From a virus: 64,000 bases of DNA. Shown in pieces: positions 1 to 64,000 of this stretch. The DNA is taken from positions 20,791-84,790 of the IMG/VR virus record IMGVR_UViG_3300046522_000512; one strand, written 5' to 3'. The translations under genes were made by a program, and so were the position numbers. Numbering within the stretch: position 1 is the stretch's first letter; every line of letters begins with the position of its first letter. The notes under the pieces were generated by a model, which was given only the letters and a program-made list of their open reading frames with translations, did not search any database and was not told the origin of the DNA.

Positions 1-184
1 CGATCAGGCCCTTGATCTCCTGGGCGTCCTTGACCGCCTTGACGTAGGCGTTGCGCTGCTCGGTGGAGACGACGAATGCGCCGTTCTCCTCCTTGAACGT
101 TCCTGCGATGCGCTCGGCTTCGGCTGACTTCTCGTTGAGCTGGCTCTTCAGCGAGCGCAGAAGGCTCTGGTCGGTGGTAGGCAT
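1..184 (-). CDS. Probable major capsid protein, N-terminal part (runs off the window)
   Basis: ATG at 184 with GGGAG RBS; reads MPTTDQSLLRSLKSQLNEKSAEAERIAG..., coiled-coil-like as in HK97 delta domains; directly downstream of the prohead protease. Confidence 0.7.
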   Translation of the reverse strand, partial: MPTTDQSLLRSLKSQLNEKSAEAERIAGTFKEENGAFVVSTEQRNAYVKAVKDAQEIKGLI

Positions 185-350
185 TTTGGTTGCACTCCCT
201 GTGCTGGACGGGCGATGACGTGCGCATCACGCCCGGCCAGCACCGGGACGTCTCAACGCTGGGGCGCATGGAAAGGCACAGGGGGTGTTAGCGTCTCGGG
301 CTCCCGGCCACGCAGGGACGCGCAGCGGGGAGCCCGAGGAAAACCGCAGT

Positions 351-2333
351 TCAGATGGCAAGTGCGGCGAGTGCCGCCTTGACCTCCGTGGGGTCCAGGT
401 GCACGGAGTCGTTCTCGTCGGCCGGGGTGTTCCCCGGGGGAACAGCCGTGTCGGCGTAGGGGATTGTGCTGTCGGCCGGTCCGTCGTCGGCGGTGGCGCT
501 GTCGGCGAGTTCGTCATAGGCGGCGGGATCGCCGTCCCCGTCGTCGGGCCAGCCGTCGGTGATCGAGTACTTGTCCAGCCACGAGTCGGAGTCGTCCGAG
601 CTGCCGTCGTCCATGGGGGCGCCCTTCTTCGACAGGGCGTCGAGGAGTTTCCCGATGGTGGGCCGCAGGTGTTCCAGGTGCGCGGGTCCGGCGTCGGACA
701 CCTCGATCAGCGCCGTGGCGTCCTGAAGAGCCCGGTCGGTCGGCCTGATGAACCGCTCGCGGGTGGACTCCGTGGCGTCGGCCAGGCGCTCCGGCCCGGC
801 AACAGGGGTGGCCACGGTGGTGAGTTCCACCTGAACGGGCACGCCCAGGTCCACGTCCCGGCCCGACACGGTGTACGGGATGGCGTACGTGTCCGTGTCG
901 CCGTCGTCGTAGCGGCTGACGATGATCCGGTCGGGGTAGGTCGCCTCGATCGCCACCCAGCAGCATTCCGGCTGCTCGGGGCCCCCGCCGCCGCGGTCGT
1001 CGTTGTCCGGGGTGAGCAGTGCGCGCGCAGCTTTGCTGAGCTGGTCGCGGAGCTGCTCGTAGGAGTAGGGCATGGGTGTGCTCATGAGTCGCTCCGGAAG
1101 CTGAATGGGTTCGGCGGACTTGGCCTCGATGACGATCTGCGCGGCCGACTTCTGCTCCAGCACCGCGGCGTGGGTGGCGGCCGACTTCGCCTCCATCACG
1201 ATCTGCGCCGCCGACTTCGCCTCCATCGAGGCGGCGGGTGCGGCCGCGGTCTCGTCGGAGGCCGCGCCGAGCGGCACCTCGAACTCGTCGCCGCCGCGCA
1301 CCACGTGGAGCGTCGTGAAGGTGACCGGGGTGGCCGGCACCGGGTCGGTGCTGTCCAGGTCGTATCCGAGGGTGACGTGCGGGGTGAACCCGTGGTCGTC
1401 GCGGACCGCCTCCGAGTACGGGGACCCGGACAGGGCGAGTACAACCTGCTGCCGCAGCTCTGCGAGGCCCGGCACGTCGACCGGCACCCACGTGGGTATG
1501 CCGTCCCCGGTGTCGGGAAAGACGCCGAGGCCGCCGAGGGTGCCCGTCAGCGGGCCCGAGTCGTTCACGGCCGGGGTGACGATGTCGCGCAGGTCGTCAG
1601 GGTGCCCGCCGAGGTCGCCGACGTCGCCGAGGTAGGCGAGCGTGATGTGCAGGCTCTCCGGGGCGGTGCCGTCGGGCTGGGCGATGGATGCGGCGACGTC
1701 GGCCGGGATCTTCAGCGCGACCATCACGCCGCGCCCCACCTGCGACTCGGCCGCCTTCAGCTCGACCGCCGACCATGTGGCCTTGCGCTCCAGTTCGTCG
1801 CGCGCCCGGGTCGCTGCCTTCACTTCGATGCTCCGCGTCATCGGGTGCGCGCCGTGAAGTACGGGGCTCACCTCGTACAGGTCCAGGTCGTGGATGATGC
1901 GGACGCCGTCGTGACGCTTGGACGCGCCGCCCGGGGGGACCTTGAAGCCGATGGAGAACTGCGCTTCGCCGTTCTCATGCCACTGGCGGACCTGTTCGTA
2001 GGCATCGCGGCCGCGGGTGGTGCGCAGGTTGTACTGGCAGGTCGCGACAAGCGCTCCGGCCTCCTTGGGCCACACGGAGCCGCCCGGGATCGAGGCGAAG
2101 CGCGGATCTCCCGGCATCCACTCCTCGATCGACAGGACACTGCCGACCGGCTCTTTCCAGTCGTGGCTCCACACCGGCTTTACACGGCGGGACGCGAGGG
2201 TGCGGGTGAACGCTCCGGGGATGATGAGGTCTTCGACATCGTCGACCACGCCTGTGACTGCGAAGATGGCGCGGACGATGCCCTTTCCGCCGCGGGCGCG
2301 GCGCAGCATTGCGGTGGGCGGCGGGCTCGGCAC
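351..2333 (-). CDS. HK97-type prohead protease fused to a 2H phosphoesterase (2'-5' RNA ligase/Acb1-like fold) and an acidic scaffold-like C-terminus
   Basis: Protease motifs GAFTRTL, WSHDW, FSIGF, LYEVSPVLHGA; two HxT motifs (LHITL, PHVTL); AGGAGGA RBS. Confidence 0.88.
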   Translation of the reverse strand: MPSPPPTAMLRRARGGKGIVRAIFAVTGVVDDVEDLIIPGAFTRTLASRRVKPVWSHDWKEPVGSVLSIEEWMPGDPRFASIPGGSVWPKEAGALVATCQYNLRTTRGRDAYEQVRQWHENGEAQFSIGFKVPPGGASKRHDGVRIIHDLDLYEVSPVLHGAHPMTRSIEVKAATRARDELERKATWSAVELKAAESQVGRGVMVALKIPADVAASIAQPDGTAPESLHITLAYLGDVGDLGGHPDDLRDIVTPAVNDSGPLTGTLGGLGVFPDTGDGIPTWVPVDVPGLAELRQQVVLALSGSPYSEAVRDDHGFTPHVTLGYDLDSTDPVPATPVTFTTLHVVRGGDEFEVPLGAASDETAAAPAASMEAKSAAQIVMEAKSAATHAAVLEQKSAAQIVIEAKSAEPIQLPERLMSTPMPYSYEQLRDQLSKAARALLTPDNDDRGGGGPEQPECCWVAIEATYPDRIIVSRYDDGDTDTYAIPYTVSGRDVDLGVPVQVELTTVATPVAGPERLADATESTRERFIRPTDRALQDATALIEVSDAGPAHLEHLRPTIGKLLDALSKKGAPMDDGSSDDSDSWLDKYSITDGWPDDGDGDPAAYDELADSATADDGPADSTIPYADTAVPPGNTPADENDSVHLDPTEVKAALAALAI

Positions 2334-2421
2334 GGCGGGTTCCTCCTAGGCGGGGCTCTCGATGCGCGCACCGTGCCCCGCCCGGGGGGTTAGCGTCCCG
2401 CCGTGGCCTTCCGGCCGGGCC

Positions 2422-2994
2422 TCACTTCCACGGCTTGCCCTTCTTCTTCTTGGGGTCCGCGGGGTCCACTTCGCCGCCCGAGCCGTCGGCCGGGTCGTTG
2501 GGGACGGCTTCGTCCGCGGTGCCGTAGTCCAGCGCGAGGCCGCCGTCGTCCGCGGCCGCGGGATCGGCGGCGGGATCGCCGGCCGCCGGGTCCTGCGCTG
2601 CGGGGTCCTGCATCGCGGGGTCCTGCGCTGCGGGGTCCGGCTGGTCGCCGGTGCCGCCGGACTGCGCCATACCGGCGTCGTCCACGTCGATGGCCCACGT
2701 GTCCGGGTCCGAGTAGCGCCACACCTGCCCGGACTCGTCACGGACCCAGCACGTCAGCGTGCCGTCCTCCGCCTTGTCCAGCCACGCCTGCTCGCCGTTG
2801 TTGCCGGAGAAAGAGGCGTACGCCTGCGCCGGATCGGTCTCGTCGCCCTCGTCGTAGGCGTCGCCCGCCCACGGCCGGGCGTCATCCTGATGCGGTGGCT
2901 GAAGCTCCGGCGGCTGTTCGGCAGCCGGGTCCATGCCCTGCGCCGCCGGGTCCTGGGACGGGGGCAGCGCCTTCACCTCGAATCTGTAGTCCAC
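2422..2994 (-). CDS. Acidic hypothetical protein in the head operon with AQDPA repeats
   Basis: Typical codon bias, leaderless GTG after a class I promoter, basic C-terminal tail. Confidence 0.7.
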   Translation of the reverse strand: MDYRFEVKALPPSQDPAAQGMDPAAEQPPELQPPHQDDARPWAGDAYDEGDETDPAQAYASFSGNNGEQAWLDKAEDGTLTCWVRDESGQVWRYSDPDTWAIDVDDAGMAQSGGTGDQPDPAAQDPAMQDPAAQDPAAGDPAADPAAADDGGLALDYGTADEAVPNDPADGSGGEVDPADPKKKKGKPWK

Positions 2995-3186
2995 GCCGCG
3001 AAGGGTCGGGAGTTCAAGAGCTTGCGTCTCGGCCTCCGCCAGGAGCGTGGCCCGGACGACTGCGCCCGCCTGTGGCCGGTCGGTTCGAATTGCAACAAAT
3101 TGGTTAAAGCGCTAGACATGTGGCGAGAGCCCGGTGTCCGATGGGCATCGTTTTCAGCAGGGCCCCACCTCAAGGGTGTGAGCGCT

Positions 3187-3229
3187 TCAGGCGAACCCGA
3201 CCGCCTAGTTCCCGGTCGGGTTCGCCTGA
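3187..3229. terminator. Perfect 17-bp inverted repeat, probable terminator
   Basis: TCAGGCGAACCCGACCG-9 nt-CGGTCGGGTTCGCCTGA. Confidence 0.6.
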
Positions 3230-3303
3230 CGGCTTTTCCGACGGAACGGTCGCGTACGTCCATCCACGCCCACACCATGTACCTGCCGGTACGACCAGTC
3301 TGC

Positions 3304-3432
3304 TTACCTCCAGGCCGCGATCGCGGCAATGGTTGCCACGATCAGCCCGAGGGCCGCCAGCGCGACCATCCAGCGGTCAGCGGGCCGCCAACGGCGTTTC
3401 CCCTTCTTGGGGTGCTTCTTGGGGTGGTGCAT
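3304..3432 (-). CDS. 42-aa small membrane peptide (basic N-terminus + one TM helix)
   Basis: GGGAGGA RBS; MHHPKKHPKKGKRRWRPADRWMVALAALGLIVATIAAIAAWR. Confidence 0.55.
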   Translation of the reverse strand: MHHPKKHPKKGKRRWRPADRWMVALAALGLIVATIAAIAAWR

Positions 3433-3523
3433 GGGTTCTTCCTCCCATCGCGGTCTAGTGGACGGATAGGCATCTGCACATCTGCCTCAGCACCACCTCC
3501 AATGAGCAGGTGTCACTACCCAT

Positions 3524-3584
3524 ACCACACGCACTGTGGTCTACGCCACAGGCTATGTGGTCTAAACCAATAAATCTCTGTGGG
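3524..3584. promoter_or_regulatory. Tandem palindromic operator-like sites CCACA-N5-TGTGG, 21-bp period
   Basis: ACCACAcgcacTGTGGT, GCCACAggctaTGTGGT and a degenerate third copy, between divergent genes. Confidence 0.5.
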
Positions 3585-3670
3585 GCGCTGACCAGGAATA
3601 ACGCTGCTTCAGGCAACAAACTGGTCTGCATCCGTGGTGAGATCGCGTAGCAGATAGCTAGGATCGGGCT

Positions 3671-3928
3671 ATGGCTAAGACACAGTTGAACGCGCGCGTG
3701 CCGGAGGAGCTGGCCGACGAGGTCCGCTCGGCCGCGAGTAGGGCAGGCATGGACATTGGGGACTACGTCGCCGCAGTCCTTGAGGCTGACCTGGCGGCCG
3801 CGTCAGGAAGCCAAGAACTGCGACAGGCTCGCGCGAACATGCACGCTGCCGCGGCCTACAAGAAGTGGATGGCCAGTGAAAAGTCCGAAGAGGGCGCGAT
3901 GAGCATGGAGGAGGTCTTCCACGCGTGA
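3671..3928 (+). CDS. Putative antitoxin (ribbon-helix-helix)
   Basis: N-terminal QLNARVPEEL RHH pattern; C-terminal MSMEEVF; TAGGAT -10 six nt upstream (leaderless); 4-nt overlap with the next gene. Confidence 0.65.
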   Translation: MAKTQLNARVPEELADEVRSAASRAGMDIGDYVAAVLEADLAAASGSQELRQARANMHAAAAYKKWMASEKSEEGAMSMEEVFHA

Positions 3929-4173
3929 CGGCGATCCCGGCAAGGTTCGCTGCCCACGTCGGCGAGACCATCAAGAACCTGCCCGGCCCTGACAAGGAGG
4001 AGCTGCACACCGCGATCCTGCGGGCGTGTGCGGACCCGATGTCGTGGCCACAGGCCGACAAATACGAGATGGACGAGACGGTGCGCGTCATCACGACGCG
4101 CACCGCCATCGTCCACTACGTGATCCTTCTCGGCGCGGACCCTCACCTGTGGCTCTTCGCCATCACGGTCTGA
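3925..4173 (+). CDS. Putative RelE/ParE-like toxin
   Basis: 82 aa, coupled to an RHH gene; helix-helix-DP followed by beta strands, as in RelE/ParE folds. Confidence 0.5.
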   Translation: MTAIPARFAAHVGETIKNLPGPDKEELHTAILRACADPMSWPQADKYEMDETVRVITTRTAIVHYVILLGADPHLWLFAITV

Positions 4174-4390
4174 CCGCGACCACGCTGGTCTTCTGCCGAA
4201 GCAGAGCCAGCACCGCATCCGCGTCGCCCGGGTCGAGATCCCGCCGGGGCCCGAGGGGGCCGAGCAGCACCGGCGTGCCGGCGTACTGCTCGACCATCGC
4301 CCTCACCCGGCGGGACCCGGTGACCGGGCCCCCGCCGGGGATCTGGACCTGATAGGCGGAACCGTCCTCCATCGTGCCCGTCACCAGCAT
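4163..4390 (-). CDS. Small hypothetical protein following the giant gene
   Basis: AGGAAGG RBS and ATG at 4390. Confidence 0.6.
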   Translation of the reverse strand: MLVTGTMEDGSAYQVQIPGGGPVTGSRRVRAMVEQYAGTPVLLGPLGPRRDLDPGDADAVLALLRQKTSVVAVRP

Positions 4391-4407
4391 GCTTGCCTGC
4401 CTTCCTG

Positions 4408-7400
4408 TCACCGAGTGGCGAGCAGTCCCAGAAGGAACGCCCGCAGGTCGTCATCCCTGTACCAGTCGCCCGAGAACATCGTCGCGAGCCCGCGAGCCAC
4501 GATCTGGTCATCGGTGACGTCCTCCGCCCGGCCGCCGAACAGCCGCTCCAGCAGCGCATCCAGCGTGCTGCGCCGGGCCCCGGGCCGTCCGGTGTGGGTC
4601 CGGGTGAACCCGAACACCTCCTGCGCGGCCAGCAGATCCGGGTAAGAGCGCTGAAGGTGAGCCACCAGAGCGTTCACCGCAGTGCCGCGGCCGCCGTCGC
4701 CGAGGTCAGCGACCGTGGCCGTACCGGAGTCGGCGTCGTACGAGCCCGCGTCACCATCGACCGCGGTCACGAACCGTGCCGTGCGGTCCGCGAGCCACTC
4801 CCGCGGCACGTAGCCCGCAGCATCGGCCAGCGCTCGCGCCGCCGCCGGGTCGCTGCTGTGGCTCAGCGTCAGCCGGTTCCTGCCACCGGGGCCCATCTCT
4901 CGGACCTGCGCGAGGGTGTCACGCACCGCGCCGGGCAGCGCGGCCGTGTACGCCTGGTGCAGCCGGTCGGCTTCCTGCCGGGCGTGCTGCGCTTCCACCT
5001 GCGCCGCGGCGATCTCCGGACCGAGGTCCGGGGCGCCCTGGCCGGCCGCCACCGCCCGCAGGTTCCGAACACGGGCCTCCGCCCGGTCCTGGTAGCGGCG
5101 GGCGTGCCGCACCGTGCCGTGCGGGTCGTCGCCGAGCTCCGGCGCGGCCGCCATCAGCCGTGCCACGACATCGGCGTCCACGTCCGTACCGGCCGCGCGC
5201 ACCGCGGCGAGATGCCGCAGGGCGTGCCGCCCGGGTCCGCGGTCCGCAGCCCGGTCCATCGTCCAGCCCGTGCCGTCCTGCACGCCGGGGAGCTGACCCG
5301 CGGCGAGCGAGGAGCGGGTGGCCAGCCGGTACCAGCGACGGCGCCGGGAGACCTGACCGAAGTGGCCCGGGGCGGGCAGCAGCCGCGCCCAGTGCGCCAC
5401 CTGGTCGGCCAGCGACATGCCGTCCCCGTGCCGCGGCAGGGAGCGGGCAGCGGCCGCGATACGGCGCAGGCGCCGAGTCTCCGGCCACGATCGCACCCGC
5501 CGCACCAGACCCTTGCGGAACCGGTTGATGGCCTTGAACGGGTACGCCACCGCGGCGGCGAGACCCTTGAGGAACGCGGCCACCAGCTCCACGACCCGGC
5601 GGGCGATCTGCACGAGCGCCGCCGTGATGCGGGCGAGCATTCCCGGCCGCTCGCCTTCCGGCAGCTGGGCCGCAATGCGCTGCGCTGCACCGTCACGGCT
5701 GTCAGCCATGCGCTGCGCGAGCCGGGCGACGATCGCCGCGCGCCGCTCCGGAGTCAGCAGCCCCGTATCGGCATCCCGGAGCGCCTCGCCCACCGCACCA
5801 TCGACGTGGCCCTGCACCTCGTCGTCGACTGGGGAACCCGCACCCGCGTCGGGCTCGGGAGTGGCCTCACCATCGGCGCTGCCGTCCCCGTCGCCCACAC
5901 CGGTGTCGAGGTCGGGCTCATCCGACTCCGACCGGTTGCGCAGCGACTCCGGGATCAGCCGCAGCAGGTCCGCAGCACGCGCCGCGGTGTCCTCGGGCGA
6001 CTCCCCGTCCAGCGGCTCCAGGTCGTCGAGCGTCTGCACCGCAGCCTGCACCGCGTCGATCCGCGAGCGCATCGCCATCCGCCGCAGCTCGGCGAGCAGC
6101 CGCTCCCGCTCGTCGCCGGTGATACCCGACCCGTCGACCACCGCCTGCGCGTCCCTTTGCACGCGCCGCATCGCCGACCGGAGCGCGCCCGCCGTGACCT
6201 TCGCGGCGATCTGCTCCCGGAGCTGGTGAATGCTGCCCGGGGTCTGAGTCCCTTCCACCGCGGCGTCGACCACGGCCCGCGCGACCAAGTCGCCGTAATC
6301 GGCCGTGAACGCCGCCGTGTCCAGGCCCGCGTTCGGGTCCCGAGCTTCGGCGTCATCGTCGGCCGGAACCTGCGGCTCGGGCAGTTGGTACAGCGGGTCA
6401 CCGGCGGCCATGGTCCGCTCGGAACGCTGCCCGTTCCCGTCTTCCACCGTCAGGACCCGCAAGCCGCCCGGGGCGTCCTGGACGTCCGTGACGCGGTACG
6501 AGGCCATCTCGTCGGGGTTCGTCTCGTCCGGCAGGGCGATGGTGTCACCGACACCGACCGAGCCGACCGTGCCCGGCTCCGGCCGCCCCGCCGGCGCGCT
6601 GTCCGCATCCGGGTTCGGGGCGTCGGCCTCGCCGGTCAGGCGGCGCTGGTTCGCGGCGAACCAGGCAGCCGCGGGCCGTTCCCGGTCCATGACGCTCACC
6701 GACTCGGCAAGGGATCCGCCGAGGATCTGGAACGTCCTGGTGGTGGACGGCCTACCGGCCAGGCCTTCGAGCTCGACCGTGACCTGCTTGTCGCCGACGC
6801 TGACGGACTGCACCTTGCGGGTGAACCAGTCGCTGCCGTTGGCGCCGGTGCCGAACACCAGGTGATCGCCCGGCTTCAGCTCGGTCGCCTTCACGATGCG
6901 GCGGTCTGCCTGATCGGCGACCCCACCGCCTTCAAGGGCGCTGTCGTAGGGCAGGGGCCGGAACGGGGCGCGGGCGCCCACGCTGTCACTGATGAACCGG
7001 CCGTCAGCGTTGGCCAGGAGGAGATTGACTGTCTTCCCGTCCTCGCTTCGGATCCCTTCCACGACCAGCAGACGGGAGGGCTCCCCGTTGACCGGCGCCA
7101 CGATCACATCACCGGTACTCAGGTAGCGCGCTTCGGTGGTCATACCGCCGTCGTCGTTGCTCGTCCCGGTCTGCCCGGCCGCCTGGTCGAGGCGGTCAGC
7201 GGCCCGCTTGGCTGCGCGGCCCTCCGCCGTCGATGGGTCGGCGTTCTGGCGAAGGCCTTCAGCTATCGCGGCCGCCTGCTCGGGGGTGACGGGCAGGTCC
7301 CGGGCGATCCGGGCCGCGCCCTGCTGCGCCTCGGGGGCGTCGCCGGGGGCGGTGCCCCGGTCGGCGACCGCGTCGCGCTCTTCCGGTGCAAGCTCCGGGT

Positions 7401-10400
7401 CCACGGTCGGCCCGGTCACGGGCTCCACCGTCGGGGCCGGCTCGCGGCTCGTGATCGGCTCCTTGCGCCGCTGGGCGGCCGGTGTGCCGTCCTGCCCGTT
7501 GTTGTCGGTGTCGCCGATGACGCGCAGGTCCGTGACGGGCATGGGCTTCATGCCCTCCGTGGTGGCGACGGTCGCGGTGTCGCCGTCCAGTTCCTCCACG
7601 GTGCCGAGCATGTTGCCGTCCCGGTCGCTGACCCAGTTGCCGACGTTCACGCGGTGCCCGTCCGTCGTCCAGCCGGACGGGCGCGCCGCGCCGCCGTCGA
7701 TGACGTTGAGGGTGCTCGGCTCGTGCGCGTCGTCGGTGCGGTCGTCGCCGAACTGCACCCGCACACCGGCGGAGTTCGCCCCGACCACGACGCCTTCGCG
7801 GCCGTCGTCGTCGGTCACGACCGACCCGGGGAACAGGCCGTTGCCGCCGCCGTCGGTCGCCACCCGGTCGGCAACCCGGCCGGTGAGGACATCGGAGTCC
7901 GCGCCGGTCTGCACCGTGGTGGCTTCGTCGCCGATCTCGCGAGTGGCGCGGGCCGCCGTGGCGTCCGGCTTGACCCACACCGACTCGCGCTTGGTCGAGC
8001 CGTCCGGGGTCTCGGCGATCAGCACGCGGACCATGTCCTGAACGCGCCGGGCCCGGACCGTCGGAACCTCCGTGGGCCCGTCCATGACGTACCCGGCCAG
8101 GGTCCGCGCGGTGCCGCCCTTGGTGATGCCGTCGATCCGCACCACGTCACCCTGGCGGATGTCGGAGACCTTGACCCACTCGGCGGGCCGCCCGTGCACA
8201 GGCTCGGGCACGGCCGGGCGCTCCGGCTCCGCTTTGTCCGCAGACGGCTTCGGGGTCTCCTCGGCCGGGGCGGGCCGCTCCTTGGCCGGCGCCGGGGTCT
8301 TCGCCGCCGGGGCGGGTCGGTCCTCGGCCGGAGCCGGGGCCGGGGTCTCCTTGGCCGGAGCCGGGGCCGGGGTCTCCTTGGCCGGAGCCGGGGCCGGGGT
8401 CTCCTTGGCCGGGGCGGGCCGTTCCTCGGCCGGGACCGGGGCCGGGGCCGGAGCCGGGGTGTTGGGGGCGGCCGCTGGGCGCTCCTCCGCCGGGGCCGGG
8501 GTGTTGTCGCCGGAGGACGTGGCCCGCTGGGGGGCGACCTCGGGGGCCTCGCCGACCTGACGGCCGTACCTGTACTCCTCCACCGGCAGGTTGACGTCGT
8601 CCGCGGACATCAGGCGCTGCGCGTTGTCCCCGACGGGGATGACGAACGTGTCCCCGGCCAGCTGGTGGGCGCCCACCACACTGGAGGCGACGTGGATGCG
8701 CACAGCCTTCTGCCGCTTCTTGTTGATGGTGATCGAGGCCGGACGGGGCTCACCCACCACGTAGCCGGTCCTGCGGGTAGTCGCTCCCGGGTAGCGGTTG
8801 GTGATCCGGCCGTCGAGGTCCACGATGTCGCCCGCTCGGAGGTCGGTGACGGGGACGCTCTCCGCCCTGTCCTTGCCGCCCTCGTCCACAAGGTCGTCAA
8901 GGAACTGCTTGGAGGCCCGAGCCTTGCTGATCTCGTGGTGCATGGCTCGCGGGTCCTCGGGTCGCAGCACGTCCAGGTAGTCACGGATCTCGTCGGCCAG
9001 CCAGCCGGGGCCGAGGATGTGCTTGTGCTTCAAATCGGCAGGCTGGTACTTGTAGTGAGTGGCGTCGAGCCACCGCAGCTCGTCGTGCAGGTGGTCCAGG
9101 TCGTCCGCCACGTTCCCGCTGATCGTCTCGCCACGGCCGAGGGCGTCGGCCAGCGCGCGAATCTTCCGGTAGCGCTCCATGTCCGCCGGGTTGTCGTTCA
9201 GCGACTCCAGGCCGCGCAGCCCCTCCTCCTCGGGCGGGAACCCGAGGCTGAGGTTCGAACCCCTGAAGTCCCAAGCGATGTCGGGGTGGACGATGCTCAG
9301 GTCGGGCTCGCCCTGTTCCATGTCCCGCAGTACGAGATGGGCGATGGCCGCATCCCGGGTGGAGAAAGTGCCGTTGTGGTAATGGTTGCCGAGGGGCATC
9401 TCGCCCTCCCACCGCTCCTCGGGCGGTGTCATGTAGAAGCCGGTGGTGTGCGGTGCGCGCACGCTGCCGATCAGCCGGCCGTTGCGCCAGACCTCTTCGC
9501 GGCCATGGTCCGAAACGAGCTTCGGGGAGGGCGTGAACCCCTGCGCAGCGAGTTCCTGTATGCGCTCGGGTGATCCGAACAGGGCGCGCTCACCCTCTTC
9601 GCTGATGATGCCGTTCTCGCCGGTCTGGTACTGCCTCAGCTCGTCGTGCGTCGGGATGCGCCGACCGTCCACGGTGCCCGCACGGCGGCCCTCTCCATGT
9701 GCGGCGTTGATGCCGTACTGGGACGTGGGCGCCGGGGCATCACCCGTGGGGGCCGCGCCCTGACCGTCGCCCGCGCCTGGCGCGTCGGAGCCGCCCGCGG
9801 AAGGCGCGTTCGAGGATGAGGCGCCGTCTTGGCCGCCGACCGGCGTCGCACCGCCCTCGCGCGGCACGTCCGCCCCGCCGGCCGCAGGGGCGTCGGTGTC
9901 AGGGAGGCGTGCGACCTTGTCGTCCGCGAGGATCGTCACGCCGTTGCGGACGTTCGGCTTGGCGTCGGGGTTGTCGCTCAGGTGCAGGCGCCAGGCCTTC
10001 AGGCGCTCCCCGTCGCGGGTCGCGGTGACACTGCGGGCCGGGGCGAGGAGGAAGCCCTCCCGGGTCACCTTGCTTCCGGCGGTGTTCTGCGTCTCGACGC
10101 GCACTCGGTCACCGCGCTGCGGCTCGTTTGGGTTGACGATCTCGGCGCGCGGCTCGTCGCTGATGTCCGGGACGGACGGCGTCCGCTCCGGCCGCTGCGG
10201 CGTGCTCTCCGCCGGCTCGGGGACGTCGGTCCGGTACTGCACATCAGCGCCCTCGGGGATGGCCACGATGTCGCTCGGGTGGAAGCGCCGAGCCTGGTTC
10301 TTGACCTTCCAGTAGCCGTCTCCCTGCCAGTCGTTGGAGCGCTCCACCACGACGTTCATGTGCTGAGTGCGCTTGCCGTCCTGGCGGGCGACGATCCGGA

Positions 10401-13400
10401 AGCGGTCCCCGATGCGGGGCTGGATCCGGGAGCCGTCAACGGCCTGCCAGCCCTCCGGCACGGGCACACGGGACGCGCTGGCCCGCTCCTCCCAGGTTTC
10501 CATCCGGCGCTTCAGGTCGGAAGTGTCCTCGCGCCCCGGGTTGCCCTCCGGGAGCCGCTCCGCCAGCTCGCCGTCGTAGAGCGCCGCCGACTCCCTCTGC
10601 ACTGCGTCGCCGCCCTTGAGCGGATCCCGCGACTCGACCTCAATACGAACGCCGCCGTTGAACTGCCTGGTGTGAAGCACACGGCCCACCAAGTGCTTCG
10701 GCTCGTTGTACATCTGGTCTGCCCCAACGATGTGCACCCAGTCCCCGACCTGGATCTCGGACGCGGGAACCATGTCGCCGTCGTAGCGCTGCCGCAGCGC
10801 CGCGAACTCGTCGGGCAGCCCCGCGGCAGGGTTGGCGTTGTCGGCCTGGCCGGTACCGGCGGGCGTGCGACCGGAGCCGTCACCGCGGCCGCGGCCGCTG
10901 CCCGTGCTGGGAGTGCTGCTGTCGGGGAAGTTGGGCAGGCCCATGCCGAGGCCGCCCGGGAGGCCGCCACCGCCGCCGTTGGGGGCGCCGTTGCCGAGCT
11001 GGTTGCGGCGACGCCGGCGCCTGTCCCGGTCGTCATTGTTCTCGGACTCGTCGGGCTTCGGCTCGCCGTCCCCGGACTCATCGGGCTTCGGCTCGTCGGT
11101 GCCCGGCTCGTTCGTCTGGGACTCGCCGGTCTCGGGCGCGTTCGTGCCTGACGCGCCGGTCTCGGGCGCGTTCGTGTCGCGGGAGAGCCGCTCGGCCCAC
11201 TCATCGCTCTCGCCGTCGGCGACATAGATGTGGTCACCTGCGTGCCCGTGTGTCGAGAGGAGCAGCCGCCAGCCGTCGACCTGGCTGCCGCCGCGCCACA
11301 TCTGCGCCCGCTCCGGCGGCTCCAACAGGTCGCCCTCGGCCACGTATATGCCGCCGATGAACTCGTTCGACCCGCGGACCCGCAGACGTTCGCCTTCCTG
11401 CAGCGAAGCGACATCAGCGGCCTCGCCGTCCGGGCGCCGGGAGATGGCTTGGGCGGCTTCCCACTTACGGGCGTCGTCCTCGTTTTCCTTCTTCACCCAC
11501 TTGTCGCGGAGCTTGGCGTTCGCCTTCTTGCGCAGAGCAGGTTCGGGCGCGGTCAGGTGAACGACCCAGTCGCCCGGGTGCTCGGTGTGGCTGCCCGTGG
11601 AGAGGCTGGTCGTGCGCGGCCTGCCCTCCTTGCCGTCGGCGTGCAGGTTGACGACGACATGGGCGGCGTCCAGACCGTCGAACCTGTTGTCCTTCGCGTA
11701 ATAGCCTCTCGCCGGGCGGTAGAGGTCGCCGGGCTTGAGGTTCTGCAGACGCGTCCAGCGCATGCCGTCGGGGAGTTCGGCCTCTCCGACGATGAACTGA
11801 CCGTCACCGGTTCTGGGATCGGCGACAGGAAGGTACTCGCCGCCGAGGGCGCTACGCCTGTTGTTGTAGTGGTGGTACCCGGAGAACGACTGATCGTCGT
11901 TCTGCCCGCGCCAGGCGTGGAAACCCGCGTAGTACGCCTTGACGTCGTCACTCGCCGAACTGAGGGATCGCCCCACTTCGGGGAAAGCTCCAGTGAGCCC
12001 GTTCGCTCTCTGCTCGGGGTCGTCGCCACCCGCAACGCCAACGAGGAAGTCCTTGACCTGCTGCTCTGTGAGCCCGTGCCGGTCGGCATCCGCCACAGCG
12101 GCAGCAATCTGGTCCAGCACAACCTGCCGGCTCCGCTCGCTGTCTCCGGCCCACAGGGCACCCAGCTTCTCGGCGGCATCCTTCATTCCGGATCGCGTAG
12201 CGATGCGCGGGATCATGATCTCCCGGCTTGCGGCACGGAACTCTCCGGCAAGCCGCTGTGTGGCCTCTCGCATGGAGGCTGCATGACCGGCGAGGAAATC
12301 CCTCTGGTCGCCGTCGTACTGCGCGAGCAGATGACGCGTGTTCTCGTCGAACTGGTCCAACGGGAAGGCGTCACCCGCGTCACCGATCCACCGGGGAGCC
12401 GCCTTCGGGCTGAGTGGCCTGGAGGCGGGGCCGGGCATGTTCTTGACCCGGTCCAGAAGCGCATTCCGCGGACCGTCCGGGGCCGGGTTCGCCCACACGC
12501 CGGCCCACTTGCGGTACTCGTCGACCTCCTTCTGGTCGGGCCGGGTGTATTCGCTCAGGTCGAGCCCGGGAACGTCCGGGATCTCCAGTTCGGGCACCGG
12601 GCCGGGAGGAGACATCCGCTCGACCTCATGACCGGCAGGGACTTCGATCACGTCGTCCCACGCATGCACGGCATGCGGCGTGTCCGCGATGTGCACCTGC
12701 CACGACATGACCGGGTCGTCGCGGCGGGGGCCGTCTCGCCTCGCCGCCGCGCTGACGACGTATCCCTCGCGGGTGACCTCGTTGCCGTCCGCGTCCGGCA
12801 CCGTGGCGCGGATGTACTGGCCGGGCTTGACCGAGTCGATGTCGACGGGGCCGAGCGCCGGGGCTTCGGGAGCGGGCAGTCGCTGGATCTTCTGGTCGGC
12901 GGGGATGTCAACCTGGTTGCCGCGGCCGGGCGACTGGTTCGGCCCGTTCCCGATGTACAGGATCCACGCGTCGAAGTCCCCGTGCCGGGGGCGGTGACCC
13001 TTGCCCTTGCGGGGGTTGGCCAGGAGGTAGCCCTCGTGGACTCTGGTCCTGTCCAGGGTGTCCGACACTTCCACGCGGACGTAGTCGTTGATGCGGGCCT
13101 GGTCCGCGTCGATGGTCTCCCCATCGGCCTCCGGCTCGGGACTGGCCTTGCCCGGGTCGCCGTCGGCGGCCGGGCTGCTGTCGCTGCCGTTGAGGTCGGC
13201 CAGCTCTGTGCGGACCTGCGCCGCGTCGAGCTTGACCGGGGCGTCGGTCTTCGACGTCTCCCGGTGCCCGTACGGGACCCAGTCCGGGGCGTCCACGTCG
13301 CGCGGGACGTCCGGCTCGCCCGGAGGGGGCATGGTCTGCCAACTGTGCCAAGCGCGTGACGCCTGTGCACGGATCTTGTCCGCAAGCCTCTGGAGAACTG

Positions 13401-16400
13401 CCTGCCGACGGCGGCCCTCGGGGGTCGACGCGTCCACGCTGTCCGCGGTGGCAGTGGCCTCCTCCGCGAGCCGGTTCATCTGCCGGTAGTTGAGGCCGCC
13501 CTGCCCCCAATGCTTCGCAGCCTCACTCAGTTCATGGTCAGAGGACTTCGCCCACTCCTTGGCGAGCTTGAAGAACTCCTCACGCTGAGCGTCGCTCAGC
13601 TCGCTGTACTGGACTGTGTCCCTGCCCTCTTCGGGCCGCAGGTGCCGCCAGGCCGTGTCCTTCAGCGCCACTCGCATTCCGTTGTCGCGGCGGTTGCTGT
13701 CGACGGCCTGAGCGGCTTCGCGCGGCCCGTACAGCGGGTCGGAGGCCGACTGCGCCGTCCCGCCGCCGGTCTGGCCACCGCGGGCGTCCTGGCCATGCCA
13801 CACAGTGCCGCGGCGGCGGATCCAGCCGACGACGTTGCCGTCCTCGTCGAGAACCTGCCCGTGACCTTCCTCCAAGTCCAGATTGGCCAGACGCGCGCCG
13901 TAGAAGAGCCCCAGGCCCTCGGGGGTCTGCGCCGACTCCAGATCCTGCTGCCGCTTCTCCCCGCGGGCTGCTTCCTGCGCTGTGGGCGCGTTGTGCTCGG
14001 CCGTGCGTGCCTCGCCGGGCATGGACAACTGCCGCGGCTCGTACGTCCGCGGAGCGCCGCCGCCGTCGAGGACAACGACCTTCCCGTCCTCGGCGAGGAT
14101 GACGCGGCCCTCACCGTTCGGGGTGACGGCCGTGTCGCCGTTGTGCCACTCGCGGGCGGTAGAGCCCTCCTGGGCCTGTCGGTTCGGCCCGGCGGGCAGC
14201 TCAGTCGGGAGGGTCAGGCCCTGGAGCTTGGCGGATTCCTTCACATCGCGGCGGTGCAGTGCTTCCTCGGCGAGCTGCCGCGACTCCTCGGTCTCGTCCA
14301 GAACGACGAGCTGCCGGGGATCAAGGCCGAGGCCGCCTCCGCCTTGAGTGGCGAGCTGGGCGGTGTAGAGGGTCGTGCGGCCGTCTTCGTCCACCGTCTT
14401 GGCCATGACGAACCGCGAGCCCCACAGCTTGTCGCTCGACGAGCCCTCCCGGATCACATGGCCGGGCTGGATCTCGTTCGGCGGGACCGCCCGGAACCCA
14501 TCGGGGAGGGTGTCTGCCCACGCCGGTCTCGGGAGGGCAGAACCGTCGTCCTTACGCACCGCGATGAAGTGGTCGGCGTACCAGTTTGGGTCCGCCCGGA
14601 ACTCGTGGCCGGCGTCGTCGCGCAGGATTGGATTGCCGCGGGTGTTCACGACCCGGGCGGTGACGGTCTCGCCGTCGTCGTTGCGGTAGTCGACGTAGTA
14701 GCCGACCTGATAGCGGATGTCGAAGCGTCGCCGGTACGCCTCCTTGTCGGCCGCAGTGGCATCCGGGCCGGGCGGAACCTGGTCTCCCGTGATGATGCCA
14801 GTGGCAGGGTCGGGCGCAGCCGGGCTGCCGGTGTTCGCCTCCTTGCGGGGCTCGGTCGTCTCCGGGCTCGGCTGGTCGTTCTTCAGTGCGGCGAGTTCGT
14901 CACGGACCTTTCCGGCGTCGAGCTTTGCCGGGGCGCCGCCGCTGGCCTCCGGGTAGCGGCCCTCAGCCACGGCCTGGTTCAGCTCGTCCTCGGACGCGAC
15001 CGGCAGTTGCGGCCGGTCCTGCCCGTTCCGGCGCTGGACCTGCGCGGTGCCGATGTACTGCTCGCGCTGCTGCCCGTCCACGTCGTAGCGGGCGATGAGC
15101 CCGGGGCCGTCGAGGCGGGCGACCTCCCCGACCTGCGGGGTGCCGTCTTCCTCCTGGAAGTTGATGCGGTCGCCCGGCTTGAAGTCGTCGAGGACCCAGT
15201 CCCGCCGGTACTCGCCGGTCGGCGGCTGCGTCGGGTCGCCGTCGTTGACAGCCTCGAACACCCAGCCCAGGGAACCGGCGTCGAGGACGTCGGTCGCCCG
15301 GGTCACCGCCACGTAGGCGACGCGCAGGTCTTCGTCTTCGGGGACGGTGTCCCACTTGATGTGGCCGTTGTCGTCGTACTCGGGGCCGCGGAAGTCGTCC
15401 GCGATCCGCACCTTCTCGGACTCCAGGCCCTTGGACTTGTGGGCCGTCGTCACGAGCAGATCGTGCGGCTTCTTCTCGTCGACCAGGCGGCCGCCGCCGG
15501 TGTCCTCCTGCGGGTAGAGCTTCGCCAGATGGGCGTCGATCTTCGCCTTCGCGTCTTCCAGCGACAGCTTGTTGTCGACCTGGTAGTTGATCGTCCTTCC
15601 GTTCTTGGTGAAGGACTCGGTGCGCTTGCCGGGCTCGTAGTAGTAGCGGCGGGACTCGCGGTCGTACAGCAGCTTGCCGACGCCGTTGGTCTTGGCGTCA
15701 CCGAGCCACCGCTTGAGCTGGTCGACCTTCGGGTCGTTCCAGTCGAGCGTGACCCACACGCGGCCGCCGACGTTCTCCGTGTCCGCGGCCTGCGCCCCGG
15801 ACTCCATCAGCTTGTCGATCTCGTCGGGGTGTTTGTCCAGCAGCGCGAACAGGCTCTTCAGTTGCTGGAGCTCCGGGTCGGAGTTGACCTCGTCGAGGAT
15901 GTCCTCGTACGACTTGCCGTTGAAGCGGGCGAGCTCGGCGTGGCTGGTGCGCTCCCCGTTGGCGAGCGCACGGGCGGCCGTCACGAACTCCTGCAAGTCC
16001 TTCACGCCGCCGGACACGGCGATCGTGCGGCCGGCGGCGAGCGCCTCCACCGCGGCGAGCGCGACACCGGCGTTCGTGCGGGCGATGACCATCGTCTCGT
16101 CGCCCGGCTTGATGTTGCCCAGGCGCGAGTCCTTGCGGTCGAAGCCCTTCAGCCGCATCCGCGTGCCCAGCAGGCGCAGGAACCTGTTGCCGACGTTCGC
16201 GACGGCCGGGCCGAACCGGAACGACTGGGTGAGCGTGGCGCGGGCGTCGACCGGGAGCTTGCTGAGCGCGTCGGAGGCGCCGCGGAAGCCGTATATGGCC
16301 TGGTTGGAGTCGCCGACCGCGACGACCTGAACACCCTGGTCGATGGCGGCGCGAACCACGCCCTCCATGACCGGGTTGACGTCCTGCGCTTCGTCCCAAT

Positions 16401-19400
16401 ACAGGGTGTCGGCGTCGATCTTGAACCCACCGACCGCCCACATCTTCACGATGTAGTCGAAGTCCATCGGCAGGTCTTGACCCGCGTCGCCCTTGGTGGG
16501 GTCGGACAGGTTCGCCCACATGCGGTCGGCGAGCGGCTTCACCGCGTCGAACAGGTCGCGGGCCTCCTGCGCCGTCTTGGCGCCGGTGATGTGCTGCGGG
16601 CCCATCTCCGCGTCCGACGACTTCGCCCACGTCTTAATCATCAGCTCGGCGACAGTCGCGGCACCGCCCGGGGCCAGATCCCGGTCCCCGGCCTTCACCG
16701 TGTCGTACCAGCGCATGCGGTCCGCGATCTGCTGCGCGGACAGCTTCTTGAACCCGCCCGCCTTGTGGTTGGGCAGACGGTTGTTCAGCCGCTTGTCCGC
16801 GACCTTCGCCGCGTACCCGTTGGCCGTCGAAGCGGTCAGGTTCTTCGCGTACTCGCCGCGGGCCTGCGCCTCGCGCGCCTCGTTCGCCACCGACCGGTTG
16901 AACGCGAGATAGACGATCTTCTTGCCCGGCATGCGGTGCGACAGCATCTTGAGCGTCGACGACTTGCCCGTACCGGCGAGCGCCATCACGGCCATGTTCA
17001 GGCCGCGGCGGGCCGCGCCCTCGATGATGATGCCCTGCTCCTCGGTGGGCGGGTACGCCTCGTTCGCCGCCGCCGCGGTGTCGATCCGCGCCCACTCCTC
17101 GTCGGAGTAGCCGCCCGCCTTGGCCGCGGGCAGGTCTTCCACCCGGTGCACCAGGCCGGTGGTCTCCGCGTCGTTCAGCCCGTACCCGGCCAGCCGGTCA
17201 CGGATGACGTCGCCGCGCTTGCGCGGGATGACCTTCCCGTCTTCGCCGTACTCGGGCGTCGGGCTCCACCGGCGCCGCTCCTCTTCCTCCAGCTCGAACC
17301 GGCGCTGCTCCAGACGGAGCCGGTACGCGAGATCGACGGAGTCGGTCGCGTCCTGCAGCGGCGCGATCTGCTCGTCGAGAGTGTCGATCTCCTCGCCGAT
17401 CTGGTCGCCGTCCATGTCGGCCGGCGGGGTGGCCGGGACCGGACGGGCATCCGACGGCGCGGACGGCCGCGGTGCCTTGCCAGCCGAGTCCGGGGCGCCC
17501 TGCTGCCTGGCGATCACGTCGCGGCGGTGACGCAGCTCTCGCTGAACGTCTGCCACCTGCGCCCCGAAGCGGCCAGAGCGCTCCTCCGGGGTCATCTCCT
17601 GGTCGTGCAGGGCATCAGCCAGGTGAAGGGCCGTCTCGCTCGCGGGGCCGAACACTCCGCCCGCGGCCTCACCCCACTGCTGGTCAAGGAACGTGAACAG
17701 CTCGTTGGACAGTTGTCCGACGCGGTCCCGCGGCTCGTCGCCGAACTGCTCCTGATAGCCCGCCTTCAGCGAATCGAGTGCGTGGCGGCTGGTCGCCTTG
17801 TTCTTGGCGAACAGGGCGCTCATCGGCAGGTCGCTGGACGCCGGGGCCGGCTGCGGGGCGTCGGCGGACCGCTGCCGCTCGGGCGCCTTCGTGACTCGAT
17901 TGAAGGGGATCGTCTCGCGGTCACCCGCGGGTCCGTCCACGACCACACCGTCATCGGTGGTCTCCACGACGGTGCCCAGCTTGCGCTGCGCGGGTCCGCT
18001 CTCGTCGTACCAGTAATGGACCTTGTCGCCGGATTCGAACTGCTTGCCGTCGTCCGCGGACGGAGTCGGCTGGGGCAGAGGCGTCGTCGGGGTACCGGCG
18101 GCAGGCGGGTTCTCCTCGAACACGCCGTCACGGGTCCGCCCCATGATGTCGATGTACGGCACTTCGCGTTCCGCGCCGTTGCGGCCACGGAGAACGGCCG
18201 TGTCCTGGTTGGCCGAGCGGACGAACTCGCCGCTCTGCTGCATGTTCATGGCGTTCCGGTTGGAGAAGGCCACGGTGTCACCGGGCTGGAAGTCGCCGTC
18301 CTGCCAGGCGCGGCCGGTGGAGGGCGCGTCGCTGCCCTTGGCCGGGGTTTCCGGCGCGGGGGCCGGGGTGCCCGTCAGGCTGCGCCGGAACTGCTCCTGC
18401 GCCTCCCGCTCGATGCGGTCGCGCTGCGCGTCCTCGCGGCGACGCTTCTCGACCGTCACCGCGTGGCGGGCAAGGTAGTCGTCGGTGACCCGCATGAAGT
18501 TGTCCAAGGGCGCCTCCATGCCCTGGCGGTCGGTGTCGGTCAGCCGGTTCCGCAGGCGCTGCGCGTCCTCGCGGGCACCGGCCAGAGATGCGGCCGTGTC
18601 CTCGGTGTCGCCGGACTCCTGCGCGGCGATGGCTTGGAACACGTTGTCGCGCAGCGAACGGGCCGGGGCGGGCATGTCCCGGCCCCACGTGGTCTCGGCC
18701 GCGCTGGTGACCTGACCCTGCGCGCCTTCCACTCCGGTGATGCCCGCGCGCCACTCGCGCTCGTTGGCGAACGGGCGCACCGTGTCGGCCGGCTTGGGGG
18801 CCGGGCGAGGGGCGGCCGGAGCCTGCGGGGCAGGCCTCGGGGATGGAGGCTGCGGCCCCGTTCCGGGCGTCCCGGACGCCTGCGGCGTCTGGCTGTTGCG
18901 TTCCTGGGGCGCCTCGTCGGCCGCGTCCAGGGCTGCGAGACGGGCCGTGCGGGCTTGTTCCCGCTCGTCGCGCAGAGCACGTGCCCGGCGCTCGCCTTCG
19001 GGCGTCATGACGTAGTACTTGATCGAGCCTCCGCCCACGCGGGGCTTGCTCCGCTCGTCGGCGTACCCGAGGCGGAGGAGGCGACGGATCACGTTCGGGT
19101 GGGCCTCGATCTGCTGGCCGTCGGGCCCGAGGCCCGAGTTCAGCGCGCTCTCAAGCGCGCGGGCCTGCGCGGTCGTCAGGCTCGGCTCGGCCTCGGGCTG
19201 CGAGGCCGGGGTCTCCTTGGGGGCGTCCTGGCCCTCGGGCTCGGCGCCGGTCCGGTCGGCGGCTGGGGATATCTCGGCGAGGTCGGCGCGGACCTTCTGC
19301 GGGTCCAGCGTGACCGTTTCGCCGCTGTTCTGGCCGCTGGGTGTCGAGGACTGTTCGGCGGCGGCGCGGGCGGCGCGGTTCTTCTCGCGGCGCTGCTGCT

Positions 19401-22400
19401 CACGCTCCAGCCCGGCGTGGCGGACCACGTCCTTGTCGCTGGCCTCGCCCTTCGCGATCCGCTCGGCGAGGGTGTCGGTCTCCTCCTTCAGGTCGGCATT
19501 GTTCATACCGAGGGCGTCCGGCTGCGCCGGGGCGGCCTGCGCACTGGACGACGTCCGCGCCAGGAACGCCTCACGCTTCGCGGCGAGCTTCTTCGCCCGC
19601 GCCGCGTCCCGGGCCTCGGTGGTGGGCCATATCCACTTCACGCGGCCCTTGTCGTCCTGCGAGATGGCAGGCGGGGCCGGTGTCTTGGGGACCAGGTTCA
19701 CATCCCGCGCGGCGACCTGCGCAAGGACGTCTTCCTGGTCGTTGGACATGGCGCGCAGTTCGGCGTCCAAGGCGGCGATCTGCTTGTTGCGCTTGGCGGT
19801 GTCCTCCTCGGTCACCGTGGGCTGCGCCTTCAGCCGCATAATCTCGTTGAGGAGGTCCAGTTGCCGGGTGGACTCCTCGAACACGGTGGCGAGTTCGAAC
19901 GGCTTCCCGATCCGGCCGGCTGCCTGCTCGGCGGCCCGCTTCTTGTCCGCGCGCCGGTGTTCGGCGCGCTTGATCCGCTCGTCGATGTTGGCGATCGAGT
20001 TCTCGATGCGGGACAGCGGCAGCGTGCGCGGCTTGCCGTCGTGGTCGATGAGCTCGTGGTCCTCGTAGTCCTGCCAGGCGCCCGGGACCTGGGGCAGGTC
20101 GACGCGGACCGTGTTGTACCACTGGTTGCCGATGCTGCGGGTACGGACGAACCGGGCGGTGACTTCCAGGCCGCCAACCCGGCCGATCGGGATACCGGCC
20201 GCATTCTCGTCGTACGGGCGGCGCATGCCGTCCGCGTACACCGCCCGCAGGGCCGTGTTCAGCGCGTTGCGGGCGTCGTCGCGGGCGTCTCCGCCCTCGA
20301 AGTCGGTGGTGCCGATGGTGGCGTTGAAGTCGTCGCCGCGGGTGGGCTTGCGCTTCTCGACAGCCTGCTGGAGCTGCGCGACGTACTGCTTGGTCCACTC
20401 CTCGGCCTGCGCGGAGTCGCGGATGGCCTCCTTGAAGCCCTCCTGGGAGCGCCGGTAGGCGTTGAAGCGGCCCCGCAGCCGGTTCACGAGCGGCTTGAGC
20501 TGCGCCTGGGCGATCAGGTGCGGGTCGCCGGCGGTGAGGGCGCTGACCTCGTCTGCGTCGAAGTTGACGGGGCCGATGTCCTCGACGACGCGCTCGGAGA
20601 GCGAGCCGCGCATGAGGGCCCGGATGAACTTCGCCTTACGGGCGATGGCTTCCCAGAACTTGGCGTCGGTGGACCGCTCGGTGGCGTACTGGAAGATGGC
20701 GACTTCGTCGTTGGCGTTGCCCTGCCGGATGACGCGGCCGTTGCGCTGGTCGACGTCGGCGGGCCGCCACGGGGCGTCCACGTGGTGCAGGGCAACGGCG
20801 CGGAGCTGGACGTTGGTTCCGGTGCCCATCTTGGCCGTGGACCCGAGCAAGACGGAGATCTTGCCGGAGCGGGCGTCGTTGAACAGGCGGGCCTTGGCCG
20901 CGTCGTCCTTCGCCTCGTGGATGAAACGTATCTGCTCGGCCGGGATGCCCCGGGCGATCAGGAGCGACTTCAGCTCGTCGTACGTGGAGAAGTCGGTGTA
21001 GGTCTCCTCGTCGTCGCGGGACAGCGACTCACTGCCGTCGTCGGTGAGGCTGGCGTCCATCTCGTCGGCGTCGGTGCCGCTGCCGGCCTTCTTCTTCCGC
21101 TTCTTGCTGCGGCCCGGGTCCTTCGGCGTGCCCAGGTCGAGGAAGACGATTTGCAGGCCGCCCGGCGTGTCGTGCGGGGTGGCGTCGGTCTTGCTCGTGG
21201 GGAAGACGGCGTCCTTCGTCTCCCCGTAGATCCGCACGACGTTGTCCGCGACCGTCGGCAGCTTGTTGCCGCCGCCGAGACTGGGGTCGAGAAGGCGCGG
21301 GTCGAGCGCGGCCATGCGGCCGTCGCCGAGGAGCTTGAGGTGGTTGTCCTCCTTCGGATCAACGTTGCCGCCCTCAAGGCGCGCTGCGCGGGCCCGGAGC
21401 AGTACCTCGTACTCCTCCTGCGCCGGGGACATCGGCATGGTGATCGTGACGGCCTTGCCGCCGACGATGCCCGGCACGGGAAGGTCGAGGTCTTCAGCCG
21501 TCTTGACGTCGGCGAACGAGCGCCACAGCCGCAGCAGCTCGGGCACGTTCTGGAACGCCGCCAGACGCGTCTTCTCCTTGTAGGAGCCGTCAGGGCTGCG
21601 CTCGACCGCGGAGACCATCTGCGCGAACGTGGACGCGAAGTCGTCGAAGTCCAGCATCCCGAGCTCTTCGAGCAGGTCGGGGCGCAGGTAGCGCATCATC
21701 GTGTGGACTTCAGCGATGCTGTTCGCGACGGGGGTGGCCGTCGCGAACGTCACGACACGGCCGGTGTCGGACCGCTTGCGCAGCCACTCCAGCTTCATTT
21801 CCAGGTCGGAGGCCCGGTTGGAACCGTCGATCGCCGCGACCGAGGACGGCGTGTCGAGGTTCTTGTACATGTGGGCTTCGTCGACCACGAGGTAGTCGAC
21901 GCCCATGTCCTCGAAGTGCAGGCCCGCAGCGTCTTTGAGGCCGCTGAGCTTCTTGTCCAGCTTCTCCTCAAGGCTCTTGAGGCTGGCCTCCATGCGCTTG
22001 ACGAGGCGGGTGTCGTTGCCTTCGCCGTCGGCGTCCTTCTGCCGGAGGATCTTTTCTCGCAGCCGCTCCACGCGGCGGCCGATGTAGTCCTCTTGGATCT
22101 CCGGGCGCATCTGGATCGACTCGAACGCGGTCTGCGTCAGGATGATCGCGTCGTAGTCACCGGCCGCGGCCCGAGCGATGAACTCGCGGCGGCCCTTGCC
22201 CGCCAGGTCTTCGCTGCTCGCGGTGAGGATCCGGTTGTTCGCAACGGACTCGGGGAAGATCTCCGCGAACTCGTGCCGGAACTGCTCCAGCATGTGCCCG
22301 GGGACGACCATCGCGGCCTTCTTCACCAGGCCCAGGCGCCGCAGCTCCATGACGCCCATGGCCATCTCGGCCGTTTTGCCTGCACCGACCTCGTGCGCCA

Positions 22401-25400
22401 GGAGCACGGACGGCTCATTGACCATCCGGGCGACGGCGGCGTGCTGGTGGGGGTGCGGGTCGAACCACTCGACCAGGCCGGGGATGGTGCGGCGCTGCCC
22501 GTCGTAGGAGCGCGGCGCCATCGAGTTGAAGTTGTCGTTGTAGAAGCGCTTGTGCTTCTCGGCGCGGTCGGGGTCGGCCCACAGCCAGTCCGTGAACGCC
22601 TCTCGCAGGAGGGTGGCCTTGGCCTGTGCGTCCTCGGTGGCGTCCTTGTCGTAGACGCTCTTGGCGTTCTCGCCGTGGCCTTCCTTCTTGGTGACGACGA
22701 TCTTGCGGTTGGTGAGGATCGCCTCGGCGATCTCCAGAGCGGTGTAGCCCTTCGCGCTCCACGTGTGTGCGGTGCGCTCCGCGATGCTCTTCTTCGCCCC
22801 GTCGGGGGCGTCGACCGCCCACAGGGCGCCGCCCTGCCAAGACACCGTGATCCGCTGGTCGCCGAGGGTCTCGCGGAGGAACTGTTCGACCGGCTCACGG
22901 CCGATCCAGGAAGCGCCCATCGGGGCGGCGATCTCGCCGGTGGACAGATCCGGCGGGACGACCCGCTCAAGGTGCTCGACGTTCAGGTCGTAACGGCTGT
23001 CGTCTGCCGCGGCGCGGCGGGCCTCATCGAGCTTCGTGCGGACGTTCCCCGACAGGTAGTCCGCGGCCGTGACGAGCTCGCCGTCCGGGGCCTGGAACGC
23101 CATCGGGTACTCGACGCCGGTGTCCGAGTCGACGGAACGAGCCGTCAGCAGTCGCGCGATGGCAGTGTCTGCGTCGGTGCGCATGACGCGGGCGAGGCCG
23201 TCGGCGGTCAGCCGGCCGTCGGTCTCCAGCACGATCGCAAGAGCGTCCTGCGGGTCGTCCGCGTACTTCGCGATCTCCCGGTACGTGCCAAGCCGCTTGC
23301 TGAAGATCGGCGCCTTGGTGGTCTTGCGGGTGGTGTCGTCGAACTCGTCGAGCGGCGTGATGTTCGACATCGTCGGGTCGTTGGTGAACAGGCCACCGCG
23401 CGCCGCCTTCTTGCGGTACGTCTTCTCGACCTTCTCCCCGGTGTCGGGGTCGATGGCGGTGCGCTTGGACCACGTGAACCGGTTGATGGCGCCGAACTTG
23501 GAGTGGTAGGCGTCGTACTGCTTGTTGAGCGCCTCCCGGAGTCGCTCGATCAGGGACTCGTCGGCGTCCTTGCGGTTCTCCTCCGCAAGGAGGGACTGGA
23601 ACGTGTCGCGGATCGCGAGGAGCTGCCGGGCCTCGTTCGCCTGCGTCTTGAAGACGGGGAAGGGGTGCACCATGCCGTCGCGGACCTGCGTGAAGGACCC
23701 GTCCGGTTCGGCCTGCACGTGCCCGTCGACCCGGGAGGAGCCGGGCGGCAGAAGCGTGACCTTGCTGCGGCCCTCCGTGTCGGGCTTGTAGGCGAGGCCT
23801 GCCGCCTTCGCCTCCTCGACGGTCCGCTTCAAGGCCCGTTCCAGGTTGGCGATGGTCTTGCCGTCGCCGTCCACGCGCAGCTCGTTGTCCCGGTGCATGC
23901 CGTGGCCGACCGCGAGCTTGCCGAGGATCTGCTGAGGGTTGTCGTGGAAGTAGCTGTTGTAGAAGACAGGCGGCTCGACCTGATCCGGCGGCGTGCCCGG
24001 CTTGGGCGGCGTCTGCCCGGGAAGGGCGTACGTGGGCAGGGAGTGCACCCACATCGGCGGGTCGTTCTGCGTCCGCTCCGACGGCCGCTTGATCTCACCC
24101 TTGCGGTTGCGGCCCGATGTGAACGACTTGCTCTTGTCGCGGCGCCGGAAGATCAGAAGGTCCGTCATCACCGACGTGCCCGCGGTGCGCTGGTGCGCGC
24201 CGGACGGCAGACGGATCGCGCCGACCAGCTCGCCCTTCTCCGCCATCTCCATACGGGCGGCCTCGCTGCGCCCGCCATGGCCGTCCATCGTCAGCGACGA
24301 CGTCACGACCGCGACCAGGCCGCCACCACGGGTCAAGTCCAGGGACTTGAGGATGAAATGGTTGTGGATCGAGTGGCCACCCTTGTTGTGCACCAGGTCG
24401 GGCACCTTGTACCGGCCGAATGGCACATTGCCGACCGCCGCATCGAAGGTGCCGTTGGGGGCGCGGGTGTCACCGAACGACTCGTGCCGGACCTCGGCGT
24501 GCGGGTAGAGGGCCTTCGCGATGCCCGCGGTGATCGAGTCGACCTCGACACCGGTCATGTGCGTGCCGTCGGGCGCGTAGCCGATGAAGTTGCCGACGCC
24601 GGATCCGGGCTCCAGCACACTGCCGGCGTCGAACCCGAGGTCGGTCAGGGCCGCCCACATCTGCTGCACGATCTGCGGGTCGGTGTAGTGCGCGTTCAGC
24701 GTGTTCGCGCTCGCGTCGGCCCACTCGGCATCGGACAGCAGCTCACGCAGCCGCTTCGCGAGCGGCTGGAACTGCGCATCCGGCTGCGGCTTGAAGATCT
24801 GGGGGACCGCACCCCACCCGGAGTACCGGGCGAGTTCCTGCTGCTCGGCCCCGGTCGCGGGACGGTTCTCGTCCTGGAGGCGGCGCAGGATCTCGATGGC
24901 GGCGATGTTCGCCTTGGCCCGGTTGACCGGGCTCGACGGAACGAGAGTCTTCCCGTCGGCAGGGGGCTCGTAGGCCGGAGCAGTGGCCTGCTGCTCCGGC
25001 GTACCGAACGCTACGGGAGCTGAGGCAGCTCCACCCGCGGCATGTCCTTCGTCTCCGTTCCCGGATCCTTCGGCATCCCGTACACCATGTCGTGCAGCAC
25101 CCGTTCCCGGGCCCGCATCCGGACCGACTTCAGCTCGCGAGCCCGCGCCACCGCGTCCGTGCCCTCCTGCAGCGGAGGAGCCCACTCCTCCGTCAGTTCC
25201 TCGATCTGCTGCACGATCTCGTCCGACCGCTCCCGGGCGAACTCCTCGAACGCCTTGTCCGTCGGGAACCGATCCACTTCCAGCGGCCGGTACGTCTTCC
25301 AGAACGTCCGAACGAGATCCACGTACGACACTGTCATTGCTCCTCTTGTGCTGTTCGGACAGGGCCTGTCGAGCGACGCTCACGTTCTCACGCGCCAGGC

Positions 25401-28400
25401 GCAGGAACTCGGCCGCATGGGCATGGTTGGCGCCGCCGCGGCCGCGCAGGGCGCGCTGCATTCCGTCGAGGGCGCCTTGGAACTGCTGGATGGCTTCCGA
25501 CGGCGTGATGTCACCGCGCTTCAGCGCGTCCACGGCGTCACCGGCAGGCGCCGCCAGGTCGTGCGCGGCGGGCGCTCCACGCAGCTCGGTCAGACTGTTG
25601 ATGACCGGGCCGAGCTGCTGCTCCGCCACATCGAGCGCTTCCACGATGTGGTTGCCCGCGGCGGTGGTAGCCGCCATGTCGGCCAGGCTCGGGCCCTGGT
25701 CGGCGTTGGGGGCCGGCTGCGGGGCCGCCTCGGGGGCCGGGGCGGGGGCGTGGTCGGTGTCGTGCTCGCGCACCAGGTCCGCGAGGGCCGCCTCCTCGGT
25801 GAGGAACGGCTTCTTGGAGCTGTAGCGGGTGCCGTGACCGAGCCGGTTCCACGTCCAGCGACCCGCAGAGCCCTGGAGCGTGGCGTCGTCCTGGTTGCCG
25901 CCATCGACGGCGGCGGGGCGGTGGCCCGACTCATTGTGCGCGCCGAGCTGGACGCGGGAGAGCTGCTGTGCGTACGCCTGTCCGTCGCGGCGCTGGGCCT
26001 CGGCGAGGATCGCCGTCTTCTCAGCCTGGGCGCGGGCCCTCTTCGCCTGGTCGCCGGAGGACAGGGTGTCAGACCAATCCTGGTCGGCCTTCGCAAAGGC
26101 GGCGTCGAGGTCCTCGCGCGACACCTGCGACCAATCCCGCTGCTCGGGCTTCGCCTGCGGGGCGTCGGGGTTCGGGGTGTTGGTGCGGTCGCCCGCGTAC
26201 GGGGTGCCGTCGGGGCGGGTGATGTCCTTCAGCGCGTGGGAACGCGTGCCCCGCTCGGCGCGCACGAGCACAGAGCCGGAGTCGCGGTTTACGGCCATGA
26301 CCGAGCCGACACCGTCAGGCGAGTTGACCTCGTCGCCGTTGTTGGGGAAGTCGCCTTCCGGCGTGGCCTGCGGGGCGCTCGGCGCGGCCGCGGCCGGGGT
26401 AGCCGCAGGGGCCGGGGCGGGCTTGTTCTGCTGCTCCTGCCGCTTGCGGTACTCGTTCGCGGCGTGGGACTCCGGGGCGCCGTGGGCGATGTCCCACTGG
26501 CCCCGCTGGTCGTCCATCTGGTTGCCGAAGGCCCGGCTCCACACCCCGACCCGGTGCCGCTCGCGGGGGCCCAGCTTCGGATCCCACCAGTCGACTTCCT
26601 GGTCCGGGTTGGACGACTCGCGCACCCCGCGGCCGACCTGCATGGCGAACTGGCTGGCATCCTCCCAGGACTTGAAGCCCTGCCCTGCGCCGCCGGACCA
26701 GCCGAGGGCTCTGCCGTCGTAGGCGCGGTGCACATCGAACCGGTGGGGGCCGCGCTGGACGATCGCGAAGCCGAAGTGGTTGGCCATGGTGACGTTCCAC
26801 TTGGGGTTGCCCGCCATGGCGCGCACCCCATCGCTGTACACGCGATCCAGGCCCGGGGCGCCGCCGTTCTTCCAGTACTCGCGCAGCTCACCGGTGTTGC
26901 CGGGCTTACGGAAGCCGACCTTGTCGTCGCCGTTGTTGCCGCTCGGTCCGACGTGGCCGACGGCGATGTTCTGCCGGGGGATGCCAGAGGTGTCGGCGAT
27001 GGACTGCGCGGCCTGCACGAGCGGGTTCGGCCGCTCGGTCGGGGCCGCGGGAGCCGCGGGAACGGCCGGGGCCGGGGCCGGCGGGAGGACGGCGGGGGTC
27101 GCGGGAGCGGGCGTGTTCCTCGCGGCCGCGCCCTCACGCTTCTTCGCGGCCTTGTCCGCGAATACCTTCTTCGCCTCCACGCTGGCCTGGCGCACCATCT
27201 CCTGGCCCTCGGGAGACTCCAGGCGCTGGTGATAGCCGGGGCTGTCCCAGTCGAACGGCTTGTCGCCGAGCTGGGCGGCCTCCAGGCGGTTCGCGAAGTC
27301 GACGGCTTCGCCCTTGCGCTCCGACATGGCCAGGCGGACGCCGCTGCCGGAGACGATGACCGCGTATCCGGTCTTGCGCTGGCCGTTCTTCTCCACGGTC
27401 ATCTTGGCGATGACGAACCGGCCGCCGCGGGAGAGCTGCGGCCTGTCGAGCTTGGCGAACAGTGCGGCGGTTTCCCGCTGGTGCCGCTCCTGCTGGGCCT
27501 TGTCCTGCGTGTACGGCTCCAGATTGCCCTTCCGCCAGTAGGCCTGAAGCTCGTCGAGGTTCTTGAAGAGTTTGCCGCCCAGGGCGCTGGCCGGTCTGGC
27601 TGCCTGCGGCCGCATGGGCATGCTCGTGTTGCCTTCACCCGGGGGCAGGCCTCCGCGAGAGCCGGGGCCCTTCTGGGGGCCGTCGGAGCGCCAGGCCCGG
27701 GGAACGAGCGGCTGACTCTTCGGGCGGTTCTTCCTCGGCGCGGGGATCGGCTCGTTGCCGTGACTGGTGAAGCGCTCGTGAGCGAGGCGCAGCGCGTCAC
27801 GCAGGTTGGCGGCGTACCGGGCAACCTCGTCCTGGCCGTCGTTGTGGGCGATCTCCGACAGCTGGTTGGCCTCGTCCGCGAGCCAAGACAGGCGTTCCAC
27901 GTCGTCCGGGTTGAGCTGGTCGTTCTTGTCGTCCCGGACGTCGAATCCGGTACCGGCGTCGGCCAGGCTGTCGTACAGCTCGTCGGCTTTGGCGTTGTGC
28001 CAGTTCGCCGGCCAGACGCCTTCCAGGTCCCCGAAGTACTCCTCACTCAAGTCGCGCACGGCGCGCCGGGCGTGGCTGGTGTCCCAGAACTGGTGGAAGT
28101 GGTCGTCTACCGGGGGGCCGGCGGCGCGCAGCGCATCACCGTTGCCCATGACGTGCCGCTCGTGGGGGGTGTCGTCCGCGTTCCTGTCGATGGGCAGCAG
28201 GTCGGGGAAGCTCGGCATGGCGACGTTGCCGCGCCGCCGGGGCGGCAGAGGGTCGCCGTCGTTGTCGTGGATGTTCGTCATGACGCGGCCCTGCGGGACG
28301 AGCGGCTGATCGTCGTCGTGGTTCGGGTCATCGGGGCCGGCGCCGAGATCCTGGCCCTCGATGTCCTGGCCGATCGGCTTGCCCTGGTCGTCGCGCTCGT

Positions 28401-28839
28401 GGACGGTGTCCGGGGTCTGGCCGTTGTCACCGCGGTCGTTGGCGGGGTGGTCGGCGCCCTCGGCTGTGTCGTCCTTCGCCGGGTCGTGCGGGCCGTGGCC
28501 AAGCCCGCGGTTCTCATCGCCGTAGCGCCGCTCGTCCTCGTCGCGGACCTTGGACTTGCTCTTGGTCGGCGCGGAGCCGTCCGGGCGGCTGACCATGGTC
28601 AAGCGGGCGGCGTTGATGCGGGAACGCTGGTGGGTGGCCAGGTTCTCCACGAGGACGTCGCGGCCACCGAGCGCGCGCAGGACGCGGGCCATGCCGCCGC
28701 CCCACATGCGGGCGATACCGCCCGTTTCCACGAACCTGCCCTTGGAGTCACGGGGGTGCAGATCCGGGTTCCACGTGCGGCGCAGCCTCTTGGTTTCGAG
28801 GCTGGCGAGGATGCGGTCTACGGCGGTGGTGATCGGCAT
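4408..28839 (-). CDS. Giant (~8143 aa) polyvalent protein: DarB-like N6-adenine methyltransferase + SNF2 helicase, SF1/UvrD-like helicase, repeated beta-barrel domains, degenerate zincin-like C-terminus
   Basis: MTase LEPGSGVG (~24600) and GNVPFG (~24430); SNF2 HEVGAGKT (~22385), VDEAH (~21880), QRNGRVIRQGN (~20735); SF1 ALAGTGKS (~16975), DEAQD (~16390), VGDSNQAIYGFRGA, HKSKGLE, YVAVTRA (~15305); leaderless ATG at 28839 set by the class I promoter. Confidence 0.92.
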   Translation of the reverse strand: MPITTAVDRILASLETKRLRRTWNPDLHPRDSKGRFVETGGIARMWGGGMARVLRALGGRDVLVENLATHQRSRINAARLTMVSRPDGSAPTKSKSKVRDEDERRYGDENRGLGHGPHDPAKDDTAEGADHPANDRGDNGQTPDTVHERDDQGKPIGQDIEGQDLGAGPDDPNHDDDQPLVPQGRVMTNIHDNDGDPLPPRRRGNVAMPSFPDLLPIDRNADDTPHERHVMGNGDALRAAGPPVDDHFHQFWDTSHARRAVRDLSEEYFGDLEGVWPANWHNAKADELYDSLADAGTGFDVRDDKNDQLNPDDVERLSWLADEANQLSEIAHNDGQDEVARYAANLRDALRLAHERFTSHGNEPIPAPRKNRPKSQPLVPRAWRSDGPQKGPGSRGGLPPGEGNTSMPMRPQAARPASALGGKLFKNLDELQAYWRKGNLEPYTQDKAQQERHQRETAALFAKLDRPQLSRGGRFVIAKMTVEKNGQRKTGYAVIVSGSGVRLAMSERKGEAVDFANRLEAAQLGDKPFDWDSPGYHQRLESPEGQEMVRQASVEAKKVFADKAAKKREGAAARNTPAPATPAVLPPAPAPAVPAAPAAPTERPNPLVQAAQSIADTSGIPRQNIAVGHVGPSGNNGDDKVGFRKPGNTGELREYWKNGGAPGLDRVYSDGVRAMAGNPKWNVTMANHFGFAIVQRGPHRFDVHRAYDGRALGWSGGAGQGFKSWEDASQFAMQVGRGVRESSNPDQEVDWWDPKLGPRERHRVGVWSRAFGNQMDDQRGQWDIAHGAPESHAANEYRKRQEQQNKPAPAPAATPAAAAPSAPQATPEGDFPNNGDEVNSPDGVGSVMAVNRDSGSVLVRAERGTRSHALKDITRPDGTPYAGDRTNTPNPDAPQAKPEQRDWSQVSREDLDAAFAKADQDWSDTLSSGDQAKRARAQAEKTAILAEAQRRDGQAYAQQLSRVQLGAHNESGHRPAAVDGGNQDDATLQGSAGRWTWNRLGHGTRYSSKKPFLTEEAALADLVREHDTDHAPAPAPEAAPQPAPNADQGPSLADMAATTAAGNHIVEALDVAEQQLGPVINSLTELRGAPAAHDLAAPAGDAVDALKRGDITPSEAIQQFQGALDGMQRALRGRGGANHAHAAEFLRLARENVSVARQALSEQHKRSNDSVVRGSRSDVLEDVPAAGSGSVPDGQGVRGVRPGAVGRDRAADRGTDGGVGSSAAGGHGRGGAGSRAEVGPDAGPGTGAARHGVRDAEGSGNGDEGHAAGGAASAPVAFGTPEQQATAPAYEPPADGKTLVPSSPVNRAKANIAAIEILRRLQDENRPATGAEQQELARYSGWGAVPQIFKPQPDAQFQPLAKRLRELLSDAEWADASANTLNAHYTDPQIVQQMWAALTDLGFDAGSVLEPGSGVGNFIGYAPDGTHMTGVEVDSITAGIAKALYPHAEVRHESFGDTRAPNGTFDAAVGNVPFGRYKVPDLVHNKGGHSIHNHFILKSLDLTRGGGLVAVVTSSLTMDGHGGRSEAARMEMAEKGELVGAIRLPSGAHQRTAGTSVMTDLLIFRRRDKSKSFTSGRNRKGEIKRPSERTQNDPPMWVHSLPTYALPGQTPPKPGTPPDQVEPPVFYNSYFHDNPQQILGKLAVGHGMHRDNELRVDGDGKTIANLERALKRTVEEAKAAGLAYKPDTEGRSKVTLLPPGSSRVDGHVQAEPDGSFTQVRDGMVHPFPVFKTQANEARQLLAIRDTFQSLLAEENRKDADESLIERLREALNKQYDAYHSKFGAINRFTWSKRTAIDPDTGEKVEKTYRKKAARGGLFTNDPTMSNITPLDEFDDTTRKTTKAPIFSKRLGTYREIAKYADDPQDALAIVLETDGRLTADGLARVMRTDADTAIARLLTARSVDSDTGVEYPMAFQAPDGELVTAADYLSGNVRTKLDEARRAAADDSRYDLNVEHLERVVPPDLSTGEIAAPMGASWIGREPVEQFLRETLGDQRITVSWQGGALWAVDAPDGAKKSIAERTAHTWSAKGYTALEIAEAILTNRKIVVTKKEGHGENAKSVYDKDATEDAQAKATLLREAFTDWLWADPDRAEKHKRFYNDNFNSMAPRSYDGQRRTIPGLVEWFDPHPHQHAAVARMVNEPSVLLAHEVGAGKTAEMAMGVMELRRLGLVKKAAMVVPGHMLEQFRHEFAEIFPESVANNRILTASSEDLAGKGRREFIARAAAGDYDAIILTQTAFESIQMRPEIQEDYIGRRVERLREKILRQKDADGEGNDTRLVKRMEASLKSLEEKLDKKLSGLKDAAGLHFEDMGVDYLVVDEAHMYKNLDTPSSVAAIDGSNRASDLEMKLEWLRKRSDTGRVVTFATATPVANSIAEVHTMMRYLRPDLLEELGMLDFDDFASTFAQMVSAVERSPDGSYKEKTRLAAFQNVPELLRLWRSFADVKTAEDLDLPVPGIVGGKAVTITMPMSPAQEEYEVLLRARAARLEGGNVDPKEDNHLKLLGDGRMAALDPRLLDPSLGGGNKLPTVADNVVRIYGETKDAVFPTSKTDATPHDTPGGLQIVFLDLGTPKDPGRSKKRKKKAGSGTDADEMDASLTDDGSESLSRDDEETYTDFSTYDELKSLLIARGIPAEQIRFIHEAKDDAAKARLFNDARSGKISVLLGSTAKMGTGTNVQLRAVALHHVDAPWRPADVDQRNGRVIRQGNANDEVAIFQYATERSTDAKFWEAIARKAKFIRALMRGSLSERVVEDIGPVNFDADEVSALTAGDPHLIAQAQLKPLVNRLRGRFNAYRRSQEGFKEAIRDSAQAEEWTKQYVAQLQQAVEKRKPTRGDDFNATIGTTDFEGGDARDDARNALNTALRAVYADGMRRPYDENAAGIPIGRVGGLEVTARFVRTRSIGNQWYNTVRVDLPQVPGAWQDYEDHELIDHDGKPRTLPLSRIENSIANIDERIKRAEHRRADKKRAAEQAAGRIGKPFELATVFEESTRQLDLLNEIMRLKAQPTVTEEDTAKRNKQIAALDAELRAMSNDQEDVLAQVAARDVNLVPKTPAPPAISQDDKGRVKWIWPTTEARDAARAKKLAAKREAFLARTSSSAQAAPAQPDALGMNNADLKEETDTLAERIAKGEASDKDVVRHAGLEREQQRREKNRAARAAAEQSSTPSGQNSGETVTLDPQKVRADLAEISPAADRTGAEPEGQDAPKETPASQPEAEPSLTTAQARALESALNSGLGPDGQQIEAHPNVIRRLLRLGYADERSKPRVGGGSIKYYVMTPEGERRARALRDEREQARTARLAALDAADEAPQERNSQTPQASGTPGTGPQPPSPRPAPQAPAAPRPAPKPADTVRPFANEREWRAGITGVEGAQGQVTSAAETTWGRDMPAPARSLRDNVFQAIAAQESGDTEDTAASLAGAREDAQRLRNRLTDTDRQGMEAPLDNFMRVTDDYLARHAVTVEKRRREDAQRDRIEREAQEQFRRSLTGTPAPAPETPAKGSDAPSTGRAWQDGDFQPGDTVAFSNRNAMNMQQSGEFVRSANQDTAVLRGRNGAEREVPYIDIMGRTRDGVFEENPPAAGTPTTPLPQPTPSADDGKQFESGDKVHYWYDESGPAQRKLGTVVETTDDGVVVDGPAGDRETIPFNRVTKAPERQRSADAPQPAPASSDLPMSALFAKNKATSRHALDSLKAGYQEQFGDEPRDRVGQLSNELFTFLDQQWGEAAGGVFGPASETALHLADALHDQEMTPEERSGRFGAQVADVQRELRHRRDVIARQQGAPDSAGKAPRPSAPSDARPVPATPPADMDGDQIGEEIDTLDEQIAPLQDATDSVDLAYRLRLEQRRFELEEEERRRWSPTPEYGEDGKVIPRKRGDVIRDRLAGYGLNDAETTGLVHRVEDLPAAKAGGYSDEEWARIDTAAAANEAYPPTEEQGIIIEGAARRGLNMAVMALAGTGKSSTLKMLSHRMPGKKIVYLAFNRSVANEAREAQARGEYAKNLTASTANGYAAKVADKRLNNRLPNHKAGGFKKLSAQQIADRMRWYDTVKAGDRDLAPGGAATVAELMIKTWAKSSDAEMGPQHITGAKTAQEARDLFDAVKPLADRMWANLSDPTKGDAGQDLPMDFDYIVKMWAVGGFKIDADTLYWDEAQDVNPVMEGVVRAAIDQGVQVVAVGDSNQAIYGFRGASDALSKLPVDARATLTQSFRFGPAVANVGNRFLRLLGTRMRLKGFDRKDSRLGNIKPGDETMVIARTNAGVALAAVEALAAGRTIAVSGGVKDLQEFVTAARALANGERTSHAELARFNGKSYEDILDEVNSDPELQQLKSLFALLDKHPDEIDKLMESGAQAADTENVGGRVWVTLDWNDPKVDQLKRWLGDAKTNGVGKLLYDRESRRYYYEPGKRTESFTKNGRTINYQVDNKLSLEDAKAKIDAHLAKLYPQEDTGGGRLVDEKKPHDLLVTTAHKSKGLESEKVRIADDFRGPEYDDNGHIKWDTVPEDEDLRVAYVAVTRATDVLDAGSLGWVFEAVNDGDPTQPPTGEYRRDWVLDDFKPGDRINFQEEDGTPQVGEVARLDGPGLIARYDVDGQQREQYIGTAQVQRRNGQDRPQLPVASEDELNQAVAEGRYPEASGGAPAKLDAGKVRDELAALKNDQPSPETTEPRKEANTGSPAAPDPATGIITGDQVPPGPDATAADKEAYRRRFDIRYQVGYYVDYRNDDGETVTARVVNTRGNPILRDDAGHEFRADPNWYADHFIAVRKDDGSALPRPAWADTLPDGFRAVPPNEIQPGHVIREGSSSDKLWGSRFVMAKTVDEDGRTTLYTAQLATQGGGGLGLDPRQLVVLDETEESRQLAEEALHRRDVKESAKLQGLTLPTELPAGPNRQAQEGSTAREWHNGDTAVTPNGEGRVILAEDGKVVVLDGGGAPRTYEPRQLSMPGEARTAEHNAPTAQEAARGEKRQQDLESAQTPEGLGLFYGARLANLDLEEGHGQVLDEDGNVVGWIRRRGTVWHGQDARGGQTGGGTAQSASDPLYGPREAAQAVDSNRRDNGMRVALKDTAWRHLRPEEGRDTVQYSELSDAQREEFFKLAKEWAKSSDHELSEAAKHWGQGGLNYRQMNRLAEEATATADSVDASTPEGRRRQAVLQRLADKIRAQASRAWHSWQTMPPPGEPDVPRDVDAPDWVPYGHRETSKTDAPVKLDAAQVRTELADLNGSDSSPAADGDPGKASPEPEADGETIDADQARINDYVRVEVSDTLDRTRVHEGYLLANPRKGKGHRPRHGDFDAWILYIGNGPNQSPGRGNQVDIPADQKIQRLPAPEAPALGPVDIDSVKPGQYIRATVPDADGNEVTREGYVVSAAARRDGPRRDDPVMSWQVHIADTPHAVHAWDDVIEVPAGHEVERMSPPGPVPELEIPDVPGLDLSEYTRPDQKEVDEYRKWAGVWANPAPDGPRNALLDRVKNMPGPASRPLSPKAAPRWIGDAGDAFPLDQFDENTRHLLAQYDGDQRDFLAGHAASMREATQRLAGEFRAASREIMIPRIATRSGMKDAAEKLGALWAGDSERSRQVVLDQIAAAVADADRHGLTEQQVKDFLVGVAGGDDPEQRANGLTGAFPEVGRSLSSASDDVKAYYAGFHAWRGQNDDQSFSGYHHYNNRRSALGGEYLPVADPRTGDGQFIVGEAELPDGMRWTRLQNLKPGDLYRPARGYYAKDNRFDGLDAAHVVVNLHADGKEGRPRTTSLSTGSHTEHPGDWVVHLTAPEPALRKKANAKLRDKWVKKENEDDARKWEAAQAISRRPDGEAADVASLQEGERLRVRGSNEFIGGIYVAEGDLLEPPERAQMWRGGSQVDGWRLLLSTHGHAGDHIYVADGESDEWAERLSRDTNAPETGASGTNAPETGESQTNEPGTDEPKPDESGDGEPKPDESENNDDRDRRRRRRNQLGNGAPNGGGGGLPGGLGMGLPNFPDSSTPSTGSGRGRGDGSGRTPAGTGQADNANPAAGLPDEFAALRQRYDGDMVPASEIQVGDWVHIVGADQMYNEPKHLVGRVLHTRQFNGGVRIEVESRDPLKGGDAVQRESAALYDGELAERLPEGNPGREDTSDLKRRMETWEERASASRVPVPEGWQAVDGSRIQPRIGDRFRIVARQDGKRTQHMNVVVERSNDWQGDGYWKVKNQARRFHPSDIVAIPEGADVQYRTDVPEPAESTPQRPERTPSVPDISDEPRAEIVNPNEPQRGDRVRVETQNTAGSKVTREGFLLAPARSVTATRDGERLKAWRLHLSDNPDAKPNVRNGVTILADDKVARLPDTDAPAAGGADVPREGGATPVGGQDGASSSNAPSAGGSDAPGAGDGQGAAPTGDAPAPTSQYGINAAHGEGRRAGTVDGRRIPTHDELRQYQTGENGIISEEGERALFGSPERIQELAAQGFTPSPKLVSDHGREEVWRNGRLIGSVRAPHTTGFYMTPPEERWEGEMPLGNHYHNGTFSTRDAAIAHLVLRDMEQGEPDLSIVHPDIAWDFRGSNLSLGFPPEEEGLRGLESLNDNPADMERYRKIRALADALGRGETISGNVADDLDHLHDELRWLDATHYKYQPADLKHKHILGPGWLADEIRDYLDVLRPEDPRAMHHEISKARASKQFLDDLVDEGGKDRAESVPVTDLRAGDIVDLDGRITNRYPGATTRRTGYVVGEPRPASITINKKRQKAVRIHVASSVVGAHQLAGDTFVIPVGDNAQRLMSADDVNLPVEEYRYGRQVGEAPEVAPQRATSSGDNTPAPAEERPAAAPNTPAPAPAPVPAEERPAPAKETPAPAPAKETPAPAPAKETPAPAPAEDRPAPAAKTPAPAKERPAPAEETPKPSADKAEPERPAVPEPVHGRPAEWVKVSDIRQGDVVRIDGITKGGTARTLAGYVMDGPTEVPTVRARRVQDMVRVLIAETPDGSTKRESVWVKPDATAARATREIGDEATTVQTGADSDVLTGRVADRVATDGGGNGLFPGSVVTDDDGREGVVVGANSAGVRVQFGDDRTDDAHEPSTLNVIDGGAARPSGWTTDGHRVNVGNWVSDRDGNMLGTVEELDGDTATVATTEGMKPMPVTDLRVIGDTDNNGQDGTPAAQRRKEPITSREPAPTVEPVTGPTVDPELAPEERDAVADRGTAPGDAPEAQQGAARIARDLPVTPEQAAAIAEGLRQNADPSTAEGRAAKRAADRLDQAAGQTGTSNDDGGMTTEARYLSTGDVIVAPVNGEPSRLLVVEGIRSEDGKTVNLLLANADGRFISDSVGARAPFRPLPYDSALEGGGVADQADRRIVKATELKPGDHLVFGTGANGSDWFTRKVQSVSVGDKQVTVELEGLAGRPSTTRTFQILGGSLAESVSVMDRERPAAAWFAANQRRLTGEADAPNPDADSAPAGRPEPGTVGSVGVGDTIALPDETNPDEMASYRVTDVQDAPGGLRVLTVEDGNGQRSERTMAAGDPLYQLPEPQVPADDDAEARDPNAGLDTAAFTADYGDLVARAVVDAAVEGTQTPGSIHQLREQIAAKVTAGALRSAMRRVQRDAQAVVDGSGITGDERERLLAELRRMAMRSRIDAVQAAVQTLDDLEPLDGESPEDTAARAADLLRLIPESLRNRSESDEPDLDTGVGDGDGSADGEATPEPDAGAGSPVDDEVQGHVDGAVGEALRDADTGLLTPERRAAIVARLAQRMADSRDGAAQRIAAQLPEGERPGMLARITAALVQIARRVVELVAAFLKGLAAAVAYPFKAINRFRKGLVRRVRSWPETRRLRRIAAAARSLPRHGDGMSLADQVAHWARLLPAPGHFGQVSRRRRWYRLATRSSLAAGQLPGVQDGTGWTMDRAADRGPGRHALRHLAAVRAAGTDVDADVVARLMAAAPELGDDPHGTVRHARRYQDRAEARVRNLRAVAAGQGAPDLGPEIAAAQVEAQHARQEADRLHQAYTAALPGAVRDTLAQVREMGPGGRNRLTLSHSSDPAAARALADAAGYVPREWLADRTARFVTAVDGDAGSYDADSGTATVADLGDGGRGTAVNALVAHLQRSYPDLLAAQEVFGFTRTHTGRPGARRSTLDALLERLFGGRAEDVTDDQIVARGLATMFSGDWYRDDDLRAFLLGLLATR
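8200..8500 (-). repeat. Tandem 27-bp-type repeats encoding PAPAPAKET/EERPAPA linker
   Basis: Repeated ggggccggggtctccttggccggagcc units. Confidence 0.85.
25011..25337 (-). CDS. Nested out-of-frame gene within the giant ORF (TnpV-like small helical protein)
   Basis: AGAGGAG RBS 8 nt before GTG (ATG-ACA-GTG); globular composition; the host frame here is G/R/A-rich low complexity. Confidence 0.65.
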   Translation of the reverse strand: MTVSYVDLVRTFWKTYRPLEVDRFPTDKAFEEFARERSDEIVQQIEELTEEWAPPLQEGTDAVARARELKSVRMRARERVLHDMVYGMPKDPGTETKDMPRVELPQLP

Positions 28840-28846
28840 GCGGCGG

Positions 28847-28877
28847 ACCATGCACACCGGGGATGGTTAACGTCGCG
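28847..28877 (-). promoter_or_regulatory. Class I (late-type) promoter of the giant gene
   Basis: CGCGACGTTAA-N14-CATGGT-N7-ATG; one of 8 copies. Confidence 0.75.
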
Positions 28878-28910
28878 GGCTCGAATTTTGCGGCCCGCGA
28901 CGCGGCCGGA

Positions 28911-29126
28911 CTACATCGTCTCCGTCAGGATGTGGAGGAGGAACCAGCCCGAGAAGCCCGTCCAGGCGAGGGTGAAGGCGGCTCTTCCGAGCTTCGAGGT
29001 ACGGACGTGGAAGAGCCGTCGGACGTTCTCGCTGAGGGTGTCCTCGTCCTTGCGGTTGATGAGCGCCCACGTCTCGTAGAGGGCGAACGCTGAGGTCCAT
29101 GCAGACCAGATGAGCCAACTGTTCAT
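28911..29126 (-). CDS. 71-aa membrane protein
   Basis: GGAG RBS; MNSWLIWSAW...DTLSENVRRLF...FLLHIL with two hydrophobic segments. Confidence 0.7.
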   Translation of the reverse strand: MNSWLIWSAWTSAFALYETWALINRKDEDTLSENVRRLFHVRTSKLGRAAFTLAWTGFSGWFLLHILTETM

Positions 29127-29749
29127 GACGTCGTCTCCATTGCTGAGGAGGGCAGGGGGCGGGGGCCGGTGCCGTCGTACGGGGCGGCGAGACCGGCATT
29201 GATCAGGGCGCGATTGAGCTCGTGGCCGTAGGGGGTCGCGATGGTGGCGAGGTAGCGGCCGTACTTCTCGCGGCGCTCGGTGTCGACGGTGAACGCGGGC
29301 CCGTGCGCGGCGACCCACTCGCGGACCCAGTCGGCGGCGTGCTTCCCGGCGTCGGTGTTCTTCTCGGCGGTGTTGATGCCGAGGAGCCGGACGCGTTCGA
29401 AGGCGCGGAGCTCGAACCCGAGGTCGATGGCGAGGTCGAGGGTGTCTCCGTCGATGACGCGGGTGATGCTCGCGCTGTAGGTGTGCGGGGCCGGGGCGTC
29501 GGTCAGGGTCGCGAGGTAGCGGCCCTTGGTGTCGCGGGTGGTCTGGACGGTGAGCGGCCCGCCGCTGGCCTTCAGGTGTGCGCGGGCCCACGCGGCGGCC
29601 TTCTTCGGGTCGTCGGTGGTCGTGTCCGCGGTCGCCACGGCGGTCAGGCGGACGCGTTGGGCCAGGTGCAGGTCGAACCCGAGGTCGATGTCGAGGTCGA
29701 GGGCGCCCGCGCGGCCGATGCTGAGGAGGGTGGTGCGGTAGGTGTGCAT
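29123..29749 (-). CDS. Thermonuclease (SNase) family protein with a degenerate N-terminal duplicate domain
   Basis: RVIDGDT, RVRLLGINTAE, EKYGRYLA, LNRALINAGLA; start overlaps the portal stop. Confidence 0.88.
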   Translation of the reverse strand: MHTYRTTLLSIGRAGALDLDIDLGFDLHLAQRVRLTAVATADTTTDDPKKAAAWARAHLKASGGPLTVQTTRDTKGRYLATLTDAPAPHTYSASITRVIDGDTLDLAIDLGFELRAFERVRLLGINTAEKNTDAGKHAADWVREWVAAHGPAFTVDTERREKYGRYLATIATPYGHELNRALINAGLAAPYDGTGPRPLPSSAMETTS

Positions 29750-32208
29750 CACAGGTCGCCGCTTTCGGTGGTGCGGTAGCGCAAGCGGCACCGGCAGTTG
29801 ATCGTCAGGTGGAGGGGGGCGAGCTGATCGCCGGGGAAGCGCATGGCGAAGCCGCCGACGTCGTACGGCTTGCCGACGGGCAGGGTGGTGCCGTCTACGG
29901 CCTGGTGGGCGGCGCGTACGCGGTCGTCGCGGCGGGTGACCCAGGTGCGTTCGATGCCGGGGCTGATCGCCGCGGCGGTGGCTTCCGCGGTGCCGTTGAC
30001 GGTGGCGACGGCCGCCATCTCCGCCATCCCGGACGCGGTCTGTGCGGCCTGGTCGCCGAACGCGGTGCGTACGAGCGCGACCAGGTCGTCTATGTCGTCG
30101 GTGACGTCCTGCGCCTGAGTCAGCAGGGTTGCCGCGCTGTCCAGGAAGCCGCGGGCGATGTCCTCGGCGGCCGCCACGGCGTCGAGGACCGCGGCGGTGA
30201 TGCGCTGCGAGGCCTCCGCCGGTACCCGCGGGGCGCCGAATGCGGCCATGGTGCGATCCGCTGTGGCGGCTGCGACCCGGGCGAGGATCCGGGCGAGGGT
30301 TCCGGTGACCTCGTCGAGCCACCGGTCGGCGCCGATGACCCGGGTCACGTCGAGTGCCGTGTCCCCGCCGCGCCGGTCCTCGGGGCCTGTCGGCTTCCAG
30401 AACTTGGTGCCCTTGCGGGCCTTGGGGGAGCGCAGCCGGGCGGTGACGACGCCTTCCTGCCGGGCGAACAGTGACTCCAGTGCGAGCGCTATCGCCTCTT
30501 GCGCCCGGTCGTAGTCGTCGTCTGTGACCTCGTACGAGGGCCGGTCGACGACCTTGAAGGGGAGGGCCTTCGTCTGGATGCCGCGGGCTTCGTCGACGGC
30601 GGCCGCGGCCGGGCCGGGCTCGGCTTGTACGTCCTGCCCCATGCGGGCTTCTGCGACTGCTGCGGCGGCCTCCCCGGGGCCGGCGGGCAGGTCTTGACCC
30701 ATGCGGGCGTCGGCGACGGCCGCAGCCGCCGCACCACTGCCGTCCAGCGCGGGAGTGCCGGCGGGCTGTCCGCCGTCGGCGCGGGCCTGCGCCACCGCGT
30801 CGGCTGCCGCCCCGTTGCCGCCGGGCTGCGCCGACGGGTCGATGGGTGCGTTCGGGCCGCCGGGCGGCATGCCGGGGACGGCTTGGGAGCCGCCGCCCTG
30901 GATGCCGAGCGCCGCGGCGTCGGAGGGGAGCAGCGGGACGGGGGCCTTCTGCGGGGAGATCCACAGGGCTCGGGAGTGGGGGTTGTTGAACGGGGTGAGT
31001 CCGGCGCGGCGCCGGTACTCGTCGATGGAGATGAGTCCCTTGTCGAACTCCTCGCGGGCCTCCTGGCGGCGCTTGCGGCGGGGGAGTTCGAGGGCCTGGA
31101 CGGTGGAGGTGTTGTAGCGAATCCCCAGGTCGTCTCCGCCGAGGTCTCCGGCGAACGCGTCGGAGATGAGCGCCAGGTGGCCGAGCTCGGTGTGGACCCA
31201 GAACCCGTACTCTTCCTGCTCCGCGTTGTCGAAGGTGCGGCCCGACGCGTTGCCGGTGACGGACTCCGGGACGCCGAACGCCCCAAGGATCTCGATCTTG
31301 GAGTTCATCGCGGCGTGCTCGTAGGCCATCTCGCGCGGCCGGGCCGCCAAGTCGACGTAGTTCATGCCGCCGGGGCCCGCGCCGACCACGGACACGTGCC
31401 CGGCGAACTCCGAGCCGGGCAGGAACCGGGCCTCAAGGCGGTCCATGTCCTTGTCGGACAGGCTGCTCGTGTCGACGGCGACGATGCCGCCGGGCCTCGC
31501 GTCGTTCTTTATGAACGCCACGTTGTACAGCCGGGACAGGTGGTCGAGTTCGATGCTGATGCCCGCGGCTTCGAGCGGTGTCTGCCCGGAGAACGGGTCG
31601 GTGGGATGCGGCTCGCGGATCCAGCGGACCCGCTCCGGTTCGAGTTCGCGGACGTGCCCGAACAGGGTCGTGAACTGGAAGTGCTTGATGTACTCGCCCT
31701 TGTCGTCCGGGATGGGGATGACCCGGTCGGGCGGAAGGAGGTCGAGGCGGGTGATGGTGCCGCGGTTGGACCGGGTCACCTCAACGAACGCACCCCGCTT
31801 GGACAGCAGGATCTGGGCGGAGAGCCGCTTTCGGAACTGCGACCCGCTCTCCAGCGGGTTGGCCTTGGGCCCGTTCAGGAGCCGCAGGAGCGGATGGTCG
31901 TCGATGACCTCCTCGAACTCGCCGTCTTCGGTGAGGCCGCGCCCGATCTCCAAGGGGAGGCGGGCGGCGTGCTTGCCCATGGTGTCGATCGCCTTGTAGA
32001 CCCAGACGACGCGCTCATACCCCTCGGTGACGACGCGCCCGAGATCCCAGCCGTCGGCGCGGCCCTCGGTCCCCCACACGTTGCTCGTACCGGCGTACTG
32101 GGTGGAGGTGTAGCCGCCCGTCCACGCGATCGTTTTCGACTCGGCGGGCTGTAGGGCCTGGTTGGCAATCAGGTTTCGCAGAGCTGGTAGCCAGCGGCGT
32201 CGGGCCAT
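29749..32208 (-). CDS. Phage portal protein fused to a MuF/minor head domain
   Basis: HK97-like portal motifs (PNPLESG-like, NDARPGG, AFGVP); C-terminal WVTRRDDRVRAAH...PGD...INCRC. Confidence 0.9.
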   Translation of the reverse strand: MARRRWLPALRNLIANQALQPAESKTIAWTGGYTSTQYAGTSNVWGTEGRADGWDLGRVVTEGYERVVWVYKAIDTMGKHAARLPLEIGRGLTEDGEFEEVIDDHPLLRLLNGPKANPLESGSQFRKRLSAQILLSKRGAFVEVTRSNRGTITRLDLLPPDRVIPIPDDKGEYIKHFQFTTLFGHVRELEPERVRWIREPHPTDPFSGQTPLEAAGISIELDHLSRLYNVAFIKNDARPGGIVAVDTSSLSDKDMDRLEARFLPGSEFAGHVSVVGAGPGGMNYVDLAARPREMAYEHAAMNSKIEILGAFGVPESVTGNASGRTFDNAEQEEYGFWVHTELGHLALISDAFAGDLGGDDLGIRYNTSTVQALELPRRKRRQEAREEFDKGLISIDEYRRRAGLTPFNNPHSRALWISPQKAPVPLLPSDAAALGIQGGGSQAVPGMPPGGPNAPIDPSAQPGGNGAAADAVAQARADGGQPAGTPALDGSGAAAAAVADARMGQDLPAGPGEAAAAVAEARMGQDVQAEPGPAAAAVDEARGIQTKALPFKVVDRPSYEVTDDDYDRAQEAIALALESLFARQEGVVTARLRSPKARKGTKFWKPTGPEDRRGGDTALDVTRVIGADRWLDEVTGTLARILARVAAATADRTMAAFGAPRVPAEASQRITAAVLDAVAAAEDIARGFLDSAATLLTQAQDVTDDIDDLVALVRTAFGDQAAQTASGMAEMAAVATVNGTAEATAAAISPGIERTWVTRRDDRVRAAHQAVDGTTLPVGKPYDVGGFAMRFPGDQLAPLHLTINCRCRLRYRTTESGDL

Positions 32209-32209
32209 G

Positions 32210-32575
32210 TCACGCCCCCTCGCCGCTCATCCATACGGCGACGGCCAGAATCGCGCCGAACAGGACAGACCAGGGTGTGAACGTGTACGCCGCGGCGGAC
32301 ATCAGGGCCAGGCCGACGGTGAGGGTGACGTAGCCGCGGTAGAGGCGTACCTGGGGAGGTACGGGCGGCTCAGTCTGGCGGAGGACCGCCCCGCCAGCGG
32401 ATGCCGTCAGTGCGCCGATCAGGAACACGACCGTGGGCGGCGACGCCGAGTAGAGGGCTCCCAGCAGGCCGACCGTCCCGACGCCGGCCAGGAGGAGGCC
32501 GAACAGATCGCGGGCGAGGCGACGCCGCATAGCCCAGCGGGTGGGAGGCGGTGGAGACTGCGTTGGAGGATTCAC
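32210..32575 (-). CDS. Membrane protein (about 4 TM), first gene of the portal operon
   Basis: Hydrophobic ORF; leaderless GTG after a class I promoter. Confidence 0.7.
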   Translation of the reverse strand: MNPPTQSPPPPTRWAMRRRLARDLFGLLLAGVGTVGLLGALYSASPPTVVFLIGALTASAGGAVLRQTEPPVPPQVRLYRGYVTLTVGLALMSAAAYTFTPWSVLFGAILAVAVWMSGEGA

Positions 32576-32615
32576 GCCGCGGACCGTAGGAAGGCCCGCG
32601 GGTTTGCGTCGCGGG

Positions 32616-32774
32616 CTAGGCGTCCAGGTCGATCACTGCGTACGCGATACCGAGCCAGGCCAGGACGGCGACGAAGACCGTGACGGCTGCGGCGGCGCGG
32701 GCGTCACCGGTGTGGGAGAAGGTCAGTCCGCCGGAGATGAGACCGCAGGCGAGACCGGCGAGGAAGACGCGCAT
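32616..32774 (-). CDS. 52-aa two-TM membrane protein
   Basis: AGGA RBS; MRVFLAGLACGLISGG...LAWLGIAYAVIDLDA. Confidence 0.55.
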   Translation of the reverse strand: MRVFLAGLACGLISGGLTFSHTGDARAAAAVTVFVAVLAWLGIAYAVIDLDA

Positions 32775-32783
32775 GGGTGGTTC

Positions 32784-33233
32784 CTATCGGGCGGGGCGTG
32801 AGACGCCGGAGACGTAGGCGCTGATGCCGCGCCGCTGGATGGTGCCGCCGGGGATGAGCTTGGCGCTCGGGGGCGGCTCGGGGAGCTTGCGCTTGGCGCG
32901 CACGCTCTGGTCGCCGCCGATCAGGTGCCGGTTGTCGATGAGCGCTTCGCAGTCCTTGTCGGAGACGTCGTCGTAAGGGCGTCGGCAGCCGCGGCAGTAG
33001 ACCTCAAGGGCGTCGATGCGGGTTCCGGCCGGGGCGGTGAAGGAGCCGCGGAAGTCGGCGGCCTTCGCGATGCGGTCCTCGACCTTGATCTCTGCGGCGA
33101 CGATCCACACGTGCGCGCGGGTCTCGACTTCCGCGGGCTCGGTGGTGTCGGGCGGGGGTGATTCCAGCGGCTCGTCGAAGAGGTCCGCGAACAGACTCAG
33201 TTCCAGTTGGTCCCGCACTACCGCTGTTGTCAC
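32784..33233 (-). CDS. Hypothetical protein with CxxC
   Basis: GGAGGA RBS; YCRGC motif; downstream of a class II promoter. Confidence 0.7.
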   Translation of the reverse strand: MTTAVVRDQLELSLFADLFDEPLESPPPDTTEPAEVETRAHVWIVAAEIKVEDRIAKAADFRGSFTAPAGTRIDALEVYCRGCRRPYDDVSDKDCEALIDNRHLIGGDQSVRAKRKLPEPPPSAKLIPGGTIQRRGISAYVSGVSRPAR

Positions 33234-33403
33234 AGACGATCCTCCGGTATCGCAGTGGCCCCCCAGCGTCAACGCCTCGATGCCATATGGACGTAGTGAC
33301 CGGCCTGTGCGTTACACCTGGTCGTTTCAGGGCAGCAGAAAGCCCCGCTCGTCCACCGCGGGGGTGGAGCGGACGAGCGGGGCCGTACGGGGGTGCGGAG
33401 CGG

Positions 33404-34081
33404 CTACGCGGGCGCGTAGGCGCGCACCAGGAGGGTGCCCAGCACTGCGGGTTCCTGCGGGGGGAGGACTTCCGCGCGCACGTCGGTGAAGCCGTGCCGT
33501 TTGAGGATGTCGGCCCACTGGTCGGCGCTGTACTGCCACCGGTACACCTGTAGTTCCTTCTCGCGGCCCTCCAGCCACTTGCCGCCCATCTGCTGCGCCC
33601 CGTACTGGCCGGTGACGGGCTCGCGGTGGGAGAAGGCGAACACGCCGCCCGGGGCAAGGCGCTTGGCGACTTGGGGGAAAAGGTGCTCGGGGTCGGTGAA
33701 CCAGACGGCGCCCCATGTCGAGTAGATGGCATCCCAGGTGCGCAGGTCGTCGTCGAGGAACGCGCACGCCTCGGCGTGGATGAACTCCAGTCCGGGGAGG
33801 CCTTCCCAGAAGGCGCGGGCGCGGGCGACCTGCACGGGGGAGAAGTCGACGCCGGTCACCTTGGCGCCGGAGCGGGTGAGGTAGGCGGCGTTCTCGCCCT
33901 CGGCCGGCCCCAGGTCGAGGACGGTCGACGGGCTGCCGAGGAGTTCGGCGCCGGGCCCGTTGTCCTTGATGCCGGTCCAGTCGAAGCGCTCGGCCGCGGG
34001 GCGGGGTTCGGCTCCTTCTCCGCGGTAGGGCTTGTACTTGTCCCAGTACTCGGCTGCGGTCTGTGGGGCTGCGCTGGACAT
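33404..34081 (-). CDS. Class I SAM-dependent methyltransferase
   Basis: VLDLGPAEG, VTGVDFS, LAPGG motifs. Confidence 0.9.
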   Translation of the reverse strand: MSSAAPQTAAEYWDKYKPYRGEGAEPRPAAERFDWTGIKDNGPGAELLGSPSTVLDLGPAEGENAAYLTRSGAKVTGVDFSPVQVARARAFWEGLPGLEFIHAEACAFLDDDLRTWDAIYSTWGAVWFTDPEHLFPQVAKRLAPGGVFAFSHREPVTGQYGAQQMGGKWLEGREKELQVYRWQYSADQWADILKRHGFTDVRAEVLPPQEPAVLGTLLVRAYAPA

Positions 34082-34184
34082 GCGGATCCTCCGGGGGAGA
34101 GACGAACTCCAGAGGCGTCACGCTAGCGGCGGCGCTGCCGTGCCGTACGGGAAAGGAAGAAACCGTCACATACCTGAACAAAGA

Positions 34185-34216
34185 CGCCCGGGGTCGCGTG
34201 ATGCGACCCCGGGCGC
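34185..34216. terminator. Hairpin terminator
   Basis: cgcccggggtcgc-gtgat-gcgaccccgggcg after the 34232 stop. Confidence 0.55.
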
Positions 34217-34231
34217 CTTACGGCCTACCGG

Positions 34232-34699
34232 TCAGTGGCAGCTCGTGCCCGGCGCGCACGGCGTGCACTTGGAGAAGTCCGCCTCCCACAGCGGCCAGTC
34301 CACGCCGAAACCGTTGTCAGCGATGACGTGGGCGGTCCGCTCGACGGAGCCGTCGTACTTGAACGCGATCTCCGGAATGTGTTCCAGGAACCGGCCGAAG
34401 TGCCGCTCGCAGAATTCCCGGTAGTTGCGGGTGTCCAGGATGAAGCCGTGGACCGCGATGTCCACGATCCGCCCGCAGCCGATCTCCAGGCGGTCGTCCC
34501 ACCGCTCCATCGCGGTCATGAGGTAGGCGACGGCCTGCCCGAACAGGCGCTCAGCCATCACCCGGTCGAACGGGTTGTCGCGCATGAGGAGGAGGATCTG
34601 GCGGTCCCACACGTCCGGGGCGACGTAGTCCCGGGGGTCGCGGGTGACCGTGTATTCCTCGCGGTCCTTCGTGATGAGCTGCGGTGTTGGTGTTGCCAT
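34232..34699 (-). CDS. GRDP-like (glycine-rich domain protein family) protein with a Cys-rich tail
   Basis: VDIAVHGFILDTRNYREFC...FLEHIP pattern; ends CTPCAPGTSCH. Confidence 0.65.
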   Translation of the reverse strand: MATPTPQLITKDREEYTVTRDPRDYVAPDVWDRQILLLMRDNPFDRVMAERLFGQAVAYLMTAMERWDDRLEIGCGRIVDIAVHGFILDTRNYREFCERHFGRFLEHIPEIAFKYDGSVERTAHVIADNGFGVDWPLWEADFSKCTPCAPGTSCH

Positions 34700-34837
34700 G
34701 GTGCCCTCCGGTGTCGGATTGCGTGGCGCTACCTCCCGGCCGACGGATGACGGCCGGGCTGCCCGCACCACACGGGTGCGGGGGTGGAGAGGCGCCGGGC
34801 GGGGGAGACGGGGGTGCATCCCCCGGCCGGCGCCGGT

Positions 34838-35293
34838 CTATGTGGGCCCGGCGGCCTCGGCCGTGGGCAGGTAGGTCAGGAACACGGCGCGGCGGTGGAG
34901 CTGTTCGAGCAGCAGCGCGTACGTCTCGTTGTCCGTCGTGATCGCGGCCCGGCTGATGGCGACGATGCCGTCCGCGAAGCCTTGCCCCGCGTACAGGCAG
35001 GCCTCCGTGAACCCGGACCGCTGCCCGATCTCGGGGGCCTGGCCGACGTCGGCGAACGAGGACGCCGCGAGCCGCCACCCACGGCTCCGTACGTGGTTCT
35101 CGATCAGCTCCAGATCCGCGCGCCGTTCGGCGCCCGGCTCGGCCAGCGCGTAGGGGACGACGCGGACCGTACGGCCCACAGCACGGGCCGCGGCCACGGT
35201 CTCCAACTGGAAGCGCCGTCGCACTATCTCCAGCCGCACGTCCTCCGGCCGGGGCGTGGCGGCGAGCGGCGGGTATTTGCTGGGTGTCGTCAC
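34838..35293 (-). CDS. Degenerate serine-recombinase (resolvase) catalytic-like domain protein
   Basis: GW..F.D.G...R.GF...G.ADGIV pattern, but no YxRVS catalytic serine motif. Confidence 0.55.
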   Translation of the reverse strand: MTTPSKYPPLAATPRPEDVRLEIVRRRFQLETVAAARAVGRTVRVVPYALAEPGAERRADLELIENHVRSRGWRLAASSFADVGQAPEIGQRSGFTEACLYAGQGFADGIVAISRAAITTDNETYALLLEQLHRRAVFLTYLPTAEAAGPT

Positions 35294-35315
35294 AGTGCCT
35301 TCCCTCACGATCGGA

Positions 35316-35900
35316 TCAGGAGCTGGTGCTCAGGGACTCGCCGAGGAGTTCCTCGTGCGGGATGGGGCCCGGCTTGAACCGGTCGAGGAGATCGGCCAGG
35401 GGCCAGTGCGGCACGAGACGGTCACCGCGGCACGGGCGTAGCCAGTACGGGCCCGGCGGCTGGGTCCGCTGCAGGGGCGGCAGGGTGAGTTCGTGCGGGG
35501 CGCCCCGGCATATGCCGTAGCTGTTGTCCCAGATTGCATGCGTGCCCGGCGGCACGAGCCAGATGAGCAGATCCTGCTCCGGGTCCGCGATGACCGGGCC
35601 GCAGGCGGGGGTGTCAGAGCGTGCGCCCCGGAGGCGCTGGACTTCGTCCATGAGGTCCATGACGGCGTGGGCTTGGGGGCCGGAGGCGGTCACGACAGCG
35701 TCGAAGAACTGGCCGCCTAACGGTAACCGGAACGGGTTCCCGTGCTGGAGATCCATCAGGTTCCGTACGCGCGCGGCGAGGTCGCTCATGTCCTGTGCGA
35801 CGTCCTCGGGCGCGGCGTCCAGGGTGGGCCTGAAGTCGACGCTGCCGGGCCCGCGGCGGAGTGGCTGCGCCGCACGCTGGGGAAGGGGCGCGGGCGTCAT
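35316..35900 (-). CDS. Hypothetical protein of the XRE/ATP-binding cassette (two TTA codons)
   Basis: Coupled to the ATP-binding gene; GPVIADP...WLVPPG motif. Confidence 0.7.
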   Translation of the reverse strand: MTPAPLPQRAAQPLRRGPGSVDFRPTLDAAPEDVAQDMSDLAARVRNLMDLQHGNPFRLPLGGQFFDAVVTASGPQAHAVMDLMDEVQRLRGARSDTPACGPVIADPEQDLLIWLVPPGTHAIWDNSYGICRGAPHELTLPPLQRTQPPGPYWLRPCRGDRLVPHWPLADLLDRFKPGPIPHEELLGESLSTSS

Positions 35901-36451
35901 ACGGCATCGCCCCAGGTCGCGGGGAGAAGGGCCTGCACGGTCTTGCCGACGACCTCGCCATCGTCCTTCTGGTGGTCCCATGAGGCGGTGCCGCGGTAGT
36001 GGGCCAGCCACCACAGGCCGGGGGGCGCGGACCGGGGCTCATGGCTCTGGTTCGCGACCTGGTCGAAGTCCGGGAACTCGGGGAACGCGTCGTCGACCTC
36101 GATGAGCAGTTCGTCCGTGTCGGGGTGGGCGAGCAGCCGCAGGACAACCTTCCCGTCGGCGAAGGGCCGCCCGTGCCTCACGGCGTTGTCGACCAGGTGG
36201 GAGGCGACCCGGGCGGCGGCGTCGATGTTGCCGGGCCAGGAACAGACCGTGAGCCGCGGGCGGATGCGCAGCCGCGCGTTCGTTGCTGCTCCGCTGTCGG
36301 CGACCAGGCGGGTGCTCCATCGGAACGGGGACTGCTCTGCGGGCAGCGGAAGGAGTGCGGTCGCAGTGCCGGCCGGGCGCAGCACAGTGGCGGACGCTCC
36401 CCCGGGCGGGGGGACCGCTGGGGCTGCGGGTTCGGTTGCGCGCGGTTTCAC
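35897..36451 (-). CDS. HATPase-like ATP-binding (anti-sigma-like) protein
   Basis: ASHLVDNAVRHG, IEVDD, GKTVQA. Confidence 0.8.
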   Translation of the reverse strand: MKPRATEPAAPAVPPPGGASATVLRPAGTATALLPLPAEQSPFRWSTRLVADSGAATNARLRIRPRLTVCSWPGNIDAAARVASHLVDNAVRHGRPFADGKVVLRLLAHPDTDELLIEVDDAFPEFPDFDQVANQSHEPRSAPPGLWWLAHYRGTASWDHQKDDGEVVGKTVQALLPATWGDAV

Positions 36452-36688
36452 GGCGGGGGGCTCCCAGGTTCATGGTTGTGCTCGGTCGGGCACTCTCTGC
36501 GAGGGCTGACACCACCGTGGCAACCGTGGGGGGACGGATCTACCCCCATATCCGCCTCGGGTTCGGGAGAGAAGTTGACGCCTTCCCTCGGACGTTCCTC
36601 GGACTTCCCTCGGATCGGTAAGTACCGTCTGTAGAGGGCATCTTGAGTGAGACAAGGTTCTACCGTCGGATCAGTGACGTGCAGTCGG

Positions 36689-38029
36689 ATGTTCGAGGAG
36701 GAAGCCGTGTTGCTCTTCCGGAAGGCGCTGGAGTTACGCGGCATACGCACCCCTGATGACTTCCTCCCGGAGTACCGGAAGGTGGCCGAGCGGCTCGGGT
36801 CGAGGGACGCGGAACCGGCCCTGAAGACCGTCGAAGGATGGATCTACGAGGGGCGGAAGCCGCAGCGGGTGTTCCGGCCGGTCATCGTCGAGATGCTGGG
36901 TTACACCATCGAGCAACTGTGGTCCCCGGAGGACGCCGCGCCGTACTTCGCTGCGCAGGCAGACACGTCACCGACTGCACCCCATGTCGAGTTCGGCATG
37001 GACCTGATCGAGATGAGAAGGACGGGCACGATGGCAGTACGACGCGCGAAGGATTTCCTGCTCGGGGCAGACCGGGACCGGGTGGGCGACGACACGCTCG
37101 GCGTGCTCGACGACGAGGTGCGGCGCCTGGTCGCCGAGTACCCCCGGGTCCCGCTCCCGACGGTGTGGCCCGACTTGCTGGAGACCCAAGAACAGGTCTT
37201 CCGGCTCCTGGAAGGCGGCCGCGTCCGGCCCTCCCAGCTCCGCGACCTGAACGTCGCGGGCGCCATCCTGAGTTTCTTGGTCGCCAAGGGCTTCAACGAC
37301 ATGCAGAACCCCCACGAGGCCATGACGATGACCCGGGTCGCAGCAGCGTGCGCCAGGGACGCCGAACACCCCGGGCTCATCGCCCTCACCGACGGACTCA
37401 AGTCGCTCATCGCCTACTGGGCCGGGCGGCCCGCGGACGCCTACCACTACGCCGGCCAGGGTGCCGAGAGCGCCGTCAACGTGCAGGGGACAGCGGGCCT
37501 GTGGCTCCTCGGCCTCAAGTCGCGCGCCGCCGCGGTGCTCGGCGACGAGGAGACCGTGCGCGAGGCGAACCGGCAGGCCGCCGACCGGAGAGAGCGCGTC
37601 GTCCCGGACGACCTGGACGAGCTCGGCGGACTGTTCACCTACAGCCGCGCAAAGCAGCTCTATTACTCGGTGGAGGCCGAAGCGCTCCTGGGCCACGGCA
37701 GTGCGCAGCTCGCCGCGCAGGCCGAGGAAGCCGTCGACGCGTTCGCCGACCCCAACGCCCCTGACTGGGCATTCGGCGACCTCGCAGGCGCACAGTGCGA
37801 CCTCGCGCTCGTCCGCCTCTACAGCAGCGACGCGGACGGCGCAGCGACCGCCATCCGCCCCGTGCTCAACCTGCCCGCCTCCCACCGCAACAACGGGATC
37901 ATCGTCTCCGCCAGTCGCGTCCGCTCCGCACTGGATACCGGCCCCGTGCGGACAGCTGCGGTCGCGCGTGACCTGCGCGCGGAGATTGAGGCATTCCCGG
38001 GCGCCAGGCCTGCCCTGCCCCGCGGGTAG
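36689..38029 (+). CDS. XRE-family regulator with a helical C-terminal domain
   Basis: N-terminal HTH (KTVEGWIYEGRKP); divergent from the ATP-binding gene; early TTA codon. Confidence 0.75.
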   Translation: MFEEEAVLLFRKALELRGIRTPDDFLPEYRKVAERLGSRDAEPALKTVEGWIYEGRKPQRVFRPVIVEMLGYTIEQLWSPEDAAPYFAAQADTSPTAPHVEFGMDLIEMRRTGTMAVRRAKDFLLGADRDRVGDDTLGVLDDEVRRLVAEYPRVPLPTVWPDLLETQEQVFRLLEGGRVRPSQLRDLNVAGAILSFLVAKGFNDMQNPHEAMTMTRVAAACARDAEHPGLIALTDGLKSLIAYWAGRPADAYHYAGQGAESAVNVQGTAGLWLLGLKSRAAAVLGDEETVREANRQAADRRERVVPDDLDELGGLFTYSRAKQLYYSVEAEALLGHGSAQLAAQAEEAVDAFADPNAPDWAFGDLAGAQCDLALVRLYSSDADGAATAIRPVLNLPASHRNNGIIVSASRVRSALDTGPVRTAAVARDLRAEIEAFPGARPALPRG

Positions 38030-38038
38030 AGTCCGGGC

Positions 38039-38581
38039 ATGCACCCGGTCATCCGTTCCAGCAAACGCCTCGACCTGCGGGAGCTCGCCCTCACGGACGT
38101 GGGGGCGTTGCACGCCATCTACGGCAGCCCCGTCGCGACCGCACACCTGTCGTTCGAGCCCCGCAGCCGAGAGCAGGTCGAACAGATCGTGGCCCGGTCC
38201 GTGGTGGCCGCCGCGGAGACACCCCGCACCGAGTACGCGCTCGCCGTCATCGAGAAGGAGACGGGCGAGCTGATCGGGTCCGGTCGTCTGGCCCTCGATC
38301 CCCACCAGCAGCGCGGAGCCACCATCGGCTTCGCGCTGCGCCCGCAGTCGTGGGGACGGGGTTACGGCTTGGAGACGGTGCGGCTCCTTCTCGGCCTCGG
38401 CTTCAACGACCTCGACCTGCACCGTATTTGGGGCGCCCGTGCCCCGCTCAACGTCCCTTCGGCGCGCACCATGGCGGCCGCTGGCATGGTCGAAGAGGGC
38501 GTCATCCGCGGGCACGTCCTGAAGGGCGGAGGATGGCGGGACTCCGTCGTGCACGCAATCCTCGACCGCGAGTGGGACTGA
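38039..38581 (+). CDS. RimJ/RimL-type GNAT acetyltransferase
   Basis: WGRGYG, LHRIWG, NVPSAR, GMVEEG. Confidence 0.9.
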   Translation: MHPVIRSSKRLDLRELALTDVGALHAIYGSPVATAHLSFEPRSREQVEQIVARSVVAAAETPRTEYALAVIEKETGELIGSGRLALDPHQQRGATIGFALRPQSWGRGYGLETVRLLLGLGFNDLDLHRIWGARAPLNVPSARTMAAAGMVEEGVIRGHVLKGGGWRDSVVHAILDREWD

Positions 38582-38588
38582 CGAACGA

Positions 38589-39809
38589 CTAGCCTGCGCC
38601 GTCCGCGCCTTCGGTGCGGGCCTGCTGTACGGCGGCATGCGCAGGGCCGCCGTACAGCGGCACCGCGGCGAGCGGGTCCTTCTCCCCCTGACCGTGAGTG
38701 CGGTCGTACACCGTGTCGGCGGTGTGCGAGCCATCCGCCCACCGGCCAGCCGTGTTGCGCTCCTTGAGCGGGACGCCTGCCGCGATCATGTCGGTGTTCG
38801 CCCCGGCCCGCCACGAGTGCGAGCGGACCCGCTGACCGTCGATGTACGGCACCCCTGCCCGCTCGGCGAGGAGCTGGAACCGCTCGTTCAGGGAGCCGGG
38901 GCGCATCTTCTTCCCGCGCTTGCGGTCCTCCGGGTAGGAGCGCAGGCCGCCTTTCACCGTCAGGGACCGGAACAGCGGATCATTGGGGCCGTTCGCGCCG
39001 AGCTCGCGCAGGACATCGAGCCACGCGCGGGCGCGGCGGACGAGTTGGAGGTCTTCCCGGTCCTGGATGAACCGCCCGGCGCCCTTTCCGGCCTGGTCGG
39101 TCTTGGACGTCGCCGTGATCACGTAGAGGCCCGTGTCGTGGACGCGGACCCGCCCGACGAGCTGATCGGCGAGCTCCATCTCCCGGTGCAGGTTGACGTA
39201 CGCCAGGACCGCGAGGAACGCGTCCCGCTTGCCGATGGGGGTGTCCTCGTCGATCGACGCAATGATCCGCAGGTTGTACGTGAGCGTGACGGCCGCAGCC
39301 CGGTCGACCTCCCCGCCGGCCTTCACCCACTCTTTGCGCCAGGCCCTGACCCGACCCTGCGCGCGGGAGCGGTCGGGGCGCATGCCCACCGGCTGCCAGT
39401 TGTAGATGCGGGAGAGGTACTGCGCGACCGTGTCCGGCTTGAACTCCCCCGCCTTGCCCCTGCGGATCAAGTGCAGGGCGTACGAGGTGTACGTCCGGGT
39501 TGTGCACGGGGACGCGAGGAGCGGCGGCTTCTGCTGCGCGCACCAGGCCTCGAAGGCCCGGACCGTGGAGTCGCGGTTGATGACGGTGTTCTCCGCCAGG
39601 TCCGGCTGTTCGAGGTCTTCGACGTCCTGTTCGGTCAGCCGGAAGTCGGCATCGGTCCACGCGGGCCGCTCGTCGGCGAGCGGCGGCATCTCGCCGGGCG
39701 CAAGCATCGTGTGTTGGTTGACCAGGTAGCGCGGCTGTTCGGCGACGGCCGGGCCGGGGTGTCCGGCGGGCACCAACTCGCCTTCGACGATGTCCAGTTC
39801 CGAGGTCAA
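38589..39809 (-). CDS. Cre-like tyrosine recombinase
   Basis: HREMEL, SKTDQ, SHSWRAG, GRW...VYDR catalytic pattern. Confidence 0.85.
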   Translation of the reverse strand: MTSELDIVEGELVPAGHPGPAVAEQPRYLVNQHTMLAPGEMPPLADERPAWTDADFRLTEQDVEDLEQPDLAENTVINRDSTVRAFEAWCAQQKPPLLASPCTTRTYTSYALHLIRRGKAGEFKPDTVAQYLSRIYNWQPVGMRPDRSRAQGRVRAWRKEWVKAGGEVDRAAAVTLTYNLRIIASIDEDTPIGKRDAFLAVLAYVNLHREMELADQLVGRVRVHDTGLYVITATSKTDQAGKGAGRFIQDREDLQLVRRARAWLDVLRELGANGPNDPLFRSLTVKGGLRSYPEDRKRGKKMRPGSLNERFQLLAERAGVPYIDGQRVRSHSWRAGANTDMIAAGVPLKERNTAGRWADGSHTADTVYDRTHGQGEKDPLAAVPLYGGPAHAAVQQARTEGADGAG

Positions 39810-40306
39810 GACTCCTCCGGCGGCGCGTACTCGGGGTGCTCGGGGTGGTCGATGAACGGGGCGGAGAACTGCTGCACCATCACCAAGAGGGCGTTGTCCG
39901 GCTTGCCCTCCTCGATCGAGCGCTTCAGGAAGGCGACCAGCAGCGACTTGCCCTGAAGGTCTTCACGGGTCCGGTAGGGCTGGTTGCGGACGATGTGGAG
40001 CGCGGCGGCCTGGTCGGCGAAGTGCCCGCGGCCGGTAAGGACCGGGGCGAAGACCCGCCCGCCGGCGGTCTGCACGCCGAAGCGGCGCGCGTCCGGCTCG
40101 GTCAGCTCCCACCAGCCGTCTTCCGCGGCCACCATGGCACCGTCCAGCTCCTCTTTGATGCGGGCTTCCAGGAAGGCCGCCCACTGCGCGGCCGTCGCCG
40201 TAGCGGGTTCGGCGTCCGGTCGCTCGGGTCGCTGTCCGTGGACGGCTGACGGCGCCTCGGTCGGCTCCGGCCGGTACCCCTTCGGGCTGTAGGCGTCGCG
40301 CCTCAC
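39806..40306 (-). CDS. DUF6221-like protein
   Basis: FLEARI.EE...HIVRNQP.R...PFIDHPEHP pattern. Confidence 0.6.
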   Translation of the reverse strand: MRRDAYSPKGYRPEPTEAPSAVHGQRPERPDAEPATATAAQWAAFLEARIKEELDGAMVAAEDGWWELTEPDARRFGVQTAGGRVFAPVLTGRGHFADQAAALHIVRNQPYRTREDLQGKSLLVAFLKRSIEEGKPDNALLVMVQQFSAPFIDHPEHPEYAPPEES

Positions 40307-40881
40307 GACTCCGTCCCGTTCTGACGCTTGGGGTCGGCGTCCGTCTTGAGGAAGGCATCCGCCCACTCGGTCAGCGAGTCCTGGTTATCGAGATCCGTCA
40401 CCGGTCCGACCATCCGCATGATGGTGTACATCTCGGCGGGCTTCTCCGTGCGCAGGCCGGTGCGGGGCTTCCAACGGGGCTCGGTGTGGGTGAAGTTCTC
40501 CGCGCGTTCGCGGATGGCCTCCTTGGCGGACGGGTCTGCCGAGGTGCCCATGCGGCCGAGCACCGGGTGGATCTCCTCAGGCTCGTTGAGGCCGAGTTGG
40601 CGGGCGGCGCCTTCCGGGTCGGCTCCTACGGCGTCGGCCGCGATGTGCGTGCCCGCTTCGTCCAGGGCGCGGTACAGGCCGTGCGCGGCGGTGATGAATG
40701 CGGGGGTGCTCTGGTCGTCACGGGGGGCGAGCCGGTAGCCGGGCGGCAGTGGGTCACCGGCGGCCGGCTCCTGGTCGAGCCAGAGCCGCCACACTGTGCC
40801 GTGTGGGTCTTCCGCTTCGTACGTGTTTTCACTGTGGTCGCCCACGATGTCCCATTGCGGTAGCGGGCCGCGCGTGGCCAT
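40303..40881 (-). CDS. Hypothetical protein
   Basis: GGAGGGG RBS, codon bias, coupled to downstream genes. Confidence 0.65.
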   Translation of the reverse strand: MATRGPLPQWDIVGDHSENTYEAEDPHGTVWRLWLDQEPAAGDPLPPGYRLAPRDDQSTPAFITAAHGLYRALDEAGTHIAADAVGADPEGAARQLGLNEPEEIHPVLGRMGTSADPSAKEAIRERAENFTHTEPRWKPRTGLRTEKPAEMYTIMRMVGPVTDLDNQDSLTEWADAFLKTDADPKRQNGTES

Positions 40882-41070
40882 GTGTACCCCTCCCCTGGTT
40901 GCCGGTTATTCCAGGCAGAATACCCGATAAGGCTGCCCTAACTAGGGTTCCGGGAGGGCGTGTTGCACACTGACCCGAGTTTCACCGTGAATGACCTGAC
41001 ATCCACACGGGCGACCCCTACACTCAGGTGAGTCTTAGCTGAATCTAGGCTCATTTCTCCTGGAGGCGAT

Positions 41071-41673
41071 ATGCGGGTAACCCTCGAAGCCGACGACGAA
41101 AGCCCGCTCGCCGCGGCGCTCCTCGAAGCGGCCCGCCATCCCGACACCACCGTCACCGTCGGCGACCCTGTCTGGACGCCCGAGCGCGCCGACCGGTTCG
41201 TCACCGAGGTGTCGATGCCAGGCCGCCGGCTGCTGCGCGCGGCCGCCGAGGGAAGCGGCCGGGTCGACGGCGAGAAGTTCCGCGAACAACACGGGGAACG
41301 GGCGCTGCACGGGCCGTCGGCCGCCATCACCAAGACCGTCAACCGCGGTATCCGGGAAGGGTGGTTGCCCGAGGGCGCGGAACTGCCGCTCTCCTCCACC
41401 TACGACGGCCGCTCCTCATGGTCCAAGACCGACGGATACCGGCTCCCCGCCCATCTGGCCGACATCTTCCGTGACGCCTTCACCCGGGTCTACCCCGCCG
41501 GGGCCGAGTCGCTGAACGACGTCCGCGAGCACCTGGCCGACATCTACGAGCAGGGCGGCCGCGACCGCGAATACGCGCTTGAGCGGGCCGACACGTTCCT
41601 CGAAACGCACGCCGACGCACTCACCCAGTGGGCCCTGGCCCGCGTCAACGCAGAGAGCAGGACGAGCGCATGA
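41071..41673 (+). CDS. Hypothetical protein
   Basis: GGAGG RBS, typical codon usage. Confidence 0.7.
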   Translation: MRVTLEADDESPLAAALLEAARHPDTTVTVGDPVWTPERADRFVTEVSMPGRRLLRAAAEGSGRVDGEKFREQHGERALHGPSAAITKTVNRGIREGWLPEGAELPLSSTYDGRSSWSKTDGYRLPAHLADIFRDAFTRVYPAGAESLNDVREHLADIYEQGGRDREYALERADTFLETHADALTQWALARVNAESRTSA

Positions 41674-42269
41674 CCCGCCAGACCGCCGCCCCGTTCGACC
41701 ACGTCAGCCTGAACCCGACCTACCAGTCGGCGCGTTGGCTCGCCAGGCGCGTCGAGGAGGAGGAGATCGTCATCGATCCCCCCTACCAGCGCGGGGACGT
41801 GTGGAGAGAGGACCAGCGCGTCGCGTTGGTGCAGACGTGGCTGCGCGGCCTGCCCGCCGGCGTCGTGATCCTGTCCGACCGCTGCACCGAGGGATGGCGC
41901 AGGGCCAACCGCGGCCACGACCCGTACGAGACCGGCAAGGGCCTGTGGGCGTGCGTGGACGGCAAGCAGCGCCTGACCACCGCGGTGATGTGGTTCAACA
42001 GCGAGTTCGCTATCCCGGCGTCGTGGCTTCCCGCCGACTACGTCGCGGTCACCGAGGACACCGACGACGGCCCGTACGTCCGGTTCAACGGCTGCACGCC
42101 GATGGGGGAGCGCTTCCTGGAGCGGTACTGCTCGCTCCTCGTCGCCGACACCAAGGACTGCGCAACCGAGGCGGAAGAGGCGGAGTTCTACCTGCTGGTG
42201 AATGGCGGCGGTACCCCGCAGACGGAGGAGAACATGGCGAACGCTGCCCGCGTCGCCGAAGGAGCCTGA
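41670..42269 (+). CDS. Stand-alone DUF262 (GmrS/ParB-like) domain protein
   Basis: PPYQRGDVW, GLPAG, VDGKQRLTT. Confidence 0.8.
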   Translation: MTRQTAAPFDHVSLNPTYQSARWLARRVEEEEIVIDPPYQRGDVWREDQRVALVQTWLRGLPAGVVILSDRCTEGWRRANRGHDPYETGKGLWACVDGKQRLTTAVMWFNSEFAIPASWLPADYVAVTEDTDDGPYVRFNGCTPMGERFLERYCSLLVADTKDCATEAEEAEFYLLVNGGGTPQTEENMANAARVAEGA

Positions 42270-42270
42270 C

Positions 42271-42657
42271 GTGGAGATCCGATCCGCTGTAGCAGACATG
42301 CTCTCTCCGGCCCGGTGCTGCGCGCCGGGCTGCCGGGCAGTGATCGACGCGGCCGGGAAGATCCCGTTCGGCTGGCGGTTCGAACGCGGCCCGTCGAGTA
42401 ACTGGCTCCACCTGTGCCCGCTGGACTCAGCGGCCTGGGAGAAGCCGGAGCACCGGCCGGTGACCGGATATCAGCCGGCCGACCGCGGGTGCGCCTGCGG
42501 ATTCCGTGCCCCCCTCACCCCGGACTCGACAAACGGCAGCATGGACCGTGCGTACGCCGAGCACCTGGTGCCGTACCTCGGCCCGCACCCCGACCTGGAA
42601 CGCGGAGAACTCGCGGCAGCCCTAGCCGCAGAGAGGCAGTACCCAACCGATGGATGA
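42271..42657 (+). CDS. Hypothetical Cys/His-containing protein
   Basis: ORF in operon; CCAPGC and CACG motifs. Confidence 0.5.
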   Translation: MEIRSAVADMLSPARCCAPGCRAVIDAAGKIPFGWRFERGPSSNWLHLCPLDSAAWEKPEHRPVTGYQPADRGCACGFRAPLTPDSTNGSMDRAYAEHLVPYLGPHPDLERGELAAALAAERQYPTDG

Positions 42658-42778
42658 CGACTCGTGCCCGAACTGTGTGGACGGCACGTGCACCGAGTGC
42701 GACGGCGAGGGCTGCGAGGAGTGCAGTCACGGCGGGGTCTGCCCCGACTGTGACGGCACGGGCCGCCAGGCCGCATGA
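42650..42778 (+). CDS. 42-aa zinc-finger microprotein (4x CxxC, DnaJ-type)
   Basis: GAGAGG RBS; MDDDSCPNCVDGTCTECDGEGCEECSHGGVCPDCDGTGRQAA. Confidence 0.65.
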   Translation: MDDDSCPNCVDGTCTECDGEGCEECSHGGVCPDCDGTGRQAA

Positions 42779-42936
42779 CTGAACACCTTCGAGAGGCGCG
42801 GCGTACGAGCGAACGCTGCGCCCTCTCCGCTCCCGAGAGGACAACCAGATGGCCGAGTCACGGCCGCTGCGCCGCGCGACCGAAACCCGGGCTCCGGGGC
42901 ACCCTGTGCGCCCCGAGACCGGCCAGGAGGCGTGAC

Positions 42937-43530
42937 GTGGGGTTCCGCATCAGCGAGAAGGACTTGGACCGCTTCCCCGGTCTCCGAGCGAAGTACGAGG
43001 CGGCCAAGGAAGCGGCAGCACCTTGGCCGCCGCCGCCGCCGCCCGCCAAGCCGAAGCGGCAGCGCAAGCCGAAGGCCGAGGGCGCGGCGAGCAGCTCGGC
43101 GTACGTGGAGTGCGACGTCGCCGCGGAGGCGGTCGGCGCTCGGCACTGGGTGCTCGAACTACCGCCGGTCGAGCTCATCAACGCCAACGAGGTGCGTGGC
43201 TGGCATTGGCGCAAGGAGCGGGACGTGGCCAGGGCGATACGCGCGGCCGCGGCCGTCGCTGCTCGCGCGGCTGGTGTTCCGCGGCTGACCCGGGCGCGGG
43301 TGCTGTACCTCGTGCACCCGCGGGCGCGTACCCGCGTCTTCGACCCGTCGAACTGGTCGCTGTCGGCGAAGGCCGCGGTGGACGGGCTGTCGGACGCCGG
43401 GCTGTGGAGCGACGACAACGCCGCGGTGGTCACGGGCGTTGATCCCCGGGCGGGATCGCGTCAGAACGGTGCAAACATACGGATGTCCCTGGTCATCATC
43501 GACCAGGGGGACAGGGAAGAAGAGCAGTGA
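42937..43530 (+). CDS. RusA-like Holliday junction resolvase
   Basis: AGGAGG RBS; DPSNWSLSAKAAVDGLSDAGLWSDDN. Confidence 0.75.
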   Translation: MGFRISEKDLDRFPGLRAKYEAAKEAAAPWPPPPPPAKPKRQRKPKAEGAASSSAYVECDVAAEAVGARHWVLELPPVELINANEVRGWHWRKERDVARAIRAAAAVAARAAGVPRLTRARVLYLVHPRARTRVFDPSNWSLSAKAAVDGLSDAGLWSDDNAAVVTGVDPRAGSRQNGANIRMSLVIIDQGDREEEQ

Positions 43531-44135
43531 CGAACCAGATGAGCGAGACGGCGGCCGCCGCTTTCGGGCGCGCAAACGATGCGGTGGATCCCGAAGACCT
43601 GGACGACCACCTGTTCGGCATCGTCGAGAAGGCCGCCGGTTCTCTGCTGCGCGACCGGCACCGGCGAGACTTCCCGCATGCCGCGGTGGGTGACCTGCTG
43701 GCCACGGTGGCGGCGCTGCGGGACGTGCTGGGCCTCTCCTCGACGCCGACAGCCGTCGAGGTCATGGCGTGGGAGCAGCGGCAGGGCGCGGCCAAGCATG
43801 CGGCGAGCGCCGTGCGGGTGGACTACCCGGTGACTTTCCTCGACGGCCCGTACGAGGGCGTGGAGATGACGCTGGAGGGCCCGTCGGGGGCGTACCCGGA
43901 GCCGGGGGACCCGTTGGCGTGGCTGGTGGAGGAGAAGGGCGGTTGGGCGGCCGGTCCGCTCGCGTACGTGCCGCTGCCGGTCGAGGGCCCGCTGTACACC
44001 AGCGTGCGGTACAAGCGGGAGGATGCGCCGCTCCCGGATGGCCGGTGGCGGTACCGGATGCGCACGGACGAGCCCGCTCCTCCGGAGGGTTCCCGGCCGC
44101 CGGCTCGCTGGTTGGCCCGGGGCGCATCGGTGTAA
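43527..44135 (+). CDS. Hypothetical protein
   Basis: Coupled ORF with codon bias. Confidence 0.6.
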   Translation: MTNQMSETAAAAFGRANDAVDPEDLDDHLFGIVEKAAGSLLRDRHRRDFPHAAVGDLLATVAALRDVLGLSSTPTAVEVMAWEQRQGAAKHAASAVRVDYPVTFLDGPYEGVEMTLEGPSGAYPEPGDPLAWLVEEKGGWAAGPLAYVPLPVEGPLYTSVRYKREDAPLPDGRWRYRMRTDEPAPPEGSRPPARWLARGASV

Positions 44136-44160
44136 CGATCACCCAGGCCATCACGTCTAT
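44131..44160 (+). promoter_or_regulatory. Class II ECF-sigma-like promoter
   Basis: TGTAAC-N17-CGTCTAT; one of 5 copies. Confidence 0.75.
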
Positions 44161-44231
44161 CCCGTGCACGGCCCCTGCATCGGCACCCGCCGATACCCCG
44201 CTCAGGCAGGGGCCGTGCACCGGGAGATGCG

Positions 44232-44495
44232 ATGAGCACAGCCACCATGGCCCGCGCGGACGTTCTGCGTGAGGCGTCGCTGACGATCTGTGGCCGCCGC
44301 GAGGGCAAGATGCGGGCCTGCAACTCCTGTCTGCGGAAGGCGGACGCCGTGGTGCACCTGGTGGCCACACCGGTGCTGAACACGGCGCTCCTGCCGCAGA
44401 TCGCGGACATCATCTGTGGTTCGGCCGGTCACCCCTGCGTGGACTGCTGGGAGAAGGCCACCACCCTGCTCTTGGAGCTCCGACGTGACCACTGA
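44232..44495 (+). CDS. Hypothetical protein with CxxC motifs
   Basis: GGGAG RBS; downstream of a class II promoter. Confidence 0.6.
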   Translation: MSTATMARADVLREASLTICGRREGKMRACNSCLRKADAVVHLVATPVLNTALLPQIADIICGSAGHPCVDCWEKATTLLLELRRDH

Positions 44496-45096
44496 CCTCT
44501 TCGACGTCCCGTACCTGGTGCGCGCCCAGGTACGGCGCGACGACCAGGTGCACACGGCGCAGGTTGCCATCTCGGGCGGGGAGTGGGCCGATGCCCCGAT
44601 CACCGCCCGCAAGTTCGCCATCGGCAAGGCCAAGTCGATGCTCTTCCTGAAGGGCCTTCTCTGTTTGCAGTGCGGGGAGTCAGTCGAGGCCTGCCCCATG
44701 GTGCCGTGCCCGGTGTGCCCCCATGTCCGTGTGAGGCTGTGGGACGACCGGGCCGAGTACCCGATCACCGACGACATGCTGCGCGTGTACGTGCCGACGA
44801 CCCGCTTCAACGCCATCGCCACGGTGGACGAGCCGAGGACCCGCTACACCGGCGCCACCACCGCGGTGTACTACGGCCGGGCGACGAGGTACACGGCACA
44901 GGAGTTCCGCGGCACCGACTGGACCGAGATGCCGATGGAGGAGCGGCAGCGCGTCATGCAGGGCCTGGTCGACGAGCTCTTGCGCTTCTACCCGGACACG
45001 GACCGCGCGAGGGTGCGCACGCTCATCAACGACGGCAAGCGTGAGATGCCGTATCCGGCCAACTGGCTTGCTGTGCACAGCGATCAAGCCGGGTAG
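44485..45096 (+). CDS. Hypothetical protein with zinc ribbon
   Basis: CLQC and CPVC; GGAG RBS. Confidence 0.65.
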   Translation: MTTDLFDVPYLVRAQVRRDDQVHTAQVAISGGEWADAPITARKFAIGKAKSMLFLKGLLCLQCGESVEACPMVPCPVCPHVRVRLWDDRAEYPITDDMLRVYVPTTRFNAIATVDEPRTRYTGATTAVYYGRATRYTAQEFRGTDWTEMPMEERQRVMQGLVDELLRFYPDTDRARVRTLINDGKREMPYPANWLAVHSDQAG

Positions 45097-45246
45097 TCTG
45101 AGATACAACAACTGAAGAGAGCCGAACCGCGCGGGTGGTTCGGCTGACGCCAGGCGCACGAGCGAGCGCCAGGCACACGCTCCCGAAACCAGGAGGACTC
45201 TCGTGTCCGCTCTGCGCCCCTTTCTTCTCGGCAGCTCCCTTCTGAC

Positions 45247-45300
45247 GTGACGTGACGTACCCCCGACCAGGGGTTTCGCCCATCACCTACGTCACGTCAC
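45247..45300. promoter_or_regulatory. Inverted repeat GTGACGTGACGTA...TACGTCACGTCAC upstream of the traB-like gene
   Basis: 13-bp perfect arms with a 28-nt spacer; a related IR at 63882-63926. Confidence 0.55.
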
Positions 45301-45317
45301 TTCCCGGGGAGCCTGCT

Positions 45318-47339
45318 GTGCGTACCCTCCGTTCGTCCACGTCGAATGACTCGATACTGGCGCGCGCCGCACTCGGCACCACTGTGCGCGCCGTTGGCCG
45401 CGTCGTGTGCCGCTGGTGCGCACGACGCCGATACGAACTCGCCCCTGTGGCCGCCTCCGCCACGCTGACGGGGCTTGCCTGGCTGCACCACCTGAACGGT
45501 GTGAGCGCCCCGGAGAACCTGGCGTACGGCGCGGCAACTGCCGCTACGGCCGCGATCACGGGGCTCGCACTGAAGCACAAGCACAAGTCGCTGGCGACGG
45601 CGGCCGCGGGCGCAGCAGTCATGTGCAGCAACACGTGGATCGCCGCCGGGCTCGGTCCGTCGATCCCGTCGCTGATCTCCGCGGGGCTGATCACCTGCGG
45701 CGCCTACATCCCCTACATGAAGTGGCTGACGCGGGCCCGGCAGGACCGGCTCAAGCTGCAAGTGGATGCGGCGAAGGCCGGCGTGGGTGCGGAGGCACTC
45801 GGCACCGGCACGGGGACCGCGCTGACCGGGGCGAGCCCGCAGGAGACCAAGCTCATGACCGCCTTGGTGGCGCTGCTGGGCATCCCCGCGGTGGACGTGG
45901 TCGCGCTGGAGCACACGCTCTACGGGTGGCGCGCCGTGGTCGTTCTGCCAGCGGGCAAGAACACGTCTCCGGCGAAGGTGATCGCGCGCCGCGAGCAGCT
46001 GGCCGCGAACCTGGGGATGCCCGGGAAGCTGCGCCTGGCCCGCGGGTTGGAAGACAACGAGCTCGTGGTGTCCATGTACGAGACGGACCCTCTTAGCGAG
46101 ACGCTGTCGTGGCCTGGCCTGTCGACGACCACGTGCCTTGAGCCTGCTGTCCTCGGCATGGATGCCGACGGCGAGCAAGTGCTCGTGAACCTGCTGTACA
46201 ACCACGTGCTGATCGGTGGCGCGTCGGACAACGGCAAGTCGTCGCTGCAGTCGGTGCTGCTCGCGTACGTGGCCGCCTGCGTGGACGCTGAGGCGGTCCT
46301 GATCGACCTGAAGCCGGGCGCGGTCGAGCTCGGCCCGTGGGCGCCGACGGCGCTCGCGCTGGCCGACAGTCCCACTACGGCGCTGCACACGCTTGAGTGG
46401 CTGTGGGGGGAGGTGCAGCGGCGCGGCGAGCTCATGAAGGAGTGGGGCCGCAAGGCGGGTAAGCCGGTGAAGAAGTGGATCCCGGGCGAGCACGGCCCGG
46501 CCATCTTCGTGTTCATCGACGAGCTTGCCGAGCTGATGCGGCAGCTCCCGAACGCGGCGAAGCTCCTCGAATCGCTGCTGCAGGTCGCCCGGTTCACCGG
46601 CATCACGCTGGTGTGCGCCACTCAGTCCCCTTCGAACCGTGTGTTCGGCGGGAACACCGACGGCCGGCAGCAGTACCAGGTGCGTATCGGGCTCGGCGCG
46701 AAGGAGTCCACGACCGCGAACCTGATCTTCGGTCCGGGCGCGTACGGGGACGGCTGGTGCCTGGACGAGCTTGAGGGCCCGGGGTACTTCCTGCGCTGGG
46801 ACCGTCAGAACCAGCTTCCGGTGATCTCCCGTGCGTTCTACATGACTGACGACGAGATCGGGGCGGCTTCGCACCGCTACGCCCGTGGCGCGGAGGGCCA
46901 GGAGGGCGCCCGGGAGCACCCGCAGGACGACCACGAGCCGGACGACGACCCGACGCCGCCGAAGCCGCCCACGCCGCCTTCTGGGGGCGGCCCGGGTGGC
47001 GGGCGTCCGGTGATCTTGCGCGCGGTGCCGACGTTCCCGGACGGGTCGCCGATCGCGGACGAGCGTCACCTCGCGCTGTGGAAGGCGGTGGAGGCGGCCG
47101 GGCACGACGGCATCACCGTCGACAACCTGGTGGCGCTCGGGCTGCCCGAGTTCAACGCCCGGTCGTCGGTGAACGGCCCGCTGTCGCAGTGGCGCAACCG
47201 CGGATGGGTCGAGGAGGCGGGGAAGCAGGGCCGGGCGATGGCGTTCCGGCTCGCCCCGCGTAAGGCGATGTCTGTACAGGCCGGGGTCGACGCCTCCGCC
47301 ACGAGCGAGGAGAGCGCCGCATGCCCGGTGAGTCTGTGA
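45318..47339 (+). CDS. traB: TraB-like FtsK/SpoIIIE conjugative DNA translocase
   Basis: N-terminal TM segments, Walker A GASDNGKS, IDLKPG, VFIDELAEL, C-terminal wHTH-like domain. Confidence 0.85.
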   Translation: MRTLRSSTSNDSILARAALGTTVRAVGRVVCRWCARRRYELAPVAASATLTGLAWLHHLNGVSAPENLAYGAATAATAAITGLALKHKHKSLATAAAGAAVMCSNTWIAAGLGPSIPSLISAGLITCGAYIPYMKWLTRARQDRLKLQVDAAKAGVGAEALGTGTGTALTGASPQETKLMTALVALLGIPAVDVVALEHTLYGWRAVVVLPAGKNTSPAKVIARREQLAANLGMPGKLRLARGLEDNELVVSMYETDPLSETLSWPGLSTTTCLEPAVLGMDADGEQVLVNLLYNHVLIGGASDNGKSSLQSVLLAYVAACVDAEAVLIDLKPGAVELGPWAPTALALADSPTTALHTLEWLWGEVQRRGELMKEWGRKAGKPVKKWIPGEHGPAIFVFIDELAELMRQLPNAAKLLESLLQVARFTGITLVCATQSPSNRVFGGNTDGRQQYQVRIGLGAKESTTANLIFGPGAYGDGWCLDELEGPGYFLRWDRQNQLPVISRAFYMTDDEIGAASHRYARGAEGQEGAREHPQDDHEPDDDPTPPKPPTPPSGGGPGGGRPVILRAVPTFPDGSPIADERHLALWKAVEAAGHDGITVDNLVALGLPEFNARSSVNGPLSQWRNRGWVEEAGKQGRAMAFRLAPRKAMSVQAGVDASATSEESAACPVSL

Positions 47340-47770
47340 TCCCCCAGCACGTTTACCAGCCCGTCCCGTACGTCCAGGCCGCGGCCGAGGTCGTTGTCCA
47401 CGACCCGGCCGACCCGGTCGTCCTCGTGCAGGACCCGCACAACCCCAACCGCTCCATTGCGGTGCTCCGCTCGCAGTTGGCGCCGACCCCGGCAACGCCC
47501 CCGCGGGATCTCACCCCGCGGCCGGCGGTCGACCCGGTGGCGCAGCGGATCGCGGCCACCGGCATAGGCGTCGGGGTGGCGGCCTACGGCGGCGGGCATC
47601 TCCTCATGGGCGCCGCTCAGGTCGCGGCAGCCCTGTCCGGCGTGGGCAGCGCGGTCTTCTCCGTGGCGCTGCTCCTCGCGGTGTGGAAGCTCGCGCCCGG
47701 CCCGCGCGGGAAGGTCGTGAACATCACCAACAAGAACTCGTGGGGCGGCCGGTCGAAGACCACGCTCTGA
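47321..47770 (+). CDS. Spd-like membrane protein (plasmid spread)
   Basis: Two TM segments, Pro-rich N-terminus, follows traB; GAGGAG RBS. Confidence 0.55.
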   Translation: MPGESVIPQHVYQPVPYVQAAAEVVVHDPADPVVLVQDPHNPNRSIAVLRSQLAPTPATPPRDLTPRPAVDPVAQRIAATGIGVGVAAYGGGHLLMGAAQVAAALSGVGSAVFSVALLLAVWKLAPGPRGKVVNITNKNSWGGRSKTTL

Positions 47771-47891
47771 CCCGCACCGCACAGTGGGGGCCCCGGCCGG
47801 TCGGCTGGGGCCCCTTCTCGTGTCCCTGAAGAGCAGGAACGGGGCTCCGAGATCTTGGAAGCCGGACGGGTGCGTGCGATGATCCCGCGTC

Positions 47892-48350
47892 ATGGGGAGA
47901 CACACATGGGGGAGAGCGGCCGCGGGCATTGCCCTGGCGGCCGCGGTCATCAGCACGGCGAGCGGCTGCGGCGGTCACACCGAAGTCGACAAGGGCGAGG
48001 CGAAGAAGCCCGCCGCGGCGGCGCCCAGCTTCAGCAAGGCGTCCGCGGCCTTCCAGGACAAGGCGACGAACACGTACCTGGACGACGAGTGCACGACCGA
48101 GGCCGGGACGTGCTGGGACAGGATGAAGGACATCGTGGCGTCGGCCCGGGTCCTGCGTAAGGCCATGAACGGCGAGAAGAGCGTCGGCGCCGACTTCTGG
48201 ACGGACGCCTACGCGCTGATCAACAAAATGGAGAAGGGTCTTGAGCCGGGCGAGGACTTGGGCGTCAACGAGATGACGTCCAACCGGCCCGCAGTGTTCG
48301 GCTCCGCTCACGATCTCGCGCGGTGGCTCGACGAGCACCCGATCAAGTAG
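47892..48350 (+). CDS. Lipoprotein
   Basis: Signal peptide with lipobox ASG-C. Confidence 0.75.
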   Translation: MGRHTWGRAAAGIALAAAVISTASGCGGHTEVDKGEAKKPAAAAPSFSKASAAFQDKATNTYLDDECTTEAGTCWDRMKDIVASARVLRKAMNGEKSVGADFWTDAYALINKMEKGLEPGEDLGVNEMTSNRPAVFGSAHDLARWLDEHPIK

Positions 48351-48406
48351 CGCTCGCCCGAGCACCACGCGGGGGCCCGTACGGCTGCGTACGGGCCCCT
48401 GTGGCG

Positions 48407-48649
48407 TTACCGGCGGGGGAGTTGACGCCGGGCCCGGGGAGGCGTGTTGGCGCGCTCCACGGTCACGCGGAGGCCTTCCCGGTCGGCGAGCAGCAGCTCG
48501 AACACCTTGCGCTCCCCGGGGCCGCGCTTGCTCAGGGTGGTGACGCTGCTCGCGACGAACGCGGGATGCGCGCGGAGCAGCGGCATCAGCAGGTCCAGGA
48601 GCTCGGTCACCTCGTCGTCGTCGTCACTCATGACGCGGATCTGTGCCAT
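48407..48649 (-). CDS. Hypothetical protein
   Basis: MAQIRVMSDDDDEV..., coupled to the upstream stop. Confidence 0.55.
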   Translation of the reverse strand: MAQIRVMSDDDDEVTELLDLLMPLLRAHPAFVASSVTTLSKRGPGERKVFELLLADREGLRVTVERANTPPRARRQLPRR

Positions 48650-49458
48650 CAGGCGTGTGCCTCGCTGTCCGCCGTCAGGAGCCGGGGCGCTGCGCCGCTC
48701 ACAGTGAACGGGACGCGGGCCGCGACGAGATCGGCAGTTCCGAGGAGCTCGGCAACGTACTCGGTGTCGTCCAGGTCCCGGGGGACCGGGTGGCCGGCGC
48801 CGGGGCCGCAGACCACGGGCACGCCCTCGGGGTGGCTGTTGACCCGGGCGAGCCACTGGGGCGGCAGGGGAGTGGGCGCGTCGAAGAGGACGTAGCCGTC
48901 GGCGTGGGCCAGGCGCAGCGTGGACGGGGCGGACGGCTCCGGGCCGCGGGCGACGGTCGCGGCCCAGCCGGGCGTAGCGAGGTTGCCGATCCGGTAGCGA
49001 AACCCGGCGTCGTAAAGGTGCAGGGACCAGCAGTTGCCCCAGTGGCCGAAGCCGGGGAGGCCGCTGAGAGGCGGCGTGTACGTCAGGGGCTCGATGACCA
49101 GTGCGGGCTCCCCCTCGTAGATGTCCGGCCGGGCCGTGAGGGACAGGACCGCCTTCTTGGCGGGGTCGGCGGCCGAGGGCACGTCGTGCGGGTAGCAGTA
49201 CTTGGCCGGGGTGTCGGACCGCTCGGGGTAGTCGTGCATGCGCATGAGGAAGCCGGGGACCTCGCTCGGCGGCTGGCACGCGTACCAGAACACTGGGTCG
49301 TAGTCGCAGGCGTCCGCGGCCGCCAACTCTTCGGGGCTGGGGCCCTGGTGGGTGGACCAGCGCTCGATGATGCGGCGCGCAGCGGTGTACGTGAGGCTTT
49401 CGGCTTCGGCGAGATCTTGCGCGGCGGCCTTGATGCTGGTGTGGCTGGTCTTCGACAC
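48649..49458 (-). CDS. Hypothetical protein
   Basis: GGGAG RBS, codon bias. Confidence 0.65.
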   Translation of the reverse strand: MSKTSHTSIKAAAQDLAEAESLTYTAARRIIERWSTHQGPSPEELAAADACDYDPVFWYACQPPSEVPGFLMRMHDYPERSDTPAKYCYPHDVPSAADPAKKAVLSLTARPDIYEGEPALVIEPLTYTPPLSGLPGFGHWGNCWSLHLYDAGFRYRIGNLATPGWAATVARGPEPSAPSTLRLAHADGYVLFDAPTPLPPQWLARVNSHPEGVPVVCGPGAGHPVPRDLDDTEYVAELLGTADLVAARVPFTVSGAAPRLLTADSEAHA

Positions 49459-49670
49459 GGCGTCTCCCGAAAGGCGGCAAGGACCCCACGCATCCCGCCG
49501 GTGGAAGAGGCGGTGGACAGCACGAACCAGGACGGTTTCCATCGCGGGCCCTTGGGACCTTGGCCGTGCCGGGAGCGTGGGCCCGGGTAGGCGTGTGGCG
49601 TGCGCATCCAGCCGACACCATCGTATTGGACGTCGGCGGCCTGGTCGTGGAGACGCGCTAATGTCGGCCC

Positions 49671-49880
49671 ATGAGCACGACCACTGAGGATGTGGCGGCC
49701 GCGGCCGCCGACACGCTGGTGTGTACGGCGCGTGGGGCGATCGTCTCCCGGCCGGCGCCCTGTCGGTGCGCGCCGCTGTGGGACGCAGGATGGCGCTGGA
49801 TCGGCACTCAGGGCCTCTACTCGTGCCCCGACTGCCCGCCAGTCCTGATCGTGCGGGACGGCCGACACGTCCGGCCGTAG
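49671..49880 (+). CDS. Small Cys-rich protein
   Basis: TAATGT -10 six nt upstream; CRC and CPDC. Confidence 0.5.
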   Translation: MSTTTEDVAAAAADTLVCTARGAIVSRPAPCRCAPLWDAGWRWIGTQGLYSCPDCPPVLIVRDGRHVRP

Positions 49881-49889
49881 GCTCGGATC

Positions 49890-50147
49890 ATGGCTGACGC
49901 AGAACAGGGAACCGGCGGCGAGGCCGCGACGATCCGCGCTGAACTCGATGCCGTGTTCCCGCCGCTGCGGGACTTGGCCGCGGAGCTGGGCGAGCCTCTG
50001 CTGAACCGGTCGGTGGGGTACGCGTACGGGTACGCGGAGGCGATGCTCGCGGAGGGAAACCTGCCCGCAGCGCGCGCCAAACTGGACTGGATCAAGACGG
50101 AACTGATCAGAGCGTCCCAGCCGAGCCGGGCTACGCGGCCTTCGTAG
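49890..50147 (+). CDS. Hypothetical protein
   Basis: ORF with codon bias. Confidence 0.5.
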   Translation: MADAEQGTGGEAATIRAELDAVFPPLRDLAAELGEPLLNRSVGYAYGYAEAMLAEGNLPAARAKLDWIKTELIRASQPSRATRPS

Positions 50148-50197
50148 CCGCCGGGAGCAGCATGGACACCGCGGCGGGGCGGTTCGGCCGCGGCGTG

Positions 50198-50737
50198 TTA
50201 GCGGCCGGCCTCGGGGTTGGTTCCGGGCTCGAACTCGACCGCCTCGCCCTGGCGATGCTGGCGAAAGCCCATGAGGATCATTCGGGTGCCCTGGTTGAAC
50301 TGCTTGGGCCCGATCCAGTCGCGCATCCCTTTCCAGTCCCCGGCATCCACGAGCGTGCGGCAGCGCGCGCAGGCGTAGAAACGGTCACCGGACAACCAGG
50401 TGCCGCCGAGGCCGCTCAGCCCGAACTCGGTGACCTCGTAGTAGACGGTCGGCCCTGTGCCCGCGCAGAAGTCGCAGATCAGGGTGCCTTCCGGCGCCGC
50501 ACTGAGGTTGAACGGCTCCATCGGGGTGCCGCGCTGCTGCGCGGTGTCACGTTCGGCGAGGGCGTCGAGCATCTGGTCGAGGAGCAGGGTCAGTGCCTCC
50601 CCTCCCTCGGCGCGCCCGTACGCATGGAGTCGGGCGGCCTCGTCCTGGTCGCCGGCTGTCTGTGCGGCGTAGATGCGGTGGATCAGGGTTTGCAGCCAGG
50701 GCCCGTCAGATACGTCGAAGTTGAGACGCTCGGTCAT
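50198..50737 (-). CDS. Hypothetical protein with zinc finger
   Basis: CDFC and CARC. Confidence 0.7.
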   Translation of the reverse strand: MTERLNFDVSDGPWLQTLIHRIYAAQTAGDQDEAARLHAYGRAEGGEALTLLLDQMLDALAERDTAQQRGTPMEPFNLSAAPEGTLICDFCAGTGPTVYYEVTEFGLSGLGGTWLSGDRFYACARCRTLVDAGDWKGMRDWIGPKQFNQGTRMILMGFRQHRQGEAVEFEPGTNPEAGR

Positions 50738-50739
50738 CG

Positions 50740-51177
50740 CTACTGGCCGTCCTCGTTGTCGCCGAGCAGTTCCTTGCGGAAGCGTTCGGTGGCGTCCTTC
50801 TTGGCTCGGATCTGCGCAATGGCCTGGCCATTGGTGATGCGGTCGATGGGGAACAGCACCGGGCCGAGGCGTCCGCCGTGGGTCTGGGCGTATGCGGTGA
50901 TGAGCTGGACGGTCCGCTCGGCGTCGACAATGGGATCCCGGTACACCGAGACCTTGTCTCCGTCCACGTCCACCGCGGGTTCGCTGATCTTCCGGTCGAA
51001 CGTGTCAAGCGCCCGGTGGAGACTGCCGATCTTCTCGTGCACGCTGCGCCAGTTCCCATCCTCCGCGTAGCCGAGGAGGTTGGAAATCTTCTGCACGACT
51101 TCCGCGAAGTCCTCGGCGAGAACGGTCTCCCTGTCGGTTGCGCCGAGCAGCTCGGACAGCCGGGGTCCCTCGGTCAT
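50740..51177 (-). CDS. Hypothetical protein
   Basis: ORF with GAAGGG RBS. Confidence 0.6.
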   Translation of the reverse strand: MTEGPRLSELLGATDRETVLAEDFAEVVQKISNLLGYAEDGNWRSVHEKIGSLHRALDTFDRKISEPAVDVDGDKVSVYRDPIVDAERTVQLITAYAQTHGGRLGPVLFPIDRITNGQAIAQIRAKKDATERFRKELLGDNEDGQ

Positions 51178-51326
51178 GTGTCGCCCTTCGCGCTGGATCT
51201 TCGTGACGATCCAGTCTTGCAGGGCACGCGCGCCGTCCTGCCCCGAATGCCTCAAACAATCATGTGCGCAGCCCGGTTCACGGGGCGGCGGGCTCCGGGC
51301 CCCGGAGCTCGTCGAGGTGCAGAGGA

Positions 51327-51941
51327 CTACGCCCGGCGCAGCATCCGCGCCCAGATCGAAGGCGGAGGTTGAAGCACCGCGTTGGCGGCTTGCCCGAAGC
51401 TGCGCAGCGCCTCCTCGAAGCGCTGGTGGTTGTTGATCGAGCCCGCGGCTTCCATGACGGCTTGGACGGCTTGGACCAGGCGCTCGTCCTGGTGCCGGGT
51501 CAATGGCACGGCTGCCGTGCCGAGCTGCACGGTCGATGCCTGCACGCTGGCCAGGGCGGTCTTGCGGGCGTGGATTTCCCGGCTCATGAGGTGTGCGGCG
51601 TCACGCAGGCCTGCGGCATAGCGCCAGTTGTCAGAGCGGCCGCTGACGTCTGCGCTGGCCCACCCGCCGATGGATCCCAGGATGACGATGGCGGTGGCCC
51701 GGATCTTCTCCTTGGGGCCTTCCCAGATGATCTCGCTCGTCTGGGCTGCCGCACGGACGACGGCCGCCGCGGTGATGAAGGCGTCGACTTGGGCCTGCAG
51801 GGTGGCCCGATCGACGGCGCGATCCTGCCGGTCTCGGGCGCGGTTGGTGAGCGTGTTCGTCAGGAAGGCGATCAGGACCGCGGCGAGGACTTGAAGGATG
51901 GTGTCGCCGTGCCTGGTGAGGGTGTTGAGGGCGTTATGCAC
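51327..51941 (-). CDS. Hypothetical membrane protein
   Basis: N-terminal TM segment. Confidence 0.55.
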   Translation of the reverse strand: MHNALNTLTRHGDTILQVLAAVLIAFLTNTLTNRARDRQDRAVDRATLQAQVDAFITAAAVVRAAAQTSEIIWEGPKEKIRATAIVILGSIGGWASADVSGRSDNWRYAAGLRDAAHLMSREIHARKTALASVQASTVQLGTAAVPLTRHQDERLVQAVQAVMEAAGSINNHQRFEEALRSFGQAANAVLQPPPSIWARMLRRA

Positions 51942-52044
51942 GCGAGCAGTGTTGCGGCTGCTCGCTGGCCTGTGAGGGGCTGTGTCGGTACTGGAACAGA
52001 ACGCAGACGTGGCCGGGACTGTCGTCGGCGGCCGCGCGCTGAAC

Positions 52045-52908
52045 CTAGTCTGCCGGGGGTTCCGGGGGCCGGAGCTCACCGAGGCGCAGCGGGTGGCCGA
52101 GGAGGCTGAGGACCAGGCGGCGGTGGCAGGCGTGGAGGGTGCGCATGGTGGCGCGGCGCGCGCCGAGCGGGATCGGCTTGTCGGGGCCGCGGTGGGGGTA
52201 GCCGGAGTGCTTGGTGGGGATCCACAGGTATCCGGGGTCGGTGCCGGTGAAGGTCTTTTCCTGGCGTGAGCGGTCGATGATGGCGACGCGTTGGCGCAGC
52301 CACCGGCGCACGGTGCGCACCGTGTCTTCGTCGAGCTCCTCGGGGCCGTCTTCCAGGATGAGCCGGGGCGGCGGCTGCTGGAGTTGGAGGTTGCTGACGT
52401 CGAGCTCGGCGAGCTCGCGGACGGTGCGGCCGGTCGCGGCGACGAGGGAGGCGAGCGCCGCGGTGCGGATCCACGTGGGCTCGTGCGCGGACGCGGGCCG
52501 CTGTACGGCGAGCTTGCGGGCGATCTCCGCGGCTTCCGCGGGGTCGAGGTGTTCCCCGCTGGAGTTCGGGGGGACGTCGAGGCGCCATGGCGTGCCGAGG
52601 TGCGCGGCGAACACGTTGTAGGTGATGACGCGGCTGCGTTGGGCGGCTTCGGAGGAGTCGGCGCGCGGGCCGTGCAGGGTGTTGCGCTGGCGCAGTTCGC
52701 CGGCGGCCGCCGCGGCGAGCCAGGCGTCCGCGCGCTCCAGGTCCATGAGGTCGGCGGCCGCCAGGTCCCGGGGCGTGTCCGGGGTGTTCTGGGCGTGCTC
52801 CAGGTACTCGGTGAGGTAGGTGCCGCGCAGGCGTCGGGTGCCGAAGGCGTAGCCGCGCTCGTGGAGCTCGGTGAGGAAGTCGGCGATGGCGGCCTGGGCG
52901 GTTTTCAC
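52045..52908 (-). CDS. Truncated/inactive tyrosine recombinase-like protein
   Basis: ATGRTVRELAELDVSNL box I-like, YLWIP; ends at LRLGELR without the C-terminal catalytic Tyr region. Confidence 0.55.
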   Translation of the reverse strand: MKTAQAAIADFLTELHERGYAFGTRRLRGTYLTEYLEHAQNTPDTPRDLAAADLMDLERADAWLAAAAAGELRQRNTLHGPRADSSEAAQRSRVITYNVFAAHLGTPWRLDVPPNSSGEHLDPAEAAEIARKLAVQRPASAHEPTWIRTAALASLVAATGRTVRELAELDVSNLQLQQPPPRLILEDGPEELDEDTVRTVRRWLRQRVAIIDRSRQEKTFTGTDPGYLWIPTKHSGYPHRGPDKPIPLGARRATMRTLHACHRRLVLSLLGHPLRLGELRPPEPPAD

Positions 52909-53037
52909 GCGGGACAGCGTACGGGCACAGGCGCTGACGCTGGGCGGAAGCGGGTCAGGGGGCCATGAAATGGCCGTGCCCGAGGTGTTCTTTGCAGTTC
53001 CGGCACCGGAGTACGCCCGGCAGGCACGGGGGCGGGT

Positions 53038-53220
53038 TCATGCGGTGATCTTCCGTATCTGTTCGGGGCTGAGCGCGAAGGGCTGCCGGATGCCGCGCCG
53101 GGCTTTGCCGGGCGAGTAGATCGGCCAGTAGAACGGTCCGAGGACCAGGCGGCCGCCGTCGTGGCGCCACTCGTACTCGCGGCCGAACAGGACGGTGACG
53201 CGGCCGTGGTCGCGGCTCAT
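53038..53220 (-). CDS. Small hypothetical protein
   Basis: Coupled ORF MSRDHGRVTVLF... Confidence 0.45.
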   Translation of the reverse strand: MSRDHGRVTVLFGREYEWRHDGGRLVLGPFYWPIYSPGKARRGIRQPFALSPEQIRKITA

Positions 53221-53564
53221 GCCGCTGGTTCCTGTATCTCGAAGATGGTCTGGCCGCGCTGGATACGGAAGGCGTGTCCGCACGCCGGCAGTGTGAGCAG
53301 CGCTGCGAGGTGCCGAACGGGGACGGTGAACGGCGCGCGGGGGCGGGCGGCGAAGGAGTCGTACTGCCACCCGTCGACGGGTTCGAGGCAGTGCGGGCAC
53401 CACGCCGCGGTGATGGGGCCGTCCTTGGGGCCGATGCCGTGGACGGGGCCGGGGAGGTCGATGCCGTCGGCGTAGCGCTGGATGGCAGCGGTGTCGCCGA
53501 GGAGTTCCCAGCCGTCCGGGGCGAGGTCGGCCAGGGCGGTGGAGCGTTCAGTGGTGACGGGCAC
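53217..53564 (-). CDS. Hypothetical zinc-binding protein
   Basis: CPHC and CGH; AGGAAG RBS. Confidence 0.55.
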   Translation of the reverse strand: MPVTTERSTALADLAPDGWELLGDTAAIQRYADGIDLPGPVHGIGPKDGPITAAWCPHCLEPVDGWQYDSFAARPRAPFTVPVRHLAALLTLPACGHAFRIQRGQTIFEIQEPAA

Positions 53565-53589
53565 GGCGCAGCTTCCTGAGTGAGTGGGG

Positions 53590-54195
53590 TTACAGAACAA
53601 AGCGGTTCTCGGCCTCAGACACGTCGGCCGGGTGCGGGTGCCAGGGGGTCCGGGCCGATACGGTTCGTAGCGCGACGGTTCGGTCCGTTCCGACCCGGAC
53701 CCCGGACGGGCCCGCAGGGGGCCGAGGGTCGCTGTGGTGATTGTCGCTTTGTTCTGTAACCCGTCGATCCGGCTTCGCGGCCCAGCCGGGGTGGGTGCAG
53801 GCGCACATCTGCGCCGCGGCCGTCTCGAAGCCCTCGGGGGCGCCGATCAGGCCCACCAGCTCCCACAGGACCGGGCAGTGCCGGGTGTGGTGGTGGACGC
53901 CGAACAGCGGGTCGGCCGCGAGCGGCGCGAGTCGGCAGGCGAGCTTCACCATGCGTTCGAGGTGGGTGGGTTCGCTGTCGCGGCGCAGCGCCCGCCACAG
54001 TGCCCAGCCCTCCCGGTAGGCGTCCGCGGTGGGGTAGGCGTAGCGGTGGGGGCCCGCGGTGCGCTCCGCGAGCTCGTCGAGCGTGTACGGGCGCAGGCTG
54101 TCGGTGTGGGCGGGGTCGTAGCCCCACGCGATGAGGCAGTCCGGTCCGTGGAGGCGGCATCCGGTGCGCGGCGGGAAGGCGGTGTGACGGGTCAC
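53590..54195 (-). CDS. Hypothetical protein
   Basis: GGGAGG RBS; downstream of a class II promoter. Confidence 0.55.
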   Translation of the reverse strand: MTRHTAFPPRTGCRLHGPDCLIAWGYDPAHTDSLRPYTLDELAERTAGPHRYAYPTADAYREGWALWRALRRDSEPTHLERMVKLACRLAPLAADPLFGVHHHTRHCPVLWELVGLIGAPEGFETAAAQMCACTHPGWAAKPDRRVTEQSDNHHSDPRPPAGPSGVRVGTDRTVALRTVSARTPWHPHPADVSEAENRFVL

Positions 54196-54331
54196 GGGCG
54201 GCCTCCCCAGTTCTGTCGGATGCGGGTGGAGAGCGCGGCCGCCGGGACCTGGTGCCCTGACCTCCGCTAGGCAGATTGCAGGCCCGGCGGCGCGCTCCGT
54301 CACCACATAGACGAGGTGGGGAGCGCAGGCG

Positions 54332-55087
54332 TTACACCTGCTCGCCGCGCACCTTGCGGCGGACCGGTTCCAGGTCGGCGACGGGGATCAGGCCTTGCAG
54401 GGGCAGGCCCGCCTCGCGCCATGCCTGCTGCGCGCGGGCCTGGTCTCCCCCGGCGTCGCCGATCAGGAGTTGCCGGGCGACGTCGTTGGACAGCGTCCCC
54501 TCCCCGTGGTCGACGAGCCTCACGACCATGCGGACGTTGTCGAACTTGGTGCCCGCCTTGGGCTCGTTGGCCCGGTAGACGAGCACCCAGCGCCCCACGA
54601 GGGACTGGGCGCGCTCGATCATCTGGCGGCCGGGGATGGTGGTGTCCTGCTGCGTGCGGATCGTCTCGGGGACCCCGGACGGGGGGATCAGCGTGAGCAG
54701 GCCGCGGCGGCTGGACTCCTCGATCTCGACCTTCTCCAGGAACGCGGCGAAGGGGTGGGAGGCGTCGAGGGTCTGCATCCGCTGCTCGACCTCGCGGGCG
54801 GTGAAGGCGAGCTCCACGGCGAGATCCTGCACGCGGGCCAGCCAGAGGCGGGGGTCGACGCCGGAGGCGGGGGCCGGGCCGGCTGCCTGTGCTGCGGCGG
54901 CGACGAGAGCGGTGTAGTCGGTCACGGGAGCCATCATCACCTGTTCGGGAGCGGCGAGTTCGCGGGCGTGGATGGCGAGGATGCCGTCAGCGACCTTGGC
55001 GGCCCGGGTGCGCAGGCTGTCGGTGGAGTTCCCGGCGATGAGTCCGATGATCTGCTCGCGGGCGCAGCGGGGGCCGTAGTGGCTCAC
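54332..55087 (-). CDS. Hypothetical protein
   Basis: Coupled to the upstream ORF; codon bias. Confidence 0.65.
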   Translation of the reverse strand: MSHYGPRCAREQIIGLIAGNSTDSLRTRAAKVADGILAIHARELAAPEQVMMAPVTDYTALVAAAAQAAGPAPASGVDPRLWLARVQDLAVELAFTAREVEQRMQTLDASHPFAAFLEKVEIEESSRRGLLTLIPPSGVPETIRTQQDTTIPGRQMIERAQSLVGRWVLVYRANEPKAGTKFDNVRMVVRLVDHGEGTLSNDVARQLLIGDAGGDQARAQQAWREAGLPLQGLIPVADLEPVRRKVRGEQV

Positions 55088-55359
55088 GCGGGCACCTTGG
55101 GGTCGCGGCGGTAGCGCCACAGGGGGGTGCCGAAGAAGTCGGCGGCCTCGGGGTCCCGGTAGTAGACGACCACGCGGAAGGACGTGAGCAGCGCCTTCAC
55201 GGTCTCTTCCGCGGGCAGGAGTTCGCCGTCGTCGTCGAGGAGGCGCAGCGGGGTGTTCTCCGCGATCCGCAGCGCGGGCGTGGGGTTGGTGGGGTCGCCG
55301 CAGATGGTGACGTGTCGGCCGTCGCAGGCTCCGCCGACGAGTTCGATCTCCATGCACAT
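55084..55359 (-). CDS. Hypothetical protein
   Basis: GGGAG RBS; IELVGGACDG motif. Confidence 0.6.
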   Translation of the reverse strand: MCMEIELVGGACDGRHVTICGDPTNPTPALRIAENTPLRLLDDDGELLPAEETVKALLTSFRVVVYYRDPEAADFFGTPLWRYRRDPKVPA

Positions 55360-55516
55360 GGTGCTGCTCCCGTACGGATCGGGCCGGGAAATGGTCGGCG
55401 CCCGAAGGAGGTGTCCGGCCGTCCCTCGGGCGCGTCACCAGATAGACGGGGTGGGTTGGAGATCCGTTACACCCGGAGGGCGTGACAGATGGCGCCGTGC
55501 CCTCGTTGGATGCGGT

Positions 55517-55876
55517 GTGACTGAAACCAATGCCGCCGCGAATCTCCTCACCGACGCCGAGGCCGCCGCTGACTGGCTGCTCGGCTTCGCCCCGCCGGAG
55601 ATGCCCGAGGATGACCGGGCGCAGTTCCGTAGCGAGTACATCGCTGCGTTCTCCGGTTGCTCCGCGGATGAACGTGGGGGCCTGGCTGAGCGCTTCGTAA
55701 GTGAGGGCGTGGACAAGCCTCACGTGCTTCCGGTGCTTGTGGGTACGGTCGCCGATGCCGCGGTCGAGTTCGGCCGGGCGTTCGCTGCTCTCACGCCGGA
55801 GGAGCAGGCCCGCACGGGTATCTCGGTGCGGCCGGGGACGCTGAAGTTCATGCGTCAGCTCGGGCCACGGGACTAG
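55517..55876 (+). CDS. Hypothetical protein
   Basis: ORF with globular composition. Confidence 0.5.
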   Translation: MTETNAAANLLTDAEAAADWLLGFAPPEMPEDDRAQFRSEYIAAFSGCSADERGGLAERFVSEGVDKPHVLPVLVGTVADAAVEFGRAFAALTPEEQARTGISVRPGTLKFMRQLGPRD

Positions 55877-55895
55877 ACGCGGCCTGGTCGCCGGG

Positions 55896-57662
55896 TCAGG
55901 CGATGATGCCGCGGCGTGCGGGGCCGGGCTCGTAGATGGCCAGGAGGATGGCCTCCGCGCGGTCGGGGCTCTTCATGCCGCGGGCCTTCATCTGCTTCTT
56001 GGACTCGACCACGGCGTGCCCGCCGGCGTTGTTGCCGAGGTTGGGGGTGGTGAGCTGAATGCCGGCCTCGCGGTCGACGCGCAGGCGTAGGCGGCCGATG
56101 CCGGTCGACGGGTCGGGCTGCAGCAGTGCGCGGGTGGCGAGCCACATCTCGTCGCGCTTGCGGAAGGGCCGCATGGGCGCGCCCGGGTCGTCGCGCTCGG
56201 GGGACTCGGAGACCATGACGCCGAAGATGACGGAGTGGTGGCCGCCGTTCTGGCCCCACACTTCGAGCATGCCGACGGCGCCGTGGCCGAGGCCGTTCTT
56301 GTCGACCTTGACGTGCACCTTTGCGGGGGAGCCGAGGGCCTTGGCGAGGCGTTCCGCGGCGTGGATCTCCTCCAGGATCTTCTTGGCGACCTTGACCTGA
56401 TTGTCGTTGGCGGCGCCGGATGAGTGGTGACGGTGTTCGACGACGTCGCCGACGATGCGGTAGATGGTGAACTCGTCGCCGCCGTCTGCTGCGACGTCGA
56501 CACCGAGGCGCACCCAAGCACCGCGCTTGACGGTGTGGGTGGCTTTCTCGCCTTGGAGGCCGAGGTCGCACAGGCGGACCCAGCCGGGCCCGGTGGGGTC
56601 TTCGGCGCGCTGCGCGTCTTCCACCCACGTGGTGGGGATGACCTTGCCGCCGCCGCCCTTGGGGAACTTGGCGTGCACCTTGGCGATGACGTACGGGTGG
56701 TCTTCGCCGTACTCGCGGATGGTGCGGTCGATCCAGTCCTGTGTGGGCAGGTGGTCGGCGAGGGAGTGGCGTTCCCTGGCGGGCGGGCAGTCCAGGCAGT
56801 AGGGGACCCGTTCCTTCGTGATCGCCGGTGAGTCGTAGGTGGCGATGGGAATGGTGGCGGTGCCGGGTTCCTCGGGGTTGTCGCCCTCCTCACACATGAT
56901 CTCGAACCAGGAGCGTGGGTCGTCCATGGCGGGGTTGCCGATGGCGAGCATGCGGGAGTCGCCGACGAGGAGGTTGTTGGTTCCGTTGCCGATGCTCCTC
57001 GCGATACCCCCGGCCTCGTCGACGATGATGAGGAGCTTCGGGTTTCCGTGGATGCCCTGCATCGAGGCTTCGTCGTGGGCCTGCGCGGTGAAGCCGTACG
57101 CCACGCGCACGTCGTTGTTCCACTGGTCGGGGATCTTCCACTGGACTTCGTCGCAGAAGCCGGGCAGGCCCGCGCGGGCGACGCACTTGCGGATGTGGGG
57201 CCAGAGCTGGTTACGGACCTGCCGGAAGCGGGTGGCGGTGGTGACCACGAGCATGGTGCCGACGGGATTCGTCGCCCCAGCCCAGGCGCAGAGCCTCCCT
57301 GCTATGTATGTCTTGCCGACGCCGAACCCGGCGGGGACCATGACGCGCGTGTAGTGCGGGACGGCGTCCACGATGTCCCGCTGCTTCGACCAGATGCTTT
57401 CGCCGAGGCAGTCCTCGATGAACCCGGACGGGGTGTCGGCCCACAGGCCGAAGAGGGTGCCGGTCTCGCGCTCGACCTCGGCCAGGACGTGAGCGAGGTC
57501 GTTGCCGTCGAGGGTCTTGAGCGCCGCGCGGCGCACCGGGATGGGGGCGCGCAGCAGGCTGTCGGCGATGCTGGACGCTTCTTTGGAGCGGACGCCGGAG
57601 CGGTTGTCGACGACGTGCTGTGCGGCAGCCGTGGCGGGTGTCGGTGGGGTCGGGGCGGCCAT
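55896..57662 (-). CDS. terL: Terminase large subunit
   Basis: Walker A AGFGVGKT, Walker B IIVDEA, nuclease GVDVAADGGD, SPDRAEA. Confidence 0.92.
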   Translation of the reverse strand: MAAPTPPTPATAAAQHVVDNRSGVRSKEASSIADSLLRAPIPVRRAALKTLDGNDLAHVLAEVERETGTLFGLWADTPSGFIEDCLGESIWSKQRDIVDAVPHYTRVMVPAGFGVGKTYIAGRLCAWAGATNPVGTMLVVTTATRFRQVRNQLWPHIRKCVARAGLPGFCDEVQWKIPDQWNNDVRVAYGFTAQAHDEASMQGIHGNPKLLIIVDEAGGIARSIGNGTNNLLVGDSRMLAIGNPAMDDPRSWFEIMCEEGDNPEEPGTATIPIATYDSPAITKERVPYCLDCPPARERHSLADHLPTQDWIDRTIREYGEDHPYVIAKVHAKFPKGGGGKVIPTTWVEDAQRAEDPTGPGWVRLCDLGLQGEKATHTVKRGAWVRLGVDVAADGGDEFTIYRIVGDVVEHRHHSSGAANDNQVKVAKKILEEIHAAERLAKALGSPAKVHVKVDKNGLGHGAVGMLEVWGQNGGHHSVIFGVMVSESPERDDPGAPMRPFRKRDEMWLATRALLQPDPSTGIGRLRLRVDREAGIQLTTPNLGNNAGGHAVVESKKQMKARGMKSPDRAEAILLAIYEPGPARRGIIA

Positions 57663-57710
57663 GGGCGCACCATGCGCAGCCGGGGCCGCTAGTGTCCCGG
57701 GATCGGCAGG

Positions 57711-58040
57711 TCAGGGGCAGTATCCGCAGACGGCTGTGTTGCGGCCGCACTCCTCGGTGAGGTGGTAGTCGCCGCGGCATCCGCAGTCGCAGCCGCCCAC
57801 CAGTCCTTTGGCGACCATGCGGTGCATCTTCGCGAGGAACAGCCGCTCGGGGATGGGGCCGGTGGTGGCTTCGAGGGCGGCCTGTACGTCCCAGCGCATG
57901 CGCCAGGGCGCGGCCGCGGGCTCTCCGGTGCCCGGGGTGTCGCGGATGGCGTCGCACACCGCGGCGTCGGGGATGTCCTTGCACTGCATGCGGCGGCCGC
58001 CGACGTGCCGGATGGTGGGGCGCTCGATGGTGGTGGTCAT
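57711..58040 (-). CDS. Hypothetical protein (GCDCGCRGD motif)
   Basis: ORF with a Cys cluster. Confidence 0.6.
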   Translation of the reverse strand: MTTTIERPTIRHVGGRRMQCKDIPDAAVCDAIRDTPGTGEPAAAPWRMRWDVQAALEATTGPIPERLFLAKMHRMVAKGLVGGCDCGCRGDYHLTEECGRNTAVCGYCP

Positions 58041-58261
58041 GACCGTCCCTGGAATGTCGGCGGCCCCCGGGTTCGTCGTCCGCGTCTCCCAAGCCCCGGG
58101 GGGAGTAGGGCTTGGGAGACGCAGGCGACGGGCCCGGGGGCCGGTCTGAAGGGGTGGGCGGCCCCCGGGGGGGGTGGGGGCCGCCCCAGGGTGGGTGACT
58201 GCCTTCACCGCCATAGACGTAGTGAGGCGCCCAGGTGTTACAGGTCCGGGAAAAAGATTCT

Positions 58262-59653
58262 TCAGCCGGTCTTCAGGGCGCGGTTGACGATGGCGACGTT
58301 ACGGCCGATGGCGTCGGCGAGCCGGTACTGATCCCAGCCGTACGGTTCGGCGTTGAGGGCGCGCAGCGCGGCGTTGCGGATGCCGATGGCGGCGGCGCGG
58401 CGGGCGGAGGCGGCCTCGTACGCGGTGGCGATGTGGGGGAGTTCGGTCTCGGCGTCCTCCACGAACGGAACGCCGGCTGCGCGCGCGGCCGCGGGCTGGT
58501 CCTTGCGGGCGGGCAGGTTCGTGTCGCGCTCCAGGCCGAGGGCGCGCCCGAGCGTGCGGTTCATGCCGCCTTGCCGGGACAGGCCCGCGGCCAGGTACGG
58601 GGCGCGGACGGTGGTGTAGAAGGCCAGGGAGGCGAACGCGGCGTCGCGTTCGGGCATGAGCGCAGCCATCTCCGTGTCGGCCTGGTCGACCGCCTCACTC
58701 GCGATGCGGAGCCGCTCGTCGGGGGCGACGGCGAGCTTGGCGAACTCTTCGCGGATCTCCTCGGTGGCGCGGCGGCGGATCTCGTCGAAGTCGGGGCGCT
58801 CGGGGGCGGGCACGGCGACCCGGCCGCCGGCCCGGCGTACGGCTTCGTGGGCAGCGCGCTGTCCGGCGCGGGCGGCGGCGCGGCGCGCTTCTGCGGCCTC
58901 GTGCTGCTGCGCGATGGTGATGGCATGGTCGGTGGCGTCGGGGATGTGGGGGATCCCTGCAGCACGGGCGGCGGCTTCGGGGTCGGTGGGCCAGGGGCCG
59001 GGGGTCTTGGAGTCGACCTCGTTACCGAGGGCCGCGGAGACGATGCGGCGCAGCACGATGTAGGAGATCCCGAAGTCGGCGGCGATGCCTTCGCGGGGCT
59101 CGTACAGGGCTGCGGAGGCGATGCTCTGGTCACGCTCGGGGCGCAGCGCGGCCATCTCCAGGCTTGCCTGCTCGGCGATGTCCTCGGCGAGGGTGCGGCG
59201 GGCGGCGGGGTCGGTGACCGCGTCGACCTGCGTGGTGACTTCAAGGGTGGCGGCCTCGCGGATCGCGGCGTACAGAGCGGCGAGCGCGGCCCGGGTGCGG
59301 GTGTCGGCGCGGTTGTAGGCGGCGATGGCGGCGGTGGCCTGCTCGCGCAGGTCGGCCGGGCGGTCGATGCCCGCGGCGTGGGCGGCGGCCTCGCGCTCCT
59401 CGGGCTGGAGGCTGCTCCACGGGGCGGCGGTGCTGGTGGTGGCGCGGGCGACGAGAGCGAGCTGCTTCCAGGTGATGCCGAGGCGTGCGGCGCCGTCGAC
59501 GTCGGGACGCTCGTAGGCGGCGACCGCGGTCGCGAGGCGGGTGTAGGCGGGGGTGAGCGCGGCGAGCTCCGCGCGGCACTGCTCGTAAGTGGAGCGGTGC
59601 TGGGCGACGTTGCTCGCCGCGTGGTTGGCCTGGTCGGTGCGACTCCTGGTCAT
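58262..59653 (-). CDS. Ala-rich helical protein with internal repeats and several HTH-like segments
   Basis: EMAAL.PERD x2; AAA(H/R)AAG(I/V) x3. Confidence 0.65.
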   Translation of the reverse strand: MTRSRTDQANHAASNVAQHRSTYEQCRAELAALTPAYTRLATAVAAYERPDVDGAARLGITWKQLALVARATTSTAAPWSSLQPEEREAAAHAAGIDRPADLREQATAAIAAYNRADTRTRAALAALYAAIREAATLEVTTQVDAVTDPAARRTLAEDIAEQASLEMAALRPERDQSIASAALYEPREGIAADFGISYIVLRRIVSAALGNEVDSKTPGPWPTDPEAAARAAGIPHIPDATDHAITIAQQHEAAEARRAAARAGQRAAHEAVRRAGGRVAVPAPERPDFDEIRRRATEEIREEFAKLAVAPDERLRIASEAVDQADTEMAALMPERDAAFASLAFYTTVRAPYLAAGLSRQGGMNRTLGRALGLERDTNLPARKDQPAAARAAGVPFVEDAETELPHIATAYEAASARRAAAIGIRNAALRALNAEPYGWDQYRLADAIGRNVAIVNRALKTG

Positions 59654-59877
59654 GGGTCACAGCTTTCGGCGGGCGCACCCTCGCGGGGGTGCTGGTGGCA
59701 GGGGCCTCCCCTAGCCGCGCATCCTTCGACCAGAACTGTACACCATGTCAATTCGGGGGTTTTGGGTGGAGTGCTGCCGCTGTCCGCGGTGTGCGAGGAC
59801 CAGGAGCGCGTCATGGTCGGGCAGTTGGAACCCGTCGAGGCGTACCCGCGGCGGGATCGTCAGCGTTGCGGTGCCGT

Positions 59878-60303
59878 TCACCGGGCCTTCCTCGCTTCCT
59901 CTCGGGCCAGCGTCTTGCGCCACTCGGCGCGGGTGGCGAGCTGCGCCACCGTGAAGGTGCGCGAGGCGACGGTGACGCAGATCCCGATGCGGTGGCGGCC
60001 GCCGCCGCGGACCCAGCCGGTGCTGAAGGGCACAGGGCGCAGGGTGCGCCACGAGCCGATGGTGTAGCGGCCGAACCGCCGGCCGAAGTCCCCCCACCAT
60101 CCGCGGGTGGTGCCGGGTGGGTTCCTGTACAGGCCGATGCCCACGGCGAGCCCGAAGAGGCCGACGATCATGCCGATAGGGCGGGTGCGGTCGCCCTTGA
60201 GGGTCCGGACGAACGACAGGTGCGCGAGGGGGCCGCCTCGCCACAGGGCGAGGTACCAGCGCATCGTCAGCGGGTAGACGTGCGAGCAGCCGGGGACCTT
60301 CAT
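59878..60303 (-). CDS. Hypothetical basic protein
   Basis: Coupled to the HNH gene. Confidence 0.5.
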   Translation of the reverse strand: MKVPGCSHVYPLTMRWYLALWRGGPLAHLSFVRTLKGDRTRPIGMIVGLFGLAVGIGLYRNPPGTTRGWWGDFGRRFGRYTIGSWRTLRPVPFSTGWVRGGGRHRIGICVTVASRTFTVAQLATRAEWRKTLAREEARKAR

Positions 60304-60665
60304 CGGGCACCCGCCTTGGCGCCGCGGACCATGGCCCGGGAGCCGTCGGGGTACAGCGCGTACTCGTAGCCGCCGGGGTAGGTCACGGGCATCTCGCCCG
60401 GGAGCATCGGGCGGCGCACCTTCCAGCCGTGGCTGTAGGACTCGCGCGGGTGGTCCTCGAACCACGAGTTGCACACGGTGCACACGAGCAGCAGGTTCGG
60501 CGGCTGGTTGATGTAGTCCTCGCGCGAGGAGCCCATGCCCCGGTTCACGCGGTGGTGGATCGTCAAGTTCTGCGTGCTGTCGCAGCGCACGCAGCGCCCG
60601 CCGTCCCTGGTGTGCACGAGTTCACGCACGGTGTCGGTTGGGCCCGTACGGCGTCGAGAGGCCAC
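60300..60665 (-). CDS. HNH endonuclease (possibly packaging-associated)
   Basis: RDGGRCVRC, HHRVNRGMG, NLLLVCTVCN; under a class I promoter. Confidence 0.85.
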   Translation of the reverse strand: MASRRRTGPTDTVRELVHTRDGGRCVRCDSTQNLTIHHRVNRGMGSSREDYINQPPNLLLVCTVCNSWFEDHPRESYSHGWKVRRPMLPGEMPVTYPGGYEYALYPDGSRAMVRGAKAGAR

Positions 60666-60761
60666 GGCAGGGTTCTCCGTCCCGCCCCGGCGCGCTGGGC
60701 CGCAGGTCACGGCCACGATGGAGCGGCTGGAGCAGGACGTGAACATGCACGCCGCGGGTGG

Positions 60762-61280
60762 TTAGCGTCCCGCGGTACCAGCCTCCTCGGGTCCGGCGGC
60801 CGGCGGTGGGGTGAGCTGTGCCTCTCGGGCGCGGGTGATGGCGTCGAGGAGCGCGGCGGCCTCCGGGACGGGCACGCACTCGATCAGCACCTTCCCGGTC
60901 TCCTCCCCCAGCTCCAGCACCCATTCGGCGCCGGTGGTCTCGTCGTCGTAGTGGAACGTGCCGGGCTCTTCGTCGATCAGGGGGCCGTCGGCCTCCTCGA
61001 ACCAGGTCTCCCCCCACACTTCGTCAACCGCCGTGCACAGGACGGGCAGGGGGATGTCGCCGATCTCCACGGTGGCGCGCGCGTCGGTGTCGACACAGAT
61101 GCGGCCTGCGCCGAGGTCGCCCGGCTTGTCGATGGCCAGGGTCATGGGGCAGCAGTAGGGCGGGGTGGGGGACAGGTCGAGGCCGGGCAGAGCCGCACAC
61201 AGAGCGGTGTAGGCGGCGTCTTTCAGGTCGTCCCACAGGGACTGCCACTCATCGACTGCATCGGATACGTGGGGCTTCAC
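60762..61280 (-). CDS. Hypothetical acidic protein
   Basis: Codon bias, RBS. Confidence 0.6.
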   Translation of the reverse strand: MKPHVSDAVDEWQSLWDDLKDAAYTALCAALPGLDLSPTPPYCCPMTLAIDKPGDLGAGRICVDTDARATVEIGDIPLPVLCTAVDEVWGETWFEEADGPLIDEEPGTFHYDDETTGAEWVLELGEETGKVLIECVPVPEAAALLDAITRAREAQLTPPPAAGPEEAGTAGR

Positions 61281-61469
61281 AGGCGGCTCTCTTCCGTCGC
61301 GGAGTGCCGGGCGAGCAGCAGGGGAGCAGCGCCCGGCGGGGGCGGGAGCAGATGAAGCCGGCTGAGTGTTCTTGCGTCGCGGCGTGAGGCCGCCTTGGCG
61401 GCCGAGGATCACCGAAATCGGGGGCGGTCCGCGGGGTGATCGGCAAGGGCAACCACAGAAGAGCTTCGG

Positions 61470-61633
61470 GTTGTTAGTTCTTCTTGGTTTGGTTCTTCTT
61501 GTTTACATGCGCTGTGGCGTATGAGGCCAAGTACGCCACAGCGCATGAGGCCAAGTGCGCTGTGGCGTACGAGGGTTTTCACCTGATGCGCTGGAGCGTA
61601 CGAGGAAACCCTCATGCGCTGGAGCGTACGAGG
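61470..61633. repeat. Iteron/parS-like cluster: five TGCGCTG(TG/GA)GCGTA(C/T)GAGG-type units next to an AT-rich tract
   Basis: Units at 61508, 61532 (core inverted), 61556, 61587, 61615; T-rich 61470-61507. Confidence 0.7.
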
Positions 61634-61648
61634 ATTAGAAACCGCAGG

Positions 61649-62638
61649 TCACAACGCATTCGCTGCGCGGGTCAGCACGGTGCGCAGCCATGTGCGGACA
61701 CGGCCCCTCGGCGGGCGGATGTCGACGACCCCACCGGCCTCTGTCGCGAGGACCGACAGCTTGTTCATGGCGACGACGAGATCCGCCCAGCCGACCGGCT
61801 TCGGAGCCACGGTCGCGATGATGGAGTCCTGCGAGATCTTCCCGGCCTCGATGGTGTTCTCGGCGATCCGGTCGCGGTCGAGCGGCTGGAACCGAGCGCC
61901 GGCGGGCAGCTTCGACAGGTCAAGGCGCACGCTGCCCGGGGTCGAGGCGACGATGGGCCCCCATGCCGCGTCCCACTGCTGCTCGAACCGCTCCGCGGCC
62001 GCGCGGGAGGAGATCCCGCCCCGGGCGAACCCCGGCCCCTCAAGGCTCTTGTGCTCGATGTCCGGCACGTCCTCGTGCTCGGTGCCCTCCGTCTTCTCCG
62101 CGGCCTTCACGCGCGTGTACAGCTCCGCACACCGCTGCTCATACTCGGTGCGCGCCGTGCCGAAGTAGGCGCGCGCCCCACGGGTCAGCCAGCGCTGCAG
62201 GGTCCGCCCGGTCACCCCGGCGGCCGCGGCCGCCGCCGTCCGGGTCTGCCCGGCGGCGAGCGCCTGGACGACGGTGTCCACATGCGAGGGGGTGAGCAGC
62301 GGGGGACGGCCCACAGCCTTCGGCGCGCCCACCGCGGCGGCGGCCTCCTCGGCGAGCGCCTGCTCTCGCCGCTCCTCGGCCTCCGTCACCGACTTCACCA
62401 GGCGCAGGCAGAGCCAGTCTTGTGAGGGCAGCGTGCCCTGTGCCAACCCGAGGTCACGCAGACGCCGCCCGATGGTGATCCAGCGCGCCACGAGGGAAGA
62501 GCTGACCCCGGCGGCGGCCGCGGCCTCCGCGCGGGTCTTGCCCTGCTCGACCGCACCCGCAATCAGCTTGATCATGTCGGCGGTGAGCAGCGTGGCGGGG
62601 CGGCCGCGGACGGGCAGAGGCTTCGGCGTCTCAGTCAT
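61649..62638 (-). CDS. Tandem-HTH protein, terminase small subunit-like
   Basis: Two GRP..LT...G.T...AA..AGV....L.RW...G repeats; leaderless from a class I promoter. Confidence 0.55.
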   Translation of the reverse strand: MTETPKPLPVRGRPATLLTADMIKLIAGAVEQGKTRAEAAAAAGVSSSLVARWITIGRRLRDLGLAQGTLPSQDWLCLRLVKSVTEAEERREQALAEEAAAAVGAPKAVGRPPLLTPSHVDTVVQALAAGQTRTAAAAAAGVTGRTLQRWLTRGARAYFGTARTEYEQRCAELYTRVKAAEKTEGTEHEDVPDIEHKSLEGPGFARGGISSRAAAERFEQQWDAAWGPIVASTPGSVRLDLSKLPAGARFQPLDRDRIAENTIEAGKISQDSIIATVAPKPVGWADLVVAMNKLSVLATEAGGVVDIRPPRGRVRTWLRTVLTRAANAL

Positions 62639-62773
62639 GGCGCGGACCGTAGGGAGCCGTCCCCCTTAGCGTCTCGCCGTCAGGACCGGGCGACACAAGG
62701 GCGGGCGGGCCTCCATGGTGCGCGGCAGTCCGGGGCGCAGCAGAGCGCCCCGCAGCCGGCCCGGAGGCCTCGC

Positions 62774-63287
62774 ATGCCGCGGTTCAATCTCCGCCTTCCC
62801 TTCTCCATCTCCGTATCCCTGAAGCGCTGTACGCCGCCGCACCCCGTGCGCCTGGCCGCGGTGCTCGTCTTCTTCACGCTGGTGTGGCAGGCCGTCCTCC
62901 TCGGCCTGGAAGCCCTGTTCGGCGTCCACATCGGCGATACCCCGTTCAGTGAGCTCGTGCTCATCGCTGTCATCGCGGGCGTATGCGCGGCGATCTGCCG
63001 CGAGACCTGGTCGGCGTACCTCGCGTTCCTCACCTCCGGGTTCCTCTCCTCACAGCTCGCCCCGTGGGCCGGACTCCTGCCCGTCGCCGTGGTCGCCCTG
63101 CACCGCCTCAACGTGGCGCTACGAGGTCGCCGTGCACCGCTGGCGCCGCATGCGCACGGTTCCGTCGCTCTCGACGCGCGACAAGGTGCGGCTGTGCCTG
63201 CACGACGTGCAGCCGCAGCTGAGTTTCTGGCGGATCGCCCGGGAGCTCCGTGAGCGGAACAACGGCCGCCGGAGACGGTCGTCCTGA
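62774..63287 (+). pseudogene. Membrane protein gene with a possible frameshift near 63118
   Basis: TM-rich frame loses codon bias after ~63118 while another frame continues YEVAVHRWRRM... Confidence 0.35.
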
Positions 63288-63504
63288 TCGGGAAGCACGT
63301 GTACTACCGCTGACTGCAACGACGTTGCCGTGAAGGCGCCCGGCCGGCCAGACTGCACCAGACGCACGGCCCCGCGCGCCACTGGACGTGAGGCGGGGCG
63401 GCCACCGCTGCCGCCATGTACACCGCTTCCGGCGCCACCGAGGGGTTCGAATCCCCTGCGGGCAGCCGTGCGTCCTCTCCTCCCCGCGGCGTACCGTCGA
63501 ACGC

Positions 63505-63891
63505 GTGAGCGAGACGACCGAGCCCATCCCCGACGCCGTACAGGCCCGCCCGTGGCGCACCGAGGACGGGCGGCAGCCCACGGTGTGGACGTGGCCCCGG
63601 ACCGACCCCCCGGCCCTGTGGGTGCGCTCCGCCGGGCACTGGCGGCGCGCCACGGTCATGGCCAAGCAGGTATGGGCCGACGGGAGCGTGCGCTACCAGG
63701 TGGCCGTCGATCTGCTCGGCGACACGAAGGTGTCCGCACGCCTGTACCGGTGGCCTCAGCCCGGACTGCGCGCGGCGCACCGCAGCCGCTACGAGCCGAC
63801 CACGGGCGTCGACACGGCCCACGAGGGCGAGATGCCAAGCGCGCGGCCCCGCCCACACCGGCAGGGTGGCGGGGCCGCGGAGGTGACGTGA
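63505..63891 (+). CDS. Hypothetical protein
   Basis: TACCGT -10 and leaderless GTG. Confidence 0.6.
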   Translation: MSETTEPIPDAVQARPWRTEDGRQPTVWTWPRTDPPALWVRSAGHWRRATVMAKQVWADGSVRYQVAVDLLGDTKVSARLYRWPQPGLRAAHRSRYEPTTGVDTAHEGEMPSARPRPHRQGGGAAEVT

Positions 63892-63926
63892 CGCGAATCC
63901 AGGGGCAGCGGCCGCGTCACGTCACC
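63882..63926. repeat. 14-bp perfect inverted repeat GGTGACGTGACGCG...CGCGTCACGTCACC
   Basis: Direct reading; same core as 45247-45300. Confidence 0.7.
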
Positions 63927-64000
63927 AGCACGACTTTCAGTAGCGTCGGCGGCCGGTACGGATGCCACCGAAACTTTCACCCGAACGGGTGAAGTGTTGG

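Follow-up and report, generated by a model that had tools for sequence, protein, structure and literature searches.

In Bacillus subtilis, the small functional gene comS is contained, on the same strand but in another frame and with its own internal start, in the very large multidomain ORF srfAB; comS has 46 codons and is restricted to close relatives of B. subtilis. In the Rz/Rz1 pair of phage lambda, both frames code for constrained proteins. Overprinted genes such as Rz1 in Rz, and those of the phiX174 type, are embedded in the +1 frame of another gene, and both products are made and act together (review, PMC8227390). In actinophages, the "ShiLan domain" insertion in a DNA methylase hides an HNH endonuclease encoded out of frame, while the host frame is open and predicted to form a harmless loop; the insertion is a homing element that occurs patchily and has no recognisable ribosome-binding site (PMC11855218). 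DarB of phage P1 is among the "polyvalent proteins" that carry a methylase-SWI2/SNF2 dyad (PMC5512222), and the text of that paper makes no mention of TnpV, overlapping or frameshift. A literature search for TnpV together with SNF2 or methyltransferase found nothing relevant. Long same-strand overlaps are thought to be nearly absent from prokaryotic genomes, according to a preprint on the subject (10.1101/724807).

We analysed a stretch of 64,000 nucleotides (the window) of a 100-kb-class phage-plasmid, in which two ORFs run on the same strand in different frames: the one at 25011-25337 is wholly contained in the one at 4408-28857, and both are open. The features of the region are as follows.

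4408..28857, minus strand: giant ORF of 8149 codons, polyvalent DarB-like protein, no stop inside.
20719..20979, minus strand: helicase C-terminal domain (PF00271, 28.1 bits, above cut-off).
21337..22449, minus strand: SNF2-related ATPase domain (PF00176, 30.4 bits, above cut-off).
24229..24483, minus strand: Eco57I-like N6-adenine methyltransferase (MTase) core, a sub-threshold Pfam match (E 0.0029).
25011..25337, minus strand: nested ORF, +1 relative to the giant frame, with 108 codons and a stop; encodes an acidic (pI 5.0), four-helix TnpV-like protein.
25011..25338, minus strand: giant-frame segment overprinted on the nested gene, a stop-free linker rich in Gly, Ala, Arg, Asp and Val.
25329..25331, minus strand: GTG that could serve the nested ORF as an alternative start, two codons past the ATG, with a better Shine-Dalgarno (SD) spacing than that of the ATG.
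25340..25347, minus strand: SD-like AAGAGGAG, directly 5' of the nested ATG and inside the giant-frame coding sequence.
25339..28857, minus strand: extension of about 1170 aa at the N-terminus of the giant protein, without a Pfam match; its GC3 of about 0.9 reflects real coding statistics.
29752..32208, minus strand: portal protein with a fused MuF-like domain, encoded directly upstream of the giant gene.

Like comS in srfAB, the nested gene is a small, same-strand, out-of-frame gene inside a very large multidomain ORF; unlike comS, genes of this type have 90 to 240 codons across the family, represent the older reading and are conserved across a phylum, and their host frame is an unconstrained linker where that of srfAB is an enzyme domain. 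As with Rz1 in Rz, a phage gene lies entirely within another gene, in its +1 frame, but only the nested frame shows amino acid constraint, and the element suffers no obvious shortage of coding space. The likeness to the ShiLan insertion lies in an out-of-frame ORF within an actinobacterial phage DNA methyltransferase gene whose own frame stays open, whereas the position of the TnpV-like gene is fixed, the gene is nearly universal in the family (93 to 96 of 99 loci) and has an SD site, and its product is no nuclease. We also considered, and rejected, an insertion of the intein or intron type, since the gene keeps to one position, is present almost universally and lacks splicing or nuclease domains.

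The comparison with DarB concerns the giant gene, which combines MTase and SNF2 parts in a multidomain protein beside a portal-MuF gene in the head module and has relatives on conjugative elements; packaging of the giant protein into the virion is putative. As expected of a DarB-like protein, a single polypeptide contains an adenine MTase and, C-terminal to it, a SWI2/SNF2 ATPase, with the MTase Pfam match below threshold and the SNF2-rel_dom, ResIII and Helicase_C matches all above their cut-offs. The MTase motifs are conserved in our alignments A2 and A4, and the conserved N-terminal region of the MTase starts near 24950, directly past the nested stop; the nested ORF lies immediately before the MTase-SNF2 part of the giant ORF, as a preliminary description of the sequence had placed it. 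The true start of the giant gene is likely the ATG at 28851 or 28839 (MVRRMPI...), and the N-terminal extension opens with a conserved ...DLHPRDSKGRFVETGG motif. The gene sits between the portal-MuF gene and a prohead protease gene, and we assigned it to the head module because the portal-MuF gene adjoins it upstream.

The preliminary description had also claimed a nested gene preceded by a ribosome-binding site; we found AAGAGGAG at 25340-25347 and an ATG start codon at 25337. The spacing between them is short (2 to 4 nt). The GTG (25331 in the window) is the only nested start kept in two relatives (L005 and L006). An SD site and start were present at the equivalent position in 12 phage-plasmid loci, and across the related loci described below an SD of at least 4 nt preceded the nested start in 72 of 85, compared with 14% for background triplets.

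The window derives from a metagenome assembly, and compensating frameshifts introduced by assembly or sequencing error could mimic an out-of-frame ORF or a read-through. Independently assembled contigs from four metagenome runs covered 25022-25422 without indels, no indel was found in 24916-25700 in the contigs of these runs, and a co-occurring strain variant differed by substitutions only, with both frames open. The arrangement, for which the preliminary description had proposed a confirmation of the assembly, is thus the same in all four runs. Moreover, the nested +1 arrangement recurs in complete plasmid records, and the frame relation is repeated in these and in about 90 other assemblies. 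We regard the probability of such an error as negligible.

Next, we looked into the family and fold of the nested protein. Homologues with 26 to 94% identity occupy the matching nested position in related loci. The AF2 model was a confident helical bundle (pLDDT 92, pTM 0.82), which bears out the helical protein that had been proposed; a fold search of PDB and BFVD with this model gave no match at E ≤ 0.001. Searches with the nested protein gave no match in a profile search of PDB sequences and no significant family in PHROGs, and tblastn of the small protein against a phage GenBank collection gave no match. The nested protein resembles Pfam TnpV (PF14198, a family of small proteins from transposons and ICEs of Firmicutes) in size, in helical character and in a recurrent weak profile match; however, the window protein scored 15.8 bits (E 0.014), below the gathering threshold of 27 bits, and the actinobacterial family is not covered by Pfam. 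TnpV was the top Pfam family for 19 of 45 members of the nested family at E ≤ 0.1 (best 1.6e-5), and the matches always fell on one part of the profile, its C-terminal two thirds. The protein thus appears to be a remote relative of TnpV, from an actinobacterial family outside Pfam's coverage, and it is at this level of remote homology that the earlier "TnpV-like" label holds. An in-frame fused form of the small protein was seen in one 461-aa protein among the longer proteins examined, and such fusions may be rare.

We then evaluated selection and codon usage in the two frames. The nested frame was under purifying selection (dNN/dSN = 0.41, CI 0.29 to 0.56, 19 independent pairs), and the giant frame was free of constraint at the amino acid level across the overlap (dNN/dNS = 0.99, CI 0.78 to 1.25), where only stop avoidance and a first-codon-position G bias were seen; this was the dN/dS comparison that the preliminary description had suggested. 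The giant-frame GC3 was about 0.9 on both flanks and 0.31 to 0.45 exactly over 25340-25011, where the GC3 of the nested frame was 0.84, and the codon-usage signal thus passes from the giant to the nested frame across the overlap. The codon bias of the nested ORF had been called normal, which is right for its high GC3 but not for its choice of third base, since G-ending codons are overused (third-position G 0.68, compared with 0.38 in the flanks). At 4-fold codons, the third base was G 0.61 and C 0.29 in nested copies, C 0.63 and G 0.24 in five relatives with separate genes, which have no G excess, and C 0.51 and G 0.37 in the MTase domain. The overlap is therefore readable in synonymous codon choice, nested copies being G-ending and separate copies C-ending. 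No extra site-specific constraint was found at 4-fold sites of the overlap beyond composition.

These results bear on the reading that the nested ORF is a relic or silent in the window element, with the giant frame alone expressed and the small ORF open by shared ancestry. The short internal SD-to-ATG spacing is consistent with this reading, and ribosomes elongating in the giant frame could impede internal initiation. We nevertheless judge it very unlikely: phage-plasmid lineages keep the ORF, its start and its SD down to 26 to 38% protein identity, purifying selection acts on the nested frame and not on the giant frame, codon usage tracks the nested frame, and the predicted fold is of high confidence. 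The conservation, the selection and the fold likewise uphold the earlier claim of a real gene. We rejected the idea that the giant frame might be the sole real frame, against which GC3, the pattern of selection and the confidently predicted fold all speak. Because the codon-usage signal and the amino acid constraint over the overlap are both those of the small gene, we take it to be the older reading.

To place the window among its relatives, we gathered 99 related loci with the MTase alignment A2, to which there were at least 587 genome matches. The small gene was carried by 93 of these loci and accompanied MTase-SNF2 genes in 93 to 96 of them, in agreement with the partnership that had been proposed. 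It stood in the +1 relation to the big frame in 86 of the 93 loci with a small gene. The big frame was open across the small gene in 85 of the 86 +1 loci, where synonymous resampling led us to expect 24.6. As the loci are phylogenetically related, these raw counts overstate independence, and a cluster-level test corrects for this only roughly; of the 22 clusters formed at 50% identity, 19 were nested and open, with a product of P(open) of 1e-13.9. Nesting occurred in about 90 plasmid, ICE and phage-plasmid loci across Actinomycetota, in many families, with overlaps of 300 to 600 nt. Cultured carriers of such elements include Streptomyces sp. NBC_00536 (plasmid unnamed2), Streptomyces sp. 11x1, Micromonospora maris AB-18-032 (pVMKU) and Gordonia sp. 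135 (pG135). Stand-alone small genes were found in L017 and in the group of L026, L038, L044, L049 and L080, and truly separate genes were confined to one small clade and a few loci of broken appearance. With the nested frame under selection and the big frame open beyond chance, the loci support the proposal of dual coding.

Sixty-two of the loci were short forms, which have no long N-terminal extension; short forms adjoin T4CP, DUF4913 and relaxase genes. In the 62, too, the MTase-helicase frame runs without a stop over the full length of the small gene. A start codon belonging to this frame lies 75 to 180 nt upstream of the start of the small ORF in 60 of them, and many of these loci have an ATG with an SD site there. 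The 27 short loci that we inspected shared a conserved leader in the MTase-helicase frame (MARRRR...GQLSLxxLW). Furthermore, 38 of the 62 had no big-frame ATG, GTG or TTG between the small-gene stop and the first conserved MTase residues, an argument that disregards rare non-canonical starts.

The openness of the giant frame could also be a chance by-product of high G+C, in which case three separate products would be made, from the extension, from the small gene and from the MTase-helicase, the last with an unrecognised start after the small gene. By synonymous resampling, the frame at the window locus alone would be open about one time in three (P(open) = 0.34), so that a single locus proves nothing, and PGAP annotates the short forms as two adjacent genes. 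Against this stand the upstream extension, which lacks any stop codon so that its ribosomes must continue, the excess of open loci over expectation, a frame relation that stays constant between loci while the spacing from small-gene stop to MTase match varies, a codon shift specific to nested copies, and the MTase homology of L016, which begins upstream of the annotated start. We consider a chance origin highly improbable.

The frame relation could in principle serve a programmed -1 ribosomal frameshift near the end of the small ORF, of the dnaX, IS3 OrfAB or phage G/GT type, which would yield a TnpV-MTase-helicase fusion and free TnpV-like protein. The MTase frame is indeed -1 relative to the small ORF in the same 86 of 93 loci, as such a shift requires; however, the window nested ORF contains no X_XXY_YYZ heptamer, and such a heptamer occurs in only 16 of 85 loci, always of the G/C type. 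A frameshift would also explain neither the openness of the MTase frame across the entire small gene nor the continuation of this frame further upstream, as a conserved leader that has a start codon (often an ATG with an SD) or as the 1170-codon extension. We therefore hold frameshifting to be very unlikely.

The short forms also inform the history of the overlap. Since they are already open across the small gene and have their own upstream start, the overlap predates the giant gene of the window phage-plasmid. In a FastTree phylogeny, which has no real root and in which the direction of change was argued by parsimony only, long N-terminal extensions were added upstream of the overlap in at least three clades. 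Judged from these sequences, the overlap is old and widespread, and it is the usual state of the MTase-helicase cassette in Actinomycetota conjugative plasmids, ICEs and phage-plasmids. The preliminary description had supposed that a two-gene cassette was absorbed by read-through and the partner gene kept by overprinting; the overprinting of the partner gene stands, but absorption by the giant ORF of the window finds no support in the form proposed, given that the 62 short loci are already open.

Taken together, the locus is very probably a genuine same-strand nested gene pair, in which a long mRNA would be read in two frames over 25011-25338. We deem the giant frame to be read through because the upstream coding sequence with its GC3 of about 0.9 continues in frame and stop-free, and we infer that both frames are translated, the case for use of the giant frame consisting entirely of stop avoidance, frame conservation, the codon shift and the flanking coding sequence. 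Ribosomes from the giant start would run through the overlap and produce the unconstrained Gly/Ala/Arg/Asp-rich linker, which would join the N-terminal extension of about 1170 aa to the MTase; the absence of stops and the G/R/A/V/D-rich composition of this peptide match the linker first described. Other ribosomes would start at the internal SD with the ATG or GTG, in the +1 frame, and make a separate, acidic, helical TnpV-like protein of 108 aa. The big frame would have been overprinted on the older small gene, with selection on it limited to openness and to residues that are small or charged (G at the first codon position), and the phage-plasmid lineage would have added its long N-terminal extension ahead of an existing nested cassette. 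We further infer that the MTase-helicase and the small protein act jointly; produced in cis, the latter could be, for instance, a chaperone, an adaptor or an inhibitor.

A more specific version of this nested-pair reading is possible, and we put it forward as speculative and rather doubtful. The linker overprinted on the partner gene would tether the DarB-like MTase-helicase to an N-terminal delivery signal; conjugative forms would have this signal as the MARRRR...GQLSLxxLW leader, capsid-borne forms as the long extension. Made in cis from the shared mRNA, the acidic TnpV-like product of the nested gene would act as the enzyme's dedicated chaperone, adaptor or inhibitor and keep it under control up to its transfer with the DNA. 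Nesting itself would then be functional and no accident of history, setting obligatory coexpression and stoichiometry, and the whole would form a phylum-wide, previously unannotated dual-coding module.

The nested pair offers a natural example of a multidomain polyvalent protein that has grown over an intervening gene and kept it, turning the alternative frame of that gene into a linker, and it flags the TnpV-like protein as a near-universal partner of DarB-like anti-restriction enzymes. It also bears on annotation, as gene callers disallow long same-strand overlaps. In giant forms the small gene is left unannotated: the Streptomyces phage-plasmids L001 and L002 have the portal-MuF and giant genes in the same order as the window, and their annotation lists only the helicase gene, the small gene being absent from it. 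In short forms, the start of the MTase-helicase is probably called too far downstream, with the loss of the conserved N-terminal leader (L016, L008 and L009).

The nested gene lies in a G+C-rich (~70%) stretch, within a giant gene placed between two virion genes:

4408-28857, minus strand: giant ORF of 8149 codons, stop-free throughout from 28857 to 4408
25011-25337, minus strand: nested ORF of 108 residues, in the +1 frame of the giant ORF
29752-32208: portal-MuF gene, flanking the giant ORF on one side
354-2333, minus strand: prohead protease gene, flanking it on the other side

Pfam searches identified Eco57I-like methyltransferase (MTase), SNF2/ResIII, and Helicase_C domains in the giant ORF, with UvrD-like parts further along, and gave no match in the first ~1280 residues of the protein, the overlap included. 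The host gene fits the DarB-like methylase-SWI2/SNF2 dyad known from the "polyvalent proteins" (PMC5512222), a text from which the words TnpV, overlapping, and frameshift are absent. Near the N terminus of the giant protein, the motif DLHPRDSKGRF(V/I)ETGG (28717-28764, minus strand) hardly varies across all the phage-plasmid relatives; a similar sequence, DDDLHPRDRKGRFIETN, is present in a Nonomuraea locus (L022). The protease is a prohead serine protease (Peptidase_S78) fused to a 2H phosphoesterase/2'-5' RNA ligase-like domain.

The clearest signal at this single locus is frame-specific composition. GC3 of the giant frame is near 0.9 on both flanks and 0.31 to 0.45 over 25340-25011, where the nested frame has a GC3 of 0.84 and a GC2 of 0.44, and the giant-frame product of the nested-gene bases is a peptide rich in Gly, Ala, Arg, Asp, and Val. 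The nested ORF opens at an ATG, with AAGAGGAG ahead of it and a GTG two codons downstream. An opposite-strand ORF of 3837 codons (13510-25023, plus strand) is codon-aligned with the giant gene; because its stops correspond to the sense codons TTA, CTA, or TCA, it appears to be a shadow cast by the giant-gene codon bias. It terminates within the overlap (25021-25023), where the giant frame departs from that bias and uses TCA.

Independently assembled contigs from four rhizosphere metagenome runs covered 25022-25422 with zero indels, and a co-occurring strain variant differed from the window there by substitutions only, with both frames open. These contigs exclude an assembly error as the source of the frame pattern. 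A strain variant in one run carries a frame-restoring +1/-1 indel pair, 5 nt apart, at 24740-24745 in the MTase N-terminal region.

Relatives of the small protein (26 to 94% identity) were found in twelve Streptomyces-type phage-plasmid loci, including two complete plasmids whose giant genes of 5247 and 6289 codons are located after a portal gene. In all twelve, the small ORF lay in the +1 frame of an open giant ORF and had an SD-like site before its start codon; gene callers reported the small protein only on contigs with a truncated giant ORF. A wider survey covered plasmids of Micromonospora, Gordonia, Rhodococcus, Thermobifida, and other Streptomyces, together with 80 genome loci retrieved with the methyltransferase N-terminal alignment. 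In 93 of 99 loci (96 after one iteration), a profile search placed a small-protein homologue immediately before the MTase region. The +1 relation to the MTase frame recurred in 86 of the 93, and that frame was open over the entire homologous domain in 85 of the 86. Synonymous resampling of each small gene with the locus's own codon usage predicted 24.6 open frames, so a big frame that is open by chance fails as an explanation at the family level. After single-linkage clustering of the small proteins at 50% identity, the nested and open state was present in 19 of 22 clusters (chance probabilities multiply to 10^-13.9).

Selection was evaluated in both frames by an OLGenie-style count over 19 phylogenetically disjoint pairs. 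The nested frame is under purifying selection (dNN/dSN = 0.41, 95% CI 0.29-0.56), and the big frame in the overlap is without amino acid constraint (dNN/dNS = 0.99, 95% CI 0.78-1.25). The view that the nested ORF is a silent relic is contradicted by this selection, by the conserved start signals (SD in 72 of 85 loci, background 14%), and by the confident predicted fold of the small protein. Synonymous choice in the small gene bears the imprint of the big frame: fourfold third-base usage was G 0.61 and C 0.29 in nested small genes, G 0.24 and C 0.63 in five separate-gene relatives, and G 0.37 and C 0.51 in the MTase domain. Since a third-position G in the nested frame is a first-position G in the big frame, it yields Gly, Ala, Asp, Glu, and Val codons there, and stops, which begin with T, are avoided. 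The overlap peptide contains 24% Gly, 15% Ala, 12% Arg, 10% Asp, and 10% Pro and is most simply read as a flexible linker that need only remain open and soluble. On these comparisons of sequence, 25011-25337 is confirmed as a real, conserved dual-coding region, which bears out, and goes beyond, the preliminary description of a real-looking gene nested in the giant ORF.

The small protein is acidic in all family members examined (pI mostly 4.1 to 5.2). An AF2 model built from 45 sequences (pLDDT 92, pTM 0.82) predicts a four-helix bundle followed by a C-terminal tail, and no similar fold was found among solved and viral predicted structures. Pfam TnpV was a recurrent weak match (E = 0.014 for the window protein; E <= 0.1 in 19 of 45 family members, best 1.6e-5), so the likeness to TnpV noted earlier would stand as remote homology and not as family membership. 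Just one in-frame longer form was found. Five loci (L026, L038, L044, L049, and L080) form a subfamily with a separate small gene, whose protein has a conserved ~90-residue C-terminal extension (...TEWLxTTADALxDG...LDYxxPSFLRxLGTSVEDLRAxGRxL); their MTase genes have an N-terminal region of their own, ~230 to 270 residues in L038 (MYQTPGQL...) and L044 and shorter in the others. Thermobifida halotolerans pTH1 (L017:6889-7665) has an intact small gene next to an MTase frame that ends about 260 codons in and keeps only the first ~60 conserved MTase residues; this looks like a big-gene remnant adjoining its surviving partner.

In the 62 short forms, which lack the long N-terminal extension, the big frame opens merely 80 to 350 nt ahead of the small-protein domain. 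Sixty of them have a big-frame start codon 75 to 180 nt upstream of the small-ORF start, in many loci an ATG with an SD, and 38 have no ATG, GTG, or TTG in the big frame from the small-gene stop to the first conserved MTase residues. The leader peptide read from this upstream start, MARRRR...GQLSLxxLW, is conserved across families (27 loci inspected). As the leader is not part of the overlap, this conservation independently supports a start of the big ORF at that position. A -1 frameshift from the small ORF into the MTase frame would account for the constant frame relation, but we consider it very improbable, as it leaves the openness of the big frame across and beyond the small gene unexplained and no slippery heptamer was found in the window. 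The leader consensus, MARRRR(x)nGQLSL(E/D)xLW, is common to MTase-helicase ORFs of conjugative elements, where it is unannotated upstream of the nested gene (L025:5296-5428, L028:5308-5437, L047:5557-5632, L078:5548-5629, and some 20 other short forms); it is possibly a transfer signal.

In a FastTree phylogeny of the MTase region (midpoint rooted for drawing only), the nested state was present throughout, and long N-terminal extensions occurred in at least three clades, the window's (n = 14) among them. Four separate-gene loci formed a single clade, and the remaining exceptions were singletons beside nested relatives, such as L070, sister to the nested Streptomyces phage-plasmid L002; L070 and another locus, L089, appear broken. 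This distribution suggests that the small gene and the MTase-helicase gene are old partners and that their overlap predates the giant gene. Absorption of a two-gene cassette by read-through, as first proposed, fits at best the way the overprinted linker arose long ago, and it does not describe an event in this element.

The closest precedents are comS, nested in srfAB, and Rz1, nested in Rz. Another is an HNH endonuclease encoded out of frame within actinophage methylase genes (PMC11855218), which differs in being a homing insertion that occurs sporadically and lacks an RBS. A limited search of the literature found no published description of a nested TnpV-like/MTase-helicase pair. The pair joins a known class, that of overprinted nested genes, as a new member, and the breadth of its conservation is unusual.

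Dual coding here has practical consequences for annotation. Pipelines call two adjacent genes in short forms, and in one related locus (L016) the annotated gene start removes part of the MTase homology. In pVMKU of Micromonospora maris (L008), ~400 upstream codons in the MTase frame were missed; those at L008:2238-3287, upstream of the small gene, have a GC3 of 0.84 to 0.98, and the two opposite-strand "hypothetical" CDS annotated over them are probably spurious.
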